NCBI GenBank assembly: GCA_965205915.1
Contig: OZ242191.1
Span: forward strand, 1,070,003 to 1,134,002
Direction of reading: 5' to 3'
DNA length: 64,000 nucleotides
Origin: Dehalococcoidia bacterium
Lineage (GTDB): Bacteria > Chloroflexota > Dehalococcoidia > UBA6926
Shown: positions 1 through 64,000 of the stretch, in pieces
Position numbering within the stretch: position 1 is the stretch's first letter
How the letters are laid out: each line of letters starts with the position of its first letter
Translations under genes and position numbers: made by a program
Notes under the pieces: generated by a model
Told to the model about the DNA's origin: nothing
Seen by the model: only the letters and a program-made list of their open reading frames with translations
Database searches by the model: none

Positions 1-671
1 TCGATAAGCCGCCCGGCGTGGCCGTACACCCCGGGCCCGGGCACGCGACCGGGACTATCGTGAACGCTTTGTTGGGGCGTGAGGGTCCGCTGTCCACAAT
101 GGGCGGCGATGAGCGGCCCGGTATCGTGCATCGGTTGGACAAGGACACGTCCGGGGTGATGCTGGTCGCGAAGACTGACGCGGCGCACAGCGCGTTGTCA
201 CAGCAGTTTCAGGCCCGTAGTGTCGAGAAGGTGTACATCGCGCTGCTACGGGGGCTGCTGGAGCCGCAGACGGGCACGATAGAGGCGCCGCTGGGACGCG
301 ATCCGATGCATAGGCAACGGATGGCTGTCGTTGCCGCGGGACGGCCCGCCACAACCCGCTACCGGGTACTGACGCAACTGCCCGGCGGTTACACGTTGGT
401 GGAGGCGAGGCCACAGTCGGGGCGGCCGCACCAGATTCGTGTGCATTTTGCGTCACTGCGGCGGCCTGTGACGGGGGATGTCATCTACTCGCGTGGTGGG
501 CGGGACCCGGTTCCACGTCTTTTTCTCCATGCGCAGTCACTGAGGTTTACGCACCCCATCACAGGGGAGGGATTGGAGATTCGCTCGCCGCTTGCAGAGG
601 ACCTTGCGGAGTGCCTGGAGGAACTGATGGCGGGAACGGCGGATGCCGCTTTCATAGATTCGCTGCGATAG
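1..671 (+). CDS. RluA-family 23S rRNA/tRNA pseudouridine synthase, 5'-truncated by the window edge
   Basis: ORF 18..671 carries the motif HRLDKDTSGVMLVAKTD, typical of RluA/RluD catalytic cores. There is no start codon at the window edge. Confidence 0.75.
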   Translation, partial: DKPPGVAVHPGPGHATGTIVNALLGREGPLSTMGGDERPGIVHRLDKDTSGVMLVAKTDAAHSALSQQFQARSVEKVYIALLRGLLEPQTGTIEAPLGRDPMHRQRMAVVAAGRPATTRYRVLTQLPGGYTLVEARPQSGRPHQIRVHFASLRRPVTGDVIYSRGGRDPVPRLFLHAQSLRFTHPITGEGLEIRSPLAEDLAECLEELMAGTADAAFIDSLR

Positions 672-733
672 AATAGAGACGCACTGCCCCGCTCAGGTAG
701 CGGACGAGTTCACACGAGGAGATCTCTCAGTAC

Positions 734-2293
734 ATGCCGACTAACGCCGCGCCGACGCGCACGCGCTATGCCCCGAGTCCGACGGGGGACCCACACGTCG
801 GGAACATTCGCAGCGCCCTTTTTGCGTGGCTTTTTGCGCGCAGCACGGGCGGGGAATTCGCCGTGCGCATCGAGGACACCGACCAGGAACGGCGCATCCC
901 CGGGAGCGAAGAGCGGATTCTTGAGTCGCTGCGCTGGCTGGGCATTGAGTGGGATGAGGGGCCTGATATCGGGGGAGCGTACGGGCCTTATGTGCAGTCG
1001 CAACGGCTTGAGGGCTACGGGGCGGGGGCGGAGCGGCTGGTGGAGCTGGATGCCGCCTACTATTGCTATTGCCCGCCGGAGAGGCTGGACGCGATTCGCG
1101 CGGCGCAGCAGAAGCGCAACGTGCCGACGGGGTACGACCGTCGATGCCGCAACCTGAGTCCGGAGGAACGGGCGCAGGAGGAGGCGGAGAACGGGGCGCA
1201 TCGCGTTGTGCGGTTCAAGACGCCGTTGAGCGGGCGGACGACGTTCAACGATGTGATACGCGGCGATGTGTCGTGGGAGAACCGGCTTATCGACGATTTC
1301 GTCATTCTCAAGTCGGACGGATTCCCAACGTATCACTTGGCGAACGTGGTAGATGACGTCGCGATGGCTATCACACATGTGATTCGTGGCGATGAGTGGA
1401 TATCGTCGGCCCCACGCCACGCGATGATCTATGAGTCGTTAGGCTACACGCCGCCCGCGTTCGCGCACTTGCCGCTCATTCTCGGCGCGGATCGCACGAA
1501 GCTGTCCAAGCGGCACGGGTCAGTGGCGCTGCTGGACTATCGTGACGAGGGGTTCTTGCCGGAGGCGATGCTGAACTTTTTGGCGCTGCTTGGGTGGTCG
1601 CTGGACGACAAGACGACGCAGATGACGCGAGAGGAACTCATCAAGGGCTTCTCGCTGGATCGGGTATCCGCCTCGCCGGCGATGTTCGACCGCGACAAGC
1701 TGGAGTGGCTGAACGGCGTGTATATCCGTGAGCTGTCACCGGAGGCGTTCGTGGAGGCGTCGCGGCCCTATTTGGAGAATGGACTGTCACGGGATATTCC
1801 GCGCCCGCTCGATGATGAGCTGGTGAGGCAGGCGATAACTCTTACGCAGGACCGGGCGCGGGTATTGTCCGAGATGCCGGAACTGTGCGATTTCTTTTTT
1901 GCGGACAAGGTCTCGTTCCCGCCCGCTCTCATCTGGGCCGGCATGGGAGACAAGGCGATGAAGCGCATGGCGGACGCCGACGAGGATCTGTGGAATGTGC
2001 CCCTGCCGGAGGATGCGGGGACGGTACAGGAGTGGTTGAAGGCCGCCGGCGATGCCATTGAGACGATTGCGCCGTGGAATCACGATGCCATTGAGGCGCG
2101 ATTCAGGGCGCTTGTTGAAGAGCTTGGCACGTCCGGCCGCAAGCTATTCGGCGCGGTGCGGGTTGCCACAACAGGAAGGACGGCAGCGCCGCCCCTATTT
2201 GTCACGCTAGAGGCAATCGGACGCGAGAAATCGGCCTCACGGACACGCTCCGCGGCTGCCGCGCTGCTTGACACGGAATTGGCAGCTTCGTAG
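734..2293 (+). CDS. gltX: Glutamyl-tRNA synthetase
   Basis: 519 aa. HIGH-type motif 'PHVGNIRSALF' and KMSKS-type 'KLSKRHG'. Class I GluRS architecture. Confidence 0.9.
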   Translation: MPTNAAPTRTRYAPSPTGDPHVGNIRSALFAWLFARSTGGEFAVRIEDTDQERRIPGSEERILESLRWLGIEWDEGPDIGGAYGPYVQSQRLEGYGAGAERLVELDAAYYCYCPPERLDAIRAAQQKRNVPTGYDRRCRNLSPEERAQEEAENGAHRVVRFKTPLSGRTTFNDVIRGDVSWENRLIDDFVILKSDGFPTYHLANVVDDVAMAITHVIRGDEWISSAPRHAMIYESLGYTPPAFAHLPLILGADRTKLSKRHGSVALLDYRDEGFLPEAMLNFLALLGWSLDDKTTQMTREELIKGFSLDRVSASPAMFDRDKLEWLNGVYIRELSPEAFVEASRPYLENGLSRDIPRPLDDELVRQAITLTQDRARVLSEMPELCDFFFADKVSFPPALIWAGMGDKAMKRMADADEDLWNVPLPEDAGTVQEWLKAAGDAIETIAPWNHDAIEARFRALVEELGTSGRKLFGAVRVATTGRTAAPPLFVTLEAIGREKSASRTRSAAAALLDTELAAS

Positions 2294-2304
2294 CATGAGC
2301 GAAC

Positions 2305-2381
2305 GCGGCCCGGTGGTGTAGTCTGGCTTAACATACTGCCCTGTCACGGCAGAGATCACGGGTTCAAATCCCGTTCGGGTC
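2305..2381 (+). tRNA. tRNA-Asp (anticodon GTC)
   Basis: Cloverleaf read by eye. Acceptor stem gcggccc/gggtcgc, anticodon loop ctGTCac, T-loop GGTTCAAATCC. No encoded CCA. Confidence 0.8.
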
Positions 2382-2478
2382 GCCAGAATAGTTTTTTGCA
2401 GGAACAAACGCACGCGAGGGACAGGCCTAAACGACAGGCCGCCATCGTCTGGCAGAGAGACAGCGAGAACGCGCACGT

Positions 2479-3480
2479 ATGGCAACGCCCTATCTGCTTG
2501 GAGTCGATATCGGCGGAACTCAAACTCGCGTCTCACTAGCCCGTACGCCGCGCGGCGCGATGCTGCGTTCCGTGTTTTCTTCCCCATCCCGAGCTGACCC
2601 CAGCATCCTGATCGACGGCATTGTCGATGCGGCATCAACCCTGGCCCGAGAGGCGGACGGCGAAATCATCGCCGGCGTCGTCGCAGCCGCCGGCACGGTC
2701 GATACAGCCACGGGCACGATTGTCGAATCCCCCAATCTACCCATGGTGAAAGACTTTGCTGTGGTGGAGGCCCTTTCGAGTCGGCTCGGCTGCCCCATCG
2801 AAGTCGACAACGATGCCACCGCTGCCGCGTACGCAGTGCATCGCATGGGCGTGGGGCGCGGGACGCGGGAGATGATCTATCTCACCATCAGCACGGGCAT
2901 CGGCGGCGGGATTGTGTCGGGCGGAAAACTGCTGAGGGGCATCGCGGGTGCTGCCGGAGAGTTTGGCCACATGACGATCGGCCTGTACCGCGGCATTCAA
3001 TGCGCGTGCGGGCTGTCAGGCTGCTGGGAGACGATGGCCTCCGGCACGGCGATTGCGCGAATGGCACGGATTCGCATCGAGGGGGGCGAGGACTCGAGCC
3101 TCGTCGAAATCATCCAGGCAAAGGGGCCTGAGAGCATCACTGCTCGCGATGTATTTGAGGCGGCGGAGCAGGACGATGCGCTGGGCCGTGCCGTGGTGGA
3201 TGAGGCGGGCTATGCGCTGGGCGTAGGGCTGGCAAATATCGTCAATATCTTCAATCCGGAACTGATTGTGTTGGGCGGGGGGCTGGCTCGCGGCCAGGAT
3301 GATTTTGTCATGCACGGCATCAGCGTCGCGCGGGAGCGGGCGTTCAAGCTCCAGAATCGCACCGTGCGCTATGAGGTTACGGAGCTCGGCGACGACAACG
3401 GGCTGCGCGGCGCGCTTTTGTTGGCGCGTGAACTGGCATCACGGATTCACCGCGAGGCCGGACGGGCGGCCCGGGAATAA
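2479..3480 (+). CDS. ROK-family sugar kinase (glucokinase/N-acetylglucosamine kinase-like)
   Basis: 333 aa. N-terminal 'LLGVDIGGTQTRV' ATP-binding motif and Cys-rich 'CACGLSGCWE' zinc motif of the ROK family. Confidence 0.8.
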   Translation: MATPYLLGVDIGGTQTRVSLARTPRGAMLRSVFSSPSRADPSILIDGIVDAASTLAREADGEIIAGVVAAAGTVDTATGTIVESPNLPMVKDFAVVEALSSRLGCPIEVDNDATAAAYAVHRMGVGRGTREMIYLTISTGIGGGIVSGGKLLRGIAGAAGEFGHMTIGLYRGIQCACGLSGCWETMASGTAIARMARIRIEGGEDSSLVEIIQAKGPESITARDVFEAAEQDDALGRAVVDEAGYALGVGLANIVNIFNPELIVLGGGLARGQDDFVMHGISVARERAFKLQNRTVRYEVTELGDDNGLRGALLLARELASRIHREAGRAARE

Positions 3481-3491
3481 GGACAGGCCAC

Positions 3492-4211
3492 ATGGAAGGG
3501 ACAGCACACGAGGGCGAGGCGCTGGATTACGTCAGCATCACGCCGACGGACTACGAGGCATCCAGAGAGTATCCGGTCATCATCCTTGTACACGGATACG
3601 GCGCGAGCATGTACGACCTCGCGGGGCTCTCGCCGGGCATCAGCCAGACGGATTATGTGTATCTCTGCCCAAACGGCATCGTGTCGTTCGATATTGGCGG
3701 GGGGCAAATGGGGTTTGGGTGGACGACGCCGGGCGGATTCAACGATGAGGCAGAATCACAGCGCGCGGAGGACGCATTCGAGGCATTCATGAATGAGGTC
3801 TCGGCGCCGTACAAGGTTCAGCCGGGTAAGACGCTTGTTGTCGGATTCTCGCAGGGAGGGGGCATTGCGTATCGCTACGGCCTGACACGACCGGAGATGT
3901 TCGCGGGTGTCGCCGCTCTCAGCGCGTCGCTTGCTGAGCCCGAGACGTTGCTGCCGCGATTGCCTGATCTCAAGACGCAACCCATCTTCATTGGGCACGG
4001 CAATCAGGATCCCGTCGTGCCCCTGGAACGCGGGCAGGATGCCTGCGCGCTGTTGGAGTCGTGGGGGTACGGCGACTGCACGTACAACGAGTACGCGGGC
4101 GCGGGGCACGAGATCACACCGACAGAGTTACGTGATCTGGCAGCGTGGGTCGCCCGCGTTCTTCCACCTTCAACCCCCGGGGTGTCTCCGGGTGGGATTA
4201 TTTTGCCGTGA
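3492..4211 (+). CDS. Phospholipase/carboxylesterase-family alpha/beta hydrolase
   Basis: 239 aa. Nucleophile elbow 'GFSQGG' and a later His, typical of esterase/LplA-like hydrolases. Confidence 0.6.
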   Translation: MEGTAHEGEALDYVSITPTDYEASREYPVIILVHGYGASMYDLAGLSPGISQTDYVYLCPNGIVSFDIGGGQMGFGWTTPGGFNDEAESQRAEDAFEAFMNEVSAPYKVQPGKTLVVGFSQGGGIAYRYGLTRPEMFAGVAALSASLAEPETLLPRLPDLKTQPIFIGHGNQDPVVPLERGQDACALLESWGYGDCTYNEYAGAGHEITPTELRDLAAWVARVLPPSTPGVSPGGIILP

Positions 4212-4236
4212 TGGCAGCGGCTTACTCCACGAATAG

Positions 4237-4779
4237 ATGCGTATCGGACTGATTTCAGATACGCATGTGCCGGAGGCCGGGGAGCGGTTGCCGGGCGAGG
4301 TGTTTGATTTGCTGGCCAGTGTGGACATGGTCATGCATGCGGGCGACATGCATATCATCGACGTGCTGGATTGGCTGGAGGTCATCGCGCCGGTGGTGGG
4401 GGCGCGGGGAAATGGGGATGGCGATGGATTTCGTCCGCCTTTTCCCGACAATGACCCCCGCGTTGAACACGCGCAGGTGCTGGAGCTTGAGGGGGCGCGT
4501 GTCGGGCTGATTCATGGGTTCCCCTTGCCGTCGGACACTCCGTGGGTCACGACGGAGACGCTGATGGACCGCTATTTTGGCGGGGCCGTCGATGTGATCG
4601 TGTTCGGCGATACTCACATTGCGCACGTGGAGCGGACGGTTGGGGGCGTTCTGATGGTCAATCCGGGCAGCCCTGCCCTGCCGCGCAATATCCGCGAGCC
4701 GGGTCACGTCGGGGTGCTCACCATCGAGGATGGTGAGGCGTCGGCGGAAATTTTGGCACTTACCAGTTTGGCGTATTAG
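4237..4779 (+). CDS. YfcE/MJ0936-family metallophosphoesterase
   Basis: 180 aa. 'LISDTHV', 'GDMH' and 'GDTHIAHV' metal-binding motifs. Confidence 0.75.
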   Translation: MRIGLISDTHVPEAGERLPGEVFDLLASVDMVMHAGDMHIIDVLDWLEVIAPVVGARGNGDGDGFRPPFPDNDPRVEHAQVLELEGARVGLIHGFPLPSDTPWVTTETLMDRYFGGAVDVIVFGDTHIAHVERTVGGVLMVNPGSPALPRNIREPGHVGVLTIEDGEASAEILALTSLAY

Positions 4780-4786
4780 GGGCGAT

Positions 4787-6961
4787 ATGACGCAGTTGGA
4801 TTCTCCGCTGGCCATTCTCAAGTCGCGGTTTGGGTATGACGATTTTCTGCCTTTGCAGTCTGAGATTATTGAGAACGTTCTGGCGTCTCGCGACTCGCTG
4901 GTTCTTATGCCGACGGGGGGCGGAAAGTCCCTTTGTTATCAGTTGCCCGCTCTGGTTCTCGGAGGAACAACGCTTGTTGTATCGCCGCTGATCGCGCTTA
5001 TGAAGGATCAGGTGGACGCGCTGAATGAGTCGGGCATCCCGGCGGGGTTTATCAACAGTTCGCTGTCGGCATCGGATTCGCGGCTAGTGGAGAGGCAGGT
5101 GCGGGAGGGGCGCGTGAAGCTGCTGTATATTGCGCCTGAACGGCTGGCGCTAGAGGGGTTTCGCAAGTTCCTGCATGAGTTGAACATCAGCCTCATCGCT
5201 ATCGATGAGGCGCACTGCATCTCCGAATGGGGCCATGAGTTCCGCCCCGATTACCGCAATTTGCGACAGCTGCGTGAGGAGTTTCCATCGACGCCGGTGA
5301 TTGCGCTGACAGCCACGGCGACGGAGCGGGTTCGAGATGACATTATCGGTCAGCTTGGGTTGCACGAGGGCCGCGTATTTGTTTCCAGTTTCAATCGAAG
5401 CAATCTCAATTACACGGTGTGGCCCAAGAGCGAGGCATGGGAACGGCTCTTGTCTCTCCTGGAAAGTCACAAGGGCGAGTCCACCATCATTTATTGCTTC
5501 TCGCGACAGGAGACCGAGGACCTGGCCACTGATCTGACCGCACGGGGTTTTGAGGCTCGGCCGTACCATGCCGGCCTGGACGGCGGGACGCGCCGTCGCA
5601 CGCAGGATGATTTCATACGGGATCGGGCTCACATTATCGTCGCGACTATCGCGTTCGGGATGGGGATAGACAAACCTGATGTGCGGCTGGTTGTTCACTA
5701 CAGCTTGCCGAAATCGGTGGAGAGTTACTACCAGGAGACCGGGCGCGCGGGCAGGGACGGGTTGCCTGCGGAGTGCGTCCTGTTCTATGCGTCCGCGGAT
5801 AAGGCCAAGCAAGACTATTTCATCAATCAGATTGTTAGTGAATCTGAGCAGCGAGTTGCCCGGGAGCAGATGGCGCGAATGGTCGAGTTTGCGCAGCTGT
5901 CCACTTGCCGCCGACGGTATCTGATGCATTACCTGGGAGAGGAATGGGAGCACGAGAACTGCGGCGGTTGCGATGTCTGTATTGAGCCCAGAGAGGAATT
6001 TGATGCGACTGAAATCACGCAGAAGATCCTGTCTGCTGTGATTCGTACCGGCGAGAAGTTTGGGGCGGGCCACATCATTCGTGTGCTACGGGGTGGTCGG
6101 GACAAACGCATCCTGGAGCTGGAGCACGATAAGTTGAGCGTGTACGGCATCGCGCGGGATTCCGAAAGGTCTCAACTCAGGGAGATCATCGGACAGCTGG
6201 AATCGCGGGGACTATTGGCGACGGCCGGCGATACCTATCCGGTCCTGGCAATGACGCCTGCGGGGCGGGAGTTTCTGCAGATGCGCCGGACGTTGTCGCT
6301 GCCTCGGCCGCTGGACGGCCTTGGAGCGCGGAGAACAGCTTCCGGGCCATCACGCTCCTCGACGGAGATTGCGTTCGATGAGCGGCTATTTGAGGAGTTG
6401 CGCGTGTTGCGCAGGCGGCTGGCGGACGAGAGGGATGTCCCATCTTTCGTGGTATTTGGCGATGCCTCCCTACGGCAGATGGCCGCGCGTTTTCCTGAGA
6501 ATACGGATGAGTTCGGTCGGATTTCCGGTGTGGGCGCGGCCAAGCTGGAGCAGTATGGGGCCGACTTTATTGGGGTGATCCAGGCTTACATTGAGGCGCA
6601 TGGACGGCCGAATATTCAGGCGCCGGAAGAGCAGCCGGAGCGGGAACGGCCTGAGCGGCGGCTGGGGGCTACTTTTCAGGAGACCCGCGAGTTGTTGGCC
6701 CGAGGACTGTCAATCCCGGAAATAACCGAGCAACGGGGTCTCGCGGAGACGACCATCATCGGCCAAATTGAGCGCCTCGCCGAACAAGACGATTCGCTTG
6801 ACCTGTCCCATGTGATGCCGGACGCCGCGACGATGCAGGAAATCGAGAGGGCTTTCGACATCTGCGGCGCGGATTTCCTGAGACCCGTGTGGGAGTTTCT
6901 GGAGGAAAAGGTTAGTTACAGCGACATACGGCTGGCGCGTATTCAGTTGCGGCGTGGGTAG
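4787..6961 (+). CDS. recQ: ATP-dependent DNA helicase RecQ, with an extra C-terminal HTH-like region
   Basis: ORF 4730..6961; the likely start is the ATG at 4787 (MTQLDSPL). DEAH box 'IAIDEAHCISEWGHEFR', zinc-binding Cys cluster 'CRRRYLMHYLGEEWEHENCGGCDVC', and an HRDC-like region. Confidence 0.9.
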   Translation: MTQLDSPLAILKSRFGYDDFLPLQSEIIENVLASRDSLVLMPTGGGKSLCYQLPALVLGGTTLVVSPLIALMKDQVDALNESGIPAGFINSSLSASDSRLVERQVREGRVKLLYIAPERLALEGFRKFLHELNISLIAIDEAHCISEWGHEFRPDYRNLRQLREEFPSTPVIALTATATERVRDDIIGQLGLHEGRVFVSSFNRSNLNYTVWPKSEAWERLLSLLESHKGESTIIYCFSRQETEDLATDLTARGFEARPYHAGLDGGTRRRTQDDFIRDRAHIIVATIAFGMGIDKPDVRLVVHYSLPKSVESYYQETGRAGRDGLPAECVLFYASADKAKQDYFINQIVSESEQRVAREQMARMVEFAQLSTCRRRYLMHYLGEEWEHENCGGCDVCIEPREEFDATEITQKILSAVIRTGEKFGAGHIIRVLRGGRDKRILELEHDKLSVYGIARDSERSQLREIIGQLESRGLLATAGDTYPVLAMTPAGREFLQMRRTLSLPRPLDGLGARRTASGPSRSSTEIAFDERLFEELRVLRRRLADERDVPSFVVFGDASLRQMAARFPENTDEFGRISGVGAAKLEQYGADFIGVIQAYIEAHGRPNIQAPEEQPERERPERRLGATFQETRELLARGLSIPEITEQRGLAETTIIGQIERLAEQDDSLDLSHVMPDAATMQEIERAFDICGADFLRPVWEFLEEKVSYSDIRLARIQLRRG

Positions 6962-6964
6962 GTT

Positions 6965-7105
6965 GGGTTGGGCGTGCCAATTGTCAATCCGGGGAGTCCG
7001 GCGCTGCCGCGGCACATCGGTGAGCCGGGATCCGTTGGGATTCTGACTATTGAGAACGGCAAGGTGTCCGCGGAGATATTGGCGCTGACGAGTCTCGGGT
7101 ATTAG
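6965..7105 (+). pseudogene. Duplicated, diverged copy of the 3' end of the metallophosphoesterase gene (4640..4779)
   Basis: Translation 'VNPGSPALPRHIGEPGSVGILTIENGKVSAEILALTSLGY*' parallels the C-terminus of ORF 4237..4779, 'VNPGSPALPRNIREPGHVGVLTIEDGEASAEILALTSLAY*'. About 75% nucleotide identity by eye. Confidence 0.6.
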
Positions 7106-7174
7106 GGGGCCCTCACCCATGGTCGTGTCTTCTCTTGTCCGTCCGTCTACAGACAGATTTCATATTGTGGCACC

Positions 7175-7573
7175 GTGAGGGTGCTAACTAAAATGGTACG
7201 TACTATCGCGCAGGGTGGGGAAGGCAAAGCAATGACTGAGTCGGATCGGGAATCAATCCAAGATAAGGTTCGTTTTTGGGAAGAGCAGGACAAGATCAAC
7301 CAGGAGTTGATTCCTCGCGTAATCCGGCAGAACGAGTTACTCGCTCGGCACATCGCCGAGCATGACGCCCTGCCTGAATTGGCAGCGAAGGCCGTTAGTC
7401 AGGCCGTGCGAGAGGTCAAAGAAGAGAACAACCGTCGCTTCGAAGCCGCCTTACTGGACGCTAAAGAGCAACTGGTCGCAGAGTCGCTCAGAATGCGCAA
7501 CAGGCTCATCGGTTTGACCATCGCAGCAATGGCAGTCGCCGTTGTCTCACTTGGTGTGAATGTTCTCGCCTAG
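7175..7573 (+). CDS. Hypothetical coiled-coil protein with a C-terminal transmembrane anchor
   Basis: 132 aa ORF in a lower-GC stretch. Charged heptad-like region followed by 'LIGLTIAAMAVAVVSLGVNVLA'. Start uncertain; alternatives at 7193 and 7232. Confidence 0.4.
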   Translation: MRVLTKMVRTIAQGGEGKAMTESDRESIQDKVRFWEEQDKINQELIPRVIRQNELLARHIAEHDALPELAAKAVSQAVREVKEENNRRFEAALLDAKEQLVAESLRMRNRLIGLTIAAMAVAVVSLGVNVLA

Positions 7574-8759
7574 AAAGCGGAGAATGCTCATGCGTATGGA
7601 ATCATCAGACCTGCTCCCCGCGCTTCAGCAACTGCCCGGCAACTCGCCACCTGAGCGACAGTCATTTCGGGGCGCGCTTGCCGAAATCGTGAGCATGGAT
7701 CGCTCAATGTTCGCGGCCGAGTTTACATCCGCCACATCGTTTGGCCTCTGGGCGCTTTTTGAAGGCACGCCGCTAACCGATGGGGTTAATGTAGATGACT
7801 ATAGCCGCGAAGCTATTATCGAAGCTGGAGTGCGGGCTTTTCCTAATGACAATCAGTCAGTCTGGGAGCATCATCAAGAGGCACTGAATAGTCCCGAAAC
7901 GTACAACAATTCCTTCATGAACCCCCTCAAAGGTGCTTTGGCGGAGGTTCACGCTAGAGACAGCCAGAATCAGGCAGGTGGGAGTGTCGAACTGGCTCCA
8001 GTTCGCAATCAACCCGGATGGGACGTTTACGGAACAAGTCCTGAGGGGAATGACACACAGATACAAGTAAAGACCGGCGAATCTTACGGGCTAAGCGACA
8101 TCCAGGAGCACATGGATAAATATCCATTGGGCCATGAGGATTATGCTGACCACTACGCGCTCGGGACCGAGCTATACGACAAGGTTCAAGCATCAGGAAT
8201 CGACGCGGGGGAAAGGACGATAAGCGACATCGGTTCTGACTACGAACTAGTCGGTGAAACGACGGATGCCCTCAACACCCTCAGCGCCAACATGGGTATT
8301 GACATACCTGACGCTGTCGTGGACATGGTGCCCTACGCTGCGGCAATCGTTGGCGGAGCGCGCCTGCTTTACAGCGTGGTCAAGACTGAGAGAGATTTCA
8401 AGGCAGCCGAGCGAACAACGCGCAACCAGATTCAGGTGGTACAGACGTTGACGCTGATCTCCAAGATGGGTGTCTCCACTGTCCTTGCAGTAGCTGGGGG
8501 CATGGGGGGTGGCACTGTAGGCAGTGCAGTTCCCGGAGTAGGCAATGTCGTCGCCGGCGCGGTGGGAACGGTAATTGGCGCCAGTGCCGGGATGCTCCTT
8601 AACAAGGGTCTCCAGCCTCGGATGCTTGATCTCGCGCTAAACATCACCAGCCTGACTCATGATGACCTGTTTTACTACAAGAACAAGCGGCGCATTGACA
8701 ACACCGCCAACGGCTTCCAAACCTGGACCAGAGTGTTGGCAACGGCACCCGGCTTTTAG
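7560..8759 (+). CDS. Hypothetical protein with a C-terminal glycine-zipper membrane segment
   Basis: 399 aa ORF in a lower-GC stretch. 'GGMGGGTVGSAVPGVGNVVAGAVGTVIGASAGMLL' GxxxG-rich segment. No recognisable family. Confidence 0.45.
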   Translation: MFSPRKRRMLMRMESSDLLPALQQLPGNSPPERQSFRGALAEIVSMDRSMFAAEFTSATSFGLWALFEGTPLTDGVNVDDYSREAIIEAGVRAFPNDNQSVWEHHQEALNSPETYNNSFMNPLKGALAEVHARDSQNQAGGSVELAPVRNQPGWDVYGTSPEGNDTQIQVKTGESYGLSDIQEHMDKYPLGHEDYADHYALGTELYDKVQASGIDAGERTISDIGSDYELVGETTDALNTLSANMGIDIPDAVVDMVPYAAAIVGGARLLYSVVKTERDFKAAERTTRNQIQVVQTLTLISKMGVSTVLAVAGGMGGGTVGSAVPGVGNVVAGAVGTVIGASAGMLLNKGLQPRMLDLALNITSLTHDDLFYYKNKRRIDNTANGFQTWTRVLATAPGF

Positions 8760-8817
8760 AAGTCGCGCTGGATTCCGTCTTTCGCCGGAATGAGGGAACG
8801 AACCCGTCGTTGGCGTA

Positions 8818-9249
8818 TTAGGCCGGATCGGGGGCGCCGAGGGGCTTCCACTGGGGGAGCATCTGGTCGCCGCGTTGTTCGAAGTAGACTTCTACGGGCA
8901 TATCGATTTCGACGTCTTCGATTTCGATGCCATTGACGTTGCCGTTCATGCGGACATCCTCATCAAGGGTGATGATGGCGTAGATGTAAGGCACGTCCTC
9001 GTTGAAAGAGGGATGGCCGGGCTGGCGCACGACGATGAAGCTGTAGATGCGGCCCTTGCCGCTGACGGTTATCCACTCGAGGTCGTCCGAGAGGCAGTTG
9101 GGATCGCGCTCACGGGGATAGAAGAATCGGTTGCCACAGGTTCGGCAGCGTTGAATGGTGAGTCGGCCCTCTTTGGTGGCCTCCCAGAACGGCTCTGTAA
9201 CCTGATCCGGATACGGAACCGGCTTGGGTATCGTCTGCCCCTCTGTCAT
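8818..9249 (-). CDS. DUF35/COG1545 Zn-ribbon plus OB-fold protein
   Basis: 143 aa. 'QRCRTCGNRFFYPRERDPNC' rubredoxin-like zinc ribbon followed by an OB-fold region. Confidence 0.65.
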   Translation of the reverse strand: MTEGQTIPKPVPYPDQVTEPFWEATKEGRLTIQRCRTCGNRFFYPRERDPNCLSDDLEWITVSGKGRIYSFIVVRQPGHPSFNEDVPYIYAIITLDEDVRMNGNVNGIEIEDVEIDMPVEVYFEQRGDQMLPQWKPLGAPDPA

Positions 9250-9376
9250 TGCCCCACTCCTCCGAACGGTTCCCCGCCCTTAGTGGGGGAACCTATACGC
9301 TTGTTCCGATACCAGCGTGTACACGATAGCACTTTTGGGGTGGGGGCGCATGGGGGCGTAGTGGTACCGTCATGGT

Positions 9377-9742
9377 ATGGACATAGCCGAGTTTGAGGGG
9401 TTGGTTGAGCAGGCGTTGGATTCGTTGCCGCCGGAGATTGAGGCGGGGTTGGACAACGTGGCGATTATCATCCAGGATTGGCCGTCGCCGGAGCAGATGG
9501 AGGACAACAACCTCCGCAGTCGTCGCGATTTGTTGGGCCTCTATGAGGGAGTGCCGTTGGTGGACCGCATCGGCTATGACATGGTCGCGCCGGACAAGAT
9601 TACTATCTTCCAGAAGGCAATTGAGTCGCTGCGGCTTGGCCCTCAGGGGACGGTCGAGGAGATTCGGAAGACTGTATTGCATGAGTTGGCGCACCACCTG
9701 GGGTTTTCGGACGATGATCTGCATGAGCTGGGGTATGGATAG
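9377..9742 (+). CDS. Zincin_1 (PF06262-like) putative minimal zinc metallopeptidase
   Basis: 121 aa. 'HELAHHLGFSDDDLHELG' HExxH motif and the conserved N-terminal 'LDNVAIIIQD' block. Confidence 0.7.
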   Translation: MDIAEFEGLVEQALDSLPPEIEAGLDNVAIIIQDWPSPEQMEDNNLRSRRDLLGLYEGVPLVDRIGYDMVAPDKITIFQKAIESLRLGPQGTVEEIRKTVLHELAHHLGFSDDDLHELGYG

Positions 9743-10685
9743 GCCGACGTTGACGACGCTAAGGCGTCGGGTGCTGGGGTGGTATCGGCAACATGGGCGG
9801 GATTTGCCGTGGCGAAAGTCATCGGACCCGTATCACGCGATGGTGGCGGAGTTCATGTTGCAGCAGACGGGGGTGGGGCGCGTGCTGTCGGTTTACGCGT
9901 CGTTTCTGGAGCGGTTCCCTACCCTTGCGGTTCTGGCTGATGCGCCGGTCTCGGACGTGATTCGGGCATGGAGCGGAATGGGTTATAACCGTCGCGCCAT
10001 CAACTTGCAGCGGGCGGCGCGGGTCATCGTGGAGGAACATGGCGGGATTATCCCGCGCGATCCGCGTGTGTTGCAGACGCTACCGGGGATCGGGCGCTAT
10101 ACGTCGTCGGCGATTGCTTGTTTTGCGTATCGGCAGCCCGTGCCCGTGATGGATACGAATATCAGGCGCGTGCTGGGCAGGGTGTTGATCGGCCACAAGG
10201 ATGTGGGCGCGGACACGGGGTGGGCGCTGGCGGAGGCGGCTGTTCCGCGAGACGGGGGGCGGGCATCGTCGTGGCATCAGGCGCTGATGGACCTGGGCGC
10301 GACGGTGTGCTCGGCACGGCGCCCTCGGTGCGATGAGTGTCCGGTGAATGAGCTGTGCGCGGCGCGGCCGCTTTTCGGCGGGGATGATTCTCCAACGATT
10401 CGCTATGCGGAGCTTGCTGATTCGACACCGCTGCTTAGAGTTGCAGAGCGTCCTCGCTCGACACAGCAGGGATGGGTCGGGACCACACGGTATTATCGCG
10501 GGCGCATTGTGGAGGTGTTACGGAACCACGCGAACGGGGCTATGGAGTTGGGTGAGTTGGGGCCGCTGGTTCGGGAGGATTACACGCCCACTGAGCATGG
10601 GGACTGGTTGCGGGGGCTTTTGGGCGGGTTGGAGCGGGATGGGTTGGTGGTGGCGCCGGGTGAGGTGGTGGGGTTGCCGGAGTGA
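9735..10685 (+). CDS. mutY: A/G-specific adenine DNA glycosylase (MutY/Nth HhH-GPD superfamily)
   Basis: The six-frame ORF 9393..10685 is a read-through; the real start is the ATG at 9735 (MDRPTLTTLRRRVLGWY). HhH 'LPGIGRYTSSAI', catalytic Asp, and a [4Fe-4S] cluster 'CSARRPRCDECPVNELC'. Confidence 0.8.
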   Translation: MDRPTLTTLRRRVLGWYRQHGRDLPWRKSSDPYHAMVAEFMLQQTGVGRVLSVYASFLERFPTLAVLADAPVSDVIRAWSGMGYNRRAINLQRAARVIVEEHGGIIPRDPRVLQTLPGIGRYTSSAIACFAYRQPVPVMDTNIRRVLGRVLIGHKDVGADTGWALAEAAVPRDGGRASSWHQALMDLGATVCSARRPRCDECPVNELCAARPLFGGDDSPTIRYAELADSTPLLRVAERPRSTQQGWVGTTRYYRGRIVEVLRNHANGAMELGELGPLVREDYTPTEHGDWLRGLLGGLERDGLVVAPGEVVGLPE

Positions 10686-10701
10686 GGGGGGGAGTATAGG
10701 C

Positions 10702-11214
10702 ATGAAACGGGACGCAAAGTTTTCCGAGGACAGAAAATACCGCTACGTCTTGGATCGCGAGTGGGATGAGTCAGGCAGCCTCGTAACATTTATCATGCTG
10801 AACCCCTCGAATGCCGACGAGGTAGTCGATGATCGAACGATCAAGAGATGTATTGCTTTTGCTAAGGAATGGGGATGCGGGCGGCTACGAGTAGTCAACT
10901 TATTTGCTCGGATAGCGACGAAACCCAATGACCTGGCAGCCATGCAGGCAAAAGGCGAGAACATTGTTGGCCTCGATACTGACGACGATATCCGCGCAGC
11001 GGTTGGGGAGGCGGAGTTGGTGGTTTGCGCTTGGGGGAACAATGTCTACCGGGTGGGAAAGGGGCAGTCGCGGGTCCAAGAGGTGTTGGCGATAATCAGG
11101 GAGCAGGGCAAGACGCCGCACACTCTAGGCCACCTGACCAAAGAGAGCCAGCCGCGTCATCCGTTATACCTGAGGGGGGATATTCAGCCGGTACTGTGGA
11201 ATTTAGTTCTTTAG
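10702..11214 (+). CDS. DUF1643-family protein
   Basis: 171 aa from the ATG at 10702. 'KYRYVLDREW...IMLNPS' is the signature start of DUF1643. Confidence 0.6.
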   Translation: MKRDAKFSEDRKYRYVLDREWDESGSLVTFIMLNPSNADEVVDDRTIKRCIAFAKEWGCGRLRVVNLFARIATKPNDLAAMQAKGENIVGLDTDDDIRAAVGEAELVVCAWGNNVYRVGKGQSRVQEVLAIIREQGKTPHTLGHLTKESQPRHPLYLRGDIQPVLWNLVL

Positions 11215-11239
11215 ATTCTTCGCTGCGCTCAGAATGACA
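11214..11239. repeat. REP family B (consensus GGATTCYTCGCTGCGCTCRGAATGACA), copy 1
   Basis: Near-identical copies at 28813..28839, 35427..35452, 41534..41560 and 52430..52456. The reverse strand translates as CHSERSEESK. Confidence 0.8.
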
Positions 11240-11442
11240 GTGGGGGGGCTTGTGGCGTTTGAAACGGGGCAGGTTGCAGCACGGCATCAGCACGTCGTTT
11301 GAGGTTGACACGCACCAGGCACTGTGCCATATTCCGCGTACCACCCCAGTGATCGCATCGCTGGGCCGACGTCCCCATAAAGGGGGCGTCTCTTTTTTTG
11401 CGCCTATGATCGAGTTTGGGGGCGGTTGTACACGGCGGGGTT

Positions 11443-11468
11443 GGATTCCCGCTTTCGCGGGAATGACG
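11443..11468. repeat. REP family A palindrome (GATTCCCGCTTTCGCGGGAATGACG), copy 1
   Basis: Hairpin CCCGC-TTTC-GCGGG. Copies at 28936..28960, 30981..31005, 52509..52533 and 62006..62030; partial copy at 30222..30241; diverged copy at 8770..8794. Confidence 0.8.
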
Positions 11469-11493
11469 TTTGACGTACGGGAAGAGTGTCGCT

Positions 11494-12147
11494 TCATGTT
11501 TGGGGCGCGCGCAGCACCTCGTAGCCGCCCTCACTGAGCCAGGTTTGGATTTTTGACTTGAGGTTGAGCCAGGGATCGCCGATTTGGGCTAGTTCTTGTT
11601 GGGTTAGCTCGGTGTAGGTTTTGGCTTTTTCGGGGAATCGCCATAGGCTTGCTAGCCAGAATCCCTCGATGCGCGATTGGGATGGCTTGCGCTGGACTAC
11701 GCCCGTTGGGCCGCTGACTTCCCATGTTTGTACGATGCGGTCTGGGTCGGCGATGGTTACTGCTTCTTGCCATGTGGCCAATCGTTGCTCGTCTGTTTGG
11801 AGGTGCTCCATCAGGGATAGCAGGTGCGTGATCCTGTCCTTGTCTGTGGCGTCATCACCGGCGGCGCGGCGGGTTAGGAGACTGTCCCAGTTGGGGCCGA
11901 GCGCGGGGATATCGATGCCGCCGTCGGAGGCGATCGCCAGACACCCGCCTATTCGCGCCCATGCGAGGGCTTTGGAATCGGCGATTTCGCGGTGGGTGTG
12001 GCCTGATTCTTCCGGCGGTTCATGCGGCGGCAATGTATCGACGGTTATGAGTTGGAATGGCCAGCCGGTCAGGCAGTCGCGGAGGCGGTGGATCTTGGCA
12101 GGATTCGTCGACGCCAGCAGGATGCTCGGCGGGGTTTCGCGCGTCAT
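11494..12147 (-). CDS. Ham1/RdgB-family non-canonical purine NTP pyrophosphatase-like protein
   Basis: The real start is the ATG at 12147 (MTRETPPSILLASTNPAKI). Blocks 'LLASTNPAKI', 'IASDGGIDIPALG' and 'TDKDRITHLL' parallel the RdgB motifs. The ATG overlaps the stop of the upstream gene (ATGA). Confidence 0.65.
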   Translation of the reverse strand: MTRETPPSILLASTNPAKIHRLRDCLTGWPFQLITVDTLPPHEPPEESGHTHREIADSKALAWARIGGCLAIASDGGIDIPALGPNWDSLLTRRAAGDDATDKDRITHLLSLMEHLQTDEQRLATWQEAVTIADPDRIVQTWEVSGPTGVVQRKPSQSRIEGFWLASLWRFPEKAKTYTELTQQELAQIGDPWLNLKSKIQTWLSEGGYEVLRAPQT

Positions 12148-12845
12148 GGGTAGTAGTAGTTTGGCTCTTCCTGTTGTTCCGCCTGTTCGCGTTCGCGTTC
12201 GCGTCGCAGGCCAAGCCATAGGCCGGCGGCGATGGCTGCGCCCGCAAGCAGCGGCGTCCACTCGAGGACGCCCAGTGGGAGTCCACTGTATCTCAGGCCG
12301 AAGAGCATGAGCGCCGCGCCGATGATTACGGCGCTGAGGGTCATGAGTCGCCGTTCCCAGCTGAGGAAGATGATGCCGATGGCGATGGCAGGCACTAGAG
12401 AGCCGACGAAGATCTGGAAGCGATTCCATCCGCTGAGGGTGAGACCCTCGCCGCCCGGCTCGACGTGGCCGGAGACCAGGAACCAGAACAGCGCGCCGAT
12501 GCCAAAGCCGATTCCCGCGCCGACGACGAACACTGATGCGCGGTAGAAGAACGAGCCGAGCACGAGGAGGATGATCGCGGAGCCGCCCGCGGTCGTCAGG
12601 AGAGCGGTGCCTTCCAGCGCGAGAAGGTCCGGGCCAGCGATGACAACGACCGCGCCACCGGATACGCCCGCCGCGACTGCAACGACGAGCCGATAGGCGT
12701 AGTAGCCAAGCAGACAGAGGGCGAGGCCAAGCAGGGCGAATGGCCAGGCAATCCACCACGCCAGGTTTTCCGGCATATAGGCGAGGATGAGTTCATCGAG
12801 TAGGGAGGCGCCGGTGGCGACCTCGGGGCCTGCGGCTTCAGGCAT
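12144..12845 (-). CDS. Polytopic membrane protein, unknown function
   Basis: 233 aa with at least 6 hydrophobic helices. Translationally coupled to the Ham1-like gene downstream. Confidence 0.55.
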   Translation of the reverse strand: MPEAAGPEVATGASLLDELILAYMPENLAWWIAWPFALLGLALCLLGYYAYRLVVAVAAGVSGGAVVVIAGPDLLALEGTALLTTAGGSAIILLVLGSFFYRASVFVVGAGIGFGIGALFWFLVSGHVEPGGEGLTLSGWNRFQIFVGSLVPAIAIGIIFLSWERRLMTLSAVIIGAALMLFGLRYSGLPLGVLEWTPLLAGAAIAAGLWLGLRREREREQAEQQEEPNYYYP

Positions 12846-12851
12846 GGGGGG

Positions 12852-15800
12852 CTAGGTGGCGCCTGCGGGGGCGCGGGTTGGTTGGCGGCGGGGGGAGCGG
12901 GCTATGCCCTTGCCCGCGGGCTTTTTGTCGTTGTTGGCGGGTTCGTCGGGTGTTTGGGTAGTGTCGTCGGCTGTCGAGCCGTTGGCGGGCTTTTCGGACA
13001 CTTCGGCAGGGTCTTTGGCAGTGGCGGTGTTGGTCTTGCCGTTTCGGCGGGGGGAGCGGGTGGGTTTGCGATCGTTGGCGCCAGTCTTTGATGGCGGCTC
13101 GGGAGTGTCGGCGCCAGTGTTTGTCGGCGGTTTGGTAATGCCGAGGGCGTTGCGGAGATAGTCGCCTGTGTGGCTGTCGACGGCGAGGGCGATTTCTTCC
13201 GGCGTGCCCTCTGCGACGAGTTCGCCGCCACGTTCGCCGGGGCCGGGGCCCAGATCGACGATCCAATCGGCGTTCTTGATCATGTCGATGTGGTGTTCGA
13301 TCAGAAGGACGGAGTTGCCGCCGTCGACGAGGCGATGCAGCACGGTAAGCAGCATTTCGGCGTCGGAGAAGGCCAGGCCGGTGGTCGGCTCATCGAGGAT
13401 GTAGAGGGTCTTGCCGGTGGCGCGCTTTGAGAGTTCGGCTGCCAGTTTGACGCGCTGAGCCTCACCGCCGGAGAGGGTGGTGGCGGGCTGGCCGAGTCGC
13501 ATGTAGCCGAGTCCTACATCCTGCATGGTCTTGAACTTGTTGGCGATGCGGGGGATGGATTCAAAGACATCGACGGCCTGATCGAGGGTCAGATTAAGAA
13601 CCTCGCCGATGCTGAGGCCCTTGAACATGATTTCAAGCGCCTCGCGGTTGTATCGCGCGCCCTTGCAGGTATCGCAGGGCACAGTGACATCGGGCAGGAA
13701 TTGCATCTCGATTAGCTGGTAGCCGGCGCCCTTGCAGGCTTCACAGCGGCCACCCTTGACGTTGAATGAGAAGCGGCCGGAGGCGTAGCCGCGCACACGG
13801 GACTCGGGCATACTCGCGAACAACTCCCGGATGGGGGTGAACGCGCCGGTGTAGGTGGCGGGATTGGAACGCGGGGTGCGGCCGATGGGGGATTGATCGA
13901 TGTTTACGACCTTGTCGATGAGGTCCAGGCCATCCACGCCATCGGACGCGCCGGGGAGGTCCTTGGCCCTGTAGAGCGTTTGCGCGAGCTTCTTGAAGAG
14001 GACTTCATAGACGAGGGTGGATTTGCCGGAGCCGGAGACGCCGGTGACGCAGGTCAACAAGCCGAGCGGGATGCGTACATCAAGGTCATGGAGGTTGTTG
14101 GCGCGCGCGTTGCGGACAACGAGTTCGCGGCCCTCTTGCGGCTGACGGCGCACGTCTCTCATGGGGATCTTGCGGCGGCCACTCAGGTACGCGCCCGTAA
14201 TCGATTCTTCAGACGCAGTAACGTCATCCAGCGTGCCGCTGACGACGACCCAACCGCCGTGCTCGCCTGCTCCCGGGCCCATGTCAATGACGTGGTCGGA
14301 GGCGCGCATGACGGCCTCATCGTGCTCCACGACGATTACGGTGTTGCCGAGATCGCGGAGGCCCTTGAGGGTTTCGATGAGGCGGGCGTTGTCGACGGGG
14401 TGGAGGCCGATGGACGGCTCATCGCAGATATAGACGACGCCCATGAGGCCGCTGCCGATCTGGGTGGCGAGGCGAATGCGCTGTCCTTCGCCGCCGGAGA
14501 GGGTACCGGCTGTTCGGTCAAGGGTGAGATATTCGAGGCCGACGTTTACGAGGAACTCAAGTCGCGCCGAGATCTCCTTGAGGATCTGGCGGGCGATGGT
14601 GGATTCGCGGGTGCTTAGGGGGCCTTTGTCCGTGTCTGCGAGGCGCAGCACCCATTCGAGGGCGCGGTCGATGCTCTGGACTGTCGCTTCGACGATGGTC
14701 TTTTCGTCGACGCGGACGGCGAGTGCCTCCGGTCGCAGGCGCTTGCCCTCGCAGGTGGCGCAGGGGCGACGAGCCATGAATCGCTCGATCTCCTGACGCT
14801 GGTTATCGGATTCAGTCTCTCGGTGGCGGCGCTCAAGGTTGGGGATGACGCCCTCGAATTTTGTGCCGTATCGGACGACGCGGCCGCTGCGCGTGCGATG
14901 TCGCACCTGTATCTTCTCGGTGGCCATGCCCTTGTTGGGGCCGTAGAGGAGGAATTGCATCTGTTCCGGTGAGAAGTCGCGGACTGGGGTGTCCATGTCG
15001 CCATCGACCATGCTCGTGGCGGAGCGGAGCATGGATGTGTACCAACCGGCCATGACGCCGGCGCGCGCCCACGGGAGGACTGCGCCTTCGTCGAAGGTGA
15101 GGTCCTTGTTGGGGATGACGAGATCGGGATCGACAACAAGCTTGTAGCCGATGCCGGTGCAGTCGGGACATGCGCCGTGCGGGCTGTTGAAGGAGAAGGT
15201 GCGGGGAGCGATTTCGCCCAGGGAGATACCGCATTGGACGCAGGCGAATTGCTCGCTGAATAGCGCCTCTTCGCCGGTGTCCGCGTCCAGGGTCTGAACG
15301 ACGCCTGCGCCGAGGCGGAGGGAGGTTTCCACCGAGTCTGTGACCCTGCTGCGGAGTTCGCCACGTTCCTCGGGGATTACGAGGCGGTCGACGACGACCT
15401 CGATGGTGTGCCATTGCTGCTTGTTGAGGCGGATGTCTTCCGAAAGGTCGCGGATTTCGCCGTTGATACGGGCACGAACAAAGCCGCCGCGGCGGGTTTC
15501 ATCCAATAGGCCGTAGTGCTCGCCCTTCTTGCGGCGGATGAGTGGCGCGAGCAGCATGACGCGCTTGCCGGGTTCGGATTCGAGGATGGCATCGACGATC
15601 TGCTGGACGGTTTGGCTCTCGATAGGGCGTCCGCACTTGTAGCAGGATGGGTGGCCGATGCGCGCATAGAGGAGACGCAGGTAGTCGTAGATTTCGGTGA
15701 CGGTACCGACGGTGGAGCGGGGGTTGTGTGAGACGCCCTTTTGGTCGATGGAGATGGCGGGAGACAGGCCTTCGATGTAGTCGACATCCGGCTTTTCCAT

Positions 15801-16007
15801 GAGGCCGAGGAATTGGCGGGCGTAGGCGGAGAGTGACTCAACGTAGCGGCGCTGACCCTCGGCATAGATGGTGTCAAAGGCGAGGGAACTCTTGCCGGAG
15901 CCGGAGACGCCGGTGATGACGACGAGTTTGTCGCGAGGGATGGTCACGTCAACGTTCTTGAGGCTGTGCTCCCGCGCGCCTTTGACGTGAATGACTGATG
16001 TGGACAT
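12852..16007 (-). CDS. uvrA: Excinuclease ABC subunit A with a ~100 aa basic, Pro/Thr/Lys-rich C-terminal tail
   Basis: 1051 aa. Two ABC modules (Walker A '[10 protein letters not shown]' twice) and zinc-finger Cys pairs. The tail '[33 protein letters not shown]...' extends beyond the normal UvrA length. Confidence 0.9.
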
Positions 16008-16155
16008 GAACTGCCTGATTCTCCCTACATCCCGCTTGATTCAGTGTAGGCGCGGCGGGTGGGAGTCACAAGCGGGGGGGGGCTTAGCATAGGCGCTAGA
16101 TTGCATCGGTAGCTTGGCCGCCACATCCCACAAGGTATTGGCCTACAATAGATGC

Positions 16156-16518
16156 ATGAGCATGTTCAGGGTTGATATCAGCGTTTCAGGCGGGCCGGAT
16201 AGTGAGGCTCAGACTGTGGGAGCACTCGTCGATACCGGCACGATGCACACCGTGCTGCCGGGCAAACTGCTTCGGGACATTGGCATCAGCCCCACGCTGA
16301 CGACGGAGTTTGAGCTGGCGGACGGCAGTGTCGTTGAGTTCGAGGTGGGAACTGCGCTTGTGGCGATAAACGGGTACGACGCTGTTACACCGGTCGCGTT
16401 TGGCCCCGACGACGCTGAGCCGCTACTCGGCGCAGTTGCGCTGGAACTCATGGAATTGCTTGTCGACCCGAAGAACCGCAGACTCATCCCAACGGGTCGT
16501 GGACGCCGGCATCTGTAG
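16156..16518 (+). CDS. Retropepsin-like (clan AA) aspartic protease, paralog 1
   Basis: 'ALVDTGTMHTVLP' DTG active-site motif. About 50% identical to paralogs at 16541 and 57048. Confidence 0.6.
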   Translation: MSMFRVDISVSGGPDSEAQTVGALVDTGTMHTVLPGKLLRDIGISPTLTTEFELADGSVVEFEVGTALVAINGYDAVTPVAFGPDDAEPLLGAVALELMELLVDPKNRRLIPTGRGRRHL

Positions 16519-16540
16519 GTGAGGAATGTAGGGTGACGGT

Positions 16541-16897
16541 ATGGGACTTTTTGGCGTAGATATTCGGGTGGCCAATCCTGACGGCACCCAGGCGCGAACT
16601 GTGGACGCGCTTGTGGATACGGGGGCGTTGTACACGACTGTTCCCAGCTCCATGCTTAGGGAAATCGGCGTCGAACCCAAAGAATCCAGGGCCTTCGAGC
16701 TTGCGGATGGGTCAACAGTGGAGTATGAGGTGGGATCGGCAATTGTCTCAATCAACGGGCGTCAGGCCCTGACACCGGTTGCCTTTGGCCCGGACGACAC
16801 GGAGCCCTTGCTTGGCGCAATGGCAATGCAACAGATGGAGCTTGCCATTGACATGTCCCGCGAAATGCTCGTCAATGGGCGTAGGCTACGAATGTAG
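16541..16897 (+). CDS. Retropepsin-like (clan AA) aspartic protease, paralog 2
   Basis: 'ALVDTGALYTTVP' DTG motif. In tandem with paralog 1. Confidence 0.6.
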   Translation: MGLFGVDIRVANPDGTQARTVDALVDTGALYTTVPSSMLREIGVEPKESRAFELADGSTVEYEVGSAIVSINGRQALTPVAFGPDDTEPLLGAMAMQQMELAIDMSREMLVNGRRLRM

Positions 16898-16929
16898 CGA
16901 TTTCGCTCCCGGGTATTCGACTCCTTGCC

Positions 16930-17472
16930 TTAATCCGCTCGCGTTAGCCATTTCCATCCGTCTACTACGACGTCGATGGCGCGGTAGTTGTCCAGCCATT
17001 TTGAGCCGTGCAGGACGTATTCCTGTGCTTCTTTTAGGGCTGTTAGGGGGATGAGCCATAGGAGTGAGCGACGCCAGGTGAGTTCGTATGTTGGCGTGAA
17101 CCTTAGTGTTGCAGCTACGAAGACGAACCAGAACTCGAAGACGTTGGGGAAGAAGAGCAGCACCCATCGGTTTCCGATGAGTTCGAATGTTAGGACGCCG
17201 ACGATGCGGAAGGTGAATAGTGAGGCGGCTATGGTGCGCGGGGGGCCGCTCCATCGCAGGGCGACCCACAAGAACGTGAGCATGTAGGCGAGATCGAGCC
17301 ACTTGTCGAGGGCCTGATAGTTTCGGACGCCGCCCAGATCGAGCAGGTTCATCATGAACAGGTCTGAGAAGTCGATGAGTATGGCGGCGATGGCGCCGGC
17401 GAACGCCCATCGGAGGACGAGGAGCGCGCCCGCGATGCGAACGGCGGAGATGATGAGTTCTTCGGCGGTCAT
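16930..17472 (-). CDS. Hypothetical polytopic membrane protein
   Basis: 180 aa. Multiple hydrophobic segments with W/F-rich helices. Confidence 0.5.
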   Translation of the reverse strand: MTAEELIISAVRIAGALLVLRWAFAGAIAAILIDFSDLFMMNLLDLGGVRNYQALDKWLDLAYMLTFLWVALRWSGPPRTIAASLFTFRIVGVLTFELIGNRWVLLFFPNVFEFWFVFVAATLRFTPTYELTWRRSLLWLIPLTALKEAQEYVLHGSKWLDNYRAIDVVVDGWKWLTRAD

Positions 17473-17606
17473 GAGTTAGAGGGTACGCGACGGGCTCATG
17501 AGGCGCATGAGCGGCGTCCCCCAATAAAGGACGCCCCACCACCCTACCCTCGCCTTCGCGTAGGTCACGGGTGAAAGAGGGAGAGAGGATTCTTGTAGGA
17601 GGACGG

Positions 17607-18575
17607 CTAGGGGATGAGGAGGAGTTTGCCGGTGGTTTGGCGGGATTCGAGGCGGCGGTGGGCTTCGGCGGCGTCCTGTAGCGGAAATCGCTCCGAGATG
17701 CGGAGGGAGAGTTTGCCGTTGGCGATCCAGCCCAGAACATCGCTCGCGCGCCATTCGAGGTCTTCCCTGGTGACGGTGTAGTTGAAGAGGGAGGGTCTCG
17801 TCAGGTAGAGGGACTTGGCGTTGAGGGCGAGCGGAGCGATCGGCGGCACGACGCCGCTGGATTGGCCGTACATGACGAGGTAGCCGCGCAGGGCAAGGCT
17901 GGCCATCGAGCCCTCGTATGTCGTTGCGCCAACGGAGTCGTAGGCCACCTGGCAGCCCGCGCCGTCGGTGATGCGCATGACGGCTTCGTGGAAATCGTCC
18001 TGGGTGTAGAGGACGACGTGGTCTGCGCCGGCGTCTCGCGCAAGCTCCGCCTTTTCCTCCGTCGAGACGGTGGTGATGACCATCGCGCCGCGCATCTTGG
18101 CCATCTGGATGAGGAGCAGGCCGACGCCGCCCGCGCCCGCGTGGACAAGAGCCGTATCGTCGGGGCCGAGGGGATATGTGGAATGTGAGAGGTAGTGGGC
18201 GGTCATGCCCTGGAGCATGGCGGCCGCGCCCTGCTCTGCCGTGATGCCGTTCGGCAGCGTGATGAGGCGATCTGCCGGAACGACGACGCGCTCGGCGTAG
18301 GATTGGGACGCGCCGGTATAGGCGACGATATCGCCAACGGCGGGACTAGTGACGTCCGGCCCAACCTCCACGACGGTTCCCGCGCCCTCGCCGCCGAGGA
18401 TGGCGGGGAGTTGGCCGGTGCCGTAGAGGCCGGTGCGGCCATAGACGTCCATGTAGTTGATGCCGGATGCGGCGAGCTGGACGACGGCCTCGCCGGGGCC
18501 GGGGGTGGGATCGGCGACGTCCGCGTAGGTGAGAACCTCGGGGCCGCCGTATTGGGTGATCTGGACTGCTTTCAT
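17607..18575 (-). CDS. qor: NADPH:quinone oxidoreductase (zinc-type MDR superfamily)
   Basis: Start at MKAVQITQYGGPEVL. 'GAGGVGLLLIQMAK' Rossmann motif. Confidence 0.8.
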   Translation of the reverse strand: MKAVQITQYGGPEVLTYADVADPTPGPGEAVVQLAASGINYMDVYGRTGLYGTGQLPAILGGEGAGTVVEVGPDVTSPAVGDIVAYTGASQSYAERVVVPADRLITLPNGITAEQGAAAMLQGMTAHYLSHSTYPLGPDDTALVHAGAGGVGLLLIQMAKMRGAMVITTVSTEEKAELARDAGADHVVLYTQDDFHEAVMRITDGAGCQVAYDSVGATTYEGSMASLALRGYLVMYGQSSGVVPPIAPLALNAKSLYLTRPSLFNYTVTREDLEWRASDVLGWIANGKLSLRISERFPLQDAAEAHRRLESRQTTGKLLLIP

Positions 18576-18635
18576 GGGGTTGGTGCTCCTTGTGGTTGGG
18601 TTAGACGGTAAGCATCGCATAATTGGGGGTGGGGG

Positions 18636-20123
18636 TCATGGGGAGGACGCGGGATCAGTCACTTCGCAGTATGGCACGCTAGGGTTCCAATTGTAGCTCG
18701 GAAACTTCCGCCAGCTAGCAGGGGCACACCCTGTGAGCTGATTCTTTTCCAAGTAGAGTTCTTTCAAATTGGTCAAGTTACCCAATTCCGGGGGGATCTC
18801 CCCAGTAAGTTGATTATCTTCAAGTTCCAACCATTCAAGTTTGATCAAGTTGCCCAACTCTGCAGGTATTGGACCACTCAACTCGTTTTCGTGTAGGAAT
18901 AAATGGGTCAAGTTGATGAGGTTTCCCAATTCCCCTGGGATTGGACCGTTCAGCGCGTTTAGACCGAGCCATAGCCATCTCAGTTTGGTCAGAGTTCCCA
19001 GTTGCGCCGGTATCTGCCCCGTCAGTTGACCCCCGCCGAGCGACAACATTTCCAAGTTGACCAAGTTACCCAGTGCCGACGGAATCGAACCACTCACCCC
19101 TGTTCCTGAAATCCCGAGACTTTCCAAGTTGGTTAACTTTGCCAGTTCTGGCGGTATCCCACCCGTCAACAGATTTGAGCCGATGGACAGTTCTCTAAGG
19201 TTTGTCAAATTGCCCAGTTCCACAGGAATCTCACCGGTCAATTCGTTGACATAAAGAACCAATACTCTGAGGTTAGTCATGTTGCCCAGTTCCGACGGGA
19301 TTGGACCGGTCAGCTCATTGTGATTTAAGTACAGCGTTGTCAAGTTGGTCAGATCGCCTAATTCAGGTGGAATCTCTCCGCTCAATTCGTTGAAAGCCAG
19401 GGTTAGATATCTCAAGTTCTTGAGGGCACTTAGTTCTTCCGGAATCTTCCCGGACAGTTGGCCTTCAGCTAGATGCAATTCTGTGAGTTTAGTCAAGCGA
19501 CCCAATTCTGCGGGAATTTCTCCAGTTAGTTCGTTCTCACAGTGACCTATTCCAATCAGGCCGTTCAGACTGAGTAAACACGGCCTATCGCGGGGCGGCA
19601 TATCTCCCAGTCGCAACTTGGTTAGTTTCGACAATCCCGCCAGTTCAGGAGGGATCTCGCCCCGGAGCGTGTTTGATAGCAGGTTCAACTCCGTAACATG
19701 CCCCGCGTCGTTGGTGGTAACGCCATACCACTCTCCAAGAGGAGCATTGGTCAGCCAGTTACCTTTGAACCACCAGTTACGCCCATTCGTTTCGGCGTAG
19801 AGAATCTCCAGGATGATTCTCTCATCTATGGGGGTCAGCGTTGGTGTGGGGACGACTGTTGACGTTCCGGTGGGTGGCGGTGGGATTTGTGTGGGTGAGG
19901 GGGTTGCGGTGCGGGTGGGGGGCGGAGGTGTCGCCGTTGGAGAGGGGATTGGAGTTTCAGTCGGCGTTTCAGTGGGCGGAGGCGTGGGGGTTGGCAGTGG
20001 CCTGCCGCAGGCGATGAGGGCAATCGCAAAGGCGAACGCGATGGCAAGGAGCAGCGCCGTTCGTTGCGCGTTTCCACGCACGCTTTGACCCTTGATCGGT
20101 TGGTGTGCCCGAATCATGTCCAT
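18636..20123 (-). CDS. Plant-type LRR surface lipoprotein, array copy 1
   Basis: 495 aa. Lipobox 'LIACG', a Pro/Thr linker, an N-cap 'ERIILEILYAETNGRNW...NWLTNAPLGEWYGVT', about 13 LRRs 'LTGEIPxELGNLTNLxxLxL', and a C-cap 'TGCAPASWRKFPSYNWNPSVPYCEVTD'. Confidence 0.85.
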   Translation of the reverse strand: MDMIRAHQPIKGQSVRGNAQRTALLLAIAFAFAIALIACGRPLPTPTPPPTETPTETPIPSPTATPPPPTRTATPSPTQIPPPPTGTSTVVPTPTLTPIDERIILEILYAETNGRNWWFKGNWLTNAPLGEWYGVTTNDAGHVTELNLLSNTLRGEIPPELAGLSKLTKLRLGDMPPRDRPCLLSLNGLIGIGHCENELTGEIPAELGRLTKLTELHLAEGQLSGKIPEELSALKNLRYLTLAFNELSGEIPPELGDLTNLTTLYLNHNELTGPIPSELGNMTNLRVLVLYVNELTGEIPVELGNLTNLRELSIGSNLLTGGIPPELAKLTNLESLGISGTGVSGSIPSALGNLVNLEMLSLGGGQLTGQIPAQLGTLTKLRWLWLGLNALNGPIPGELGNLINLTHLFLHENELSGPIPAELGNLIKLEWLELEDNQLTGEIPPELGNLTNLKELYLEKNQLTGCAPASWRKFPSYNWNPSVPYCEVTDPASSP

Positions 20124-20214
20124 CTCGCAACGCTACTCAGTGGCGGTGTGGTGGTCAAGGATGGCGGGGGCGGCTTAGGCTGAGCGCCGCTGTCTCATTG
20201 TTGTTCAACGTTGC

Positions 20215-21651
20215 TCAGGGGGCGGGATCAGTCACTTCGCAGTATGGCACGCTAGGATGCCAATTACTAATTGGCGCCCTCCGCCAGCTAGCAGGAGCGC
20301 ACCCTGTGAGCAGATTGTTTCGGAGGTAAAGTTCTTTCAAATTGGTCAAGTTAACCAGTTCCGGGGGAATCTCGCCGCTCAATTGGTTCTTCTTGAGGTC
20401 GAGGTATTCCAAGCTGGTCAATTTGCCCAATTCAGTCGGGATTGGACCACTCAACTCATTCTCCGACAGGTTTAGACGCGTCAGGTTGACTAGGTTTCCC
20501 AATTCCTTTGGAATCTCGCCAGATATTTGGTTGTCTTGTAGCCTAAAGTCGTCGAGTCGGGTCAGAGTTGTCAGTTCCACAGGTATTTGGCCCGTCAGTT
20601 GGTTTTCGGATAGTAGGAGCGACTCCACGTTGGTCAAATTGCCCAGTTCCGATGGTATCTCTCCGGTCAACCGGTTGTAATCCAAATACAACCAGTTCAG
20701 GTTGGTCAGATTGCCTAGTTCCACCGGAATCTCTCCGCTCAACTCGTTGCTTCGGAGAACCAACCCTGTGAGATTGGTCAGGTTGCCCAGTTCCGATGGT
20801 ATCTCTCCGGTCAACTGGTTGTTTGCGAGAATCAACCATTTCAGGTTGGTCAGGTTGCCCAGTTCCGATGGTATCTCTCCGGTCAACTGGTTGTGATCCA
20901 GATACAACCAGTTCACGTTGGTCAAATTGCCCAGTTCCGATGGTATCCCTCCGGTCAACTGGTTGTTTGAGAGATACAACCAGTTCAGGTTGGTCAGGTT
21001 GCCCAGTTCCGATGGTATCTCTCCGGTCAACCGGTTATTTGCGAGAATCAACCATTTCAGGTTGGTCAGGTTGTCCAGTTCCGATGGTATCTCTCCGCTC
21101 AACTGGTTGTTTTCGAGAACCAACACTGTGAGATTGGTCAGGTTGCCCAGTTCCGATGGTATCTCTCCGGTCAACTGGTTGTCATTGAGATACAACTCCG
21201 TGAGATTGGTCAGGTTGCCCAACTCCGCCGGGATCTCGCCGTTCAGTTCATTTTCTGCCAAGAATAAAGTAGTGACGCGCCCCATGTCGTTGGTGGTAAC
21301 GCCATACCACTCTCCCAATGGGGCATCGGTCAACCAATTGTCGTTGCGTGTCCAGTTACCGCCGTCGGTCGACAAATAGAACGCCTCCAGAAAAGGCCTC
21401 TCGTCTATGGGAACCAACGTTGGAGTGGGGACGACTGTTGAGGTGACAGTCGGCGGCGGTGGTATACGTGTGGGCACGGCGGTCACTGTGGGCGGCGGTG
21501 TTGCTGTTGGCGTGGGGGTTGGGAGGGGCCTGCCGCAGGCGATGAGCGCAATCGAAAAGGCGAGCGCGATGACAAGGAGCAGCGCCACTCGTTGCGCGTT
21601 TCGACGCACGCTGTGACCTTTGATCGGTTCGTTTCTTCGAACTACATCCAT
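20215..21651 (-). CDS. Plant-type LRR surface lipoprotein, array copy 2
   Basis: 478 aa with the same architecture. The internal repeats are near-identical at the nucleotide level. Confidence 0.85.
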   Translation of the reverse strand: MDVVRRNEPIKGHSVRRNAQRVALLLVIALAFSIALIACGRPLPTPTPTATPPPTVTAVPTRIPPPPTVTSTVVPTPTLVPIDERPFLEAFYLSTDGGNWTRNDNWLTDAPLGEWYGVTTNDMGRVTTLFLAENELNGEIPAELGNLTNLTELYLNDNQLTGEIPSELGNLTNLTVLVLENNQLSGEIPSELDNLTNLKWLILANNRLTGEIPSELGNLTNLNWLYLSNNQLTGGIPSELGNLTNVNWLYLDHNQLTGEIPSELGNLTNLKWLILANNQLTGEIPSELGNLTNLTGLVLRSNELSGEIPVELGNLTNLNWLYLDYNRLTGEIPSELGNLTNVESLLLSENQLTGQIPVELTTLTRLDDFRLQDNQISGEIPKELGNLVNLTRLNLSENELSGPIPTELGKLTSLEYLDLKKNQLSGEIPPELVNLTNLKELYLRNNLLTGCAPASWRRAPISNWHPSVPYCEVTDPAP

Positions 21652-21660
21652 CCCGCAACG

Positions 21661-21866
21661 CTACTCAGCGGCGGTTTGTTGGTCAAGGATTGCGGGGAGT
21701 TGGCCGGTGCCGTAGAGGTCGGTGCGGCCGTACACGTCCATGTAGTTGATGCCGGATGCGGCGAGTTGGACGATGGCCTCGCCGGGGCCGGGGGCGGGAT
21801 CCTCGACGTCCGTGTAGGTGAGGACATCGGGCCCGCCGTATTGGGTTATTTGGACTGCTTTCATGG
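21661..21866 (-). pseudogene. Duplicated 5' fragment of qor (about the first 68 codons)
   Basis: The translation 'MKAVQITQYGGPDVLTYTDVEDPAPGPGEAIVQLAASGINYMDVYGRTDLYGTGQLPAILDQQ...' and the DNA are nearly identical to 18396..18575. Confidence 0.7.
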
Positions 21867-21967
21867 GGTTGTTGCTCCTTGGGTTGGTTGGTGGCGGGGC
21901 GGCACATTGCGCCGCTCGAAAGGCGGGATACGTCAGGTTGTAAGCATCGCATAATTGGGTGTGCGGG

Positions 21968-23755
21968 TCATGGGGCGTTCTCGCAGAATGGCAGATATAG
22001 CTTTTCGAAATCATTCGCCCTGATATTTCTCAACTCAGAGGGTATACAGCCCACAATTTGGTTTCCGCTAATTTCAAGCCACGTTAAGTTGACCAGGTCT
22101 GCGAGACGCGCTGGTATTTCTCCCGTGAACTCGTTATTGGAGAGGACCAACGATTTCAGACTGGTCAAGTTGCCCACATGTTCCGGTATTTCTCCGCTCA
22201 GCGCATTGCCTCGGAGAAACAGTGCCATGAGATTGGCCAGGTTACCCAATTCAGGTGGCAGCTCTCCGCTCAAGTCGTTGTTGGAAAGGATTAATGTTTC
22301 CAAATTGGTCAGGCGGGCAAGTTCCTTTGGTATAGCACCGCTCAAATCGTTGTGGCTAAAGGACGCCCAGGTCAAGCTGGTCAGGTTTCCTAGTTCTGGT
22401 GGTATCTCTCCGCTAAGGTCGTTCCCGCCAAGGTTCAACGACGTCAGGTTGGACAGCAAACCAAGTTCCGCCGGTATATTTCCATGAATTCGATTTCCCT
22501 CGATGCCGAGGGACTCCAGGTCATTCAGGTTTGCCAGTTGCTTCGGTATCTCTCCTGTCAGTTCGTTGAGTGAGAGACTCAGAAACACTAGATTGGCCAA
22601 CCTGTCAATTTCCGGGGAGATTTCCCCGGTCAATTGGTTCTCCGCGAGTGACAACAATTCGAGATTGGACAAGTTCAAGAGCTCATCGGGTATTTCGCCG
22701 CTCAACTGGTTTATGCTCAGATCCAGAGATCGCAAGTTGGTCATTTTCCCAAGTTCAGGCGGTATCTCACCACTCAATTGATTTGTGCTCAGATTCAATG
22801 ACTGCAAATTGGGCCAGTGCGCAAGTTCAGGCGGAATCTCACCGCTAAATTGATTGGAGCTCAGGTTCAACGATTTCAAGTTGGCCAGTCGAGTGAGTGC
22901 AACCGGTATTTCGCCACCCAATTGATTACTGTACAGCGCCAGTTCCTCTAGCTGCGTCAGCCTAGTCAGTTCCACCGGTATCGATCCTTCCAGGTTGTTA
23001 GCACCTAGCGACAGAATCGTCAAGCCGGTTAGTCTGCCAATGCTCGGCGGAATCTGTCCCTCAAAATCGTTGCCGTCCAAAAGCAGCACTCTCAAACCTG
23101 TCAGTTCGGTAAGTTCCATGGGAATGTCCCCGCTCAGCAGGTTTTGGGACAATATGAGTTCTTGCAGGTTTTCCAGGTTGGTGAATTCCCCTGGAATCTC
23201 ACCACTCAAATGGGTGAACCGGAGATACATATGAGTAAGGTTCGACAGTTGGCCCAATTCCGGTGGGATCTCTCCGCCCAAGTAGTTGTGCGAAAGCAGC
23301 AACTTTCTCAGGTTGGTTAAGCTGCCCATTTCCGGTGGGAGGGAACCAACTAACCAATTGTCACCAATGTCCACTTCTACGACGCGCCCCGTTTCGTCGG
23401 CGGTCACGCCATACCATTCTCCGAGAGGAGCGTCGGTTAGCCAGTTATCATTGCGTTTCCAGTTGTCTCCCTTGGTCGATAAGTAGAGCGCTTCAAGCAC
23501 CGGCCTATCTACAGACATAGGAATTGCCATCTGAGTGGGCGCAGGTATCGGCGTTGGCGTGGGTATCGCGGTCGATGTGGGCGCGGGTGTGGCGGTCATC
23601 GTGGGTGGGGGCGTTATCGTCGGCTCTTCATCGCCATCGCAAGCCGCAGGCAGAGCGAAGAGGCCTAGCGCGATGACAAGGAGCAGCGCCGCTCGTTGCG
23701 CGCTTCCACGCACACTGTGACCTTTGATCGGTTGGTGTGCCCGAACTATGTCCAT
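21968..23755 (-). CDS. Plant-type LRR surface lipoprotein, array copy 3
   Basis: 595 aa. Lipobox 'LPAAC', N-cap 'DRPVLEALYLSTKGDNWKRNDNWLTDAPLGEWYGVT', about 18 LRRs, and a C-cap 'GCIPSELRNIRANDFEKLYLPFC'. Confidence 0.85.
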   Translation of the reverse strand: MDIVRAHQPIKGHSVRGSAQRAALLLVIALGLFALPAACDGDEEPTITPPPTMTATPAPTSTAIPTPTPIPAPTQMAIPMSVDRPVLEALYLSTKGDNWKRNDNWLTDAPLGEWYGVTADETGRVVEVDIGDNWLVGSLPPEMGSLTNLRKLLLSHNYLGGEIPPELGQLSNLTHMYLRFTHLSGEIPGEFTNLENLQELILSQNLLSGDIPMELTELTGLRVLLLDGNDFEGQIPPSIGRLTGLTILSLGANNLEGSIPVELTRLTQLEELALYSNQLGGEIPVALTRLANLKSLNLSSNQFSGEIPPELAHWPNLQSLNLSTNQLSGEIPPELGKMTNLRSLDLSINQLSGEIPDELLNLSNLELLSLAENQLTGEISPEIDRLANLVFLSLSLNELTGEIPKQLANLNDLESLGIEGNRIHGNIPAELGLLSNLTSLNLGGNDLSGEIPPELGNLTSLTWASFSHNDLSGAIPKELARLTNLETLILSNNDLSGELPPELGNLANLMALFLRGNALSGEIPEHVGNLTSLKSLVLSNNEFTGEIPARLADLVNLTWLEISGNQIVGCIPSELRNIRANDFEKLYLPFCENAP

Positions 23756-23841
23756 CCCGCAACGCTACTCAGCGCCAGTACATATGTCAAAGACGGTGGG
23801 TGCAGAAGTATCCCGCTCGGTGGGTGAACTTGTGTCGGTGT

Positions 23842-26106
23842 CTACTCGGGATCGTGGAGGGCGCGGTAGACCTTTTCTGCTGTTATGGGGAGGTGGGTGA
23901 TGCGCGCGCCGGAGGCGGCGGCGACGGCGTTGGCGATGGCGGGCGAGGAGAGGACGATGGGGGTGTCGCCGATGCCGCGCACCTGGTAAGGGCCGTGGCC
24001 GGTTTCCGATTCGAGCACGACGACGTCCATGCGCGCGGCGTCGCGGTGGGTCTGGAGTTTGTATTCGGCGAATGAGGGGTTGGCGATGCTGCCGTCCTGC
24101 TCAACAAGCTCCTCGGACAGCGCGTGGCCGATGCCCTGCACGGAGCCGCCCTCGATCTGGCCGACGAATCCCATGGGGTTGAGGACGCGGCCCGTTTCAT
24201 GGGCAGCCGTGTATCGGAGCAACGTGACTTCGCCGGTCTCGGGATCGACCTCAACCTCGGCGATGTGTGTGCCAAATGAGATGTAGGGGCTGCTATCGCC
24301 CTCGTCGACCGTTACCTGTCCGCCGACGGGCTCCCCTGCCCTTGTGGCGATTTCTTCGATGGCGACGGCGGCGGCGCGGCCTTCGCCGGATACCTGGCCG
24401 TCCTTGAACTCGATGGACTCTTCCGTCCAGCCGTAGAACTCGGCGGCGAGTCGGCGCAGGTTGCGCTTGGCTTCCTGGCTGGCCTCATAGGCGGCGCGGC
24501 TCGATACTCGCGCGCCACGCTGACCGCCGATGCCCCAGTCACGCACACCGGCCTCAGTGGACCAGGTCTCGACAGTGACACGGTCGATGGGCAGGCCGAG
24601 TTCCTCGGCGACGATCTGCGCGAGGATGGTGCCGGTTCCGACGCCGGGATCATAGGTCATGGTGTTGACGATGACACGGCCATCGGGGTGGATGTTGACG
24701 GCGGCGGGGGCGTCAAAGCCGGTATCGGTCTGTCCGTGCAGGGCGATGCCGCGTCCCACGTTGGGCGGCGCAGGCGTGGCATAGTCGGCGGCGTCCGCGG
24801 CGGCGCGCAGGATTTCCTCTGCTCTCATACTCTGGTAGCCGTCCGCGCCGGGGGTGGCGACGGGGCTCCAGCCTCGGTCAGGGTGAGCATCGCCGGAAGA
24901 GTGAACGACGTTTCGCAATCGCAGTTCGTATGGATCGATGCCGAGCTTGTGGGCAAGGTCATCTATGATGGACTCAGATGCGAAGACGGATTGCATCAGG
25001 CCGGGGCCTCGGAAGTAGCCGCACGGGACGGTGTTTGTATAGACCTGGTTGGAGATGATGCGGACGTTGTCGACGCGGTACGGCTCCACCATGGACGTGC
25101 GCAAGAGGCCGCCATAGGCAGGAACGGGGGCATAGGCGGCATAGGCGCCGGTGGCGAAGTAGCCCTCCGCGTCCCATGCGGTGATCGTGCCGTCCTTTTT
25201 CGCGCCGACGCGCACTCGCACGACGGAGGGGTGGCGGGGGTTCATGGCGGTGAACTCTTCCGCGTAGTCCATGACCCACTTGACGGGGTGGCCGGTCTTC
25301 TTGGCGAGCAGGTAGCCAACGACGACGCCGGTTGGATCCATTTTGCCACCGAATGATCCTCCAAGGGGCGCGGGATGGATTATCACATCGTCGCGCGGGA
25401 GGCCCATGACGCGGGCCAAGTGGGGGCGGCGGCCGGTCGGCATCTGGCAGGACATCCATATATGGGCGCGTCCCTCATCGTCGATGTCGACAACGGCAGT
25501 GTGCGGCTCCAGGTAGACCTGATGGACGCGGGGGGTGCGGAACTCTCGCTCCACGACCACCTCGGCGTCACGGAACGCGGCATCGACATCGCCCCATTCG
25601 TGAACCATGCGGCCGTAGTTGTTGCTGAGTTGCTCAAGCTGCTCGACGCCGCGGTACTCGTTGTAGTCGGGGTGGATGAGGATGGCGTCGGGCTTGGAGG
25701 CTTCTTCGGGGTCAAGCAGCGCGGGCAGTTCTTCGTAGGTGACGTCGATGAGGCTGAGGGCTGCTTCGGCGATGTCATTATCGTCGGCGACGACGGCGGC
25801 GACCTTATCACCGATGAATCGGACGCGATCGGCGGAGGCGAGGATCGGTTCGTCCACATAGAGGTTGCCGGCGCGTTGGTCAGGAACATCATCGCCGGTG
25901 AGGACGCCGTGGACGCCGGGCAAGGCGAGGGCGCGAGAGGCATCGATGTTGAGGACGCGCGCGTGGGGGACGGGAGAGCGGAGGTATTTGAGCCGGAGGG
26001 CGTTGGGGGGGGCTATATCAAGGGCGTAGCGGGCGCGGCCAGTGACCTTGTCCGGCCCATCGACGGCGCGGACGGATTTGCCGATCACCTTGTATTCAGT
26101 AGTCAT
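23842..26106 (-). CDS. Xanthine dehydrogenase/aldehyde oxidase-family molybdopterin-binding subunit
   Basis: 754 aa. N-terminal 'KVTGRARYALDI' a/b hammerhead and molybdenum cofactor-binding motifs. No adjacent FAD or Fe-S subunit genes. Confidence 0.8.
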   Translation of the reverse strand: MTTEYKVIGKSVRAVDGPDKVTGRARYALDIAPPNALRLKYLRSPVPHARVLNIDASRALALPGVHGVLTGDDVPDQRAGNLYVDEPILASADRVRFIGDKVAAVVADDNDIAEAALSLIDVTYEELPALLDPEEASKPDAILIHPDYNEYRGVEQLEQLSNNYGRMVHEWGDVDAAFRDAEVVVEREFRTPRVHQVYLEPHTAVVDIDDEGRAHIWMSCQMPTGRRPHLARVMGLPRDDVIIHPAPLGGSFGGKMDPTGVVVGYLLAKKTGHPVKWVMDYAEEFTAMNPRHPSVVRVRVGAKKDGTITAWDAEGYFATGAYAAYAPVPAYGGLLRTSMVEPYRVDNVRIISNQVYTNTVPCGYFRGPGLMQSVFASESIIDDLAHKLGIDPYELRLRNVVHSSGDAHPDRGWSPVATPGADGYQSMRAEEILRAAADAADYATPAPPNVGRGIALHGQTDTGFDAPAAVNIHPDGRVIVNTMTYDPGVGTGTILAQIVAEELGLPIDRVTVETWSTEAGVRDWGIGGQRGARVSSRAAYEASQEAKRNLRRLAAEFYGWTEESIEFKDGQVSGEGRAAAVAIEEIATRAGEPVGGQVTVDEGDSSPYISFGTHIAEVEVDPETGEVTLLRYTAAHETGRVLNPMGFVGQIEGGSVQGIGHALSEELVEQDGSIANPSFAEYKLQTHRDAARMDVVVLESETGHGPYQVRGIGDTPIVLSSPAIANAVAAASGARITHLPITAEKVYRALHDPE

Positions 26107-26183
26107 GCCGTGCCCCCCCTGTAACGCGGCGTGGCGTGGCCGCGAGAGTTTGTCTAGTTTGAGTCTAGCGCACGGGGGCTGAA

Positions 26184-26561
26184 TCAGCCCATGTGAACGT
26201 GCTGGATGACGATATCCAAGCCTGATGCTCGGGAAAGCCGAGCGTCGACAGTCAGCAGGGGGAGGTTCCGAGCACGGGCGGCAGCAACATAAAGGGCGTC
26301 ATAGGCGCTGATGTTTTGGTAGTGCTCCCACGCCAACGGCGCAAGGATGCGATGAGATATGCGTTCAATGGGCCACAAGAGCAAAGCGCTAATGGGCAGC
26401 CGCGCTCTCGCCTCTTCCAGCTTGCCGCCCAGCACTTGTCTCCGCAACACCGACAAAACTTCCGCGTCAATCAATTCAGGCGCAGCCAACGACGCGTTGT
26501 CGATTGTGCCCGCCAAACGGCCTCTGCCGTTGACTTCCTTGGGGAATTCTTGCTGGTTCAT
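26184..26561 (-). pseudogene. N-terminally truncated vapC paralog (PIN domain lacking the first catalytic Asp)
   Basis: The last ~100 aa are nearly identical to the C-terminus of the intact VapC at 28071..28472. The N-terminus is replaced by unrelated sequence. Confidence 0.5.
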
Positions 26562-26659
26562 GGATCTCTTGACATTCGGCGATACGGCCCTGATGATCCC
26601 CTAACTTTACCATCGGCAAGGAGGCCACGACCCGTAGGGGGACGAGAGAGTCTAATTTT

Positions 26660-27787
26660 TCACTCTGAATCGAGATACGGAAGAAGGTCGGCCGGTTCCA
26701 TAGCTCTGCGTTCTACCTCTACCCGTAACTCCAATTCGCACTCTATTGGCTTCGGTAAATTGTCACCGCGAAGCTCCCCTTGCAACACTACAGTGCAAGG
26801 CTCAGTAGATCCAACAAACAGCTCATTGTCCGTCCATGCATAGTCACTCGGGCGGACATTTCCGAAGTCGATTTCAATCTCCCAGCGGTCAGTGAGTTCC
26901 CTGACCTTAATGTCTATGTCATCGGGACTACTTGCGGCCAGCCCATGTATATTGCCGAAGGGTGTTCTTGATGGGGGATTACTATACCAGTCTTTGATGA
27001 TTAGCCCTTCAGTCTTGGTGGCGTGACCGACAAAGCGCACTTGTCGAGCTGGTACATCGCTTGTGTTTTCGAGTCGCAGGCCAACCGAATTGACGAGTGC
27101 CCTCTCGGCAGCGTACAAGATCACTTCCCGCGGATAATTGTTGTTGATTAGGGGGTCTATGCTCAAAAAGGAGCGGCGCTGTTGCGGGAATATGCTATCA
27201 GCGAGTCGCGGTTCAAGGATTTGTGACCGAACGGCGTGGGGCGATGGCAGGACTTCCCTTTTTCTGTTGTCGGCCCACTGGAGCGAGAGATCAGGTGTGA
27301 GTTCGGCGGCAACCTCGGCGCCCATTTTCGCTATCTCATCAGGGTTTGCAACTCTTGTTGAGCTGCCGCCTCTTATGAAGACGTTGTTCGCACCCAATTT
27401 GCCAAACTTTTGCTTTAGGTATGTGGGGCGATGCTGTTGCGGGATTTCAATGACCCCGATAGAGACGCCCTCTATCGGAACCGCGTAGTAGGAGAAATCA
27501 ACATGGCGCTGCGTCTTACCGTTGACGAACTGTTGAAGGTTAGAATCGTCCAAGTGATCCTGAACGCCGACCACCTCACTGCGCCCACCCTTGGCCTCCT
27601 TTACTCCAATAAGGATGTACGCCGTTGTTCGTCGCCATGAATTGGCGAAGGCCAGTATGTCCTTCAGTAGCTCGGCCTTCGCACCGATATCCGCATTAGC
27701 AAAGGGATACTGTTCTGACTTGAAATCTAGGGCCGTCCCCTCAGGTTCATGCAGCAGAGACTCCAGAAACGATAAATCAATAGGCAT
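26660..27787 (-). CDS. AlbA_2/Schlafen-like (PF04326) domain protein with an unknown C-terminal domain; candidate defense gene
   Basis: 375 aa in a low-GC stretch. N-terminal 'EGTALDFKSEQY...ILAFANSWRRTTAYILIGVKEAKGG..VVGV' matches the AlbA_2 signature. Confidence 0.6.
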   Translation of the reverse strand: MPIDLSFLESLLHEPEGTALDFKSEQYPFANADIGAKAELLKDILAFANSWRRTTAYILIGVKEAKGGRSEVVGVQDHLDDSNLQQFVNGKTQRHVDFSYYAVPIEGVSIGVIEIPQQHRPTYLKQKFGKLGANNVFIRGGSSTRVANPDEIAKMGAEVAAELTPDLSLQWADNRKREVLPSPHAVRSQILEPRLADSIFPQQRRSFLSIDPLINNNYPREVILYAAERALVNSVGLRLENTSDVPARQVRFVGHATKTEGLIIKDWYSNPPSRTPFGNIHGLAASSPDDIDIKVRELTDRWEIEIDFGNVRPSDYAWTDNELFVGSTEPCTVVLQGELRGDNLPKPIECELELRVEVERRAMEPADLLPYLDSE

Positions 27788-27804
27788 CTACCTGACCTCC
27801 CCCT

Positions 27805-28074
27805 TTACCGATCCTGTGCTTGAACCTGTTCGGCGACGTCATTACCCGCCGTCAATTCCAATATCGCGGCGATGCGGCGGGCGGTGTTGTAGAAGTGTTG
27901 GACTTCATCGAGGTTGAGGGGGCGGGTTAGGATTTTGTGCTCGCGGTAGGAGAGCCATTTCTTGAGGACTTGATAGCCGCCTAGTTTGTAGTTCCAGACG
28001 ATGTTCCTGCCATGGCTCCTCGGCCATTCCTTTGAGTTCGGCTGTCCCAAGCCACACGGTAATAGCATCATCAT
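27805..28074 (-). pseudogene. C-terminal remnant resembling type IIG RM / BREX PglX-class N6-adenine methyltransferases
   Basis: 'KLGGYQVLKKWLSYREHKILTRPLNLDEVQHFYNTARRIAAILEL' recalls the conserved C-terminal block of Eco57I/PglX-family enzymes. No methyltransferase body is present upstream. Confidence 0.4.
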
Positions 28075-28472
28075 CCCATGTGAACGTGCTGCACGACGAT
28101 GCCGAGGCCGGATGCTCTTGATAGACGGCCATCGGCGGTTATTAGGGGGAGGTCCCGAGCGCGGGCGGCAGCAACGTAAAAGGCGTCATAGGCGCTGATG
28201 TTTTGGTAGTGCTCCCAGGCCAACGGCGCAAGGATTCGATGAGATATGCGTTCAATGGGCCACAAGAGCAGAACGCCAATAATTAGCCGCGCTCTTGCCT
28301 CTTCCAGCCTGCCGCCCAGCACTTCTCCCCGAAGCGTTGACAAAACTTCCGCGTCGATCAACTCGGGCGCAACCAACGACGCGTTGTCGATTATGTCGGC
28401 CACCGTTAAGCCGACGGGCGTTTTCAGGAGATACTCGACCGCCACGGACGCATCAATGACATAGTCGGTCAC
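28071..28472 (-). CDS. vapC: PIN-domain toxin VapC
   Basis: GTG start 'VTDYVIDASVAVEYLL' with the first PIN Asp. The GTG overlaps the antitoxin stop (GTGA). Confidence 0.7.
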   Translation of the reverse strand: MTDYVIDASVAVEYLLKTPVGLTVADIIDNASLVAPELIDAEVLSTLRGEVLGGRLEEARARLIIGVLLLWPIERISHRILAPLAWEHYQNISAYDAFYVAAARARDLPLITADGRLSRASGLGIVVQHVHMG

Positions 28473-28717
28473 TGCGGTTTCGCGCCGAACAACTCTGCGT
28501 CGCGCTCGGCGCGCGCTTCCGCAATCAACGTTGCCGCGTCGACGCCCAGATCCGTCGTTGGGAGTTGAGCCCAACGCTCCTGCCACTCCCGGCGCTTCAG
28601 CTCGCGCTCGACGGCGGTGAGGACGATTGCGCTCATGCTGGAGTTGTTCTCCTGCGCAAGGCGGCGAAGGCGTTTGTGGAGGTCGTCCGGTATGTTTCTT
28701 ACTTGAAGATTAGGCAT
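28469..28717 (-). CDS. vapB: Ribbon-helix-helix (CopG/FitA-like) antitoxin VapB
   Basis: 'MPNLQVRNIPDDLHKRLRRLAQENNSSMSAIV' is an RHH fold signature. Coupled to vapC. Confidence 0.65.
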   Translation of the reverse strand: MPNLQVRNIPDDLHKRLRRLAQENNSSMSAIVLTAVERELKRREWQERWAQLPTTDLGVDAATLIAEARAERDAELFGAKPQ

Positions 28718-28812
28718 GTAGTGAAGATAGCATGAAGTCTTCATGAAGCCAAGATGATTGGTGCATGACGCGGGTTTGGCGGGGATGAGTGCGACGGCGC
28801 AATGGAGGCTTT

Positions 28813-28960
28813 GGATTCTTCGCTGCGCTCAGAATGACATGTTGAGGGGCGGGAACGGCATGCGGACTGAGTCAGGAGGACATGCCGATTGTGATGGGTT
28901 GGCGTTTTTAGGGTTGGTTGGGGAATGGAGGTTAAGATTCCCGCGTTCGCGGGAATGACG
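28813..28960. repeat. Composite REP element (family B ... conserved spacer ... family A)
   Basis: B at 28813..28839 and A at 28936..28960. The spacer 'GGTTGGCGTT..GGGTTGGTTGGGGAATGGAG' is shared with the composite at 52430..52533. Confidence 0.75.
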
Positions 28961-29125
28961 GAGTGGGGGCGGGAATGACGGTGGGGGCGGGGGAGCGCGG
29001 CGGCTTGCGGGGGGGCGGGCAAAAGGGGCAACATGGGCGGGCGGTGGGCCATCGTCGGCGATGGTCGTCGCGGGCGGGTTAGCTGCATGAGCGGCGGGAG
29101 AGCAAATTTAGTTTGGGGGGATTTC

Positions 29126-29890
29126 ATGGCTGATTACGAGGGCATGATTGCGGAGATCACGACGGTGAAGGGTCACAACGGCGATGCCATTTCGGCGTAT
29201 TTCGCTCGGCCGCTTGGGCCGGGGCCGTTTCCTGGGGTCGTTTTGATCCACCACGCGCCCGGGTGGGATGAGTGGTATCGGGAGGCGACGCGCAAGTTCG
29301 CGCATCACGGCTATTTGGCCATCTCGCCGAATCTGTATGAGCGCGAGGGTAGCGGCAGCGCGGATGACGTTGCTGCTGCGGTGAGGGCAGCCGGCGGTGT
29401 GGCGGATGAACAGGCCGTGGGCGACATCGTGGGATCGATGCAGTTCCTCCGGGCGCTGCCGCAGACGAACGGCAAGGTTGGGGTGTTCGGCACATGCTCA
29501 GGCGGACGACAGGCCTACCTGGCAGGATGCGCGGGCGGATTCAATCCGGATGCGCGGTTCGATGCCGTCGTGAACTGCTGGGGCGGACGCGTGGTGATGA
29601 CCGACGATGAGAAGTCGGAAAAGATGCCCGTCGCGCCAATCGATTACACGCCGAACCTGAGCGCGCCGATCCTCGGTCTGTTCGGCAACGACGACATGAA
29701 TCCGACGCCGGCGCACGTCAACGCGCTTGAAGAGGCGCTGAAGGAGCACGGGAAGGATTACGAGTTCCATCGCTATGACGGCGCGGGACATGGTTTCTTC
29801 TACCACGATCGGCCGAATTACCGCATCGAGCAGGCGCTGGACGGGTGGGAGAAGCTCTTCCACTTCTTCGAGCAGCATCTCTCTGCCTGA
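29126..29890 (+). CDS. Dienelactone hydrolase-family protein
   Basis: Start at MADYEG. 'GTCSGGRQA' nucleophile Cys-type DLH motif and 'YDGAGHGF'. Confidence 0.7.
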   Translation: MADYEGMIAEITTVKGHNGDAISAYFARPLGPGPFPGVVLIHHAPGWDEWYREATRKFAHHGYLAISPNLYEREGSGSADDVAAAVRAAGGVADEQAVGDIVGSMQFLRALPQTNGKVGVFGTCSGGRQAYLAGCAGGFNPDARFDAVVNCWGGRVVMTDDEKSEKMPVAPIDYTPNLSAPILGLFGNDDMNPTPAHVNALEEALKEHGKDYEFHRYDGAGHGFFYHDRPNYRIEQALDGWEKLFHFFEQHLSA

Positions 29891-29932
29891 GCCGGAACGC
29901 ACCCTATCGAAACGCAACAGGAGACAAACTTC

Positions 29933-30217
29933 ATGTGTACCTGGATTGTTCAGACGGCAAAGCTGAATGGGAGCGGGAAGGCCGCGGGCGGTTGGATACC
30001 CGTAACGAAGGCGAACGTGTGCTACGACCATCCCGCCCACGCGTTCATGGAGCACAGCCTCAACATCGACTTTGTAAATGAGAACGCGGGGCCGGACGCT
30101 CGGGTTGCCGTGGAGATCAGCGCGGAGTCGGCACAGGAGTTGGTGAACGCGATTCTCGCCGCGCTGGAAGAGGGTAGCAAGGAGCACGGGGATCTGTTGG
30201 CGGCTACGCACGCGTAG
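29933..30217 (+). CDS. Small hypothetical protein
   Basis: 94 aa ORF with protein-like composition and no recognised motif. Confidence 0.35.
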   Translation: MCTWIVQTAKLNGSGKAAGGWIPVTKANVCYDHPAHAFMEHSLNIDFVNENAGPDARVAVEISAESAQELVNAILAALEEGSKEHGDLLAATHA

Positions 30218-30347
30218 TTTTGCGCTTTCGCGGGAATCACGCGTGGGACAGCGCGAACGACGGGGGTTTTGGTGGGCGAATACGCTCCACGTGATTGGTC
30301 AGATTCGTATGATGTAGTTATGGACGACATCGAACGAGTCGGCGGAT

Positions 30348-30941
30348 TTGGTTGCGATCCCGGAAAGGATAAATGACATGGTAAACGGAAGCGGAGACGG
30401 TGGACGGCAGTTGCAGGTGGCCACGCTCGGCGGCGGGTGCTTCTGGTGCCTTGAGGCCGTGTATGAGCTGGTGAAGGGCGTCGAGAGTGTCGTGTCCGGC
30501 TATGCGGGCGGGCATGTGGCGAATCCAAGCTATGAGCAGGTCTGCATGGGAACGACCGGCCACGCGGAGGTGACGCAGGTCACGTTCGACCCGGAGGTCG
30601 TTTCCCTTGACCATGTGCTCGATATTTTCTTCACGATCCATGACCCAACGACGCTGAATCGGCAGGGGTATGACGTCGGCACGCAGTATCGTTCGATCAT
30701 CTTGTACCACGATGATGATCAGAAGGCGGAGGCCGAGGCGGCGATCAAGCGTGTTGTCGACGAGGGGTTGTATCGGGAGCCGATCGTGACGCAGGTGGAG
30801 CCTCTGGAGGTGTTTTATTCAGGGGAGGATTACCACCAGCAGTACTTCCGCAGCAATCCGGGCGCGTCGTATTGCCAGGTGATCATCGAGCCGAAGGTGG
30901 CGAAGTTCCGCGCGAAGTATCTGGCGGATTTGCGGGTATAG
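30348..30941 (+). CDS. msrA: Peptide methionine sulfoxide reductase A
   Basis: 'ATLGGGCFWCLEAVY' active-site signature. Confidence 0.9.
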   Translation: MVAIPERINDMVNGSGDGGRQLQVATLGGGCFWCLEAVYELVKGVESVVSGYAGGHVANPSYEQVCMGTTGHAEVTQVTFDPEVVSLDHVLDIFFTIHDPTTLNRQGYDVGTQYRSIILYHDDDQKAEAEAAIKRVVDEGLYREPIVTQVEPLEVFYSGEDYHQQYFRSNPGASYCQVIIEPKVAKFRAKYLADLRV

Positions 30942-30980
30942 GTGCGGCGAGGCGGAGTTGGGCCACGAAATTGAGGTGAA

Positions 30981-31005
30981 GATTCCCGCCTTCGCGGGAA
31001 TGACG
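30981..31005. repeat. REP family A copy, followed by a short tandem 'GGGTGACAGGCCCGATGGC' x2
   Basis: GATTCCCGCCTTCGCGGGAATGACG, then the half-repeat GGGAATGACGG, then a 19-bp tandem duplication at 31051..31088. Confidence 0.75.
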
Positions 31006-31113
31006 GGTGGGTGGCGGGAATGACGGTGCGGCCGGATTGACGGGTGACAGGCCCGATGGCGGGTGACAGGCCCGATGGCGGGTGTGACGGGACGCCGAGG
31101 CGGAGGAGAGGTA

Positions 31114-31506
31114 ATGAGCACGACGGATGATGGGCAGTATCGCGAGAAGTTGACGGACATTCAGTACCATGTGGCGCGGGAGAAGGGTACGGAGCCGCCG
31201 TTCACGGGACTCTATTGGAATGAGCATGAGCCCGGCGTGTATCGGTGCATCTGCTGCGATACGCCTCTGTTCAGTTCCGAGACGAAGTACGACTCCGGCA
31301 CGGGATGGCCGAGCTTTTACCAGCCGCTGGAGGGCGCGGTCGTCAAGGAGGAGGAGGACCGAGCCCTCGGCATGGTTCGGACCGAGGTGATGTGCGGGAA
31401 CTGTGACGCGCACCTGGGACACATCTTCCCGGACGGGCCTGCGCCGACCGGCTTGCGCTATTGCCTGAACTCCGCGTCACTACGGCTTGATACGGAATCC
31501 GACTAG
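31114..31506 (+). CDS. msrB: Peptide methionine sulfoxide reductase B
   Basis: Start MSTTDDGQY. 'CGNCDAHLGHIFPDGP' and the 'CICCDTPLF' zinc-site Cys pairs. Confidence 0.9.
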   Translation: MSTTDDGQYREKLTDIQYHVAREKGTEPPFTGLYWNEHEPGVYRCICCDTPLFSSETKYDSGTGWPSFYQPLEGAVVKEEEDRALGMVRTEVMCGNCDAHLGHIFPDGPAPTGLRYCLNSASLRLDTESD

Positions 31507-31568
31507 CGCCTGGCAGTAGGCGATATACTAAACGCGGCAGATCCAGCCGAAGGGTGGTCAGCGAGAAC

Positions 31569-31853
31569 ATGGCGGCAAGTTTGAAGGTTCCTACAGCGAT
31601 GCGGCGCATCACGGATGGCGTCGATCGTATAGACGTGCCATCCGGGCCGCTGACGGATGCGCTTGAGGTGTTGGAAGCTCGCTTTCCGGGCATCAAGGCA
31701 CGTGTGTTGGACGACGTGACGGGGGATATTCACCCGTTCATCTCCATCTTCCTGAACGACAACGATATCCAGTACCTGCGCGGGCTTGAGACTATGGTCA
31801 AGGACGGCGATGAGATCGTCATCGTGCCGGCTATCGCGGGCGGGGCGTCATGA
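31569..31853 (+). CDS. MoaD/ThiS-family ubiquitin-like sulfur-carrier-like protein ending GG-AS
   Basis: '...MVKDGDEIVIVPAIAGGAS*' is a beta-grasp C-terminal signature, with two extra residues after the Gly-Gly. An alternative GTG start lies at 31554. Confidence 0.6.
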   Translation: MAASLKVPTAMRRITDGVDRIDVPSGPLTDALEVLEARFPGIKARVLDDVTGDIHPFISIFLNDNDIQYLRGLETMVKDGDEIVIVPAIAGGAS

Positions 31854-31978
31854 TCTACCGGCGTCGTCGCGGCTCTGATATGACGCAGACGCTGATGTGG
31901 GTCGGCGTTGTGCTGGTGGTGCTGGTGCTGATCATCGCGGCGTTCGAGAAGGGCGACGGACAAGCCTTCGGCGAATAG
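31850..31978 (+). CDS. 42-aa small hydrophobic peptide (below the ORF-track cutoff), ATGA-coupled to the MoaD-like gene
   Basis: MIYRRRRGSDMTQTLMWVGVVLVVLVLIIAAFEKGDGQAFGE*. The start codon overlaps the upstream stop. Confidence 0.3.
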   Translation: MIYRRRRGSDMTQTLMWVGVVLVVLVLIIAAFEKGDGQAFGE

Positions 31979-32532
31979 CTTTTTTTGAAGTTCGCGCCTA
32001 GCCTCTGCTTTTGAAGAGGTCGGTTTGCCGCGTTCCGGCCTCGGTAGCCCCTTCCGCGTAGCTAGTGCTTGATAAAGCAACAGGCCCGGACTTTTTCAAG
32101 GTCCGAGCCTGTCGTGCGATCGCATCGTTTCTTCGGGCGGTTTGTTTGGGCGCTCCTGCTAATCCACCCGCTTCACCACTTTGACGGCCGTCTTTTGGTG
32201 TCGCGCGGCAGCGCATAAAGTGGGCGCCACTTGCCGCCCTGTTTGCCCCGCTATGTCGGGGTGGCTGATCTGATGCCGCTCAGCGGCTCAGCCGATCCTC
32301 TCGACAGCGAGGCTTGCGTAAGGGAACTTCCGTGTGACGTACTCCGCGTAGATACGCATCATGTCGTCTTTCCCTCCTTCATGCCGGCTCCCGAGGGGCC
32401 GGGTCTTTGGGGCCGTAGCCCCTTCAATCGGAACTTTACCCATGAGGGCATACGGTGTCAACATTGTGCGTTTGTTCACTAATGGAGGGACTCACCCTGA
32501 CCCTCTCCCCGTCGTCGCTGCCGAGCCGGCCG

Positions 32533-33753
32533 TCAACCCTGAGACGGCGACGGCTCGCAGTAGGGCAGATTGAGGGCAGAGAGGTCGTTGATGGCCACGC
32601 CCCGGAGCGCCAGCGGGATGCAGCCGGTGAAGTTGTTGCCCGAAAGGGACAGGGTATTTAGCATGGCGAGATTGCCCACTGCGGGGAGTATTGTGCCCGT
32701 CAGGCTGTTGTCTGAGAGCCGGAATTCCTGAAGATTTGACCACTGTGCGAGCCCCCTCAACATCTCCCCGGTCAAGGCGTTGTGGCTTAGATCCAGGTGC
32801 GTCAGAGCGGAGAGGTACCGCAGCTGGATGGACATAAATCCCATCAGGCGTCGATTGGGCAACAGGAGCCTTGTAATTCGCTGTGGGGTCCCCTCCATCG
32901 TCACCCCTTCCCAACTTGTAATAGGGGTGTCCAGACTCCAGTTGAGGACCTCCGCGCCCCCAAGGTAGTCTTTCACGGTGAGCAGGTATATGCAGTCACG
33001 CATGAGGCCGGGATTGTCGGCCTCATGCGGTATTGCGCGGGCGCACGGCGCTTCGATGATGTTGGGTTCGCCGTAGCCGGAGTACGTGTACTCCACAACG
33101 CGAATTTCAGTATTAGACGAGCCGTCGTATCCCGGTGGAAAAAACGTTCTGCGGCCCCGAATTGGCCACCCTGCGGAATCGGCCCAGTACTCGACCCGCG
33201 TGGCTCCCTCTTGTTCAGACAGGAATCTTTCGGACACATAGTGCGGCTCATCAGATGAGCCGGAGGCTGCTTCTTCGACGCTGCTCGGGTCCAGACATAT
33301 CGGTCGGGTGAACAACTGACGAACGTTGGTATGAACACCCCATTCGCCGTAGACCTCGGGTTTGCCCGGCGCGCTTTCCCGGGAGTAATACGTGTCGTCC
33401 TTAAATATGTGTTCGTCCTTGCCCAATAGGACGCCTTCGGGGTCGCTAAACGTCGTCAGGAAGTGCTCGTCGCTCCCCGAGTATCGAAACTCTGCTTTCA
33501 ATCCCGTGAATAGCGCCGCTCCTGTCACCATGGCGTCAAACGGTGTGTATATCAGATTGCAGGCCACTCCCGCAATTGCCGGGGCAGAGGTTGGCGTGGG
33601 CGTGGATACCGCGGTAGGCGTAGGGTCAGTGACTGGCCTGAGTGTCGGCGTGGGGCTAGAAGGCGGCACAGGTTCGGGCGCAGCTGTGCCGCAGCCGGTG
33701 AGCAGGAGAAGCGCTGCAAGTAGGACGAGGATTGGTGGCGCGTGCCTGAGCAT
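32533..33753 (-). CDS. Lipoprotein with an unknown N-terminal domain and a C-terminal plant-type LRR module with an LRRNT-like cap
   Basis: Lipobox 'LLLTGC'. 'DNPGLMRDCIYLLTVKDYLGGAEVLNWSLDTPITSWEGVTMEG' then 4 LRRs, ending '...LNLPYCEPSP'. Confidence 0.75.
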   Translation of the reverse strand: MLRHAPPILVLLAALLLLTGCGTAAPEPVPPSSPTPTLRPVTDPTPTAVSTPTPTSAPAIAGVACNLIYTPFDAMVTGAALFTGLKAEFRYSGSDEHFLTTFSDPEGVLLGKDEHIFKDDTYYSRESAPGKPEVYGEWGVHTNVRQLFTRPICLDPSSVEEAASGSSDEPHYVSERFLSEQEGATRVEYWADSAGWPIRGRRTFFPPGYDGSSNTEIRVVEYTYSGYGEPNIIEAPCARAIPHEADNPGLMRDCIYLLTVKDYLGGAEVLNWSLDTPITSWEGVTMEGTPQRITRLLLPNRRLMGFMSIQLRYLSALTHLDLSHNALTGEMLRGLAQWSNLQEFRLSDNSLTGTILPAVGNLAMLNTLSLSGNNFTGCIPLALRGVAINDLSALNLPYCEPSPSQG

Positions 33754-33816
33754 CTTCGTTTCATTGTAACGCGACGGGAGCTCGCCTCAAAGCCATCAAC
33801 CCTGCGACGGCGGCGG

Positions 33817-35136
33817 CTAGCAATAGGGCAGGTTCAGCGATGCCAGGTCGTTTGTGGGCACGTTCTCCAGGGCGATGGGGATGCAACCGGTGAGGGAGTT
33901 CCTCGCCAGGCGAATCTCATCCAGGCCTGATAGCTGTCCCACTTCCGGCGGAATGTTCCCCGTGAGGCTCTTGTTTGTCAGCACCAGCTTTGTTACCCGA
34001 ATCGGCGTTCCCTCGACGGTTACGCCGTTCCAGTTAGCGATGGATTTGTCCAGGCCCCAGTTCAGCGTGGCGGTTCCCCGGAGTGTGTCCTTGGCCGCCA
34101 GGAGCGCAAAGCAGTCGGTCATGAGGCCGGGATTGTCGAGCTGGTTGGATACGATGAGTCCACATGGCGGCGGTGGTTGCACAGGCGGGCCGTCAGAGTG
34201 GTTGTAGGCGCCGGTATCTCTGTAGAACTGACTCAGTTGATTGGCGTCAGTGATCAGCAAGGGCAGGTCTTCATCGGCGCCGATTCGCCCGCTGTATTCG
34301 GTGACGCGCTCCTGGTGGGCCTCCGTCACTGCCCGTCTAAAGGCGGGGAGTTCCATCCCCAGTTGGGAGCGGTAAGTCCTATAGTCGTCGGAATAAGCTC
34401 TCCACAAGTCTCTAAGAGGATGAACGGCGATCACAGAGCCGTCCTCCTGCCGCTCTACATCCCAAGTAATGAACTCCTCCCACGTCTCTACCGCGTTGAA
34501 GAGCTCCCATGCCTCGGCCGAGGCGTCATACCACGGGCCGATGAACAAGATAACCTCAGCGCCTTCAATCCCGCCCGGCGCAATACCGGCGGCGGAACTG
34601 AAGTATCCACCTTCAACGAACCTCCGTTCGTTATAGATTCGCGATCCCCGCGCGTGCTCTTGCCTTTCCTCTTCACTTATTTCTGCAGGAGAATACGAAT
34701 AGGAACTCTCATCCACCAGGACTGTAAGAATAGGCGGTCCAGAGCCGAGGACGTCGGAATTCACACGCACGCCCACGTAACACCTGGTCGCAGTAGCGTG
34801 TATCCATTCAGACTCATCGTTCGTGTTGTCGTCTGGAGGCCAGCGAAATCGGGCGTCTGAAACGTTGCACCGAACCGTGCCGGGGAGGTAAGTGCCGCGC
34901 AGTACAATAGAGTTGACCCAGGCCGTGCTAGGGGAAAAGGGCTCAAGGAAAGACCGCATCGGCAGGAAGTTGGGAGTAAGGACTCCGTCGGCCAGCCAGT
35001 ACACGTCAGGCTCGCAGGGATCCAAGGCAGAGCCTTCCACCGGCGTGCAGGGGGGGTATTTCTTCCTCAAGGTATCCGGAGTACGGCGAAGTGGACTGTC
35101 CGTCATCACACGCCGCGAGCAGTAGAATCGCTGCAA
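33817..35136 (-). CDS. Paralogous LRR lipoprotein; the signal peptide lies in a different frame (35086..35172) across a C7 tract
   Basis: The body 'DNPGLMTDCFALLAAKDTLRGTATLNWGLDKSIANWNGVTVEG' plus LRRs is in one frame. The signal peptide 'MSRYAPPILALIAAILLLAACDDGQ' is in another frame. A G7/C7 run at 35050..35056 lies between them. Confidence 0.65.
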   Translation of the reverse strand: MQRFYCSRRVMTDSPLRRTPDTLRKKYPPCTPVEGSALDPCEPDVYWLADGVLTPNFLPMRSFLEPFSPSTAWVNSIVLRGTYLPGTVRCNVSDARFRWPPDDNTNDESEWIHATATRCYVGVRVNSDVLGSGPPILTVLVDESSYSYSPAEISEEERQEHARGSRIYNERRFVEGGYFSSAAGIAPGGIEGAEVILFIGPWYDASAEAWELFNAVETWEEFITWDVERQEDGSVIAVHPLRDLWRAYSDDYRTYRSQLGMELPAFRRAVTEAHQERVTEYSGRIGADEDLPLLITDANQLSQFYRDTGAYNHSDGPPVQPPPPCGLIVSNQLDNPGLMTDCFALLAAKDTLRGTATLNWGLDKSIANWNGVTVEGTPIRVTKLVLTNKSLTGNIPPEVGQLSGLDEIRLARNSLTGCIPIALENVPTNDLASLNLPYC

Positions 35137-35510
35137 TCAGGGCGAGGATTGGTGGAGCGTATCTGGACATCAACGTTTTCCACTGCGAGCAGTGATCCAA
35201 TCCCCCTCAGCAGCTCACGGGTTCGATGTCCCGGCTATGCCCACGACGTTGGTAGCCAAACACCATCAGTATACGGATGCCAAAAGTGGGAACAAGCGCT
35301 ATGCGTGTGCCACGTCGGGAGCGGCCACGCTCTCTTCCCCGCAGTACGAGGTCCCGAGGTGGTCGAGTTCTCGGGCCGCGCCTTCGGGGCAGCGGATCGG
35401 CCTCATCGGCGGAGGGAGAGGGTGCAGATTCTTCGCATCGCTCAGAATGACAGGGGATTGCGGGGTATGCTGGTTAGACGATTTGGCCCTGTATCTATCT
35501 CAAATACATA

Positions 35511-36566
35511 ATGGCGCTTGCTTACACACTCGGACTTCGCGCGCTCAGCCTTGTGGGCGTGTTGTTTATCGTCCTTTTGCTGGTCGTCGTGACGCTTGGC
35601 GCGACGGGGTTTTCTGACCGCATGTTGACGGCCATCGTGTCCGAGGAGATGCGGGGAACGCGGCAGGGGCTGGCTGAGACAATCAAGGATCCGGAGAGGC
35701 TCGAGGAGACGCTGCGGGAGCGGCGGGTAGAGCTCGAGGAGTTCTATGGGCTGGATCGCTCCTGGTACACGCGGCTCCCGGGGATGGTTGGGCGCGTTCT
35801 GACGCTTGATCTTGGGTCGGCGCGCAACTTACGGAGCTTTGACGGATCGTCTCGTGTGACGGACATCGTGCTGGAGCGGGTGCCGTACTCGATCATGCTG
35901 GTGACGACGTCGTTGATCATTACGGCGATCATCGGCTTATGGCTGGGAGCAAAGCTGGCGACGCGTGTGGGGACGCGGGGGGATCGGCTCGCGTCGTATT
36001 TGGCTGCGGCGTCGAATGCGCTGCCGGCGTGGTGGGCGGGCATCCTGCTCATTCTCGTGCTGTCGTTCCAGCTGCGAATCTTTCCATCCGGCGGGCTATA
36101 CAGTTCGCCGCCGCCGGATGGGGGGCTGCTGCGGTTCATGGACCTTTTGTGGCACGCGGCGCTGCCGATATTGACGCTTGTGCTGGTCTCCGTGGGCGCG
36201 TGGACGTACGTGGTGCGGACGATGTTGCTGAATACGGCGCAGGAGTTCCATGTGACGGCGGCGCGGGCGCGAGGGATACCGGAAGGACAGGTGATGCGGC
36301 GGCACATACTGCGCGTCGCCGCGCCGCCGATCGCGACGAATATCATCCTCGCGCTGACGGGTTCCATCGGCGGGGCGATCCTGACGGAGACGGTGTTCAA
36401 CTGGCCGGGGATGGGGCGGCTGTATTTCGACGCGATCACGACGGCGGATGAGGCCGTCATCGTGGCGCTGACGTTCCTCTTCACGTTGATGTACGTGACG
36501 GCGCGGTTTGTGCTGGAGGTGCTGTACGTGGTGCTTGATCCGCGCGTGAGGTACACGTCGCAATGA
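35511..36566 (+). CDS. oppB: Peptide/nickel ABC transporter permease (OppB/DppB type)
   Basis: 351 aa, 6 TM helices. Conserved 'EAA'-like loop. Confidence 0.8.
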   Translation: MALAYTLGLRALSLVGVLFIVLLLVVVTLGATGFSDRMLTAIVSEEMRGTRQGLAETIKDPERLEETLRERRVELEEFYGLDRSWYTRLPGMVGRVLTLDLGSARNLRSFDGSSRVTDIVLERVPYSIMLVTTSLIITAIIGLWLGAKLATRVGTRGDRLASYLAAASNALPAWWAGILLILVLSFQLRIFPSGGLYSSPPPDGGLLRFMDLLWHAALPILTLVLVSVGAWTYVVRTMLLNTAQEFHVTAARARGIPEGQVMRRHILRVAAPPIATNIILALTGSIGGAILTETVFNWPGMGRLYFDAITTADEAVIVALTFLFTLMYVTARFVLEVLYVVLDPRVRYTSQ

Positions 36567-37996
36567 GGCCGGGGGAGGCGCTCCGCGTCGTACTGAGGTC
36601 AGGCTCCGGTCGCGTGGGCCTGGCGATGCTGGCCATGTTGGTTTTTATTTCCGTGATGGTGCCGTTCTTCTATCCGCTGGATTTCGGTCTGCGGTTCTGG
36701 AATAACCCGATCGCATGGGCGGACAACCCAAAGGCGGTGCCGCCCGCGTGGACGAATCTCGCCGGTAATCAAGCGCCACGCCATCGCGTATTTGACGCCG
36801 AGACGCCCGCGCAAGAGATCGTGACCGGCCCGGCGACCACACGATTGTATTCGTTCACGTTCGACCACGAAGCGGAAGCGCCGCCGACATTCCTTTCCGT
36901 GTCCATCGGGAAAGTGACGTTCTATGAGCGGCCACCGGTGATTTCGATGACGTTATCGCGGCCTGACGGGCGCTCGGCTACGATATTGCAGGAGGTCGTT
37001 CGCGGGGCAAGACCCGACGAGACGCCGCCGGTGACGCGATTCGCGAATGAGCCGCGCCGCATCTATCTGTCCGGAGACACCAATGCCCTCACCACAGCCT
37101 CCGAGTTTTTGCAGCGGGAGTTTGGGTTGCACCTGAGCGCGGCGGAGATGCAGGGGAATCTGGAGGCGGCGCTGTTCGGGACGCCGACGGGGGACGGGGG
37201 CACGAATTTCGCGCCGCTGACGGGGGAGTACACGGCAACGATTCGGGTTATTACCTACGACGCGCGGGACTCGGTGGAGAACGTGCGCTTCGTGGCGGCG
37301 GGCGGTGTGTTCGGGCTGATGGGAACGGATACGCAGGGGCGCAATCTTGCGACGGGGCTGCTGTTCGGCTTTCCGGTCGCGCTGTTGATTGGGGTGCTGA
37401 CGAGCGTAGCGGCCACGATCCTGGGTACGTTCTTTGGGATATTGAGCGGGTTTTCAGGCGGCAAGACGGACACGGTGATACAGCGGCTGGCCGACGTGAT
37501 GACGAATATCCCGCTGCTGCCGATATTGATCTTCCTGATATTCGTGTTGGGGCAGAAGTTGTGGCTGGTGATGACGATCCTCGTGATATTCGGGTGGCCG
37601 GGGCTAACGATTATTTTGCGGTCCATGGTGTTGCAGGTGCGGTCGGGGCAGCTGGTGGAGGCGACGCAGGCGCTGGGGGCGTCACGGTGGCGGATCATGT
37701 TCCGGCACGTATTTTTCCAGATGGCGCCGTTCATCGTGGCACAGATGATTTTCTTCACGCCGGCGGCGATTCTCGCGGAGGCGGGGCTGAGCTTCCTTGG
37801 GCTTGGTGATCCATCGCTGCCGACATGGGGACAGATTCTTGAGCAGGGGTTCCGGACGGGCGCGATCTTCATCGGCTATTGGTGGTGGATACTGCCGCCC
37901 GGCATTCTCATCGTGATTACCGCCATGACTTTTGTGCTCATTGCCCTCGCGATGGAGCCGGTGCTGAATCCGCGCTTGCGGGAGACGGCGACATGA
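36563..37996 (+). CDS. oppC: Peptide ABC transporter permease (OppC/DppC type) with a long N-terminal extracytoplasmic extension
   Basis: 477 aa. ATGA overlap with oppB. The C-terminal half is the permease core. Confidence 0.8.
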   Translation: MRPGEALRVVLRSGSGRVGLAMLAMLVFISVMVPFFYPLDFGLRFWNNPIAWADNPKAVPPAWTNLAGNQAPRHRVFDAETPAQEIVTGPATTRLYSFTFDHEAEAPPTFLSVSIGKVTFYERPPVISMTLSRPDGRSATILQEVVRGARPDETPPVTRFANEPRRIYLSGDTNALTTASEFLQREFGLHLSAAEMQGNLEAALFGTPTGDGGTNFAPLTGEYTATIRVITYDARDSVENVRFVAAGGVFGLMGTDTQGRNLATGLLFGFPVALLIGVLTSVAATILGTFFGILSGFSGGKTDTVIQRLADVMTNIPLLPILIFLIFVLGQKLWLVMTILVIFGWPGLTIILRSMVLQVRSGQLVEATQALGASRWRIMFRHVFFQMAPFIVAQMIFFTPAAILAEAGLSFLGLGDPSLPTWGQILEQGFRTGAIFIGYWWWILPPGILIVITAMTFVLIALAMEPVLNPRLRETAT

Positions 37997-38985
37997 GCAC
38001 TCGGCCAACGAGCAGTGGGCCTGTCCTGACGGTGCGCGATCTGCGGCTATCCTACGCGGCGGATCGTGGCGACGTTCATGCAGTGGACGGTGTGTCGTTC
38101 GACCTGGAGGCCGGTAAGACACTGGCCATCGTCGGCGAGTCGGGTTCCGGCAAGACGAGCCTCGCCCTTGCCCTGCTGCGTCTGCTACCGCGCAACGTGT
38201 CGCGGTTTGAGGGGCAGATCACGCTGAACGGGGCTGACTGCATGGCGCTGAGTGACGGGGAGTTTCGGGAAAGGGTGCGGTGGCGTCAGATTTCGATGGT
38301 GTTCCAGGGGGCAACGGAGTCTCTGAATCCTATCTACAAGGTTGGGCATCAGATTCGAGAGGTGTTCACGTCGCGCGGGGGGCAGTCGCGCCGCGAGGCG
38401 GACGAGCGGACGCGCGAGCTGTTGGAGCTTGTGCGGCTGCCACCGGAGACGTTCAATCGCTATCCGCATGAGCTGAGCGGGGGAATGAAACAGCGGATCG
38501 CGGTGGCGTCGGCGCTGGCGCTCGATCCGGCGCTGATTCTGCTGGATGAGCCGACGTCAGCGCTGGACGTCGGCGTACAGGCGCAGATCATGAACCTGTT
38601 CAAGCGGCTCAAGTCGAATCTGGGCATCTCTTCGATTTTCATCAGCCACGACATCGCGTTGGCGAGCGATCTGGCAGACGACATTGCGGTGATGTACGCG
38701 GGGCGGCTGGTGGAGATTGGGCCGTCGGAGGAGGTGTTGGGTTCGCCATCGCATCCGTACACGCAGAAGCTGTTGGCGGCGATTCCGCGCCTGCGGTCGG
38801 ATGATCCGTTGGAGTTCATCCCGGGCGCGCCGCCGGATTTGTCCGATCCGCCGCCGGGTTGCCGGTTCCATCCGCGTTGCCAATTCGCGATGGATCGGTG
38901 TCGCGTTGAGGACCCGCGCGGTTTTGTGACGGCGGGCGGGCAATCTCTTGCGGCGTGCTGGCTGCTGGATGAGGCCACTCAATGA
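37993..38985 (+). CDS. oppD: Peptide ABC transporter ATP-binding protein (OppD type)
   Basis: Walker A 'GESGSGKTS', signature 'LSGGMKQR'. C-terminal oligopeptide-ABC Cys motif 'GCRFHPRCQFAMDRC'. Confidence 0.85.
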   Translation: MSTRPTSSGPVLTVRDLRLSYAADRGDVHAVDGVSFDLEAGKTLAIVGESGSGKTSLALALLRLLPRNVSRFEGQITLNGADCMALSDGEFRERVRWRQISMVFQGATESLNPIYKVGHQIREVFTSRGGQSRREADERTRELLELVRLPPETFNRYPHELSGGMKQRIAVASALALDPALILLDEPTSALDVGVQAQIMNLFKRLKSNLGISSIFISHDIALASDLADDIAVMYAGRLVEIGPSEEVLGSPSHPYTQKLLAAIPRLRSDDPLEFIPGAPPDLSDPPPGCRFHPRCQFAMDRCRVEDPRGFVTAGGQSLAACWLLDEATQ

Positions 38986-40031
38986 CGTTCACGACAACGC
39001 GTTCTACGAATGCCGCATCCGGCGCGGTCCCAATGCTGGAGTTGCGCGACGTTGCGATGCACTTCAAGTCACGCGGGCGCGGGTTCCGCACGACGACGGT
39101 TCGGGCGCTGGACGGGGTGACGCTCTCACTGGATCGGGAAGAGACGATCGCGGTCGTGGGTGAGTCGGGGTCGGGCAAGACGACGCTGGGGCGTGTGTCG
39201 TTGCGGCTGTTGGAGCCGACGGCGGGCAGAGTGATCTTCGATGGTGAGGACATCACTGAGATACAGGAGAAGCGGCTCAAGGGCTTTCGACGGCGGGCGC
39301 AGGGGATATTCCAGGACCCGTTCACGAGTCTCGATCCGTACATGACGATTCGGCAGATCGTGGAGGAGCCGCTGGTTATCCATGGGGCGGGGTCGGGATC
39401 GGAGCGGCTGGAACGCGTGGTGTGGGCGCTGGAAGAGGTGCGGATGCGGCCGGCAAGCGACTTCCTGAACCAATTTCCACATCTGCTGTCGGGCGGACAG
39501 CGGCAGCGGGTGGGCATCGCGCGGGCGTTGGTGCTGACGCCGGACTATATGTTGGCGGATGAGCCGGTCTCGATGATTGACGCTTCGAGCCGGGCCGAGA
39601 TTCTGTTGCTGTTGCGGGAGCTACAAGAGCGGCATCACATCGGCTATCTGTACATCACGCACGACATCGCGACGGCGCGGCACTTTGCACCGACGGCTGC
39701 GGTCATGTATTTGGGGCGCATAGTCGAACACGGGCCGACGGTGGATTTGATCAACAATCCGCTGCATCCGTATACGCAGGGGCTATTGAACGCGGTGCCG
39801 GAGCCTGATCCGGCGAATCGGCTCGCGGAGCGAATCGTGCTGCCCGGAGAGGCTCCAAGTCCGGCGAACGTGCCGAGCGGGTGCCGCTTCCATCCTCGCT
39901 GCCCGGCGTTCATGGCAGGGCTGTGCGACGTTGTGCCGCCACCGCTGGTGGAGATAGAGCCGGGGCGTACGGTGGAGTGCCATTTGTACGGGGAAGAGGG
40001 GAAGGAGCGGGCGGAACAGCGAGCAATATGA
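38982..40031 (+). CDS. oppF: Peptide ABC transporter ATP-binding protein (OppF type)
   Basis: Walker A 'GESGSGKTT', 'LSGGQRQR', 'GCRFHPRCPAFMAGLC'. Confidence 0.85.
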   Translation: MTFTTTRSTNAASGAVPMLELRDVAMHFKSRGRGFRTTTVRALDGVTLSLDREETIAVVGESGSGKTTLGRVSLRLLEPTAGRVIFDGEDITEIQEKRLKGFRRRAQGIFQDPFTSLDPYMTIRQIVEEPLVIHGAGSGSERLERVVWALEEVRMRPASDFLNQFPHLLSGGQRQRVGIARALVLTPDYMLADEPVSMIDASSRAEILLLLRELQERHHIGYLYITHDIATARHFAPTAAVMYLGRIVEHGPTVDLINNPLHPYTQGLLNAVPEPDPANRLAERIVLPGEAPSPANVPSGCRFHPRCPAFMAGLCDVVPPPLVEIEPGRTVECHLYGEEGKERAEQRAI

Positions 40032-40106
40032 CCACAATGAATCAAATTACTGAAGAGGACTGTCAGCGGGAGTTGACTTAGACTAGCAGCGGACTATAGT
40101 AGAGAT

Positions 40107-40160
40107 TGTAGTGGGGTCGGGCGAGGATCCTGAAAAACGGAGCCTTGTCCCGACCCCGTC
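40107..40160 (+). terminator. Putative intrinsic terminator after the opp operon
   Basis: Imperfect inverted repeat GGGGTCGGGCGAGG...CCTTGTCCCGACCCC, followed by a T/C-rich run. Confidence 0.35.
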
Positions 40161-40196
40161 CTCTCTTAAACCCGCCCTCCTGGCCCGTTGCGTCAC

Positions 40197-40862
40197 TTAG
40201 TCACCCGTAATGTCGAGGGCGCGGACGAACCTGAATAAACCATGCTTGGTTCCACTTGGTTCTTCGGTTCCATGGGCGTTCGCGATGTGATGGACCACTT
40301 GCAAGGCTTCCACGTAAAGAGAGGAGGCGAGGGTGACGTTGACCGGGGTGGGTATTCTCAGGTTTCGATCGAGGTATTCCTCAAGTTCTGCTTTCTGAGC
40401 GCGGGACATTTCGATGCGGTCGAGCACCAGATCGTACCTCTCGGAGATGAGGGGATTTGCAGCAAAGTGCCACTCAAGTAGACGGCGGAGAGCAAAGTTC
40501 CAGAAGCGACGCGCGTCCTGGCCACGCGGGCTGTCCGGGCGAAGATAAGGGCCACTGAACGTTTCTTTGTCCAAGTAGACTGCTGAAGCTGAAATGGCTT
40601 CACCGCCCTCTGCTAACGTCTGAATGGGATCCATGAGACGGTCAAACTCCGGTTTCCCAACCGGGATTTTCAGCTCCCGCGATAGACGGCGCAAGTAACG
40701 GAATGCTGCCATATGCCGGACAATGCCTTGATAGGAGTCATCCGTCACGTGCAGAGCGGCCATAGCGAAGGAGGGGCTGCTAAGGAGCGCGCCCGTCTGT
40801 GGATGCACTGCGTAGCCAGGATCGCCAGATTCGTCAACAAAGATGTAATCGTATTTGGCCAT
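40197..40862 (-). CDS. DUF3800-family protein (defense-island associated)
   Basis: The N-terminal 'YDYIFVDESGDPG' is the DUF3800 signature. Lower-GC stretch adjacent to the tRNA cluster. Confidence 0.65.
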   Translation of the reverse strand: MAKYDYIFVDESGDPGYAVHPQTGALLSSPSFAMAALHVTDDSYQGIVRHMAAFRYLRRLSRELKIPVGKPEFDRLMDPIQTLAEGGEAISASAVYLDKETFSGPYLRPDSPRGQDARRFWNFALRRLLEWHFAANPLISERYDLVLDRIEMSRAQKAELEEYLDRNLRIPTPVNVTLASSLYVEALQVVHHIANAHGTEEPSGTKHGLFRFVRALDITGD

Positions 40863-41020
40863 AAGATGCAGATACTCAGTCAGGTAGCCCGCCCACTAAA
40901 ATGCTATGATAGCACGCGTGTTCCTTTCTGTGCTCAAAACACGCACGGCCTCTTGGGAAATCGCTTTTGGCCGTTTGACGCTCTGCGGCGTGCTCGGCAT
41001 AATTGCGTGGCGCGGGTGTT

Positions 41021-41097
41021 AGGAGCGTAGCTCAGCCCGGAAGAGCGACGGTCTCCAAAACCGTTGGCCGGGGGTTCGAATCCCTCCGCTCCTGCCA
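41021..41097 (+). tRNA. tRNA-Trp (CCA)
   Basis: Acceptor aggagcg/cgctcct, anticodon loop ctCCAaa, 3' CCA encoded. Confidence 0.8.
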
Positions 41098-41179
41098 GCG
41101 CTCCCAACGTGAGAGCCGTTAGGCTGTCATCGTGTTGTCAGAGGGCGAGGCCCGCGGAAGATACCGCGCCGGGTCAAAT

Positions 41180-41266
41180 GCCGAGGTGGTGGAATTGGTA
41201 GACACGCTGTCTTGAGGGGGCAGTGGGCGAAAGCTCGTAGGAGTTCAAATCTCCTCCTCGGCACCA
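41180..41266 (+). tRNA. tRNA-Leu (GAG), class II with a long variable arm
   Basis: Acceptor gccgagg/cctcggc, anticodon loop ttGAGgg, variable arm tgggcgaaagctcgt, CCA encoded. Confidence 0.75.
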
Positions 41267-41329
41267 CACCCTCGACAACGGGGCTAAGATAGATACTCTG
41301 TCAGGTATACGGCAGATAGCCGGAACCGG

Positions 41330-41406
41330 GGCGACGTAGCCAAGTGGTTTAAGGCGGGGGACTGCAAATCCCCTATTCGTGGGTTCGAATCCCGCCGTCG
41401 CCTCCA
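41330..41406 (+). tRNA. tRNA-Cys (GCA)
   Basis: Acceptor ggcgacg/cgtcgcc, anticodon loop ctGCAaa, CCA encoded. Confidence 0.8.
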
Positions 41407-41626
41407 TGATTTTTCCGCACACTACTATTGGGGTCGCCTTTGGGGCGATGTCCTGCCGCCGTGGCACTACCCCCGGGAGCGAGGGCAGATTCACTGGATG
41501 GTGTTAAGGGGTTTGGTTGCGTAATGGAGCTTTTGGATTCCTCTCTGCGCTCGGAATGACAGATGCGGGGGGGGGAACGACGAGTGGGCGGTATGACGGA
41601 TGGGGTGGGCGGTTCGGGAACCGCCC

Positions 41627-42001
41627 CTACTCTTCCAGGGCCTGGATGACGCCTATTATGTTGCCCTCGGGGTCTACGAGGCCGCCAACCTTGATGCCGA
41701 AGCCCGGGACTTCCTGCGCCGGGCCCATGGATTTGCCGCCGAGCTCTTCGGCGCGCGCCGCGTAGGCGTCGGCATCGTCAACCTGCATGTAGAGGCGGAT
41801 TCCGGGGCGATCGTTCTCGTCTTCAGGGTTGTGGTTGTAGATCGCGCCGTCGATGCCCTGATCGTCGTCCTTTGCGGTGACGAGGCCGTAGGACATGGGG
41901 TTGTCGGCGTCGATGTCCCACTCAAAGAGCGCGCCGTAAAAGGCCTGTAATGTCTGCGCGTCCCGGGCTGCAATCTCAAAGTGGGCGATTGGGCGGGGCA
42001 T
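41627..42001 (-). CDS. VOC-family (glyoxalase/bleomycin-resistance fold) protein
   Basis: 124 aa. 'IAHFEIAARDAQTLQAFYGALFEW' beta-alpha-beta-beta-beta module. Confidence 0.7.
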   Translation of the reverse strand: MPRPIAHFEIAARDAQTLQAFYGALFEWDIDADNPMSYGLVTAKDDDQGIDGAIYNHNPEDENDRPGIRLYMQVDDADAYAARAEELGGKSMGPAQEVPGFGIKVGGLVDPEGNIIGVIQALEE

Positions 42002-42027
42002 CTGACTCTCCTTTTGTGTTGCCTGGT

Positions 42028-44337
42028 TTACTCGGAATCAAGTTCGACGTTTTCCAGCCTGAGGAAGCCCTGCGAATCGAGGGTGAGGTTCTTTACGCGG
42101 TCTGATACCAGGATGTAGTCGCTGCCGAAGTAGAGTGGGAACGCGACGGCCTCCTGCACCATTCTGCGTTCGATTTCCCGGTACTGCTCAAGGCGGTCAT
42201 CGCCCGCGGTTCGGGCCTGTTCGAGTAGGTCATCGATGGCGTCTGAGCCAGCCTTGCCGTCGTTGTTCTGCGACTCGGTATGGAAGAGGACATCGAGGAA
42301 GTTGTGGGGGTCCGGGTAGTCGGCGAGCCAGCCATAGCTATAGATGTTGAAGCCGATCTCAAGGATCGATGGCAATTGGTAGAAGTATGCCTGGCCGGCG
42401 GCGCGATACACGATGCGCACTTCAAGGTTTTCTTGCCACTGATTCATGATCGCACGCGTGATTGGGCCGGCTTCTCTGCGGCCCACAATGAAGATGGCGG
42501 GTTGCTCGTCTCCGAGTTGACCAAAATCAGTGCCGTCAAGGAGTTCTTTGGCAGCGACAGGGTTGTACGCGATTTCGGCGATGTCTTCGTCGTAGCCGGG
42601 CAGGCCGGGCGGCATGAATCCGTGGGCGAGGCGTATGTCTGAGCCTGCATGTTCCTCAAAGATGGCTTCGCGATCCACGGCCCAGAGGAATGCTCGACGC
42701 ACATCGGGATCATTGAAGGGCTCAACAACTGTGTTGAATGCCAGGTACGAGATGCTGAGGGCGTCCGTGCTGGTGATCTTGTCAACAAGAGGGCTCGCCT
42801 CTTCTACAAGTTCGTCATAGTCGCCCGCGTATATGAATGTCGTCGCGTCGGCAAACCCCTCTTCCACCATTGCAGCCGGGATGCCGGCGTGGAAACGGAA
42901 AACGAGATTGCCAACCGTGGTGGGCGGGCCGACATAGCCCTCAAACGCGGTGAGATGAGCAACGCGGGACCGCTCATAGTGGGCGAGCCGATACGGGCCC
43001 GTGCCGATTGAGGTGTAATACCAGGGATCCGAAGGCTCTACATCCTCGGCGTCTTCCTCTTCAGTTTGTTCAGCCGGAGTGTCTTCCTCTTCCTCACCGT
43101 CCATCTCTTCTTCCTCCTCGATGAGACGCGGACTCGGAGGCTCGGGGACGTTGGATTCCAGGACGAGGTAGGCGGAGGAGTGCGTGAGCTTGGAGATGAA
43201 GTAGCTCTTGGGCTCATCAATGGTGACGACAAGGGTGGAATCGTCCGTGGCATCAAGGCCGGTGACGGAATCCGCCTCTCCGGCGGCATACGCCCTTGCG
43301 CCAACGATGTCATCCAGATAGGTTGAACCGCTGCTGCCGACGGCGGTCAGGTTGCGATTGAGCGCGCGCTCCCATGAGAAGACGATGTCCTGGGCGGTGA
43401 CGGCTGTGCCGTCGTGGAATTGAGCGCCGTCCTTGATTGTGAAGGTGTAGACCGTGCCATCTTCCGATACCTCCCATGTGGCGAGGTCAGGCTCCGGTAT
43501 CAAGTCCGCATTCAAGCGAACGAGTCCGCTGAATATCTGGCGTATGTACTGGGAGGAGCTGGCATCTGTCGACACACCGGGGTCGAGGGTTATCGGGCCA
43601 CCGTCCAGATAAAGGACGAGGGTTTCATCACGGGGCGCTCCGAAGGGCTGGGGGGCCACAGGCCGGATGCTTGTGGACACGGTATCGAGAACGTCAAAGT
43701 TGCGTTCGTAGACGGTGCGGGGGGCCTCCGTCTGGACACCCATCGCCGTGGTTCCGCGCGTCACGAAGGTGACTGCGCCACGCTGCTCGTTCGATCCCGT
43801 GCCGTAGCCGTAGAAAACCTGATGGGCCTCGGCGCCGTCATCCAGGGTGATGTCAGCCTCGGTGATGGTTCGGAATCCACTCAGGCCGGCCAAGGGGGTG
43901 ATTTGCTCCTGTGCAATCTCAGCAGCATGGATTGGCTCGGCGCTGAAGAGGACAATCGTTTGGGCGTGGATATCTTCGTTTCCGGTTTCAAAGACATTCA
44001 CAATGCTGAGGAGCCCACTTGAGGGACGCTCACCGATCCATGCTTCCGGCACCTGCAGGGCGTAGCCATAGAGGCCATCCGTGTAGGTCACCAAATCTGA
44101 GGAGATGACTGCTTCCGTTTCGGCGCCGTCATCCGTTTGAGTCGGTGTGGCGATGGCAGGAACGGTTGCGGGAGTGGGTGTTGACACGGGAGTGGCGGTA
44201 GCGGCCGCCGCCGCCGTCGCGGTTGGCGTGGCCGTTGCGGGCACGACAGTCTCCGGGAGCGAAGTCGCTTCATCGTCCCCATTACAGGCGGCCAGCAGAA
44301 GCAGCAGACTGAAGGCAAGCGTAAAGGCCACAAACAT
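42028..44337 (-). CDS. ABC transporter substrate-binding lipoprotein, family 5 (peptide/nickel type), with a poly-acidic insertion
   Basis: Likely start MFVAFTLAFSLLLLLAACNGDD (lipobox). Family-5 blocks, plus the unusual insert 'EEEEEMDGEEEEDTPAEQTEEEDAEDVEPSDP'. Confidence 0.75.
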   Translation of the reverse strand: MFVAFTLAFSLLLLLAACNGDDEATSLPETVVPATATPTATAAAAATATPVSTPTPATVPAIATPTQTDDGAETEAVISSDLVTYTDGLYGYALQVPEAWIGERPSSGLLSIVNVFETGNEDIHAQTIVLFSAEPIHAAEIAQEQITPLAGLSGFRTITEADITLDDGAEAHQVFYGYGTGSNEQRGAVTFVTRGTTAMGVQTEAPRTVYERNFDVLDTVSTSIRPVAPQPFGAPRDETLVLYLDGGPITLDPGVSTDASSSQYIRQIFSGLVRLNADLIPEPDLATWEVSEDGTVYTFTIKDGAQFHDGTAVTAQDIVFSWERALNRNLTAVGSSGSTYLDDIVGARAYAAGEADSVTGLDATDDSTLVVTIDEPKSYFISKLTHSSAYLVLESNVPEPPSPRLIEEEEEMDGEEEEDTPAEQTEEEDAEDVEPSDPWYYTSIGTGPYRLAHYERSRVAHLTAFEGYVGPPTTVGNLVFRFHAGIPAAMVEEGFADATTFIYAGDYDELVEEASPLVDKITSTDALSISYLAFNTVVEPFNDPDVRRAFLWAVDREAIFEEHAGSDIRLAHGFMPPGLPGYDEDIAEIAYNPVAAKELLDGTDFGQLGDEQPAIFIVGRREAGPITRAIMNQWQENLEVRIVYRAAGQAYFYQLPSILEIGFNIYSYGWLADYPDPHNFLDVLFHTESQNNDGKAGSDAIDDLLEQARTAGDDRLEQYREIERRMVQEAVAFPLYFGSDYILVSDRVKNLTLDSQGFLRLENVELDSE

Positions 44338-44546
44338 GGCGCGCGGCGTAGTGCGACCGTGAACGAGATTTGGCACAGACAGGTTCCTCCTGTTGAATAT
44401 AAATCGGAGAGCGAGTGAGTGATGCAAGATCAACGATGCACCTATTATGATACGAGTCGTGTTCCGCGACCAACTGAGCATAACGGGACCGACCTTTCAC
44501 AGATATTTGACGCGCGCCGAGCCAGTCCCGCGGAGGTAATGATCTA

Positions 44547-46931
44547 ATGTGGCGGAATCCAACCCGACTACTTGTACTAACGGCCATGATGGCCGTCATG
44601 TTAGTTGTGTCACCGGCAGGGTTTGCGGCGGCACAGGACGGAGAGGGCCGTGTGCTGGGGTCTCCCGGCATCCTGACGCCGGATTATCCGTACTTGGCGC
44701 CGGACGTTTTGGCGTTCCGGGATCAGACGGCGAAGCTGCTGTCCGGCCGCGTGTCGCTGATGGCGCAGGGGCTTGACGCGCAGACGGGCGGGATCGGCGG
44801 TAGTGAGGCGCGCAGTGGACCAGTAGCATCAGGACAGGCCTCGCCTGCCAGACAGGGTGGCGTGCTCGTCCCCTACCGTGATCCTTCGGCGCGATTCAGT
44901 CGGAACATCTTGATCCCGACGGATTTCAGCACTGCGCCGTTGCAGACAGAGCCGCATCTGGCAGTTGATCCGTTCGATTCCGACCACATCATCGCGGGCA
45001 TGATCGACTATAACTTCCCGGGCGTCACGACGTATGTGACGTATGACGGGGGAGTGACGTGGGAAGGGCCGGCAGTGATCAAGCGTCCCCGCGAGGAGCT
45101 GGGTAGCGGCGGCGACCCGGTGCTGGCATTCGATCGCGAGGGTTCGGCATTCGTAACGTTCATCTCGCTGGACATTGAGGAGTTCACGGTTGGGAACCTG
45201 TTGGGTACCGCAGTTGTGTCCAGCATGGCGCTGAGCACATCGAGCGATGGCGGATTCACATGGACGGAGGGCACACCGGCGGTGCGGAGCCAGGTGTCGT
45301 CCGATTTCACAATCGACCAGTTGGGGCGGACGCGCGGCACGGTGGCCATCGGTTTCCTGGACAAGCCGTGGCTGGCCGTCGGGCCGAATTCGGATGACCC
45401 CGATTCAGACATCATTTACATCACGTATACGCATTTCAACACGACGTATCGGATCTCGTACACGGATGAACTCGCGTTCCTGAGCAATCCCGTTCTTGAG
45501 ACGACCATTGAGATGGTGAAATCGGAGGACGGGGGCATAAGTTGGTCAGACCCCATGGTGGTCAGTCCAATCATTCGGCAGGTCTTCGAGTTCGGGGGGT
45601 CCGATCAGGAGAACCTGAATGACGCTCCAAGCCAGCTACAGTCGCCGGATACGATTCCGGGCGGGCAGGTCATTGAGAGCCTGAAGCGGATTTTGCAGGG
45701 GTCCTATGTGGCGACGCATACGGACGGGAGCGTATACGTTTCGTGGATGGACTCGACGGACGACGGGCCGTTTGAGGGTATTGCGCAGATGTTCGTGGCG
45801 CGATCGGACGACGGCGGTGACACATTCACTGACGGACAACGGGCGACGAATTACCTTGAGCTTGGGTTCTCGCCACGCAGCAGCTTCTATCGCTTCTGGG
45901 GCTCGACGTTTTCTCGCATCGCCATTGGGCCGAATGGCGAGTTGTATATGGTGTTCTGCGCCGCGCCGGCGGGTGATCCGTCGGACGACTCGGACGTGAT
46001 GATGGTGCGTTCAATGGACGAAGGGCGGACGTGGAGCAGGCCGCTCCAGATCAATGATGATCGAACATCGGGTATCCAGTTCTTCCCGGCGGTCGATGTT
46101 TCTCCAAATGGGAAGGTTCACGTGATGTGGGGAGACACGCGCGACGATCCGGGCATCGATCTTCGTTATCACATCTATTACGCGGTCTCCGAGGATCAGG
46201 GAGAGTCGTTCGGCATCAATTCCCGTGTGACGGACTCCGCATCGAACCCGAACTACGGCTTCCCCGGCGGACAGTTCATCGGCGACTACTTCGGGTTGGC
46301 GGCGACGGATGAGGACGTCTACATGGTGTGGGCGGATACACGTCTTGGCGAGTTCCAGGGGACGAATCAGAAGATCGGCTTTGCGCGGATGCGGCAGATG
46401 CCAAGTCCATCGATCTTCCTTTCGCCGTCACGCGGGGCATCGGCCACGACGGTGACAATTCAGGGTTTCAATTTCCAGGCCGATCAGGACATATTCATTC
46501 TCGTTAGCGGAGTCCTCGTATCCACCATCGAGTCGAATGATGAGGGGCGATTCACAACGCAGCTCTTCTTCCCAACTGCGGGAGAGGGGGCGCAGTCCGT
46601 TGGCGTGTTTGACGCTTCCGGCAACGCGGCGACGGCATCGTTCTATAACGAATTCGGCTTTGACAACCTCCAGCAAACCGCAGCAGACATCGAGGACATC
46701 AAGAACGCGCTCAGCTCTGACACGTTGGCAAGCATCCAGGAGGCGCTGGATCGAATCGAGTCGGGCGAGAGTGGCGGTGACGACGAGTCCGGCGGGTGCA
46801 GCACGGGCAACGCGACGGCGGACATGGCCCTTGTCGGTTTGCTTGCGCTGGGCATCATCGGGGCGGCGCAACTGAATTCGCGCAGACGACGGCGCGAGAA
46901 CGACAGCGACGGAGGCGAGGCCGATGGGTAG
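44547..46931 (+). CDS. Secreted BNR/Asp-box repeat (sialidase-like beta-propeller) protein with a Cys-containing C-terminal sorting-signal-like tail
   Basis: Signal peptide. Five Asp-boxes: TYDGGVTW, SSDGGFTW, SEDGGISW, SDDGGDTF and MDEGRTW. C-terminus 'SGGCSTGNATADMALVGLLALGIIGAAQLNSRRRRR'. Confidence 0.65.
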   Translation: MWRNPTRLLVLTAMMAVMLVVSPAGFAAAQDGEGRVLGSPGILTPDYPYLAPDVLAFRDQTAKLLSGRVSLMAQGLDAQTGGIGGSEARSGPVASGQASPARQGGVLVPYRDPSARFSRNILIPTDFSTAPLQTEPHLAVDPFDSDHIIAGMIDYNFPGVTTYVTYDGGVTWEGPAVIKRPREELGSGGDPVLAFDREGSAFVTFISLDIEEFTVGNLLGTAVVSSMALSTSSDGGFTWTEGTPAVRSQVSSDFTIDQLGRTRGTVAIGFLDKPWLAVGPNSDDPDSDIIYITYTHFNTTYRISYTDELAFLSNPVLETTIEMVKSEDGGISWSDPMVVSPIIRQVFEFGGSDQENLNDAPSQLQSPDTIPGGQVIESLKRILQGSYVATHTDGSVYVSWMDSTDDGPFEGIAQMFVARSDDGGDTFTDGQRATNYLELGFSPRSSFYRFWGSTFSRIAIGPNGELYMVFCAAPAGDPSDDSDVMMVRSMDEGRTWSRPLQINDDRTSGIQFFPAVDVSPNGKVHVMWGDTRDDPGIDLRYHIYYAVSEDQGESFGINSRVTDSASNPNYGFPGGQFIGDYFGLAATDEDVYMVWADTRLGEFQGTNQKIGFARMRQMPSPSIFLSPSRGASATTVTIQGFNFQADQDIFILVSGVLVSTIESNDEGRFTTQLFFPTAGEGAQSVGVFDASGNAATASFYNEFGFDNLQQTAADIEDIKNALSSDTLASIQEALDRIESGESGGDDESGGCSTGNATADMALVGLLALGIIGAAQLNSRRRRRENDSDGGEADG

Positions 46932-49527
46932 GCTTTCGGTCATGAACCGTTTCCGCGTCGGCCGCTCTTTACGGTTGGCAACAGTGTTGGCTGTGGTGTT
47001 GACGCTGGGCGTGATTGCGGGGGGCGGCTCTGTCCTCGCGCAGAGTCCAGATGAGTACGACGCGCCGCATGAGCAGCCCGGGCCGGCTGTCGATACGATC
47101 CATTACCGCTCGTTCAACGTTGACCTCGCGCCGCAGGAGTTGCAACGAGATGAGATGGATATGTACATCTTCAATCTCAAGACGGATGCTGCGCAGGCGC
47201 TGCGGGGTGATGACTCAATCGAGTTGTATGAGGCTCCGGCCTCGACGATTTCGCTGATACTGAATCCGGCGCCCGCGCCCGAAGGTCAGCTGAATCCGTT
47301 CTCGCTGACGGAGGTGCGGCGCGCCATCCATCACCTGGTCAATCGCGAGTTCATTACGCAGGAGATCTACAAGGGCCTCGCGCGTCCGATGTATACACAC
47401 GTCAACCCATTCGACTTCGATTACACGGTCGTTGCGGAGATGTTGGCGCGGCAGGACCTCGCATATGACCCGGAGCGGGCGCGGGCGACGATAGCGTTGG
47501 CGATGACGGCGGCCGGGGCAAGCATGGTGGACGGGGTCTGGAACTATGACGGGGAGCCTATTCGACTGAAGTTCATCATTCGCGTGGAGGATGAACGTCG
47601 CGACGTGGGCGACCTGATTCGCGCCGAGCTGGAGAGCGCAGGATTTCTTATCGCGCCGATCTATCACCAGTTCGCGCCGGCAATTCTGACGGTCTACAGC
47701 ACAGACCCACAGCTATTTGAGTGGCACATGTACACGGAGGGATGGGGACGCGGGGCGGCGGAACGCTATGATTCCGCGACGATCAATCAGATGGCCGCGC
47801 CGTGGCTCGGAAATATGCCGGGCTGGCAGGAATCGGGACTCTGGCAGTACGAGAACGCGCGGCTGGATGACCTGGGGCAGCGGATTTTCCGCGGCGATTT
47901 CCAGGATAAGGCGGAACGGAACGCGCTGTACCAGGAGGCGACGCGGGTATCGGTGGAGGAATCCGTCCGCGTCTGGCTGGCTACGATCATTACGACGTTC
48001 CCGGCAAGCTCAGGCATCGTGGGTGTGACGGAGGACGTGGCGGCGGGGCCGAAGTTGCAATGGACGTTCCGCGAGGCGTACGTGCCGGGAGAGGACACGC
48101 TGACCGTCGGGCACCTGTGGGTGTGGACGGAGCGCAGCACATGGAATCCGGTGTCCGGCTTCGGGGATATTTATAGCAGCGACGTGTGGCGCAACCTCGC
48201 CGATCCGGCTATGACACGCCATCCGTTTACGGGAATCCCCATCGCAATGCGCGCCACCTATGACGTTGAGACGTCGGGGCCGAACGGCAAGCTGGCTGTG
48301 CCTGCGGACACGCAGATTTGGGACGCGAATGCGGGAGAGTGGACAGGCGTGGGCTCCGGCATAGAGGCAACGTCAAAGGTCACATTCGATTACAGCAAGT
48401 TCTTCCAGGCGCCGTGGCATCACGGGCAGCAGATCACGATGGCGGATCTGGTCTATGACATCTATCAGACGTTTGACATGGTGTACGGGCCGGAGAAGTC
48501 GCAGGTGGAGTTCGCGCTATCGACGGTCTCCAGACCGCTGCTCGACACGGTTCGTGGATTCCGGGTGCTGGATGAGAACCGCATCGAGGTCTATGTGGAC
48601 TACTGGCACTTTGTGGACGATTACATCGCCGAGTACGCCGTGCCGGGCAGCATGACAATGCCGTGGGAGGTTCTGGCGGCGATGGATGACATCGTATTCG
48701 ACCAGCGCCGCGCCGCCTACAGCGATACGTCCGCGCAACGATTCGGCGTGCCATGGCTCAGCCTGGTGCAGGATCGCGACGCGCGCACGGTGGACAGGAC
48801 GCTTGCGCAGTTCGAGCGGGAGGGATTCGTTCCGACGGCGGCGCTGACCATTGGCGGGGAAACCCTGGTGACGGAGGCGGAGGCACTGGGGCGATACCAG
48901 GCCGCGCAGGCATGGTTTGATGAGCGCAATCTGATGGTGATCAGCAACGGGCCGTTCTACCTGGAGCGGTTTGATCCGCCGGCGCAGTTCGCCGAACTCA
49001 AGGCGTTCCGCGATGAGAACTATCCGTTCAAGCCCGGCGATTGGTATTTCGGCGCGGCTGATCCGATCAGCGTCGAGCCGGAAAGCGTCAGCGGCATCGC
49101 CATCGGGCAGGCGCTGGATGTGAGCGTGAACGTTGAGGGGCCGGGCGAGTTGGGCGTGCGCTACGTGTGGTCGGACCCGGCGACGGGGAACATCGTCAAG
49201 TCGGGCGACGCGACGGCGGCGGACGGCGGGTTTGTCGTGCCGTTCTCGGCAGGTGAGACGGCGGCGCTTATACCCGGCCTGTATCGACTATCCATCACCG
49301 CATATAGCGATGAGCTTTCGACGGTGTCAGAACGCGTGCTAACGGTGGAGGCATCGGCCACCGGCACGACGACGGACACGGGCGATGGCACAACCACGAC
49401 GCCTGTGGACGGCGGTGGCGATAAGTCCGGCGGCTGCGGCTTCGGCGCGCCATCAGCAGACATGCTAATCATCGTGGGGCTGCTGCTGGGGATGGTGGGG
49501 GTTGCGCGGCGGCGGAGTGGATCGTGA
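46924..49527 (+). CDS. Family-5 solute-binding-protein-like surface protein with the same C-terminal Cys/TM/Arg tail
   Basis: Signal peptide. SBP_bac_5-like blocks. C-terminus 'SGGCGFGAPSADMLIIVGLLLGMVGVARRRSGS'. Confidence 0.55.
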   Translation: MGRLSVMNRFRVGRSLRLATVLAVVLTLGVIAGGGSVLAQSPDEYDAPHEQPGPAVDTIHYRSFNVDLAPQELQRDEMDMYIFNLKTDAAQALRGDDSIELYEAPASTISLILNPAPAPEGQLNPFSLTEVRRAIHHLVNREFITQEIYKGLARPMYTHVNPFDFDYTVVAEMLARQDLAYDPERARATIALAMTAAGASMVDGVWNYDGEPIRLKFIIRVEDERRDVGDLIRAELESAGFLIAPIYHQFAPAILTVYSTDPQLFEWHMYTEGWGRGAAERYDSATINQMAAPWLGNMPGWQESGLWQYENARLDDLGQRIFRGDFQDKAERNALYQEATRVSVEESVRVWLATIITTFPASSGIVGVTEDVAAGPKLQWTFREAYVPGEDTLTVGHLWVWTERSTWNPVSGFGDIYSSDVWRNLADPAMTRHPFTGIPIAMRATYDVETSGPNGKLAVPADTQIWDANAGEWTGVGSGIEATSKVTFDYSKFFQAPWHHGQQITMADLVYDIYQTFDMVYGPEKSQVEFALSTVSRPLLDTVRGFRVLDENRIEVYVDYWHFVDDYIAEYAVPGSMTMPWEVLAAMDDIVFDQRRAAYSDTSAQRFGVPWLSLVQDRDARTVDRTLAQFEREGFVPTAALTIGGETLVTEAEALGRYQAAQAWFDERNLMVISNGPFYLERFDPPAQFAELKAFRDENYPFKPGDWYFGAADPISVEPESVSGIAIGQALDVSVNVEGPGELGVRYVWSDPATGNIVKSGDATAADGGFVVPFSAGETAALIPGLYRLSITAYSDELSTVSERVLTVEASATGTTTDTGDGTTTTPVDGGGDKSGGCGFGAPSADMLIIVGLLLGMVGVARRRSGS

Positions 49528-49552
49528 CGCCTAAGAACCCGGGAGCCGACAA

Positions 49553-51172
49553 GTGACCACAGCAGAAGAAACCCAACTGTGGGATGAATACGTCGCGGCC
49601 GCGAAGACGTACTTGGCGACGGGTACGCTTGAAGAATACGAACTGAACTATAAGCGCGAGATAGGGGGACTGCTAGGACAAGCACGGAACGCCATCTTGA
49701 AGGGTTACGCCAATTGGATTGATCCTCTGTTTCTTCCATTGAGGCCTAGACAGGGTCATCCTGTGAACTTTAGGGCAATAAATGGATTTCGAAGGTGGTA
49801 TGGTCAACAGCCAGTTGAAGCCCATGAAGCGCTGAGTGTTTTGTGGACCGATAACCAGATTCCCGTCGCTGAACGAATTCGCGGCTTTAGGGAGTACGTA
49901 CCTGATTATCTACTAACCCTAGGCGTGGGCTCATTGACAACCTTCATCGCTTTCCTTCTCATGGGCATAGATGTGGAAGATTATCCGCCGTTCAACACTC
50001 GGCCGTTCAATAGAGCTTACGATCGAACTGGATATGCGAGGGCCGCTAATGACGCGGACGAAGCAGGGCGATACGAGCACGCGCTAGGCTTCCTCGATCG
50101 CTTTATTGCAGAAGCTAGCAAGCGAAGTGTTGATCTCAACAGTCGCCTCAAAGCGCAATCAGTAGTGTGGCAAGTGGCAAATCCTCAAGACTGGGGCGGC
50201 CGCGTACTAGAAGAAGAAAATAACATTTACGCTCCCCGCCTGGAGCAGGTTGAGGCCGAATCTTCTCTCCCGGACCTCGCCGCCAGTCTCTACCTCCCGA
50301 CTGAGTTCCTGCAGAACATCGAGACGCTGCTGGATGAGAAGAAGCAGGTGATTTTCCAGGGGCCGCCGGGGACAGGCAAGACGTATGTGGCGCAGGCGTT
50401 AGCGGAGCATCTGGCGGGTTCGCCGGAGTGTGTGACGTTGGTGCAGTTCCACCCGTCTTATTCCTATGAGGACTTTGTGCAGGGTTATCGGCCCACTTTG
50501 AGGGACGGGCAGCCCGGCTTTGAGCTACGCGATGGTCCGCTCCTGAGGGCAGCAGAGCAGGCACGGCAAGAACCGAACGCCAACCATTACCTGATCATTG
50601 ATGAGATCAACCGCGGTAACATCGCCAACGTGTTTGGCGAACTGTATTTTCTGCTGGAATACCGCGACAAGCAAATCAACCTGCAATATGATGACAAGCC
50701 GTTCTCGCTCCCCAAGAACCTGTTCATCATTGGCACCATGAACACTGCTGACCGGTCAATCGCACTCGTCGATCTTGCTTTGCGGCGACGATTCTACTTT
50801 GTCGAATTTCATCCCGACATCGAGCCGGTGCGAAGCGTCCTCAGAAAGTACTTGGAAGCGCAAGGTCTCGAGGAAATGCTTTGGGTTGCCGATGTGGTTG
50901 AAGCTGCCAATGAAAAGCTCAGGGAAGACCGTCATGCCGCTATCGGGCCAAGCTATTTCATGCGGGATGATCTGGGTGAGGAGACGGTCGAGCGAATTTG
51001 GAAGCACAGTGTTCTTCCGTACATCGAGGAACGGCGTTTCGGCGGCAATGCAGTGTCGGATGAATTCAGTCTGGATAGTCTGCGCCGTGAGGTAAATCGG
51101 AGCCTGGCTCAGTCGGATGACGCTGACGTGAGCGTGGATCGTGGCGAGGATGCGGCTGCCTCCGAGGATTAA
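49553..51172 (+). CDS. mcrB: McrB-family AAA+ GTPase (restriction subunit) with a non-canonical ~300 aa N-terminal domain
   Basis: Walker A 'FQGPPGTGKTY', 'LIIDEINRGNIANVFGELYFLLEYR', 'FIIGTMNTADRSIALVDLALRRRFYFVEF'. Low-GC region. Confidence 0.85.
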   Translation: MTTAEETQLWDEYVAAAKTYLATGTLEEYELNYKREIGGLLGQARNAILKGYANWIDPLFLPLRPRQGHPVNFRAINGFRRWYGQQPVEAHEALSVLWTDNQIPVAERIRGFREYVPDYLLTLGVGSLTTFIAFLLMGIDVEDYPPFNTRPFNRAYDRTGYARAANDADEAGRYEHALGFLDRFIAEASKRSVDLNSRLKAQSVVWQVANPQDWGGRVLEEENNIYAPRLEQVEAESSLPDLAASLYLPTEFLQNIETLLDEKKQVIFQGPPGTGKTYVAQALAEHLAGSPECVTLVQFHPSYSYEDFVQGYRPTLRDGQPGFELRDGPLLRAAEQARQEPNANHYLIIDEINRGNIANVFGELYFLLEYRDKQINLQYDDKPFSLPKNLFIIGTMNTADRSIALVDLALRRRFYFVEFHPDIEPVRSVLRKYLEAQGLEEMLWVADVVEAANEKLREDRHAAIGPSYFMRDDLGEETVERIWKHSVLPYIEERRFGGNAVSDEFSLDSLRREVNRSLAQSDDADVSVDRGEDAAASED

Positions 51173-51185
51173 GCCGACGCGATAA

Positions 51186-52394
51186 ATGAAGCGCCAGATC
51201 GACCTTGCGGAATATCAAGAACGCGGGCCGTATCAACTCTCCGTAGACGAACGGGACGCGCTATCCGCCAGTCTGTCTCTAGATTCGATCAAGCCGGTGG
51301 AGGGCGCTGAGGATAGGTATTTTCTAAAGGCCGGGTCCAGAGTGGGCGCGGTTGAAATTGGCGATCTGTCAGTCCTGATTCAACCAAAGATCGACATCCC
51401 ACAATTGCTGTCGCTGGCTTGCTACGCGATAGGGGCGTACAAGCCACAAGTTGACCGACTCTTTGATTTTGGCGAACGTGTGACCCTGCCGGACGCGCTG
51501 GCGTTGGCGTTAGGAAATGCGGCAAGAAGAGCCTTCACTCGCGGGCTGCTGCACGGGTACCGCGCAAGAGAAGAAGCTCTGCAGACTGTGCGCGGTCGCA
51601 TTCGTTTTGCCGATCAGATACGCAGCAGGTACGGAATCGCGCCACCGGTCGAGGTTCGGTATAACGAATTCACAGACGACATCCTGGAGAATAGGCTCGT
51701 GAAGGCGGCGGCGTATAGAATTGGCCGACTCCCTCTCCGCTCCGCTCAGGCTCGCCGCGGCCTCGGATGGATTGCCGGGATGTTGGACAACGTTTCATAC
51801 AAGGAGTTCTCGCCTCGTAGCGTGCCACCCGTCACCATGAATCGTCTCAATGAGCACTACAGCGATGTGATTGCCCTTTCGCAGCTCATCCTAAGACACG
51901 GCGCATTCGAGTCTGAGCGTGGCGGGATTCGCGCCTCCGGTTTCCTGATGGACATGAATGTCGTGTTCCAGGAGTTCGTGACGACGGCCCTTCGGGAAGA
52001 ACTGAAAGACACTACTGGCACGCTCCGCTCAGACAAGGAGCTTTCAGGCCAACGCAGCCTCTTTCTGGATGAGGGGCGGGGCGTCAGGCTTGAGCCTGAT
52101 CTGACGTGGTGGCAGGACGGCATTTGCACATTCGTCGGCGATGCTAAATATAAGAACCTGGCGGACCGCTCCGCCCCGAATGCCGATCTTTACCAACTTC
52201 TGGCCTATGCGACGGCCTTGGATCTGCCGGGTGGAACGCTTATCTACGCGCAAGACAAGGCTGAGCCACGCACGTACGCCGTCAACTATGCTGGCAAGCG
52301 GCTGTCAGTGGTTGCCCTGGACATTTCACTACCACTTGAGGAGGTGCTTGAGCAGGTGCGGGATATTGCACGTCGATTGAAGAGTTCAGGTTAG
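51186..52394 (+). CDS. mcrC: McrC-family PD-(D/E)xK endonuclease subunit
   Basis: 402 aa immediately downstream of mcrB. 'EPDLTWWQDG...FVGDAKYK' D...(D/E)xK motif near the C-terminus. Confidence 0.75.
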   Translation: MKRQIDLAEYQERGPYQLSVDERDALSASLSLDSIKPVEGAEDRYFLKAGSRVGAVEIGDLSVLIQPKIDIPQLLSLACYAIGAYKPQVDRLFDFGERVTLPDALALALGNAARRAFTRGLLHGYRAREEALQTVRGRIRFADQIRSRYGIAPPVEVRYNEFTDDILENRLVKAAAYRIGRLPLRSAQARRGLGWIAGMLDNVSYKEFSPRSVPPVTMNRLNEHYSDVIALSQLILRHGAFESERGGIRASGFLMDMNVVFQEFVTTALREELKDTTGTLRSDKELSGQRSLFLDEGRGVRLEPDLTWWQDGICTFVGDAKYKNLADRSAPNADLYQLLAYATALDLPGGTLIYAQDKAEPRTYAVNYAGKRLSVVALDISLPLEEVLEQVRDIARRLKSSG

Positions 52395-52429
52395 TCACGG
52401 GTTCCGGCGTTGTAGCCATTTGAGGCTTT

Positions 52430-52533
52430 GGATTCCTCGCTGCGCTCGGAATGACAGGCAAATGGATAGGGTTGGCGTTACGGGGTTTGGTTGGGAAATG
52501 GAGATCAAGATTCCCGCTTTCGCGGGAATGACG
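52430..52533. repeat. Composite REP element (B at 52430..52456, A at 52509..52533)
   Basis: Same B-spacer-A organisation as 28813..28960. Confidence 0.75.
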
Positions 52534-52636
52534 GGGATGGGATGCGGGGCGTGGGTGGTTGTTCGTTTTCTATGCCTACCGCCATCGGAGTTCTTGCTTC
52601 CGCCGCCTAGTATGCCGAACGCTGTAAACTGTAGCG

Positions 52637-55024
52637 GTGATGGCAGCTACACGGCCTGCTACTGACAACGATTCTTCTGCGGACGCTGCGACACCTACGG
52701 GCGGCGTTGCGGTGGTTGATTCTGCGTCTGGGGATTCCTCCACGGGGGATACATCGCGGGTGGGATTTGGGGAGCTTGAGGCTCGGTTGCGGGCGCATCG
52801 GCTGCCGGCGGAGCGGATTGAATCTATTCGCACGGCGTTTGAGACGGCTGAGCGCGCCCATGAGGGGCAGTTCCGCAGGTCCGGCGATCCGTATATCTGT
52901 CATCCGCTAGAGACGGCGCTCATCCTGACCGATATCGAGATGCTGGACGCGCCGACGTTGCAGGCGGCGCTGCTGCATGACGTCGTCGAGGACTCTCCCA
53001 TGACTCTCGATGAGATGGTGGGGCTTTTCGGGGCAGAGGTCGCGGGGCTTGTGGACGGCGTGACGAAGCTGTCCCGGCTCGCCGCGCAACCGCAGCAGGG
53101 CGCGGGGGGAGAGGCGGCGGCGCAACCGTCACACGCGAGCGTTTTCCAGGCGGAGAGCCTGCGCAAGATGCTCGTCGCGATGGCGCAGGACGTGCGCGTG
53201 GTGCTCATCAAGCTGGCGGACCGCCTGCACAATATGAGGACGCTGGATGCGCTGCTGCCGGAACAGCGTAATCGAATATCGCTGGAGACTCGAGATATTT
53301 TTGCGCCGCTCGCGCATCGGCTGGGCATCGACAGTATCGAGTCCGAGTTGAATGATCTGTCGTTTACGCACCTGGAGCCTGCGCGGCATCGGCGCGTTGC
53401 GAACCTGGTGGCGACGCGGCTGACGGAGCGGGAGACGGGGGTGCGCGAGGCGCTGAGCGTGCTGACTGAGACGCTGACGGCGCAGGGATACAAGAACATC
53501 GAAATCTCCGGCAGAACCAAGAGCGTCTATAGCATCGCGCAGAAGATGGAACGATACCGGGAGATGGGGCGGGAGTTCGAGGACATCAACGATCTGCAGG
53601 CCGTGCGCGTCGTGGTGAAGGACGTGCAGGACTGCTACGGGGTGCTTGGCATCGTGCATGGCATGTGGCGGCCCCTGCCCGGCCAATTCGATGACTATAT
53701 CGCCAACCCTCGCGAATCAGGGTATCAGTCGCTCCACACAACAGTCGTGACGCCGGACGGCGATCCGCTTGAGGTGCAGATTCGAACGGTGGAGATGCAC
53801 GAGACGGCGGAGTATGGCATCGCGGCTCACTGGCGCTACAAGGAAGGCGCGGGGGGCGGTCAGTTCGACGACCGGATCACGTGGTTGCGGCAGCTGTTGG
53901 ACTGGCAGCGGGACGTGATCGGCGCGCAGGAGTTCGTGGATCAGCTCAAGCGCGAGATTCTCGTCGACCAGGTTTATGTGTACACGCCGCGCGGTGAGAT
54001 TCGGGAGCTGCCGGCAGGCTCGACGCCACTGGACTTCGCGTTCCGTATCCATACGGATCTCGGTTATGGGACGGCAGGCTCGAAGGTTAACGGGCGGATG
54101 GTGTCGTTGAGTTACACGTTGAAGAACGGCGACACGATCGAGATTATTTCGTCAAAGCAGCCGAAAGGGCCGAGTCTCGACTGGCTGAACCCCGACCTGG
54201 GGTACGTGCGAACGGAACTGGCGCGATCCAAGATTCGGCACTGGTTCCGCGTGCAGGAGCGTTCAGAGAGCACGACGCGCGGGCGTCAATTGTTGGAACG
54301 GGAGACGCGACGGCTGGGTGTGCCGCTGGATCCGCAGCATCTCGCGACGTTGTTCGGCTATCAGACGGCGGATGAGTTCATCCTGGCGCTGGGAACGGGA
54401 CAGGTCGGCGTCAATCAGATTGCGGGTCGACTCGCGCCGCCAAAGGAAGAGGCGGACACGATCCCTGTCCGTCAGTCGAGCGGGGAGCTTTCGGTGAACG
54501 TGCAGGGTTTGGGCGCGACGCCTGCTCGATCCGCGCCGTGCTGCCGCCCAATGCCGGGCGAAGAGATCGTTGGGTTTATCACACGCAATCGGGGCGTCAC
54601 CGTGCATCGGCAGGACTGCGCCAATATTCGGAATGAGGACGAGCCGGAGCGCCTGATGGACGTGAGCTGGCCGGATTTCGAGCAGAAATTCCCATCAAGC
54701 GTCGTTATTTCATCGATGGATCGCGTCGGGCTTTTGCGCGACATTACGACACTGGTGTCAGCCGATCACATCAACATCACCGGGGTGCGTGATAGACACA
54801 ATGCTGATTCCACAGTTACGATAACGCTCACGGTTGAAGCAAGCGGCCTGCCGCAAATCAGCCGGATGGTGTCGCGTCTGGAGGACCTGCAGGGCGTCAT
54901 CAATGTGTACCGGACATCAACGCACAGCCCGCGCGGGGGTCGGGGCTCCGGACAGCAAAACGGAGGAACGGCGCGGGCGGCACAGGGCGGAAAGCCGCAA
55001 AGCAGCAAGGAACGTAAGGGATAA
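52637..55024 (+). CDS. relA: Bifunctional (p)ppGpp synthetase/hydrolase Rel/SpoT
   Basis: HD domain 'HPLETALIL...HDVVED', synthetase 'YQSLHTTV', TGS and C-terminal ACT. Acidic low-complexity N-terminal extension. Confidence 0.9.
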   Translation: MMAATRPATDNDSSADAATPTGGVAVVDSASGDSSTGDTSRVGFGELEARLRAHRLPAERIESIRTAFETAERAHEGQFRRSGDPYICHPLETALILTDIEMLDAPTLQAALLHDVVEDSPMTLDEMVGLFGAEVAGLVDGVTKLSRLAAQPQQGAGGEAAAQPSHASVFQAESLRKMLVAMAQDVRVVLIKLADRLHNMRTLDALLPEQRNRISLETRDIFAPLAHRLGIDSIESELNDLSFTHLEPARHRRVANLVATRLTERETGVREALSVLTETLTAQGYKNIEISGRTKSVYSIAQKMERYREMGREFEDINDLQAVRVVVKDVQDCYGVLGIVHGMWRPLPGQFDDYIANPRESGYQSLHTTVVTPDGDPLEVQIRTVEMHETAEYGIAAHWRYKEGAGGGQFDDRITWLRQLLDWQRDVIGAQEFVDQLKREILVDQVYVYTPRGEIRELPAGSTPLDFAFRIHTDLGYGTAGSKVNGRMVSLSYTLKNGDTIEIISSKQPKGPSLDWLNPDLGYVRTELARSKIRHWFRVQERSESTTRGRQLLERETRRLGVPLDPQHLATLFGYQTADEFILALGTGQVGVNQIAGRLAPPKEEADTIPVRQSSGELSVNVQGLGATPARSAPCCRPMPGEEIVGFITRNRGVTVHRQDCANIRNEDEPERLMDVSWPDFEQKFPSSVVISSMDRVGLLRDITTLVSADHINITGVRDRHNADSTVTITLTVEASGLPQISRMVSRLEDLQGVINVYRTSTHSPRGGRGSGQQNGGTARAAQGGKPQSSKERKG

Positions 55025-55041
55025 CGAGGAGTACGAAGAAC

Positions 55042-55308
55042 GTGGCAAAGGGTATCTCAGCAGAGAAGGCGCATCGACGGTCAATCAAGAAGCGGGACAT
55101 TAATCGCCAGAGGAATCGGACGATCAGGACGTTGATCCGCCGGGCGCGTGAGTCCATCGCAGAGGGCTCGCAGGACGCGCAGGACACTGTGCGTGGCGCG
55201 ATGATGGCGCTTGATCGCGCCAAGGGCAAAGGGACGCTGCACGGGAGGAACGCGGATCGTCGCAAGAGCCGCCTGGCACGTCTTCTGAACAAGGCGCAGG
55301 CAGCCTGA
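55042..55308 (+). CDS. rpsT: 30S ribosomal protein S20
   Basis: 88 aa basic protein. 'KRDINRQRNRTIRT...ALDRAKGKGTLHGRNADRRKSRLARLLN'. Confidence 0.8.
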   Translation: MAKGISAEKAHRRSIKKRDINRQRNRTIRTLIRRARESIAEGSQDAQDTVRGAMMALDRAKGKGTLHGRNADRRKSRLARLLNKAQAA

Positions 55309-55389
55309 GACAAGGCTGAGCGCACGGGTGGCCACTATGTCAGCACACAACACCGAAGGGTCTCCCCGGTTATGTGAGTCAAATCACGT

Positions 55390-55476
55390 GCCGGGGTGGC
55401 GGAATGGCAGACGCGGCGGACTTAAAATCCGCTTCCCGATAAGGGAGTGTGGGTTCGAGCCCCTCCCCCGGCACCA
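55390..55476 (+). tRNA. tRNA-Leu (TAA), class II
   Basis: Acceptor gccgggg/ccccggc, anticodon loop ctTAAaa, long variable arm, CCA encoded. Confidence 0.8.
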
Positions 55477-55525
55477 CTCACCAATGGAGTTGACGACGGC
55501 TTAGCGGCCATCGTTCCATTTCAAG

Positions 55526-56257
55526 ATGTCGAGAGACAAAGTACGCATTCTCCATACGTCGGACGTGCATATTGGCGCATTCACCGAGCGGTGGTCGCCG
55601 CAGCCCCGCAAGTGCTTGCACGCGTTCAAGATCGTCGTCGATCGGGCGCTTGAGGAGAAGGTGGACGCCGTCCTCATCGCGGGTGATTTCTTCGACCACA
55701 ACCGCATCAAGGCGGAGGTGGCCGATTATGTGATGGAGCAGTTGGAACGGCTGCCGATGCCGACGGTCATCCTGCCCGGCAATCACGATCCATTGGAGCT
55801 GAACTCCGTCTACTGGCGGATGGATCTGGAGGGTCGGACGCCCAATGTTTATCTGATCAAGGACCCCAAGGGTGAGACGGTGACGTACCCGGAGTTGGGC
55901 CTTGCCGTGTGGGGCAAGCCGCACGTCAGCTATGACGATGTCGGGCTGTACCCGCTCAAGGAGCCGCCGCCGCGGGGGCCGGAGCCGTGGCAGATCGCCA
56001 TCGGACACGGCCACTATGTGCGCGATCAGGCGGACGCGGGGCGGTCATATCCCATCTATCCGAAGGAGATAGCGGACTGCGGTCGCGATTACGTGGCTCT
56101 TGGCCACTGGGACGCGCACATGAACATCAGCGAGGGCAATGTGGTGGCGTATTACCCGGGTTCGCCGACGTGGGTGGGGCTATCGTCGATCGTGGAGTTT
56201 TCGGACCCTGACGGGGCGCGGTCCATTTCGGTTACGCCTTTCCCCGTTTCGCCTTAG
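55526..56257 (+). CDS. Calcineurin-like metallophosphoesterase (SbcD/Mre11-like nuclease core)
   Basis: 'ILHTSDVHIG', 'GDFFDH' and 'GNHD' motifs. 243 aa. Confidence 0.6.
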   Translation: MSRDKVRILHTSDVHIGAFTERWSPQPRKCLHAFKIVVDRALEEKVDAVLIAGDFFDHNRIKAEVADYVMEQLERLPMPTVILPGNHDPLELNSVYWRMDLEGRTPNVYLIKDPKGETVTYPELGLAVWGKPHVSYDDVGLYPLKEPPPRGPEPWQIAIGHGHYVRDQADAGRSYPIYPKEIADCGRDYVALGHWDAHMNISEGNVVAYYPGSPTWVGLSSIVEFSDPDGARSISVTPFPVSP

Positions 56258-56438
56258 TTTCCACGGATCGCTCGACTTGATTGGTCGAAGGCGGCCCTAA
56301 GAGGCCGCATGGGCCCCCGCCTTCGCGGGGGATTCGGGTTGGACACCCTCCCATGTGACATCTCCGTTTGCGCCCTGCGTGACGTTCGCGTTACAACCCC
56401 AACGGACGACCAAGCACAAACCGATGGGGGATATTGCC

Positions 56439-56996
56439 ATGACCACGACGAATGAGAATGAGGCGACCAGTGTTGATGAGGAGCGCCGGCAGGAAGCCGC
56501 TACTGAACAGGCTGGCGGAGACGCTGACGGGCACGCGGAGTCGGACAGCGGAGAGGCATCGACGGAGGTGCAGACGTCCGTAGACGACTTACAGTCTGAG
56601 TTGGCGGCGCGGGATGAGCGAGTGTCCGCGCTTGAAGAGCAGGTGATCTCGCTGGAGCGGGAGCTCTCGTCGACGGTATCGCGATACCGACTGGCGTTGT
56701 TGGATGCCGCGCCGGAGGTGCCGGGCGATCTCGTCGGTGGGGAGTCGGCGGAGGAGCTGGAGGCCTCACTCGCAAAGGCGAAGGGCGTTGTCGAGCAGGT
56801 GCGTTCCCGATTGCTGGAGGGGATGGAATCCGCTAGCCGGGGTACTGAGCGGTCCGATGACGGTGATGCGACGGGGCAGGACACCGAGCCTGTCGTTGGA
56901 CGGATACCGGCGGGAGCGCCGGCGCGTAGCATGGACGACGGCTCGGCGGATCTGAGCGCGCGGGACAAGATTGCGCTGGGGTTGGAGCGGTTGTAG
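56439..56996 (+). CDS. Acidic coiled-coil hypothetical protein
   Basis: Protein-like ORF. Start assumed at MTTTNENEATS. Strongly acidic with heptad stretches. Confidence 0.3.
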   Translation: MTTTNENEATSVDEERRQEAATEQAGGDADGHAESDSGEASTEVQTSVDDLQSELAARDERVSALEEQVISLERELSSTVSRYRLALLDAAPEVPGDLVGGESAEELEASLAKAKGVVEQVRSRLLEGMESASRGTERSDDGDATGQDTEPVVGRIPAGAPARSMDDGSADLSARDKIALGLERL

Positions 56997-57047
56997 GGGG
57001 GCGGGCTCCTCGGTTCCGAGAGCCACGAAGGTCAACTCGCTGTACAA

Positions 57048-57414
57048 TCGGAATATGGGACAGTTCGAAGTGCGAATGACCATTTCCAATCTCTCCGGTG
57101 AGAATGAGCGGGACGTTGATGCCCTTGTGGACACCGGATCGCGGCGTACAATGCTGCCCGGCGACCTGCTGCGGCAGATGCAGACACCCGTTAGATGGAC
57201 GGGCCAATTTGAGATGGCCGATGGCCGCGTGGTTGAGATGCCCGTAGGTGAAACGCGCGTTGCGGTGAACGGAATGGATGTGGCAACGCAGGTCATCTTC
57301 GGCCCGGACGGATGCCAAGCAATGCTTGGCGCGATAACCCTGCAAGAACTGGAGCTCGTCGTCGATGTCCCAAATGAACGGCTTGCACGGGATGTGGGGC
57401 CGTTTCACGTGTAG
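57048..57414 (+). CDS. Retropepsin-like (clan AA) aspartic protease, paralog 3
   Basis: 'ALVDTGSRRTMLP' DTG motif. Aligns with the 16156 and 16541 paralogs. Confidence 0.55.
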
Positions 57415-57420
57415 CAACAC

Positions 57421-58110
57421 TCAGGCATTCCGCAGGTTAATCACGTGCCCTTCACCTACGGCCCTCTTAAGTTGGGCACCAAGGTTCCCATCAAGGTCGC
57501 CAAGGTAGACGTCAACATCCTGTTCCTTGAGATTTTGAATGACTTCTGAATAGTCCCGATCCTTCGCAATGAAGACGAGTATTGTTTCTTGCGGCTCTTG
57601 GCCACAGTCACTTCTGACCTGGGAAATGAGTTCCTCGTCCATATTGATGTCGTCTTCCCATACACGCCACCCGGTTTCCGTAAGATTTTCGGTTGCCGCA
57701 GCCTGGTTCACTCCGGCAAAAGCCTTGAACCTCTGATATGAGGTACCGATAAAACGTTTTTGTAAGGCAGTCCTGATTCCGTCACTTACACCCTGAACTC
57801 TATTGGCTGCTCTTCCTACGTTTTGGAAGTCCCAGAAAACTAATAGTCGTGTCCGTCCAGTCGTCTTCTTGGCCATTGGCCGCCTCCTTCTAAAGAACTC
57901 CGGTGTGAATTTGCGTTCCGTCGCAATGCTGTAGAACTTCGCCAAGTTCTTGGCATCGGGAGGAGTTGCGCCCGTCTCCCATCGAGACAAGGTATTCTGT
58001 GGGACACCGAGCAATTCGGCCATTGCGGTCTGTTTTAGCTCCAGTTTTGTTCTAAGCTCCACAAGCGCCTGGTGCCGGAACTCATACCTGTCCCGCTCCT
58101 CTGTTGTCAC
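57421..58110 (-). CDS. HTH-XRE (Cro/C1) fused to a NYN (PIN-like, LabA) nuclease domain
   Basis: N-terminal 'QTAMAELLGVPQNTLSRWETG' HTH. C-terminal 'LLVFWDFQNV...LVFIAKDRDYSEVIQNLKEQDVDVYLGD' NYN acidic residues. Low GC. Confidence 0.6.
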   Translation of the reverse strand: MTTEERDRYEFRHQALVELRTKLELKQTAMAELLGVPQNTLSRWETGATPPDAKNLAKFYSIATERKFTPEFFRRRRPMAKKTTGRTRLLVFWDFQNVGRAANRVQGVSDGIRTALQKRFIGTSYQRFKAFAGVNQAAATENLTETGWRVWEDDINMDEELISQVRSDCGQEPQETILVFIAKDRDYSEVIQNLKEQDVDVYLGDLDGNLGAQLKRAVGEGHVINLRNA

Positions 58111-58251
58111 GGATTTGTTTCATCCTTGTCTGTGTGAGTAACATCCATAACACATTGTATCACCATTGACGGATGTATCCATAATTGTTAGCCTATAGAA
58201 CCGCAGCGGCAGGCAGGGTCCATTGGGCAGGGAAAGGGAGTATATGGAGTC

Positions 58252-58566
58252 GTGGCAAGTAATCAACCAGGCGCAGATGCACGGCCACTTCTGACAATCA
58301 GCGAACACGCGATGATTCGTTCTCAGCAGCGAGGCATATCACGCGAGGTCATCGATGTGCTGTACAAGTTCGGCTCACGCGAATGGAGCGATGGTGGGCT
58401 GGCCTTTAGCCTGGATAACAAAGCGAGGCGGCGAATGACTAAGGCCGTGGGGTCACAATTGGCGGCCGAAATGGCAGAACAGGCAAATGGCTGTTACATC
58501 GTGGTTTCTGCAGATGAGCCGGTAGTCATCACGGTGGCAAGGCAATTGCGCCGCAAGAAACGTTGA
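58252..58566 (+). CDS. DUF4258-family (BECR-fold, RelE-like) putative toxin
   Basis: 'LLTISEHAMIRSQQRGISREVIDVL' is the HAxxRxxERGI signature. C-terminal 'YIVVSADEPVVITV'. Confidence 0.6.
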   Translation: MASNQPGADARPLLTISEHAMIRSQQRGISREVIDVLYKFGSREWSDGGLAFSLDNKARRRMTKAVGSQLAAEMAEQANGCYIVVSADEPVVITVARQLRRKKR

Positions 58567-58588
58567 GCAGCACTTCACTGATACGAAC

Positions 58589-58626
58589 AGCGCCCCGGCG
58601 GGTATGAACCCGCCGGGGCGCTTTCT
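58589..58626. terminator. Bidirectional intrinsic terminator
   Basis: Perfect 15-bp inverted repeat AGCGCCCCGGCGGGT-atgaa-ACCCGCCGGGGCGCT followed by TTTCT. Lies between convergent genes. Confidence 0.55.
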
Positions 58627-58650
58627 GCTGAGTCTGTTTCGAGGCTAGCC

Positions 58651-59784
58651 CTACCGCAGGTTGCCCTGCAACTGCTCTATGGTCTCTTCGGCTTCGTTTA
58701 CCATGTCCATCAGGATCTGGAGCGCCGGCTTCTTCTCCTTCAGCATGCCGCTGATCTGGCCGGCCGGGTTGCCGATGAGGTCCAGTCGCCCCGCCTTGCG
58801 CGCGGCTCGGGTGAACGGCTCCTGGATCAGGCCCTGCAGCGGCATCGGGAGCGCATCCAGCCCGGAGGCCGCCCACTTCAGCTTCACGGCGTTCTGATAC
58901 GAGCGCTGCTGCTTGCCGGATGAGAATTTGCTCGTGGTGAACTCATCGGAGCGGCCACCAAGAATTTGCTCCTGGTGCGCCTCCGGAATGTGGTTCTCCT
59001 CTGCGACGAGGAACGCAGTGCCGACCCAAACGCCTTGCGCGCCAAGCGCGAGCGCGGCCGCTACGTGGCGACCGGTGCCGATGCCTCCCGCCGCGAGAAC
59101 GGGCCTCGGGGCGACTTCATCGACGACCTGCGGCACCAACACGAATGTTGAGATGTTGCCTGTGTGACCGCCCGCCTCCGTGCCCTGCGCGGTGATGATG
59201 TCCACGCCGGCGGCAACCTGTCGCTGCGCGTGTCGAACTGCGCCCGTCATGCCGATGAGCAACATGCCTTGCGCATGGGCCTGCTCCGCGAACCACTCCG
59301 GCGGCTCGCCGGTTGCGGCGGCGAACAGGGGCACCTTGTTGTCCAGAACGATCTCAAACTTCTTGTTGAGCAGCTCGGTGGACATAGGCTCACGCTCGGA
59401 GACATCCTCCGCCTCGAAGCCGTGCTCTTCCAAGAGCTCTTGCACGAGGGCCACGTGCCGCGGATACTGCGGCGCAACCTGCGCGTACAGATCTCGATTG
59501 CTTGCGGCGGTCACCTCGGCGCGCGTGGCGGGAACGAGGAAATCCATGCCGTACGGCCTGTCGCCTACGAGCGACTTGAGTTCGCGGATACCAGCGTCCA
59601 TCTCATCCAGATTGCGGAAGTTGTCACCGAGCACGCCGAGTCCGCCGGCGTTGGTGATGGCCGCGACCATCGCGACGGGCGTCGGCGCAACGTCCTGACT
59701 GCCTCCCACGGCCATACCGGCCAGGAGTATCGGATATTCCATGCCGAGCGTGTCGCAGAGCGGTGTTTGAAGTCTGTTTGCCAT
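58651..59784 (-). CDS. NAD(P)H-dependent flavin oxidoreductase / nitronate monooxygenase, paralog 1
   Basis: Start MANRLQTPLCDTLGMEYPILLAGMA. NMO FMN-binding blocks 'GGIGTGRHVAAALALGA'. Confidence 0.8.
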   Translation of the reverse strand: MANRLQTPLCDTLGMEYPILLAGMAVGGSQDVAPTPVAMVAAITNAGGLGVLGDNFRNLDEMDAGIRELKSLVGDRPYGMDFLVPATRAEVTAASNRDLYAQVAPQYPRHVALVQELLEEHGFEAEDVSEREPMSTELLNKKFEIVLDNKVPLFAAATGEPPEWFAEQAHAQGMLLIGMTGAVRHAQRQVAAGVDIITAQGTEAGGHTGNISTFVLVPQVVDEVAPRPVLAAGGIGTGRHVAAALALGAQGVWVGTAFLVAEENHIPEAHQEQILGGRSDEFTTSKFSSGKQQRSYQNAVKLKWAASGLDALPMPLQGLIQEPFTRAARKAGRLDLIGNPAGQISGMLKEKKPALQILMDMVNEAEETIEQLQGNLR

Positions 59785-59857
59785 TTTGTCCTCCCCTATT
59801 TTCTTTGTGGTTTCTCTATCTGCATTTCTGTTTTTGACGCCCCTGAGACTATTTCGC

Positions 59858-60988
59858 CTAGCGCAGGTTGCCTCGCATACGCTCAATGGTTTCCTCGGCT
59901 TCATTAACCATGTCCAGCAGGATTTCACGGGCGGGGCGGCGGGCCTTGAGCATTCCGCCAACCTGTCCGGCGCTCGCGGCGTCGATGTCCAGGCGGCCTG
60001 ACTGACGCGCGCCTGCGTACAGCGGCTCCATCAAGATGCCCTGCAGCGGCATCGGCAGCGGGTCAAGCCCGGACTGTCCCCATGCTTCCTTGATGGGCGT
60101 CTTGTAGCTGCGAGACTGCTTGCCGGTGTTGAACTTGGTCAGTGTAAAGTCCTCAGAGCGCCCACCGACAATCTGTTCCTGATGCTCGACCGGGATGCCG
60201 TTTTCCTCTGCCACCAGGAATGCCGAGCCGACCCATACACCCTGCGCGCCGAGCGCGAACGCCGCGGCAATTTGCCGGCCCGAGCCGACGCCGCCCGCTG
60301 CAAGCACGGGTGTGGGCGCGACGGTTTCAGCCACCTGCGGAACGAGCGGGAACGTGGCGATATTGCCGGTATGGCCACCCGCCTCGGTTCCCTGGGCGAT
60401 CATGAAATCGACGCCCGCGGCCTTCTGGCGCTGTGCGTGTCGAACTGCGCCGACGACGCCGCCCACTTTCATGCCGTGCGCGCGGGCCACGTCCATAATC
60501 ATCGCGGGATCGCCAAGACCGGCCACAAAGATGGGCACGTTGTGATCCGCGACGACCTCGAATTGGCGACGTAGGAGGTCCGGCGACATGGCCTCCGCAC
60601 TATCATCCGCAAGCGCGACATCCGGCAGGTTGTGCTCCTGCATCAGCTCCTTGACGAAGCCGACGTGCTGCGGATGGTCGCGTTCGAGCCGTTCTCGAAC
60701 CATCGCCTTTGTGTCCTGCGCGCCCATCTCCGCCATCGTGGCGGGCAACAGCAGGTCGATGCCCAACGGCCCGCTTGTGAGCTGTTTGAACTCTTTGATG
60801 CAGCGGTCGATTGTGTCCGGTTTGCGGCTGCCGCATCCCATCACGCCAAGACCACCGGCGTCCGTGACGGCTGCCGCCAGTCGTGGCGGGCTGGGCATAC
60901 GGTCATCCATGCCAAGCGACATGCCCGCCAGCAGTATCGGGTACTTGATACCAAGTAATTCAGTGAGCGGCGAATTTAGCCGATCCAT
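59858..60988 (-). CDS. NAD(P)H-dependent flavin oxidoreductase / nitronate monooxygenase, paralog 2
   Basis: 376 aa, collinear with paralog 1. The C-terminus 'MVNEAEETIERMRGNLR' is shared. Confidence 0.8.
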   Translation of the reverse strand: MDRLNSPLTELLGIKYPILLAGMSLGMDDRMPSPPRLAAAVTDAGGLGVMGCGSRKPDTIDRCIKEFKQLTSGPLGIDLLLPATMAEMGAQDTKAMVRERLERDHPQHVGFVKELMQEHNLPDVALADDSAEAMSPDLLRRQFEVVADHNVPIFVAGLGDPAMIMDVARAHGMKVGGVVGAVRHAQRQKAAGVDFMIAQGTEAGGHTGNIATFPLVPQVAETVAPTPVLAAGGVGSGRQIAAAFALGAQGVWVGSAFLVAEENGIPVEHQEQIVGGRSEDFTLTKFNTGKQSRSYKTPIKEAWGQSGLDPLPMPLQGILMEPLYAGARQSGRLDIDAASAGQVGGMLKARRPAREILLDMVNEAEETIERMRGNLR

Positions 60989-61180
60989 AATCTCATCCTC
61001 TCTCCCCAGATCACCACGCCGCGTTCGGCCACGTATTCTCGCGCCTCACGCGTCACCCACATGAGCGGTGACGGTTTATGGTAAACCCGCCATACCCTCC
61101 CCGCAAGTTTTTTGAGGGCTTCGCGCCGGTTGTCGTGCTGTTGATGGTGGTGGGGGGGGGCCGCGTTCCGGCTTGGGCGG

Positions 61181-61922
61181 TCAGGATTCGGCGATTGCCA
61201 AAACGGAGACACCCTGCTGTTGAGCCAGGTCTTGTCGCTCCGCATCAACACTTGCGCTAACGATTCCGGGAATAACATTCCGCCCCGTGACTTTGGCCAG
61301 GAGTTCGGATCGCCTTACCACGCGTTCGATGTCGCTGTCGCTGGCCGTGATAGAGATCTCGGCGGCGAAATACACCTGTGCCTGATCGGAGTCTCTTCGG
61401 CAGGCAGAGACGAGGTCAATCTGGTAGACATCTGCAAACTCGTCCACAGTAAGGCGCTCGTCGTCGACGGCATCTTCCAGCAGATCACTCAATTCTGTGC
61501 TAAATCCAGTTCGCCCACCTACGAGGACACGAGGTCGTGACAACCCAAGTCGTTGCTTCGCAATTCCAAGAAAAACCTTCTCGACACGAGACTCGTAATT
61601 GAACTCCAATCCAATGTCGAGCCTGCCAATCAATCTGTTCATGTCGGCACGGATTTCAGCAACGTCGTTGCGGATTCCACCAACGCTGGTGCGCAACTCA
61701 TTGTTGGCCGGTTTCAAATCTTTCCATGCGTTCGTGGACAAGACGAAAGTTTTCGTGCGTGGCCTCAATGAAGGAGGCCAGCTTCTGCGGCAATTGGGAA
61801 ACCTCTTCGCCAAGAACCAGCCCGCGAACGGTTTCTCTCCATTCCGGGTGCTCTCTGAGGATTCGAGCAAAATCCGATATGTCGTTGATGGTCGTCATTG
61901 TGTCCAAGTCTCCGTACTCCAA
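61181..61922 (-). pseudogene. Hypothetical gene split across two frames (61698..61922 and 61181..61870), possibly with a nuclease-like C-terminal domain
   Basis: Two protein-like ORFs overlap in different frames. A single indel near 61700 would fuse '...HERMERFETGQQ' to 'ELRTSVGGIRNDVAEIRADMNRL...'. Confidence 0.35.
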
Positions 61923-62039
61923 GTATACGCCGTGACGTTGGTTGGCGAGCGAAACAGAAAGAGTCGTGGGCGGCTATTCTAGCCGCCCACGACAGGCTTG
62001 CTCTGGATTCCCGCTTTCGCGGGAATGACGGGCGGTGAA

Positions 62040-63758
62040 CTAGCTTGCGCCGGTGCGCTGATGGCGGCCGATGTAGCCGACGATCACCATCTTGCGCTCC
62101 TCGTCCCAGGCAAACGCGAGGCGAATCTGCCCCGGCGTGCGACCGGTGCCCCGGCCGATGTGCTCCTCCAACATGTACTTCCGGCCATCGTCGGCCGTCT
62201 CGTAGTCGGAGCGATACTTGCCGACGGTGATGTCAGACTGGAAGGGTCGGTAGCGCCAGCCACAGGTCGTGAACAGGGAGACATCCAGGTTTCCGACGGG
62301 TTTTTCACCCGTCCTGGAATCGCGATATGTGGTGGCTAGCCACTCAAGCGCGCTGTAGACCTGGTTGGGCTGATCGAAATACATCTTCCGATCTGAACTG
62401 TTGTTGAGGGCGAGACTGAGTCCGTGTGACCACCGATTCTCGACGAATTCCAGTACAGAGGCCACATCACCGAAATCCGGGGGGGCCTCCAGGGTCTCTT
62501 CCTCCGTCTTTTGAGCGTCGATGTAGCTGAGCCGGGTCGATTCGGCCTCGTAGCGCAGTTCCCGGTGTTCCTGCTTGAGATCCTGGTAGTCCTTCGTCGC
62601 AGCCTGTGTCACCGACTTCAACTCATAGTTCTCTCGCTGCAAAGCCTCCACCATTTCGCGGAGGAACTGCCTCTCAAAATGGTCCGCCCCATCTGTGGGG
62701 GCAGGCGCAGGGATTTCCTCATCCGTGGTCTCGTCATCGGACGGGATGATCTCCTCGATGATCGGCTCCGGTTCGACGAGTGTTGCCGTGTCTTCCAGAG
62801 TGTCCAGCGCCCCGATGATCTGCTCGCGGAGCGCGACCCGTTCTGCGGTTCGTCGGGCCTCCTCGCTATAGGTTGCCCCCGTCTCTCGCAGCGCCTCGTA
62901 GCGTTCGAGGAGTTCTGCCAGAGTGTCGAGGGCGTCACGCACCAATGCGGCGTCCGCCCACGGCCCGGTTCTATGCGGCAGCCTTTCGGCGCCGTCCCAC
63001 TCAAAGAACGCAAGCAGTTCGTCATGAGCGTCTAGCACTTCCGCGATGCGGCTGCCGATGCCGGTTGCGTGCTCATTCTCCCTGGTCTTGTCAACTCGAA
63101 GTTCAGTTACATCGTGCATGAGCTGCGTGAGCGAGGCGTCCCACTCCGGGCAGTCAGACGGCAGGGAACGGAGCGCGCCAAGGAAATCGTCAAACATCCG
63201 CTGGGCCTCTGTGGGCTCAGCAGACTCCTCCGGTTGCTCGTCTTCCGCCTGTTGCGCGATGTCCCGAAAGGTCAATGCGACCATCAGATTCACGTCGTCA
63301 GCCGAGTACTGTGGATTCGCCGCAGTGATTGCCGCCGGAACGTCGTCGTGAGGGGAATCGTCGGTGGCCACCATGCCATCGGACTCGTCGGCCTCAATCT
63401 CTACGTCGGGCTGATTCAAGACCGCCTCGACGACCGCGCCAAGTTCCAATCGGGATTCCTGCCACACCGTCAGGACAGCCTCCGCGATTGGGGCGACGAC
63501 GAGCGCCGCCTTGCGGACGGGCTGGATGAGCATGATGGCGGGGGCGTCCGGAACACTGGATTCACGGAATCCGCGAACGGACACATTACCTATGAGGGCG
63601 TTGTTGAGGGCGACCCTGGCCCCTTCCGAGACCCTTGTTCTGTTGGCGAGCGACCATCTGACAACGTTCGTCTGATGTTCCTCATCCAATGATTCAAACA
63701 ATGAACGAAGCCCTGAATCGCCGATGTCAACGATTTCCGGGCGCAATGCGACAACCAT
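62040..63758 (-). CDS. Large hypothetical protein with an acidic N-terminal two-thirds and a basic C-terminal domain
   Basis: 572 aa, no recognised family. C-terminal '...HIGRGTGRTPGQIRLAFAWDEERKMVIVGYIGRHQRT'. Contains an internal C7 tract at 62474..62480. Confidence 0.45.
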   Translation of the reverse strand: MVVALRPEIVDIGDSGLRSLFESLDEEHQTNVVRWSLANRTRVSEGARVALNNALIGNVSVRGFRESSVPDAPAIMLIQPVRKAALVVAPIAEAVLTVWQESRLELGAVVEAVLNQPDVEIEADESDGMVATDDSPHDDVPAAITAANPQYSADDVNLMVALTFRDIAQQAEDEQPEESAEPTEAQRMFDDFLGALRSLPSDCPEWDASLTQLMHDVTELRVDKTRENEHATGIGSRIAEVLDAHDELLAFFEWDGAERLPHRTGPWADAALVRDALDTLAELLERYEALRETGATYSEEARRTAERVALREQIIGALDTLEDTATLVEPEPIIEEIIPSDDETTDEEIPAPAPTDGADHFERQFLREMVEALQRENYELKSVTQAATKDYQDLKQEHRELRYEAESTRLSYIDAQKTEEETLEAPPDFGDVASVLEFVENRWSHGLSLALNNSSDRKMYFDQPNQVYSALEWLATTYRDSRTGEKPVGNLDVSLFTTCGWRYRPFQSDITVGKYRSDYETADDGRKYMLEEHIGRGTGRTPGQIRLAFAWDEERKMVIVGYIGRHQRTGAS

Positions 63759-63898
63759 ACCGTTGGCCTCCTACTTCCCTGCGCTTCCCTGCCGCCACCT
63801 TGACGGCCATTAAATGATAAACCAGCGACGCAACGGTCGCCCGCGAAATGCGACCTGAGATTGGTTTGGGGGCTACGATGGTGGTAAGGAATCCAAAG

Positions 63899-64000
63899 GA
63901 CAGAAAGGATCTACTTCGATGGCCACGTTTGGCGACCTCGAACGCGCGCTGGCAGACCTGTACGAGTACCGGTGGATTATCGGTCTCGGCGTCATCCTGC
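63899..64000 (+). CDS. 5' end of a hypothetical membrane protein, truncated by the window edge
   Basis: MATFGDLERALADLYEYRWIIGLGVIL... Confidence 0.25.

What the first reader, a model, noticed from the sequence alone, without database searches (positions are those of the whole stretch)
32533..35172. Second LRR lipoprotein pair with a plant-receptor-like N-cap; one copy is split at a C7 homopolymer between the signal peptide and the body
Both proteins have an unknown ~250-aa N-terminal domain. This is followed by 'DNPGLM(R/T)DC(I/F)xLLxxKDxLxGxxxLNWxLDxxIxxWxGVTxEG', which mirrors the plant LRRNT_2 cap pattern (ALLxFKxxL...L.sW......C.W.GV.C). Each then has four LRRs and ends 'LNLPYC'.

In the 33817 gene, the lipoprotein signal peptide 'MSRYAPPILALIAAILLLAACDDGQ' (35086..35172) is in a different reading frame from the body. 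The only low-complexity element between them is a G7/C7 run at 35050..35056. Gain or loss of one C would fuse the frames. This is either a phase-variable ON/OFF switch for a surface protein, an inactivating mutation, or a homopolymer sequencing error.
Basis: partly seen in the sequence, partly recalled or inferred. Interest (0 to 1): 0.6.

Follow-up and report, generated by a model that had tools for sequence, protein, structure and literature searches.

The report
Frameshifted LRR lipoprotein in symbiont genome
Two neighbouring genes for surface lipoproteins with plant-like leucine-rich repeats sit in a strain-variable spot of a SAR202-type (probably sponge-associated) bacterial genome. One is broken by a single extra C that every close relative lacks, so this is most likely an ordinary loss-of-function allele or an assembly slip rather than a purpose-built switch.

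Summary
Gene A (32533..33753, -) is an intact 406-aa lipoprotein. Gene B (33817..35170, -) has its lipoprotein signal peptide in one frame and its body in another. The only homopolymer of 5 nt or more in the gene, C7 (G7 at 35050..35056), lies between them. Only loss of one C (or gain of two) fuses the frames; gain of one does not.

Four orthologous loci have C6 and are in frame at this site. Five further protein-level orthologues read ...EEIPPCTP... in frame with the signal peptide. The frameshifted product is identical to a deposited protein on a 2.45-Mb contig.

The tract is not conserved in DNA among 60 paralogues, and other family members are broken at unrelated positions. I therefore favour a recent strain-specific null allele (about 0.5) over assembly error (about 0.3) or evolved phase variation (about 0.12).

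A and B share only the signal peptide and the C-terminal cap-plus-LRR module. Their N-domains are unrelated, and each defines a large uncharacterised family whose taxonomically labelled members are almost all Dehalococcoidia/SAR202.

The plant-like cap is partly supported. LRRNT_2 is the only Pfam hit to the cap but falls below threshold. Plant receptor ectodomains are the top sequence and structure matches.

The pair occupies a slot that is empty, or holds other secreted-protein genes, in sibling strains. This is a new member of the known class of "eukaryote-like proteins" of sponge symbionts.

The parts
32533..33753 (-). Gene A: intact 406-aa lipoprotein. Order of parts: signal peptide with lipobox, Pro/Thr linker, A-type N-domain, cap, 4 LRRs plus a terminal half-repeat, tail EPSPSQG.
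   Evidence: ORF. Pfam LRR_1 at 40.3 bits against a cutoff of 20.6. About 70 near-full-length homologues. Sub-ranges translated.
33691..33753 (-). Gene A signal peptide MLRHAPPILVLLAALLLLTGC, with lipobox L-T-G-C.
   Evidence: The 62 nt including this region are 81% identical to the corresponding part of gene B (D1).
33049..33573 (-). A-type N-terminal domain (about 175 aa). No Pfam or PDB sequence match. Unrelated to B's N-domain.
32881..33048 (-). Gene A N-cap: PC-x16-C ... LL..KD.L.G...LNW......W.GVT.EG.
   Evidence: No LRRNT_2 hit.
32557..32880 (-). Gene A LRR module: four plant-specific-type LRRs plus a C-cap strand, with Cys pair GC-x20-C (…LNLPYC).
   Evidence: Plant-specific consensus taken from PMC2946307.
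33763..33790 (-). Promoter-like site (TTGAGG-16-TACAAT) in the 63-nt B-A spacer. If functional, A would not depend on B's transcript.
   Evidence: This is a consensus match only.
35108..35170 (-). Gene B signal peptide MSRYAPPILALIAAILLLAAC, with lipobox L-A-A-C. In this window it is in a frame that stops at 35006.
35050..35056 (-). C7 run on the sense strand (G7 on +). It encodes the Pro-Pro of the conserved EEIPPCTP motif. One C more than in all compared orthologues. This is the frameshift site.
33817..35049 (-). Gene B body (residues 41-450 of the repaired protein): N-domain, cap, 2 LRRs plus a terminal half-repeat, then TAG.
34165..35049 (-). B-type N-terminal domain (about 295 aa; conserved Cys 41, 52, 101, 130). 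It is a large uncharacterised family. A high-confidence AlphaFold2 model has only NTR/TIMP-like OB-fold similarity for part of it.
34000..34164 (-). Gene B N-cap: C-x16-C ... LLAAKDTLRGTATLNWGLDKSIANWNGVTVEG.
   Evidence: (LRRNT_2 E 0.099, 13.4 bits).
33820..33999 (-). Gene B LRR module: two plant-specific-type LRRs plus a C-cap strand, GC-x20-C.
32490..35452 (.). Strain-variable slot between the ThiS/small-ORF side and the peptide ABC permease. It holds B+A here. In sibling contigs it is empty, or holds B only, A only, another LRR gene, or a trypsin-like protease gene.

Best explanation
SHOWN
- A and B are two accessory lipoprotein genes of a Dehalococcoidia (SAR202-type) bacterium.
- Each product has a lipobox signal peptide and a family-specific N-terminal domain (unrelated between A and B).
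- Each also has a shared C-terminal module. It consists of a Cx16C cap whose second half resembles the plant LRRNT_2 cap, then 2 (B) or 4 (A) plant-specific-type 24-residue LRRs, then a Cx20C C-cap ending LNLPYC.
- The pair sits in a slot whose content differs between sibling strains.

INFERRED
- The proteins are lipid-anchored on the cell surface and present a small LRR binding surface, as proposed for the eukaryote-like proteins of sponge symbionts.

The frameshift
- In this genome, B carries one extra C in the C6 tract that encodes the Pro-Pro of the conserved EEIPPCTP motif. The signal peptide is therefore uncoupled from the body.
- The best the cell could make is a 64-aa secreted stub, plus a 429-439-aa product that has no signal peptide and so would not be exported.
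- I commit to this being a real, recent, strain-specific slippage mutation: a null allele of a dispensable, fast-turnover gene (an incipient pseudogene).
- It may be reversible in principle because it lies in a homopolymer, but it is not an evolved ON/OFF device.
For: 1. The C7 and the frame arrangement are in the sequence, and only -1C restores a 450-aa lipoprotein.
2. Orthologues L001 (97% aa), L004, L071 and L074 (26x, 2.42-Mb contig) all have C6. P0373-P0376 and P0379 are in frame across the motif.
3. The truncated product is 100% identical to P0371, held by NCBI and ENA on a 2,448,894-bp contig, so the C7 is in the deposited assembly.
4. Assembly quality looks good locally. There is no window-specific indel in 4.6 kb of flank against 7 sibling contigs. 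All 27 comparisons of other G6/G7 runs with sibling contigs give equal lengths. The overlapping-ORF candidates I checked (9393-12845) are separate genes, not frameshifts.
5. The family decays often. Five of 10 members of the 90% cluster are truncated or broken. The B orthologue in L071 has several frameshifts next to an intact A. L027, L042, L054, L063 and L069 are frameshifted, some at non-repeat sites.
6. The gene is dispensable. The slot is empty or holds other genes in strains with an identical permease.
7. dN/dS is 0.25-0.36 for B, against 0-0.09 for the neighbouring permeases. Constraint is weak but present, so the lesion is recent.
8. Family and taxon: 608 and 283 homologues respectively. 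Of 62 genome loci, 61 are titled Dehalococcoidia, SAR202 or Chloroflexi/Chloroflexota, and one weak LRR-only match is in a Gemmatimonadetes MAG. One LRR homologue is annotated under the sponge Geodia barretti.
9. LRR nature.
Against: - No reads are available, so a consensus error at the only long homopolymer of the gene cannot be excluded.
- It is the single lesion in an otherwise constrained gene, which is exactly what an error would look like.
- Sibling low-coverage contigs of the same assembly series do carry indel errors (L001, L004, L008).
- A paralogue in another MAG (L027) has C5 at the same tract. That fits a hypermutable or error-prone site as well as it fits decay.
- Surface anchoring, the disulfides and host binding are all inferred, not tested.
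Confidence: 0.5

Rival explanations
1. Assembly or sequencing artefact. The true genome has C6 and gene B is intact. The extra C is a homopolymer-length miscall in the long-read consensus.
For: - It is a single lesion at the only homopolymer of 5 nt or more in the gene.
- Nine orthologues are in frame at this site.
- dN/dS of 0.25 indicates a constrained gene.
- Related contigs with names such as ctgN_12x_l carry frame-breaking single-base indels in otherwise conserved permease genes at 6-12x coverage.
Against: - Those errors are not at long homopolymers.
- 27 of 27 other G6/G7 runs agree in length across sibling contigs, including 2-8x ones.
- The window shows no unique indel in 4.6 kb of shared flank, and the overlapping-ORF candidates I checked (9393-12845) are separate genes, not frameshifts.
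- It comes from a 2.45-Mb contig. Contigs of that size in the series are 14-26x.
Confidence: 0.3
2. Evolved phase-variable (contingency) switch. Slipped-strand changes of the poly-C tract just after the signal peptide toggle display of the B lipoprotein ON (C6) and OFF (C5/C7) within the symbiont population.
For: - The tract sits in the 5' coding region of a surface-protein gene in a bacterium that is probably host-associated.
- Three length states are seen at the homologous site: C5 in L027, C6 in most, C7 here.
- Two of about 7 frameshift events found in the family map to this tract.
- The genome is rich in G runs, and its G9 tract at 41567 differs between strains.
Against: - The tract is short (6-7 nt).
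- It is not maintained in DNA. Among 60 paralogues the longest run at the site is 4 nt or less in 30, 5 in 14, 6 in 15 and 7 (in frame) in 1, through synonymous Pro codons.
- Nine of 10 close orthologues are in frame at the tract (the four with DNA have C6).
- Other broken family members have lesions elsewhere, some multiple, which is decay rather than switching.
- No within-sample length heterogeneity could be examined.
Confidence: 0.12
3. The frameshift is real but is bypassed during expression. Either a +1 ribosomal slip of tRNA-Pro on CCC-C, or RNA-polymerase slippage on the C7 run, yields some full-length lipoprotein.
For: The body lies in the +1 frame relative to the signal peptide, directly after CCC CCC C. 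From general knowledge, CCC-C is a +1-slippage-prone motif, and homopolymer slippage rescues frameshifted genes in some endosymbionts.
Against: - No stimulatory element was looked for or seen.
- All relatives encode the protein in a single frame with C6, so no conserved recoding site exists.
- Any rescue would be a low-level leak.
Confidence: 0.05

Closest known systems
Eukaryote-like proteins (ELPs: LRR, ankyrin, TPR, fibronectin-III, cadherin) of sponge symbionts, including sponge-associated Chloroflexi/SAR202 (PMC6306507)
   Same: - A eukaryote-type repeat module in secreted proteins of Dehalococcoidia/SAR202 MAGs.
- Many family members add FN3 and cadherin domains.
- One homologue is annotated under the sponge Geodia barretti.
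- Several paralogous loci per genome.
   Different: The specific architecture has not been described in anything I could search: lipobox, then one of two uncharacterised N-domains, then a Cx16C cap, then 2-4 plant-specific LRRs. The host origin of this particular window is inferred, not shown.
Plant LRR receptor ectodomains with the LRRNT_2 cap (GSO1, FLS2, MIK2, SERKs, PGIP)
   Same: - 24-residue LxxLxLxxNxLtGxIPxxLGxLxx repeats.
- They are the top PDB sequence hits (E down to 2.5e-56 for A and 7.6e-143 for the family profile).
- The alignment runs in register through ...W....W.GVT... at the plant N-termini.
   Different: - Only 2-4 repeats.
- No transmembrane helix or kinase.
- Lipoprotein anchor instead.
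- The plant Cys pair C.W.GV.C is missing and is replaced by an upstream Cx16C.
- Pfam LRRNT_2 is below threshold.
- A cap-only profile finds no PDB sequence.
Homopolymer-tract phase-variable surface genes (contingency loci of Neisseria, Campylobacter, Helicobacter, Haemophilus; from general knowledge)
   Same: A poly-C/G tract in the 5' coding region of a surface-protein gene. A one-base change switches the reading frame.
   Different: - The tract is only 6-7 nt.
- It is not conserved among paralogues at the DNA level.
- Orthologues are almost uniformly C6.
- No evidence of reversible switching.
NTR/TIMP-like OB-fold modules (agrin NtA, TIMP N-domain, complement C345C, PCOLCE NTR)
   Different: - No sequence-level match (Pfam, NCBIfam, PDB sequences).
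- Identity is 6-16%.
- The mature protein starts with a lipidated Cys far upstream, so a TIMP-type free N-terminal Cys mechanism is not possible.
- This is fold-level resemblance only.

Membership tests
Bacterial lipoproteins (SPase II substrates) | N-terminal signal peptide ending in a lipobox [LVI][ASTVI][GAS]C | tested here: met
   A has ...LLLL-T-G-C21 and B has ...LLL-A-A-C21. The Cys is at least 90% conserved in the 28-sequence family alignment. In B the lipobox is out of frame with the body.
Bacterial lipoproteins (SPase II substrates) | Lipidation and cleavage by Lgt/LspA | not testable with these tools
   No proteomic data. The genome outside the window is not available.
LRR proteins, plant-specific (PS) class | Tandem 23-25-residue repeats matching LxxLxLxxNxL(t/s)GxIPxxLGxLxx | tested here: met
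   [not shown]
Pfam LRRNT_2 (PF08263) N-terminal cap | Score at or above the gathering threshold (20.7 bits) | tested here: not met
   No hit for either whole protein at E<=10. Isolated B cap: 13.4 bits, E 0.099. Family-consensus cap: 14.9 bits, E 0.033. A cap: no hit.
Pfam LRRNT_2 (PF08263) N-terminal cap | Conserved Cys pair in C-x-W-x-G-V-x-C | tested here: not met
   The family has W-x-G-V-T with no flanking Cys. The conserved Cys pair is Cx16C, upstream of the helix.
Pfam LRRNT_2 (PF08263) N-terminal cap | Helix plus W..GV strand capping the first LRR, in register with plant caps | tested here: met
   At least 10 plant ectodomains align their residues ~24-54 onward to A residues 251-281 onward. 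GSO1 residues 36-126 align to family-profile positions 364-452. The model has a helix at 347-364 followed by a strand at 383-386.
Phase-variable contingency locus | Simple-sequence tract placed so that length change switches expression | tested here: met
   The C7 lies between the signal peptide and the body, and -1 restores the frame.
Phase-variable contingency locus | Tract maintained and over-long relative to coding need | tested here: not met
   30 of 60 paralogues encode the same Pro-Pro with runs of 4 nt or less. Only 15 have C6 and 1 has C7.
Phase-variable contingency locus | Length heterogeneity within a population or among reads; reversible switching | not testable with these tools
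   No reads. Among assembled orthologues: 4 with C6 DNA, 5 more in frame at the protein level, 1 with C7.
Sponge-symbiont eukaryote-like proteins | Eukaryote-type repeat domain in a secreted protein of a sponge-associated bacterium | tested here: inconclusive
   The domain type and signal peptide are met. Of the 62 genome loci, 61 are from Dehalococcoidia/SAR202/Chloroflexi MAGs and one weak LRR-only match is from a Gemmatimonadetes MAG. One homologue is labelled Geodia barretti. The sample of origin of the window is not given. The sponge origin of several named MAGs is from my memory only.
NTR/TIMP module | OB-fold with N-terminal Cys-rich segment; sequence membership in PF01759/PF00965 | tested here: not met
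   [not shown]

The most novel reading that the evidence does not exclude
The slot and the tract together could form a surface-variation system in an uncultured sponge symbiont. In this reading, alternative secreted-protein cassettes are swapped at a recombination-prone site. The cassettes are two LRR lipoprotein types that share signal-peptide and LRR ends, plus proteases. The site is G-rich, and its empty allele is a 47-nt G-rich minisatellite. Individual LRR lipoproteins would be toggled ON/OFF by slippage at the Pro-Pro poly-C tract just after the signal peptide. Co-resident strains would thereby present different LRR surfaces to host recognition.
Probability: 0.1. Interest if true: 0.6.

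Novelty: new member of a known kind. Interest (0 to 1): 0.3.

Why it matters
The broken gene itself is a routine annotation issue. It is either a pseudogene or a consensus error that hides a lipoprotein.

The context is more useful:
- It documents two large, unnamed N-terminal domain families fused to a minimal plant-type LRR module in SAR202 Dehalococcoidia. The B-type domain alone has 509 representative clusters.
- It shows that these genes occupy a presence/absence hotspot among co-occurring strains.
- They evolve several-fold to tens-of-fold faster than their neighbours in dN/dS (0.25-0.6 against 0-0.09), and many copies are broken.

That pattern fits a role at the host or environment interface. 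It also gives concrete candidates for binding studies in sponge-symbiont biology.

Tried and rejected
1. Looked for the window's own contig and identical strains by exact protein look-up. Gene A, ThiS (99-aa ORF), truncated B and P0371 were not on record. The permease look-up did work and gave the sibling contigs.
2. Two exact-pattern scans of JGI metagenome contigs around the tract gave 0 hits.
3. A cap-only profile against PDB sequences gave 0 hits.
4. The first AlphaFold2 run with 28 sequences was too poor (pLDDT 59). It was redone with 121 sequences (pLDDT 85.9).
5. The afdb50 fold library was unavailable.
6. Suspected further frameshifts at G7 10686 (ORFs 9393..10685 and 10348..11214) and at 12846. 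Pfam shows separate genes (HhH-GPD and DUF1643; Ham1 and a TM protein), so these were rejected.
7. Considered that B's TAG after LNLPYC was a second lesion. Rejected, because intact orthologues share it.
8. Looked for flanking direct or inverted repeats or mobile-element genes around the slot. None was convincing; the only notable repeat is the similarity between the signal-peptide regions of A and B.
9. The G-rich repeat unit of the empty allele is absent from the window.
Full report
**1. What is in the sequence**

Two ORFs lie head to tail on the minus strand.

- Gene A is 32533..33753 (406 aa, ATG start).
- Gene B has a body ORF listed as 33817..35136.
- A 64-aa ORF at 35006..35200 contains the ATG at 35170 and reads MSRYAPPILALIAAILLLAAC DDGQSTSPYSGYLEEEIPPLHAGG...*.

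The run G7 (C7 on the coding strand) is at 35050..35056.

- Deleting one C gives a continuous 450-aa protein.
- Adding two gives 451 aa.
- Adding one does not fuse the frames.
- C7 is the only homopolymer of 5 nt or more in gene B.
- The window as a whole has 41 runs of 6 nt or more and 12 of 7 nt or more, 10 of them G or C.
- The body ORF has no in-frame start that gives a hydrophobic leader.

**2. Is the frameshift ancestral? No**

A homology search with the repaired protein found 608 relatives that cover the whole length.

- The closest is P0001 (97% identical). It reads MSRYAPPILALIAAILLLAACDDGQSTSPYTGYLEEEIPPCTPVEGS... in one frame.
- Its locus L001 is syntenic with the window. The only indel inside the coding sequence of gene B between the two is the extra C: C6 in L001, C7 here.
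- C6 is also found in L004, L071 and L074. L074 is a 2.42-Mb contig at 26x.
- Five more members of the same 90% cluster are in frame across the motif at the protein level.
- The junction lies inside the conserved motif (Y)L.EEIPPCTPV.GS.VDPCEP.
- P0371 is a 429-aa protein held by NCBI and ENA on a 2,448,894-bp contig. It is 100% identical to the window's truncated product starting at the internal ATG 35106. The C7 is therefore part of the deposited assembly.

**3. Error, mutation or switch?**

*Assembly quality near the locus looks good.*

- Against seven sibling contigs that encode the identical permease, the window has no private indel in 4.6 kb.
- All 27 comparisons of other G6/G7 runs with those contigs give the same length, even for contigs at 2-8x.
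- The indel errors seen in low-coverage siblings (L001, L004, L008) are not at long homopolymers.
- Two other suspicious ORF overlaps in the window turned out to be separate genes.
- This argues moderately against a consensus error, but only reads can settle it.

*Against a dedicated switch.*

- Among 60 paralogous copies, the Pro-Pro of IPPC is encoded with a longest C run of 3 or less in 24, 4 in 6, 5 in 14, 6 in 15 and 7 (in frame) in 1. The tract is therefore not maintained.
- Family members are often broken elsewhere. L027 has a C5 at this same tract plus a second frameshift at a non-repeat site. L063 is broken at a non-repeat site. L042, L054 and L069 are broken near other runs.
- The B orthologue in L071 has several lesions next to an intact A.
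- Half of the 10 members of the P0001 cluster are truncated or frameshifted.

*Selection.* dN/dS of B against its orthologues is 0.25-0.36. For A it is 0.38-0.60, and for the adjacent permeases 0-0.09. Constraint is weak but present, which implies the lesion is recent.

*My ranking.*

| Reading | Confidence |
|---|---|
| Real recent null allele | about 0.5 |
| Assembly error | about 0.3 |
| Evolved phase variation | about 0.12 |
| Bypass by +1 slippage on CCC-C | about 0.05 |

**4. What the proteins are**

A and B align significantly only over the C-terminal ~115-165 residues (39% identity). The 21-aa signal peptides are 14/21 identical, but that BLASTP match is not significant on its own. The signal-peptide DNA is 81% identical over 62 nt. 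The N-domains are unrelated.

*B-type N-domain.*

- About 295 aa, with conserved Cys 41, 52, 101 and 130.
- No Pfam, NCBIfam or PDB sequence match.
- Used alone, it finds 509 representative clusters (173 at E<=1e-30). These are proteins of 125-1755 aa, and the domain is sometimes internal or repeated.

*A-type N-domain.* About 175 aa after a Pro/Thr linker, with about 70 near-full-length relatives.

*Taxon.*

- Of the 62 genome loci found with the B-family profile, 61 are in Dehalococcoidia/SAR202/Chloroflexi MAGs, several per genome. One weak match (E 3e-9, LRR region only) is in a Gemmatimonadetes MAG.
- One homologue of the LRR module is annotated as a Geodia barretti (sponge) protein, presumably symbiont DNA.
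- Many relatives add FN3 and cadherin domains.
- This matches the "eukaryote-like proteins" described for sponge symbionts, including SAR202 (PMC6306507).

**5. The cap and the LRRs**

*Repeats.* They fit the plant-specific class LxxLxLxxNxL(t/s)GxIPxxLGxLxx of 23-25 residues (PMC2946307). A has four plus a terminal half-repeat. B has two plus a terminal half-repeat.

*PDB sequence searches.*

- They return plant receptor ectodomains first: GSO1, FLS2, MIK2, HSL1, PEPR1, TDR, BRI1.
- The alignments start at the plant N-terminal caps and run through ...W....W.GVT... in register.

*Structure.*

- The 121-sequence AlphaFold2 model has pLDDT 85.9 and pTM 0.84.

*The cap tested on its own.*

- LRRNT_2 is the only Pfam match to the isolated cap, and it is below threshold. 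Scores are 13.4 and 14.9 bits against a cutoff of 20.7. A's cap gives none.
- A cap-only profile finds nothing in PDB sequences.
- The plant Cys pair is absent. The family instead has a Cx16C pair before the helix and a Cx20C pair at the C-cap.
- Verdict: plant-like in fold and register, but not a demonstrable LRRNT_2 member.

**6. Genomic context**

The conserved flanks end at about 32490 and restart at about 35452. Sibling contigs that encode a 100% identical permease carry different content between these points:

- nothing, apart from a 47-nt G-rich tandem repeat (x3.1);
- a trypsin-like protease gene;
- a B-type gene only;
- an A-type gene only;
- another LRR gene;
- B+A.

The pair is therefore accessory cargo of a strain-variable slot. 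A promoter-like site in the B-A spacer suggests that A need not depend on B's transcript, but this is a consensus match only.

**7. Verdict**

- The finding is real as a sequence feature.
- It is a new member of a known kind: LRR eukaryote-like lipoproteins of SAR202-type symbionts.
- The split is most simply a one-base slippage null allele or a consensus error.
- Nothing requires a new mechanism.
- The unnamed N-domain families and the variable slot are the parts worth follow-up.

Noticed in passing
window 1..64000 (whole window); also L001-L005: Strong strand asymmetry. GC skew is about +0.11 in seven of the eight 8-kb segments and about 0 in the last (56001..64000), whatever the gene orientation. 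G runs of 6 nt or more number 34 on the + strand against 1 C run. This is much more than the skew alone predicts. The same bias appears in orthologous contigs, so it is a property of the lineage and not of one assembly.
   Followed up: partly
window 16074..16082, 41567..41575, 61152..61160: Three G9 tracts, none inside a long ORF on the reading I made. The one at 41567 is G12CGGG in sibling contig L003, so it varies in length between strains.
   Followed up: partly
window 18636..20123, 20215..21651, 21968..23755 (all - strand): Three more lipoproteins with 11-16 plant-specific-type LRRs. They have a Pro/Thr linker and a different cap (…NWL.DAPLGEWYGVT…). Whole-protein Pfam scans give no LRRNT_2 hit.
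   Followed up: partly
L005 5774..5917 (also L006, L007): the 'empty' allele of the slot corresponding to window ~32490..35452: Where the LRR genes are absent, the slot holds a 47-nt G-rich tandem repeat (3.1 copies, 90% matches). It could form G-quadruplexes. It is absent from the window.
   Followed up: partly
L002 4057..5052, L003 3965..5695, L008 1425..2396: In other sibling strains the same slot carries a Trypsin_2-family protease gene of 323-576 aa instead of LRR lipoproteins.
   Followed up: no
[not shown]
   Followed up: partly
window ~26243..29081: L001's extreme end (about 270 nt) matches both window 28144..29081 and, at 85% identity, window 26243..26515. The sequence between those two matches contains a Schlafen/AlbA_2-domain gene (26660..27787). 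Whether it is absent from L001 cannot be told, because the locus ends there. Sibling contigs show a PIN/FitA-like toxin-antitoxin pair in this neighbourhood.
   Followed up: no
P0216 (homologue of the A/B LRR module): This 464-aa protein is 48% identical to A's LRR part. NCBI and UniRef annotate it as 'LRR receptor-like serine/threonine-protein kinase RCH1 [Geodia barretti]'. It is probably bacterial symbiont DNA annotated as a sponge gene.
   Followed up: no
L001 vs window 32697 and 33653..33713 (gene A orthologues): The A orthologues differ by in-frame indels of 12, 30 and 72 nt. The 72-nt one removes exactly one 24-residue LRR, so repeat number varies between strains.
   Followed up: no

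Follow-up and report, generated by a model that had tools for sequence, protein, structure and literature searches.

Why should two adjacent genes for otherwise non-homologous exported proteins end in the same Cys-containing tail? The question is raised by a locus in a 64-kb stretch of DNA (64,000 nucleotides, here called the window) whose host belongs to the Dehalococcoidia (Chloroflexota). A preliminary description had reported that the products of two neighboring genes, here named A and B, share such a tail, and had likened it to a sorting signal. The analysis presented here indicates that the tail is probably a Chloroflexota variant, so far undescribed, of the Cys-containing tripartite sorting or anchoring signals.

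Two exported proteins encoded beside a peptide importer

Protein A matches the Pfam families BNR_2 (30.5 bits) and BNR (21.6 bits) slightly under threshold, and its residues 628 to 682 match the NCBIfam PGS Ig-like domain. It has 591 homologues, and those that are named are all Chloroflexota "sialidase/BNR" proteins. Protein B matches Pfam SBP_bac_5 with 69.7 bits, and its closest solved structure is that of an oligopeptide ABC binding protein (7fi3_A; E = 5e-34). Both proteins start with a putative Sec signal peptide (Table 1), which in A is predicted from a basic n-region, a hydrophobic core, and an AxA site. The lipobox [LVI][ASTVI][GAS]C is missing from both signal peptides and is present in the binding protein encoded upstream. 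Translation of the latter, an N-terminal lipoprotein, likely starts at M48, and its lipobox, LLLAAC65, supplies the only Cys of that protein.

As read from the sequence, the ATG of B overlaps the 3' end of A by 8 nt. The two genes are translationally coupled, and an Opp-type ABC importer is encoded next to them. Their adjacency is kept in all six sampled loci (L001, L002, and L159 to L162). Equivalent importer genes flank the pair in four of these (L001, L002, L159, and L161), and an equivalent gene for a lipobox-bearing binding protein lies upstream of A in L002, L159, L160, and L162. The cluster containing the A-B pair and the importer is conserved across the Chloroflexota.

Table 1. Features of the A-B locus, with positions counted from the first nucleotide of the window
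Feature	Position	Strand	Evidence
Opp/Dpp-type ABC importer genes, conserved cluster	35511..40031	+	Pfam BPD_transp_1, ABC_tran, oligo_HPY
Importer permeases (two)	35511-36566, 36563-37996	+	Pfam
Importer ATPases (two)	37879-38985, 38982-40031	+	Pfam
SBP_bac_5 binding protein, divergent from A, same conserved cluster	42028..44481	-	Pfam SBP_bac_5, 208.9 bits
Gene A: BNR/sialidase-like beta-propeller, exported, with Ig-like domain, linker, and C-terminal Cys tail	44547..46931	+	794-aa ORF
Putative Sec signal peptide of A (MWRNPTRLLVLTAMMAVMLVVSPAGFAAA/Q)	44547..44633	+	Read from the sequence; no lipobox
Tail A signature S748-G-G-C751-S-T-G-N-A-T-A-D759-M	46788..46826	+	Pattern match at 46788
Tail A hydrophobic Gly-rich helix (MALVGLLALGIIGAAQL)	46824..46874	+	Hydropathy scan, TM start at residue 756
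Tail A Arg cluster RRRRR	46881..46895	+	Sequence
Acidic 11-residue end after tail A Arg cluster, variable among species	46896-46928	+	Sequence, poorly conserved
Gene B: SBP_bac_5-like, exported, with Thr-rich linker and C-terminal Cys tail	46924..49527	+	867-aa ORF
Putative Sec signal peptide of B (...VIAGGGSVLA/QS)	46924..47040	+	Read from the sequence; no lipobox
Thr/Gly/Asp-rich flexible linker before tail B (ASATGTTTDTGDGTTTTPVDGGGDK)	49351..49425	+	~51% column identity (low)
Tail B signature S835-G-G-C838-G-F-G-A-P-S-A-D846-M	49426..49464	+	Pattern match at 49426
Tail B hydrophobic helix (MLIIVGLLLGMVGVA) and Arg cluster RRR	49462..49515	+	TM start at residue 837

The tail is a conserved module with a single Cys

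The C terminus of A reads ...ESGGCSTGNATADMALVGLLALGIIGAAQLNSRRRRRENDSDGGEADG and that of B reads ...KSGGCGFGAPSADMLIIVGLLLGMVGVARRRSGS. Both tails present a lone Cys within SGGC, a Gly at +3, the residues A-D-M, a Gly-rich helix, and an Arg cluster, with an identical C-x7-D-M spacing ahead of the helix. The helices contain neither charged residues nor Pro. Both tails are placed at the extreme C terminus, with three residues between the Arg cluster of B and its stop codon and 11 extra residues in A. The degenerate DNA pattern S-G-G-C-x6-A-D-M-x8-G has exactly two matches in the window, at the two signatures listed in Table 1, versus none in 100 dinucleotide shuffles, which confirms that the adjacent exported proteins share the tail. 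A six-frame regular expression for a Cys, a spacer, a hydrophobic stretch, and a basic cluster near a stop codon, run over the 64 kb, matched genes A and B and one site in a non-coding frame.

Sixteen Dehalococcoidia species genomes have retained the tail, both in the A orthologue and in the B protein encoded next to it. In an alignment of 27 distinct tails, GGC, G(+3), D(+8), and one helix Gly are invariant or nearly so, and a single Cys is found in all 27. The A orthologue P0006 has lost the Cys and retained the remainder of the tail. Column identity among A orthologues is ~91% in the tail helix, 64% in the preceding linker, and ~35% beyond the Arg cluster; by this measure, the tail of A is a conserved island amid variable linkers. 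The tail Cys is one of two in A, and C838 is the only Cys among the 867 residues of B, against a background of 0.79% Cys in 14 other proteins of the window.

Further bearers of the tail proved to be few. A strict pattern applied to 16 related species genomes matched A and B only, and a tail HMM run against 1.84 billion proteins added just two other, unrelated families, P0246 (with a DUF11 repeat) and P0248, in the neighborhoods of which neither a protease nor an additional tail was found. The gene for P0246, in a region rich in IS elements, may be a remnant. The tail HMM scores its own seed proteins at 45 to 67 bits, and a word-indexed search with the tail alignment returned one B fragment. 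In a metagenome scan with the generic pattern GGC-x2-G-x3-AD-x-G[LI], one of 120 stretches among the matches listed was real, a B-family-like tail. A, B, P0246, and P0248 carry a signature with an invariant Cys, a TM helix, and an Arg cluster on otherwise non-homologous proteins. Because these searches detected the tail on about two clients per genome, it does not represent a broad, proteome-wide sorting pathway here.

Orthologues exchange the tail for other anchors

The B orthologues end in four different ways: with a Cys-containing tripartite tail (32 proteins), a TM-less Cys tail (51), a plain TM helix followed by Arg (23), or no tail (15). An N-terminal lipobox with a linker is present in 9 of the 15 tail-less proteins and in none of the 106 tailed ones. 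The TM-less tail reads ...GGFSCSGPPL plus 0 to 5 residues and has an invariant lone Cys; stop codon read-through or a frameshift that would conceal a helix behind these short tails was considered and rejected. Exactly one Cys occurs in 32/32 tripartite and 49/51 short-tailed B orthologues. The alternation of the B tail with a plain TM helix, an N-terminal lipobox, or a TM-less Cys end identifies the Cys motif as a tether to the membrane. Orthologues with such replacements are in effect natural "experiments," which together point to the Cys as the tether.

A plain TM helix is found in 91 of 121 A orthologues, 81 of which have no Cys at all. Within genomes, the tail types of A and B match coarsely, with type 1 tails paired with type 1 (in the window, L001, and L162) and GFSC-type tails paired with GFSC-type (L159 and L002). 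The A and B signatures of L162 are identical at 14 of 17 positions; L162 excepted, no fine-scale co-variation of the A and B signatures was found within type 1. Compared with the plain anchors of orthologues, the helices of Cys tails are less hydrophobic (2.03 versus 2.59 in phylogenetically non-independent sequences), contain more Gly, and are followed by shorter stubs.

The architecture of the tail, its conservation, its lone Cys, its modular use on unrelated proteins, and its interchange with other anchors are thereby established. Of the lineage-specific sorting or anchoring pathway proposed in the preliminary description, the tripartite architecture on unrelated exported proteins, the conserved island, the lone Cys, and the interchange of anchors fit a role in surface anchoring in this lineage, whereas about two clients per genome do not amount to a proteome-wide route.

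No protease gene accompanies the pair

The tripartite architecture on unrelated exported proteins agrees with the logic of a sorting signal, but a gene for the dedicated protease that such a signal would call for was not found in the regions searched. Genes for PF02517 (CPBP), rhomboid, exosortase, and sortase proteins are absent from the 64-kb window, multi-TM ORFs included, and from the 10 kb on either side of the pair in the six sampled genomes (L001, L002, L159, L160, L161, and L162). A gene for a cognate myxosortase (MrtX, MrtC, or MrtP; core domain NF040914) is likewise absent from the window and these flanks. Two multi-TM ORFs of the window were considered as proteases and rejected, one being TM7S3/TM198-like and the other having no assignment. 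No candidate protease of the CPBP family was seen in ~460 kb of loci. A heuristic scan of Chloroflexota loci for CPBP motifs (EExxxR with at least four TM segments) gave a sole match, which is an ABC permease and so not a protease. The neighbors of the pair are ABC transporter genes, McrBC, or RelA, with no adjacent protease. Since no such gene is present in the window or the sampled flanks, cleavage by a dedicated protease remains an analogy.

Proposed anchoring mechanism and its alternatives

We propose, at about an even chance of being right, that A and B are components of a peptide-uptake cluster that become anchored through the Cys after predicted removal of the helix by a CPBP-type enzyme. 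The two proteins would be the Sec-exported, extracytoplasmic parts of a Chloroflexota-wide Opp-type cluster, A as its BNR propeller and B as its binding-protein-like protein, alongside a lipoprotein binding protein and the two permeases and two ATPases of the importer. The helix and the Arg cluster would serve as a stop-transfer segment that prevents the exported precursor from leaving the membrane. The lone Cys, eight residues ahead of the invariant Asp at the start of the helix, would be the attachment point and is most likely lipid modified. An intramembrane protease, by analogy an enzyme of the CPBP/Rce1 type ("Mrt") with its gene at another site in the genome, would probably cut off the helix just past the Cys, so that A and B would remain tethered through a lipid-bearing C-terminal Cys at the end of a flexible linker. 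We infer the modification of the Cys, the cleavage, and the identity of the enzyme from the features of the tail and from known systems. Several points count against this model: no candidate enzyme was found in the regions searched; about two clients per genome were detected, and low-copy systems such as JDVT-CTERM normally have an adjacent protease; the 11 residues past the Arg cluster of A are long for a sorting signal; P0006 keeps the tail with its Cys lost; and fine-scale co-variation of A and B within type 1 is confined to L162.

It is possible, if on balance unlikely, that the tail is instead a permanent, unprocessed TM anchor, in which the Cys would serve for a disulfide (B-B or A-B), for S-acylation, or for contact with the ABC permease, and in which the conservation of the helix would reflect helix-helix packing rather than recognition by a protease. 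An anchor that stays unprocessed is the more parsimonious default assumption, since the majority of A orthologues are simply bitopic, and the Cys-free plain TM and Arg anchors of 91/121 A and 23 B orthologues indicate that the ancestral state was bitopic. Small-residue helix motifs such as GLLALGIIG, the absence of a protease from the regions searched, and the presence of only two clients per genome also fit such an anchor, and the identical C-x7-D-M spacing would set the Cys residues of A and B of the window in register for a disulfide. However, an A-B interchain disulfide was rejected as the general role of the Cys, as 12 of the 25 pairs found on one contig combine a B bearing the tail Cys with a Cys-free A. 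Further, the 51 B orthologues with a TM-less Cys tail and no other anchor show that the Cys motif functions even where there is no helix. The occurrence of the same signature on unrelated proteins, and the lower hydrophobicity and shorter cytoplasmic stubs of Cys-tail helices relative to plain anchors, likewise argue against an unprocessed anchor. Were the tail to be one, the finding would shrink to a modest annotation note.

A wider reading, which we offer tentatively and with low confidence, is that Chloroflexota use a hitherto undescribed "reverse lipoprotein" type of C-terminal anchoring. Here, a lone Cys after a Gly-rich linker would be covalently modified at the outer face of the membrane by an enzyme set that is not simply orthologous to a known Mrt. 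The forms, specific to lineages, might include type 1, SGGC-x7-D-helix-RRR, as in the window; type 2, GGGCGR..E-helix-RRR; type 3, GGFSC[NS]...GD[LM]-helix-RRR; and the TM-less GGFSCSGPPL box, which would resemble an extracytoplasmic bacterial CAAX-like motif. Anchoring of this kind might take the place of an N-terminal lipoprotein or TM anchor in holding transporter-associated proteins at the surface.

Recognition of the tail as a sorting signal by an enzyme outside the CPBP family appears improbable. The enzyme would be rhombosortase-, exosortase/archaeosortase-, or sortase-like or a novel transpeptidase, which would link the region around the Cys to a lipid or to a polymer of the envelope. 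The eight-residue spacer between signature and helix speaks for such an enzyme; LPXTG-type signals, which are cut outside the membrane, have spacers, whereas the signals of deeply embedded enzymes abut the helix (Haft). Yet the window tails match models of the Cys type alone (MYXO-CTERM and JDVT-CTERM), and all four known Cys-containing tripartite signals are tied to CPBP proteases. The models for LPXTG, PEP-CTERM, GlyGly-CTERM, and PGF-CTERM did not match the two window tails at E ≤ 10, and other tail variants gave weak, sub-threshold matches to models of these types.

Membership in MYXO-CTERM proper, with an orthologue of myxosortase acting on the tails, is very unlikely. Run on tail A, the MYXO-CTERM HMM TIGR03901.2 gives 21.4 bits in the full protein (residues 747 to 783; cutoff, 20) and 26.3 to 27.9 bits on the tail alone, and 11 of the 27 related tails reach about the cutoff. 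Hits to this short model need curator review (Haft), and B has no match at E ≤ 10. The statement in the preliminary description that the tail does not match the canonical motifs stands for LPXTG, PEP, and GlyGly; extended to known models in general, it is only half right, with A passing the MYXO-CTERM cutoff marginally and B not matching. Curated MYXO-CTERM proteins are limited to Myxococcota and Bradymonadales, with 3 to 73 clients per proteome. The Dehalococcoidia host, the single Cys, and the roughly two clients per genome speak against these tails being true members.

Chance likeness of low-complexity Gly/Leu/Arg-rich sequence, conceivable in that short biased segments often look alike and generic sorting-signal HMMs are promiscuous (Haft), is effectively refuted by the shuffles, the conservation in 16 species genomes, the invariance among 27 tails, and the lone Cys of B.

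If the proposed processing and Cys anchoring hold, the tail would bear on how abundant uncultured Chloroflexota fix nutrient-capturing proteins to their surface, in a system with just two clients, both of them well-defined transporter-associated proteins.

Comparison with known systems

Cleavage of MYXO-CTERM has been shown by experiment to depend on MrtX and on the Cys (PMC11980579; Guo, Haft and Wall 2025), and these proteins reach the surface of a two-membrane cell through the type II secretion system (PMC11980579). The Cys-dependent cleavage of MYXO-CTERM is the model on which the mechanism proposed above is built. A Dehalococcoidia version would not obviously require that secretion step. 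The tails described here resemble MYXO-CTERM in their Cys signature, uncharged Pro-free helix, and Arg cluster. They differ in having one Cys where MYXO-CTERM frequently has a second (GCGC) and in their eight-residue spacer ending in an invariant Asp, in addition to the differences in host, number of clients (about two versus dozens), and HMM match given above.

JDVT-CTERM (NF033191; cutoff, 27) is the best NCBIfam match of B (14.7 bits) and the second-best of A (15.5 bits), with scores of 14.7 to 17.4 bits overall, all below the cutoff. Three of the 27 tails match it at E ≤ 5e-4, the best of the related tails with an E value of 2.9e-5, still under the cutoff. JDVT-CTERM has one Cys and a near-invariant Asp-Pro nine residues later, and the MrtJ gene adjoins the client in 16 of 17 cases (Haft 2023, bioRxiv 10.1101/2023.06.07.544157). 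A single invariant Cys, an Asp at the helix start, conserved helix residues, and very few clients per genome are common to both. In contrast, the Asp here is at +8 and is followed by M, L, I, V, or G and never by Pro, the hosts are Chloroflexota and not Pseudomonadota, and no CPBP gene lies beside the clients.

The CGP-CTERM signal of Thermococcales (TIGR04288; archaeomyxosortase MrtA) is likewise a Cys tail on large extracytoplasmic proteins, and it is preceded by similar Thr/Ser-rich linkers (Haft); the closest solved relative of B, being an oligopeptide binding protein, adds to this likeness. The tails here lack the CGP motif, whereas the CGP-CTERM signature abuts the helix and its tail is only 20 residues long. 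The CGP-CTERM model does not match the window tails and gives weak, sub-threshold matches to type 2 tails.

N-terminal lipoproteins are the functional equivalent, in that a lipobox and a Thr/Pro linker replace the tail in B orthologues. Their topology is mirrored here, where the Cys precedes a C-terminal helix and S-G-G departs from the lipobox consensus. The TM-less tails of B orthologues resemble the eukaryotic CAAX box processed by Rce1 (a type II CAAX protease of the CPBP family) in that each is a short box at the C terminus with one invariant Cys, and the CPBP family connects CAAX processing with long Cys tails. Unlike the CAAX box, they are longer and extracytoplasmic, and such short tails are absent from the window.

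A literature search retrieved no description of a Cys-type C-terminal signal in Chloroflexota. The Cys-containing tripartite signals described so far are those of Myxococcota and Bradymonadales, some Pseudomonadota, Synergistetes, and Thermococcales only, and a Dehalococcoidia version would extend them to a new phylum.

Genes A and B and their genomic setting

The ATG of B, which encodes an SBP_bac_5-like exported protein, overlaps the end of A, which encodes a BNR/sialidase-like exported protein, by 8 nt. Protein A scored slightly below threshold for BNR_2/BNR in Pfam and its homologues are named sialidase/BNR, while B matched SBP_bac_5 (Pfam, 69.7 bits), its closest solved structure being the oligopeptide ABC binding protein 7fi3_A (E = 5e-34). 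As read from sequence, both are predicted to carry an N-terminal signal peptide without a lipobox. The two ORFs and their common tail were as the preliminary description had them: a degenerate DNA pattern (S-G-G-C-x6-A-D-M-x8-G) gave two matches, at the A and B sites, versus none in 100 shuffles, and a six-frame scan of the 64 kb found no other tail-like ends.

The A-B pair is kept throughout the phylum Chloroflexota, to which all named homologues of A and of B belong. It adjoins a divergently transcribed SBP_bac_5 lipoprotein and, usually, the genes of an Opp/Dpp-type importer (two permeases, two ATPases). The tails are thus carried by two extracytoplasmic proteins that are accessory members of a cluster for peptide uptake. 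For the SBP_bac_5 gene, the longest ORF probably begins upstream of the true start: M48 opens a typical lipoprotein signal, MFVAFTLAFSLLLLLAAC, and the lipobox Cys is the sole Cys of that protein. McrB (AAA_5) and McrC lie immediately 3' of B, ahead of RelA/SpoT. In two related loci (L160 and L162), RelA follows 0.2 to 2.3 kb after B and McrBC is absent, so that McrBC of the window looks like an inserted restriction module.

The window also encodes five paralogous leucine-rich-repeat proteins, all with a two-Cys C-terminal cap (...TGC[AI]P...PYCE); in the four confirmed by Pfam, there is also a lipobox at the N-terminus (ALIAC, PAAC, LLTGC) and a Thr/Pro linker. Repeat proteins of this eukaryote-like kind are typically found in host-associated symbionts, such as those of sponges. 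Defence or toxin-antitoxin-like genes are dispersed along the window. The Ham1-family ORF is over-long, with its Ham1 domain beginning only at residue 212, and its 5' part overlaps a TM7S3/TM198-like ORF; the two are therefore probably separate genes.

Features of the window and of related loci
Feature	Position	Strand	Detail
TM7S3/TM198-like ORF	12144-12845	-	6 TM
Ham1-family ORF	11494-12759	-	
Leucine-rich-repeat proteins	18636-20123, 20215-21651, 21968-23755, 32533-33753, 33817-35136	-	
Defence or toxin-antitoxin-like genes	26660-28586, 40197-40862, 57421-58110		Schlafen AlbA_2, PIN, DUF3800, HTH+NYN
Opp/Dpp-type importer genes (permeases, ATPases)	35511-40031	+	
SBP_bac_5 lipoprotein gene	42028-44481	-	
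A	44547-46931		794 aa; ends ...ESGGCSTGNATADMALVGLLALGIIGAAQLNSRRRRRENDSDGGEADG
B	46924-49527		867 aa; ends ...KSGGCGFGAPSADMLIIVGLLLGMVGVARRRSGS
McrB and McrC	49553-52394		
RelA/SpoT	52637-55024		
DUF11/CLIPPER-repeat protein P0246	L155:9173-9763		
TM-less Cys box	L159:12453-15002, L002:12489-14993		

Conservation and variants of the tail

Alignment of 27 distinct tails of the window form (type 1) showed that the G-G-C, the G at +3, the D at +8 and a single Gly of the helix are all invariant; an Arg cluster comes next. The tail is a conserved island among orthologues, with a column identity in A of 91%, versus 64% for the preceding linker and ~35% for the acidic stretch beyond the Arg cluster, and in B of 71%, versus 51% for the Thr-rich linker. 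One A orthologue (P0006, 81% identical) retains the tail, ...NGLSTGNATADMAIVGLLALGVIGAVQWSARRRR, but has NGL in place of GGC, which reflects either natural loss of the Cys or an error in the sequence.

In other Chloroflexota, both protein families bear different tail forms, as follows: type 2 (GGGCGR..E-helix-RRR), type 3 (GG[FLI]SC[NS]...GD[LM]-helix-RRR), a TM-less tail (...GGFSCSGPPL plus 0 to 5 residues), a plain anchor of helix and Arg without Cys, or no tail altogether. The TM-less form occurs in 51 of 121 B orthologues (P0139-P0236), which are exported SBP-like proteins of ~840 aa lacking both lipobox and helix, and no NCBIfam model matched it. A read-through or frameshift artefact is ruled out, and no read-through helix lies downstream. 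These 51 proteins have no candidate tether other than the Cys box, which resembles a CAAX-type box but is longer and extracytoplasmic. Nine of the 15 tail-less B orthologues (one of the 15 is truncated) carry a lipobox at the N-terminus with a Thr/Pro linker behind it, and none of the 106 with any C-terminal tail has a lipobox; N-terminal lipid anchor, C-terminal helix and C-terminal Cys motifs are thus interchangeable tethers of B. The TM-less box and this anchor swapping are the most novel leads of the analysis.

Role of the cysteine and proposed processing

The only Cys among the 867 residues of B is that of the tail, and A has two, against a Cys background of 0.79% in 14 other proteins of the window. 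Exactly one Cys is present in all 32 tripartite B orthologues and in 49 of the 51 short-tailed ones, where the box Cys is the lone Cys of the protein, and 81 of 91 A orthologues with a plain TM anchor have none. Compared with plain anchors, Cys-tail helices have lower hydrophobicity, more Gly and shorter stubs behind them, differences that are only suggestive because the sequences are phylogenetically non-independent. A disulfide between A and B is not the general role of the tail Cys, because in 12 of 25 same-contig pairs the B tail Cys is present and A is Cys-free.

Of the sorting signal suggested in the preliminary description, the Cys-centred anchoring module seems secure, whereas cleavage and its enzyme are not: genes for CPBP proteins, rhomboids, exosortases or sortases are absent from the window and from ±10 kb around the A-B pair in six diverse genomes, and the expected co-occurring exosortase, rhombosortase or CPBP protease thus did not appear there. 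MYXO-CTERM cleavage has been shown experimentally to depend on MrtX and on the Cys (PMC11980579), and all four known Cys-type signals have a CPBP link. By analogy, the exported precursor of A or B would be retained by the helix and Arg cluster, the lone tail Cys would be modified, probably with lipid, and the helix would then be removed by an intramembrane protease encoded elsewhere. Such a processed sorting signal has about an even chance of being correct. The main alternative, possible but rather doubtful, is that the C-terminal anchor stays unprocessed, with the Cys serving oligomerisation or acylation.

Number of proteins using the tail

A search of 1.84 billion representative proteins with a tail HMM, on which seed proteins score 45 to 67 bits, retrieved eight matches at E<=0.001: six B fragments and two unrelated proteins that clearly end in a type-1 tail (P0248 and the DUF11-repeat protein P0246). 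The latter is flanked by transposase genes in a region dense in IS elements, lacks a signal peptide and is possibly a remnant of a larger surface protein. In 16 related species genomes, a strict pattern found only A, plus B in one genome; B tails with ADL/ADI adjoining A were detected by HMM. Since the strict pattern is estimated to detect ~1/4 of type-1 tails other than those of A, it is unlikely that a large number of clients was overlooked. HMM and regex scans of loci totalling ~460 kb turned up no other carrier. Applied to one genome per prokaryotic species, the strict pattern matched 32 stretches; 17 of these were genuine, and all 17 came from "Dehalococcoidia/Chloroflexota bacterium" MAGs, several with chromosomes of 1.6 to 2.07 Mb. 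On a coarse scale, the tails of one genome are of matching type (type 1 pairs with type 1, GFSC-type with GFSC-type), and the A and B signatures of L162 are identical at 14 of 17 positions; among type 1 tails, identity within a genome is not above that across genomes. A general sorting signal is only weakly indicated: the wider pathway envisaged earlier gains two unrelated carriers, but mostly A and B alone were found.

Comparison with known sorting signals

Among NCBIfam models, MYXO-CTERM is passed marginally by A (21.4 bits, cutoff 20) and has no match to B; for JDVT-CTERM both are sub-threshold. Among the 27 type-1 tails, 11 lie about at the MYXO-CTERM cutoff and 3 match JDVT-CTERM at E<=5e-4; no type 2, type 3 or short-form tail reaches threshold with any NCBIfam model. 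The MYXO-CTERM HMM is short and needs curator review, as Haft warns, and true MYXO-CTERM, often with GCGC, is limited to Myxococcota and Bradymonadales, with 3 to 73 clients (Haft). In JDVT-CTERM, a near-invariant Asp-Pro lies nine residues after the single Cys, clients are few, and the CPBP protease is adjacent (bioRxiv 10.1101/2023.06.07.544157). The window-type tail resembles JDVT-CTERM in its single Cys, invariant Asp (+8) and low client number but lacks the Pro after Asp, a sufficient HMM score and an adjacent protease. The literature searched yielded no description of a Cys-type C-terminal signal in Chloroflexota. Given these likenesses and differences, the tail is best treated as a probable tripartite Cys-containing signal in its own right, specific to Chloroflexota and apart from both MYXO-CTERM and JDVT-CTERM.

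Follow-up and report, generated by a model that had tools for sequence, protein, structure and literature searches.

A hypervariable mosaic gene pair of Dehalococcoidia, encoding an HTH-NYN protein and a small DUF4258-family protein, as a putative conflict-type cassette

DUF4258 proteins are classed as toxins within the BECR-fold RelE/ParE superfamily of toxin-antitoxin (TA) systems, and 17 fusions of DUF4258 to MqsA are known (PMC11980606); the partners described for them in the literature consulted are HicB-like or of the MqsA/HTH type. Regulators of the HTH-WYL type are established repressors found beside defence systems (PMC9122601, PMC11662680). In the case of the NYN nucleases, the metal cluster of MARF1 is the active site of the enzyme, and joint mutation of D426 and D427 strongly cut its RNase activity (PMC6294520). 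The function of the bacterial NYN/LabA proteins, as well as that of the DUF4258 branch of the RelE/ParE superfamily, is still undemonstrated (PMC5499597, PMC11980606). In this study, we describe a locus that unites the NYN and DUF4258 families in a simple wiring, made of one putative repressor, a 141-bp control region and one small candidate effector. The window, that is, the whole stretch of 64,000 nucleotides that was analysed, belongs to a chromosome of the Dehalococcoidia (Chloroflexota), and the same neighbourhood recurs in Dehalococcoidia MAGs. The Dehalococcoidia either have not been brought into culture or are difficult to grow, and little is known of their defence and TA repertoire. 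The interest of the locus comes mainly from its signature of a hypervariable mosaic cassette, which is the main new result of this work, and from the presence of two enzymatic families without a demonstrated function.

The locus resembles MqsR/MqsA and the DUF4258-MqsA modules (Gerdes 2025, PMC11980606) in that a BECR-fold protein of the DUF4258 family adjoins an MqsA-like XRE HTH protein and in that, as in MqsR/MqsA, this HTH partner probably autoregulates. It differs from them in that the genes are divergent, forming neither an operon nor a fusion, and in that the partner carries an NYN RNase domain in place of the zinc-ribbon toxin-binding domain of MqsA; moreover, the alleles of the pair do not co-vary. 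As in the case of the wHTH-WYL-WCX repressors BrxR and CapW (PMC9122601, PMC11662680), an HTH joined to a second nucleic-acid-related domain is encoded divergently from its likely target. The layout is thus alike but the sequence is not, the regulator of the window being an XRE HTH with an NYN nuclease fold, devoid of winged HTH, WYL and WCX domains. Compared with other NYN/LabA-like nucleases (PF01936; the MARF1 NYN structures 5yaa and 6fdl, and VPA0982, 2qip), the protein has an N-terminal XRE HTH rather than OST-HTH/LOTUS or RRM domains, and its subfamily is found in the fused form only, below the Pfam gathering threshold. There is also a likeness to repressors of the ImmR/ImmA and CI types, since in one relative (L147) the XRE-HTH gene is divergent from early/Cro-like genes beside an integrase, and a protease gene is often adjacent to HTH-NYN, as in ImmR/ImmA. 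However, the C-terminal part of HTH-NYN is an NYN RNase and not a peptidase or an oligomerisation domain, and the adjacent protease of the window is a retropepsin-like aspartic protease, unlike the metalloprotease ImmA.

Among collections of known systems, PADLOC-DB 2.0 gave generic HTH matches only (the N-termini of RmrA and HTH_VI) and no match for the small protein; the PHROG scan likewise returned generic HTH matches, and a phage collection returned weak matches to CI-repressor HTHs. The term 'HTH-NYN' is unmentioned in the full-text literature searched. The parts come from known superfamilies (XRE HTH, NYN/PIN-like and BECR/DUF4258), and their combination is undescribed.

An original prediction, made from the letters of the window, had described a divergent HTH-NYN and DUF4258 pair in a low-GC patch. 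Both ORFs lie where they had been placed (Table 1) and contain all the quoted peptides (FWDFQNV, AKDRDY, DVDVYLGD and HAMIRSQQRGISREV); the gap between these divergent genes, put at thirteen dozen bp (156 bp), measures 141 bp. The patch is equally apparent, the GC content, which is 0.60 in the window as a whole, falling to 0.51 in the HTH-NYN gene, 0.46 in the spacer and 0.55 in the small gene. The retropepsin-like neighbour that had been proposed is recognised by Pfam Asp_protease_2 (26.3 bits, cut-off 24.3) and by TIGR03698 (1.6e-10), its ORF spanning 56971-57414 with homology supporting the ATG at 57055. To the right of the hairpin there are two convergent genes for NMO-type oxidoreductases, and the surroundings comprise, in addition to this NMO pair, genes for RelA/SpoT, S20, tRNA-Leu, an SbcD-like phosphoesterase and an acidic coiled-coil protein. 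No borders of an integrative element were identified in the window.

Table 1. Features of the HTH-NYN/DUF4258-family locus (positions in the window)
Feature	Position	Strand	Description
Retropepsin-like clan AA aspartic protease gene	57055..57414	+	Convergent with HTH-NYN, stops 6 bp apart; variably present, possible accessory part
HTH-NYN gene	57421..58110	-	229 aa, GTG start; XRE/MqsA-type HTH, basic disordered linker, NYN (PIN-like) RNase domain
NYN domain	57424..57855	-	Residues 86-229; D94, D158, E159, D184 at MARF1 active-site positions
Basic low-confidence linker RRRRPMAKKTTGR	57850..57888	-	About residues 75-87; pLDDT <50 for residues 78-84
HTH domain	57913..58077	-	About residues 12-66; near-invariant recognition-helix motif NTLSRWE
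Divergent control region	58111..58251		141 bp; palindrome, direct repeats, promoter-like site
Small DUF4258-family BECR-fold gene	58252..58566	+	104 aa, GTG start; putative RNase effector/toxin
GC-rich hairpin, terminator-like	58589..58622		15-bp stem; between convergent small gene and NMO gene

The structures of HTH-NYN and of the small protein were each predicted as a monomer. At the N-terminus of HTH-NYN, the proposed Cro/C1 HTH is borne out by HTH_3 (PF01381, E=1.5e-9, above the Pfam gathering threshold) and by a five-helix HTH fold. The closest characterised HTHs are of the MqsA type (TIGR03830, 3.8e-9, over the HTH part only; PDB 3fmy, 4.8e-5). The protein as a whole falls outside the MqsA family (TIGR03830/PF15731): only the HTH is matched, over positions 66-107 of the 127 of the profile, and its 36.4 bits fall short of the cut-off of 61.8; with its single Cys it lacks the CxxC..CxxC zinc-ribbon domain of MqsA. 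For the C-terminal half, the NYN profile PF01936 scores 21.1 bits (E=4.8e-4), under its gathering cut-off of 24.2. The model has the alpha-beta-alpha fold of NYN/PIN domains and several homologues carry precomputed PF01936 matches, and it is on fold and family context, rather than on Pfam cut-offs, that membership of both the NYN and the DUF4258 families rests; on this basis the NYN call was right. A profile of the NYN part retrieves only HTH-fused proteins, at most annotated as 'XRE family transcriptional regulator', and the subfamily is confined to the Dehalococcoidia/Chloroflexota.

In the profile alignment, D94 (in WDFQN), D158, E159 and D184 correspond to Asp358, Asp426, Asp427 and Asp452 of human MARF1, making up a four-acidic-residue metal-binding cluster of which D94 and D184 are nearly invariant across the family. 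The acidic residues that had been pointed out in the three HTH-NYN peptides are present, and D94 and D184 occupy MARF1 sites; D186 (in 'DRDY'), in contrast, is Asn in MARF1 and is variable among HTH-NYN proteins. Because these acidic residues align with the active-site metal cluster of MARF1, we judge the NYN domain to be probably catalytically competent, as a metal-dependent RNase.

The small protein, whose predicted fold is that of the BECR class, matches DUF4258 (PF14076) over residues 16-42 only, with 16.3 bits where the cut-off is 25. Only four database homologues were seen initially, because public gene calls shorten the small gene to 69 or 84 aa, thereby losing the invariant H19, or miss it, which hides the pairing from protein-database searches. 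An exhaustive profile search reached 884 cluster representatives (E≤0.001), typically of 85-130 aa and aligning with almost all of the conserved part of the query. Forty-six of 72 sampled relatives match DUF4258 at E<0.01 (best 1.3e-6), and PGAP labels plasmid homologues as 'DUF4258 domain-containing protein', so that the DUF4258 assignment is right by family, although the protein's own Pfam score is sub-threshold. The 72-member alignment shows H19 and R27 to be invariant and A20, R23, Q26, G41, Y82 and T94 nearly so; the small protein of the window carries all of the family-conserved residues H19, R23, Q26, R27, Y82 and T94. A search of PDB sequences with its profile gave nothing meaningful. 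The alleles of the small gene show dN/dS values of 0.12-0.22 and the ORF is therefore a real gene. Since members of the family also occur in operons of several genes, alongside UDG-like, HNH and helicase-nuclease genes, the small protein is perhaps not a stand-alone toxin.

The absence of a DUF2283 antitoxin, which the original prediction took to be the usual partner of DUF4258, stands: neither DUF2283 nor another canonical partner was found at the locus. An antitoxin hidden between the two genes was considered and rejected, since the one ORF there that reaches 30 aa (58120-58308, minus strand) overlaps the small gene, and since the spacers are unalignable between alleles. The 141-bp spacer contains a palindrome, GGATGTATCC (58171-58180), and the direct repeats ATCCATAA (58143-58150 and 58177-58184). 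A promoter-like site for HTH-NYN is made of a -35 TGGATA (58181-58176) and a TG-extended -10 TACAAT (58159-58154), the -35 region overlapping the palindrome amid repeats of the TGGATAC type. The spacers of the syntenic relatives, which cannot otherwise be aligned, again have repeats of the form GGAT-N2-3-ATCC or TGGATAC ahead of HTH-NYN, and these GGATA-type repeats are putative binding sites of HTH-NYN. Taken by itself, the palindrome GGAT..ATCC is not rare in the window (2 observed against 1.6 expected), and a promoter scan found no convincing sigma-70-like promoter ahead of the small gene. In other HTH-NYN clades, repeats of CTACAG/TCTACA straddle a near-consensus TTGACA/TATAAT promoter at many loci, which fits an autoregulating repressor.

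The small-protein HMM was run on ORFs from all six frames at 56 genome loci with an HTH-NYN relative, each of them from a Dehalococcoidia or Chloroflexota MAG, and found a partner in the syntenic clade only. There, the divergent pair is present in 9/9 distinct loci sharing the NMO...RelA neighbourhood (window included). The ~50 other HTH-NYN genes are single genes in varied contexts, without a DUF4258-like gene; both the genomic context and the copy number of the family vary. From the other side, 80 metagenomic loci of small-protein relatives searched with the HTH and NYN HMMs gave no NYN and one marginal HTH match. Co-occurrence of the two families, which had been put forward as a check, holds at the nine syntenic loci and is not seen at the others searched: the association is lineage-specific and, as the nine loci share synteny, their conserved adjacency may represent a single inherited event.

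It is within these nine genomes that the pair shows its hypervariability. The flanking proteins are well conserved (NMO, 88-100% identity; the phosphoesterase (metallophos), 90-97%); the corresponding values are 52-87% in HTH-NYN and 27-100% in the small protein. At the DNA level, sliding identity drops from >90% in the flanks to ~45% precisely where the small gene and the spacer lie, is 50-75% over HTH-NYN and then recovers. The small protein falls into two allele classes, A (the window and loci L001-L003) and B (L004, L006, L007, L145 and L146), and the cassettes are mosaics of such alleles. Thus, L004 and L007 are 98% identical in the small gene and 97% in the HTH but only 46% in the NYN, the recombination breakpoint between the two halves mapping in relatives near the linker (57850..57888), and in L003 an A-type small gene stands next to a B-like HTH. 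Between the window and L001, the small genes are identical even at synonymous sites, with a dS of 0.37 for HTH-NYN and of 0.07 for the flank, in line with a cassette dS that is either far above or far below that of the flanks. No co-variation, taken as a proxy for an interface, was seen between the alleles of the small protein and those of either half of HTH-NYN. In the pairs compared, the flanking NMO gene has a dN 4-27 times smaller than that of the cassette, and the dN/dS of both genes, 0.12-0.24, indicates purifying selection; because of this selection on both genes, we read the diversity as that of old alleles exchanged by recombination, rather than as decay.

The GC content of the HTH-NYN gene is below that of its flanks in 28/28 loci checked. 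The retropepsin gene is present at 6/9 syntenic loci and neighbours HTH-NYN once more in another, distant clade (L028, L033, L035, L037 and L056, with a weak match in L148), and one syntenic locus carries as an insert a TA-like pair of DUF4160 and HTH genes. Hypervariability, mosaicism, turnover of cargo and low GC are together hallmarks of conflict systems such as those of TA, immunity and defence, and ancient alleles recombined into near-identical backgrounds give the locus the evolutionary signature of such a system.

The relatives of the two genes provide further indications on the arrangement. Sixty-five loci of small-protein relatives had enough upstream sequence for the partner to be assessed. 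In 16 of these 65, a divergent HTH-WYL(-WCX) regulator lies upstream at a distance of 56-284 bp; in another 16 the upstream partner is co-directional, belonging in 12 cases to family c0, a protein of ~257 aa that abuts the gene and has an HTH-like segment by eye without a Pfam match, and to other families in the remaining 4. On a Thauera plasmid, an XRE-HTH gene overlaps the start of the small-protein homologue and a UDG-like gene then follows; this HTH was considered as kin of that of the window and rejected, as it has no specific similarity to it. Since the window has an HTH protein with a second nucleic-acid domain, encoded divergently from the small BECR gene, its layout can be regarded, by analogy, as a positional equivalent of the recurrent divergent HTH-regulator arrangement. 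As for HTH-NYN itself, its gene in L147 has a large serine integrase (phrog_95, 3.5e-108) on one side and, on the other, a series of small Cro-like HTH genes in divergent orientation. This position would correspond to that of a lysogeny repressor.

Our leading proposal, to which we hold tentatively and a little short of calling it probable, is that the pair is a lineage-specific conflict-type cassette of the Dehalococcoidia, made of a transcriptionally wired repressor-RNase and a BECR effector. It builds on folds, catalytic-type residues, conserved pairing at the locus, hypervariability, mosaic recombination and purifying selection, all of them directly supported, and from these we infer that DNA is bound, that both genes are repressed, and that there are RNase activity, toxicity and a trigger. 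HTH-NYN would be a repressor of the mobile-element kind, with its XRE/MqsA-like HTH binding the GGATA-type repeats of the 141-bp region and so repressing the promoters of both its own and the neighbouring gene, and with its C-terminal NYN as a probably active metal-dependent RNase. The 104-aa BECR-fold protein would be an RNase-type effector or toxin, held down transcriptionally and released upon inactivation of the repressor. The layout would then best be read as that of a regulator plus an effector, in parallel to the divergent HTH-WYL regulators, and not as a co-transcribed type II operon.

A serious alternative, if a somewhat unlikely one, is that the two genes are unrelated neighbours in a cargo hotspot, HTH-NYN being a self-contained, autoregulated regulator-RNase or the relic repressor of an integrative element that has decayed, and the DUF4258-like gene an orphan. 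The two families are, indeed, almost always apart, the histories of their alleles at the locus are incongruent, the same site gains and loses the retropepsin gene and the DUF4160/HTH pair, and the HTH-NYN of L147 sits in a lysogeny-module-like position beside an integrase. Nevertheless, both genes have been kept under purifying selection in 9/9 genomes despite repeated replacement of their alleles, whereas the other cargo is variable, and the divergent arrangement with an HTH regulator recurs independently in the small-protein family.

We consider it unlikely that the pair is a type II TA system of unusual gene order, in which the DUF4258-like protein would be the toxin and HTH-NYN an antitoxin that neutralises it by binding through the NYN domain or the linker and autoregulates through its HTH, like MqsA. 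Type II systems place toxin and antitoxin in a single autoregulated operon, transcribed together, and here the genes are divergent across the 141-bp spacer and hence not co-transcribed. The NYN active site is intact and not degenerate, the zinc-ribbon domain of MqsA is missing, and HTH-NYN is mostly found without a small partner. Furthermore, because the alleles of the small protein and of HTH-NYN do not co-vary (the L003 mix; the 98% identical small genes and 46% identical NYN domains of L004 and L007), a specific neutralising interface is disfavoured. These points outweigh, in our view, those on the other side, namely that DUF4258 belongs to the BECR RelE/ParE-superfamily TA toxins, with 17 DUF4258-MqsA fusions (PMC11980606), that among characterised proteins the HTH of the window is most similar to that of MqsA, that relatives of the small protein often adjoin an HTH protein, sometimes with overlapping genes, and that the pair is kept in all nine syntenic loci. 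Part of the original suggestion of a non-standard TA or defence module is retained: a conflict-type cassette is supported by the 9/9 retention, the mosaicism, the low GC, the mobile contexts and the HTH partners, and it is the label of TA pair that is unsupported, in view of the divergent genes, the ~50 solitary HTH-NYN genes, the missing co-variation, the 80 metagenomic loci devoid of an NYN neighbour and the lack of a PADLOC match beyond the generic HTH. The pair is best described as a putative conflict-type module that belongs to no named TA or defence system.

A housekeeping role without any part in conflict, with HTH-NYN as a common type of transcription factor or RNA-processing enzyme passed on vertically and the small protein as a domesticated RNase, would suit a chromosomal, syntenic position beside relA, rpsT and the NMO genes, the link by gene neighbourhood of bacterial NYN proteins to tRNA/rRNA processing (PMC5499597) and the purifying selection on both genes, but is made very improbable by a hypervariable cassette with mosaic recombination and a dN 4-27 times that of NMO, by the GC below the flanks in 28/28 loci, by the variable contexts and copy number of the HTH-NYN family and by one relative in a mobile-element context.

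A long shot, as an elaboration of the conflict-type cassette, is that HTH-NYN is a protease-gated repressor-nuclease, whose basic disordered linker would be cut by the retropepsin-like protease, often encoded next to it, or by some other trigger, so that the BECR effector gene would be derepressed and, at the same time, an active NYN RNase freed from DNA, in a form of abortive infection or of mobile-element control. If true, it would represent a switch comparable to ImmR/ImmA but made up of wholly different components, and the hypervariability would come from an arms race.

Finally, the structure between the small gene and the NMO gene had been described as a perfect bidirectional terminator. 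An Rfam scan of 56900-58700 found no RNA family, only four weak, hairpin-driven matches far below the gathering scores. The T-tracts are weak and a terminator scan did not call the structure, but the hairpin itself is real: 58589-58622 folds with a dG of -42.2 kcal/mol (z -5.98) and is conserved in L001, the closest relative, with a compensatory change.

In the HTH-NYN family (an XRE-type HTH fused to an NYN RNase-fold domain), the 200 bp located 5' of the gene contain repeated TCTACA/CTACAG elements (ATCTACAGA...TGTAGA), which overlap a near-consensus TTGACA-N17-TATAAT promoter. Compared with the coding background, the hexamers show an 8-12 fold enrichment in this position, and the elements are found in L009, L012, L018, L020, L023-L026, L028, L030, L032, L033, L035 and L147, among other loci. 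Judging from sequence, they look like a putative family-wide HTH-NYN operator; the window's own clade has different repeats, of the GGATA type. In a further HTH-NYN subclade, other than that of the window, HTH-NYN is preceded, at a distance of 12-90 bp and in the same orientation, by an ORF that encodes about 55-65 aa, basic and rich in N and P, with the motif ...NQRAN..NPNN...(H/N)(K/R/Q/T)A(A/S).DNRS.Q(L/M)NPN...; this ORF is a second recurrent small partner.

In two or three genomic contexts that are unrelated to one another, a retropepsin-like clan AA protease gene directly adjoins HTH-NYN and, in two clades, the two genes are convergent, with few base pairs between their stop codons. This repeated adjacency may reflect a functional link, such as the protease acting on the repressor. 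It may also have arisen by chance, since the genome has several members of this small protease family, as indicated by two tandem paralogues elsewhere in the window; these are flanked by uvrA and a membrane-protein gene, with neither HTH-NYN nor a TA-like gene in their vicinity.

Coordinates of the genes and ORFs discussed, in the window and in the compared loci (L-numbers)
Feature	Location	Strand	Remarks
Retropepsin-like clan AA protease, paralogue 1	window 16114-16518	+	tandem with paralogue 2
Retropepsin-like clan AA protease, paralogue 2	window 16541-16897	+	tandem with paralogue 1
tRNA-Leu(TAA) gene	window 55390-55476	+	between rpsT and SbcD-like phosphoesterase gene
Acidic coiled-coil protein gene	window 56355-56996	+	213 aa, adjoins cassette
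Retropepsin-like gene beside HTH-NYN	window 57055-57414	+	
Retropepsin-like gene beside HTH-NYN	L028, L033, L035, L037, L056, each at about 4700-5300		
Retropepsin-like gene beside HTH-NYN	L148 3156-3392		
Basic N/P-rich ORF	L008 3810-3977; L010 3795-3989; L021 3711-3914; L022 684-941; L034 3752-3937; L063 3720-3938; L064 194-412		

The syntenic site occupied in the window by the cassette (HTH-NYN and the small DUF4258-like protein) behaves as a small-cargo hotspot. At the same site in L145 (5155-5882), a TA-like pair formed by DUF4160 (80 aa) and an XRE-HTH protein (162 aa) is inserted between the protease and coiled-coil genes. The acidic coiled-coil protein, for which no significant family was found, varies more among relatives than the outer flanks do, with DNA identity dropping to 34-57% near the position that corresponds to L004 5701-5850. 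The tRNA-Leu(TAA) gene lies about 1.6 kb from the cassette, with no repeat or att-like evidence connecting the two.

Relatives of the small DUF4258-like protein often have a TM0106/RecB-like nuclease-helicase, UDG-superfamily or HNH endonuclease gene downstream or flanking (downstream in L067, L070, L119 and L124; also L150 1-2436; L075, L076, L081, L092 and L149 2827-3606; L090, L110, L112 and L137). Instead of forming simple TA pairs, relatives in such surroundings may be parts of larger operons for DNA damage or defence.

In the region L147 1-6540, an HTH-NYN homologue (57% identical) is flanked on one side by a large serine recombinase/integrase and on the other by a divergently oriented series of small genes that overlap one another, several of them encoding Cro-like HTHs, a lysogeny-module-like layout of an integrative element. 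In some Chloroflexota homologues of 397-400 aa (P0014-P0017, L024, L060 4001-5194), the NYN domain is present twice, in tandem, after the HTH.
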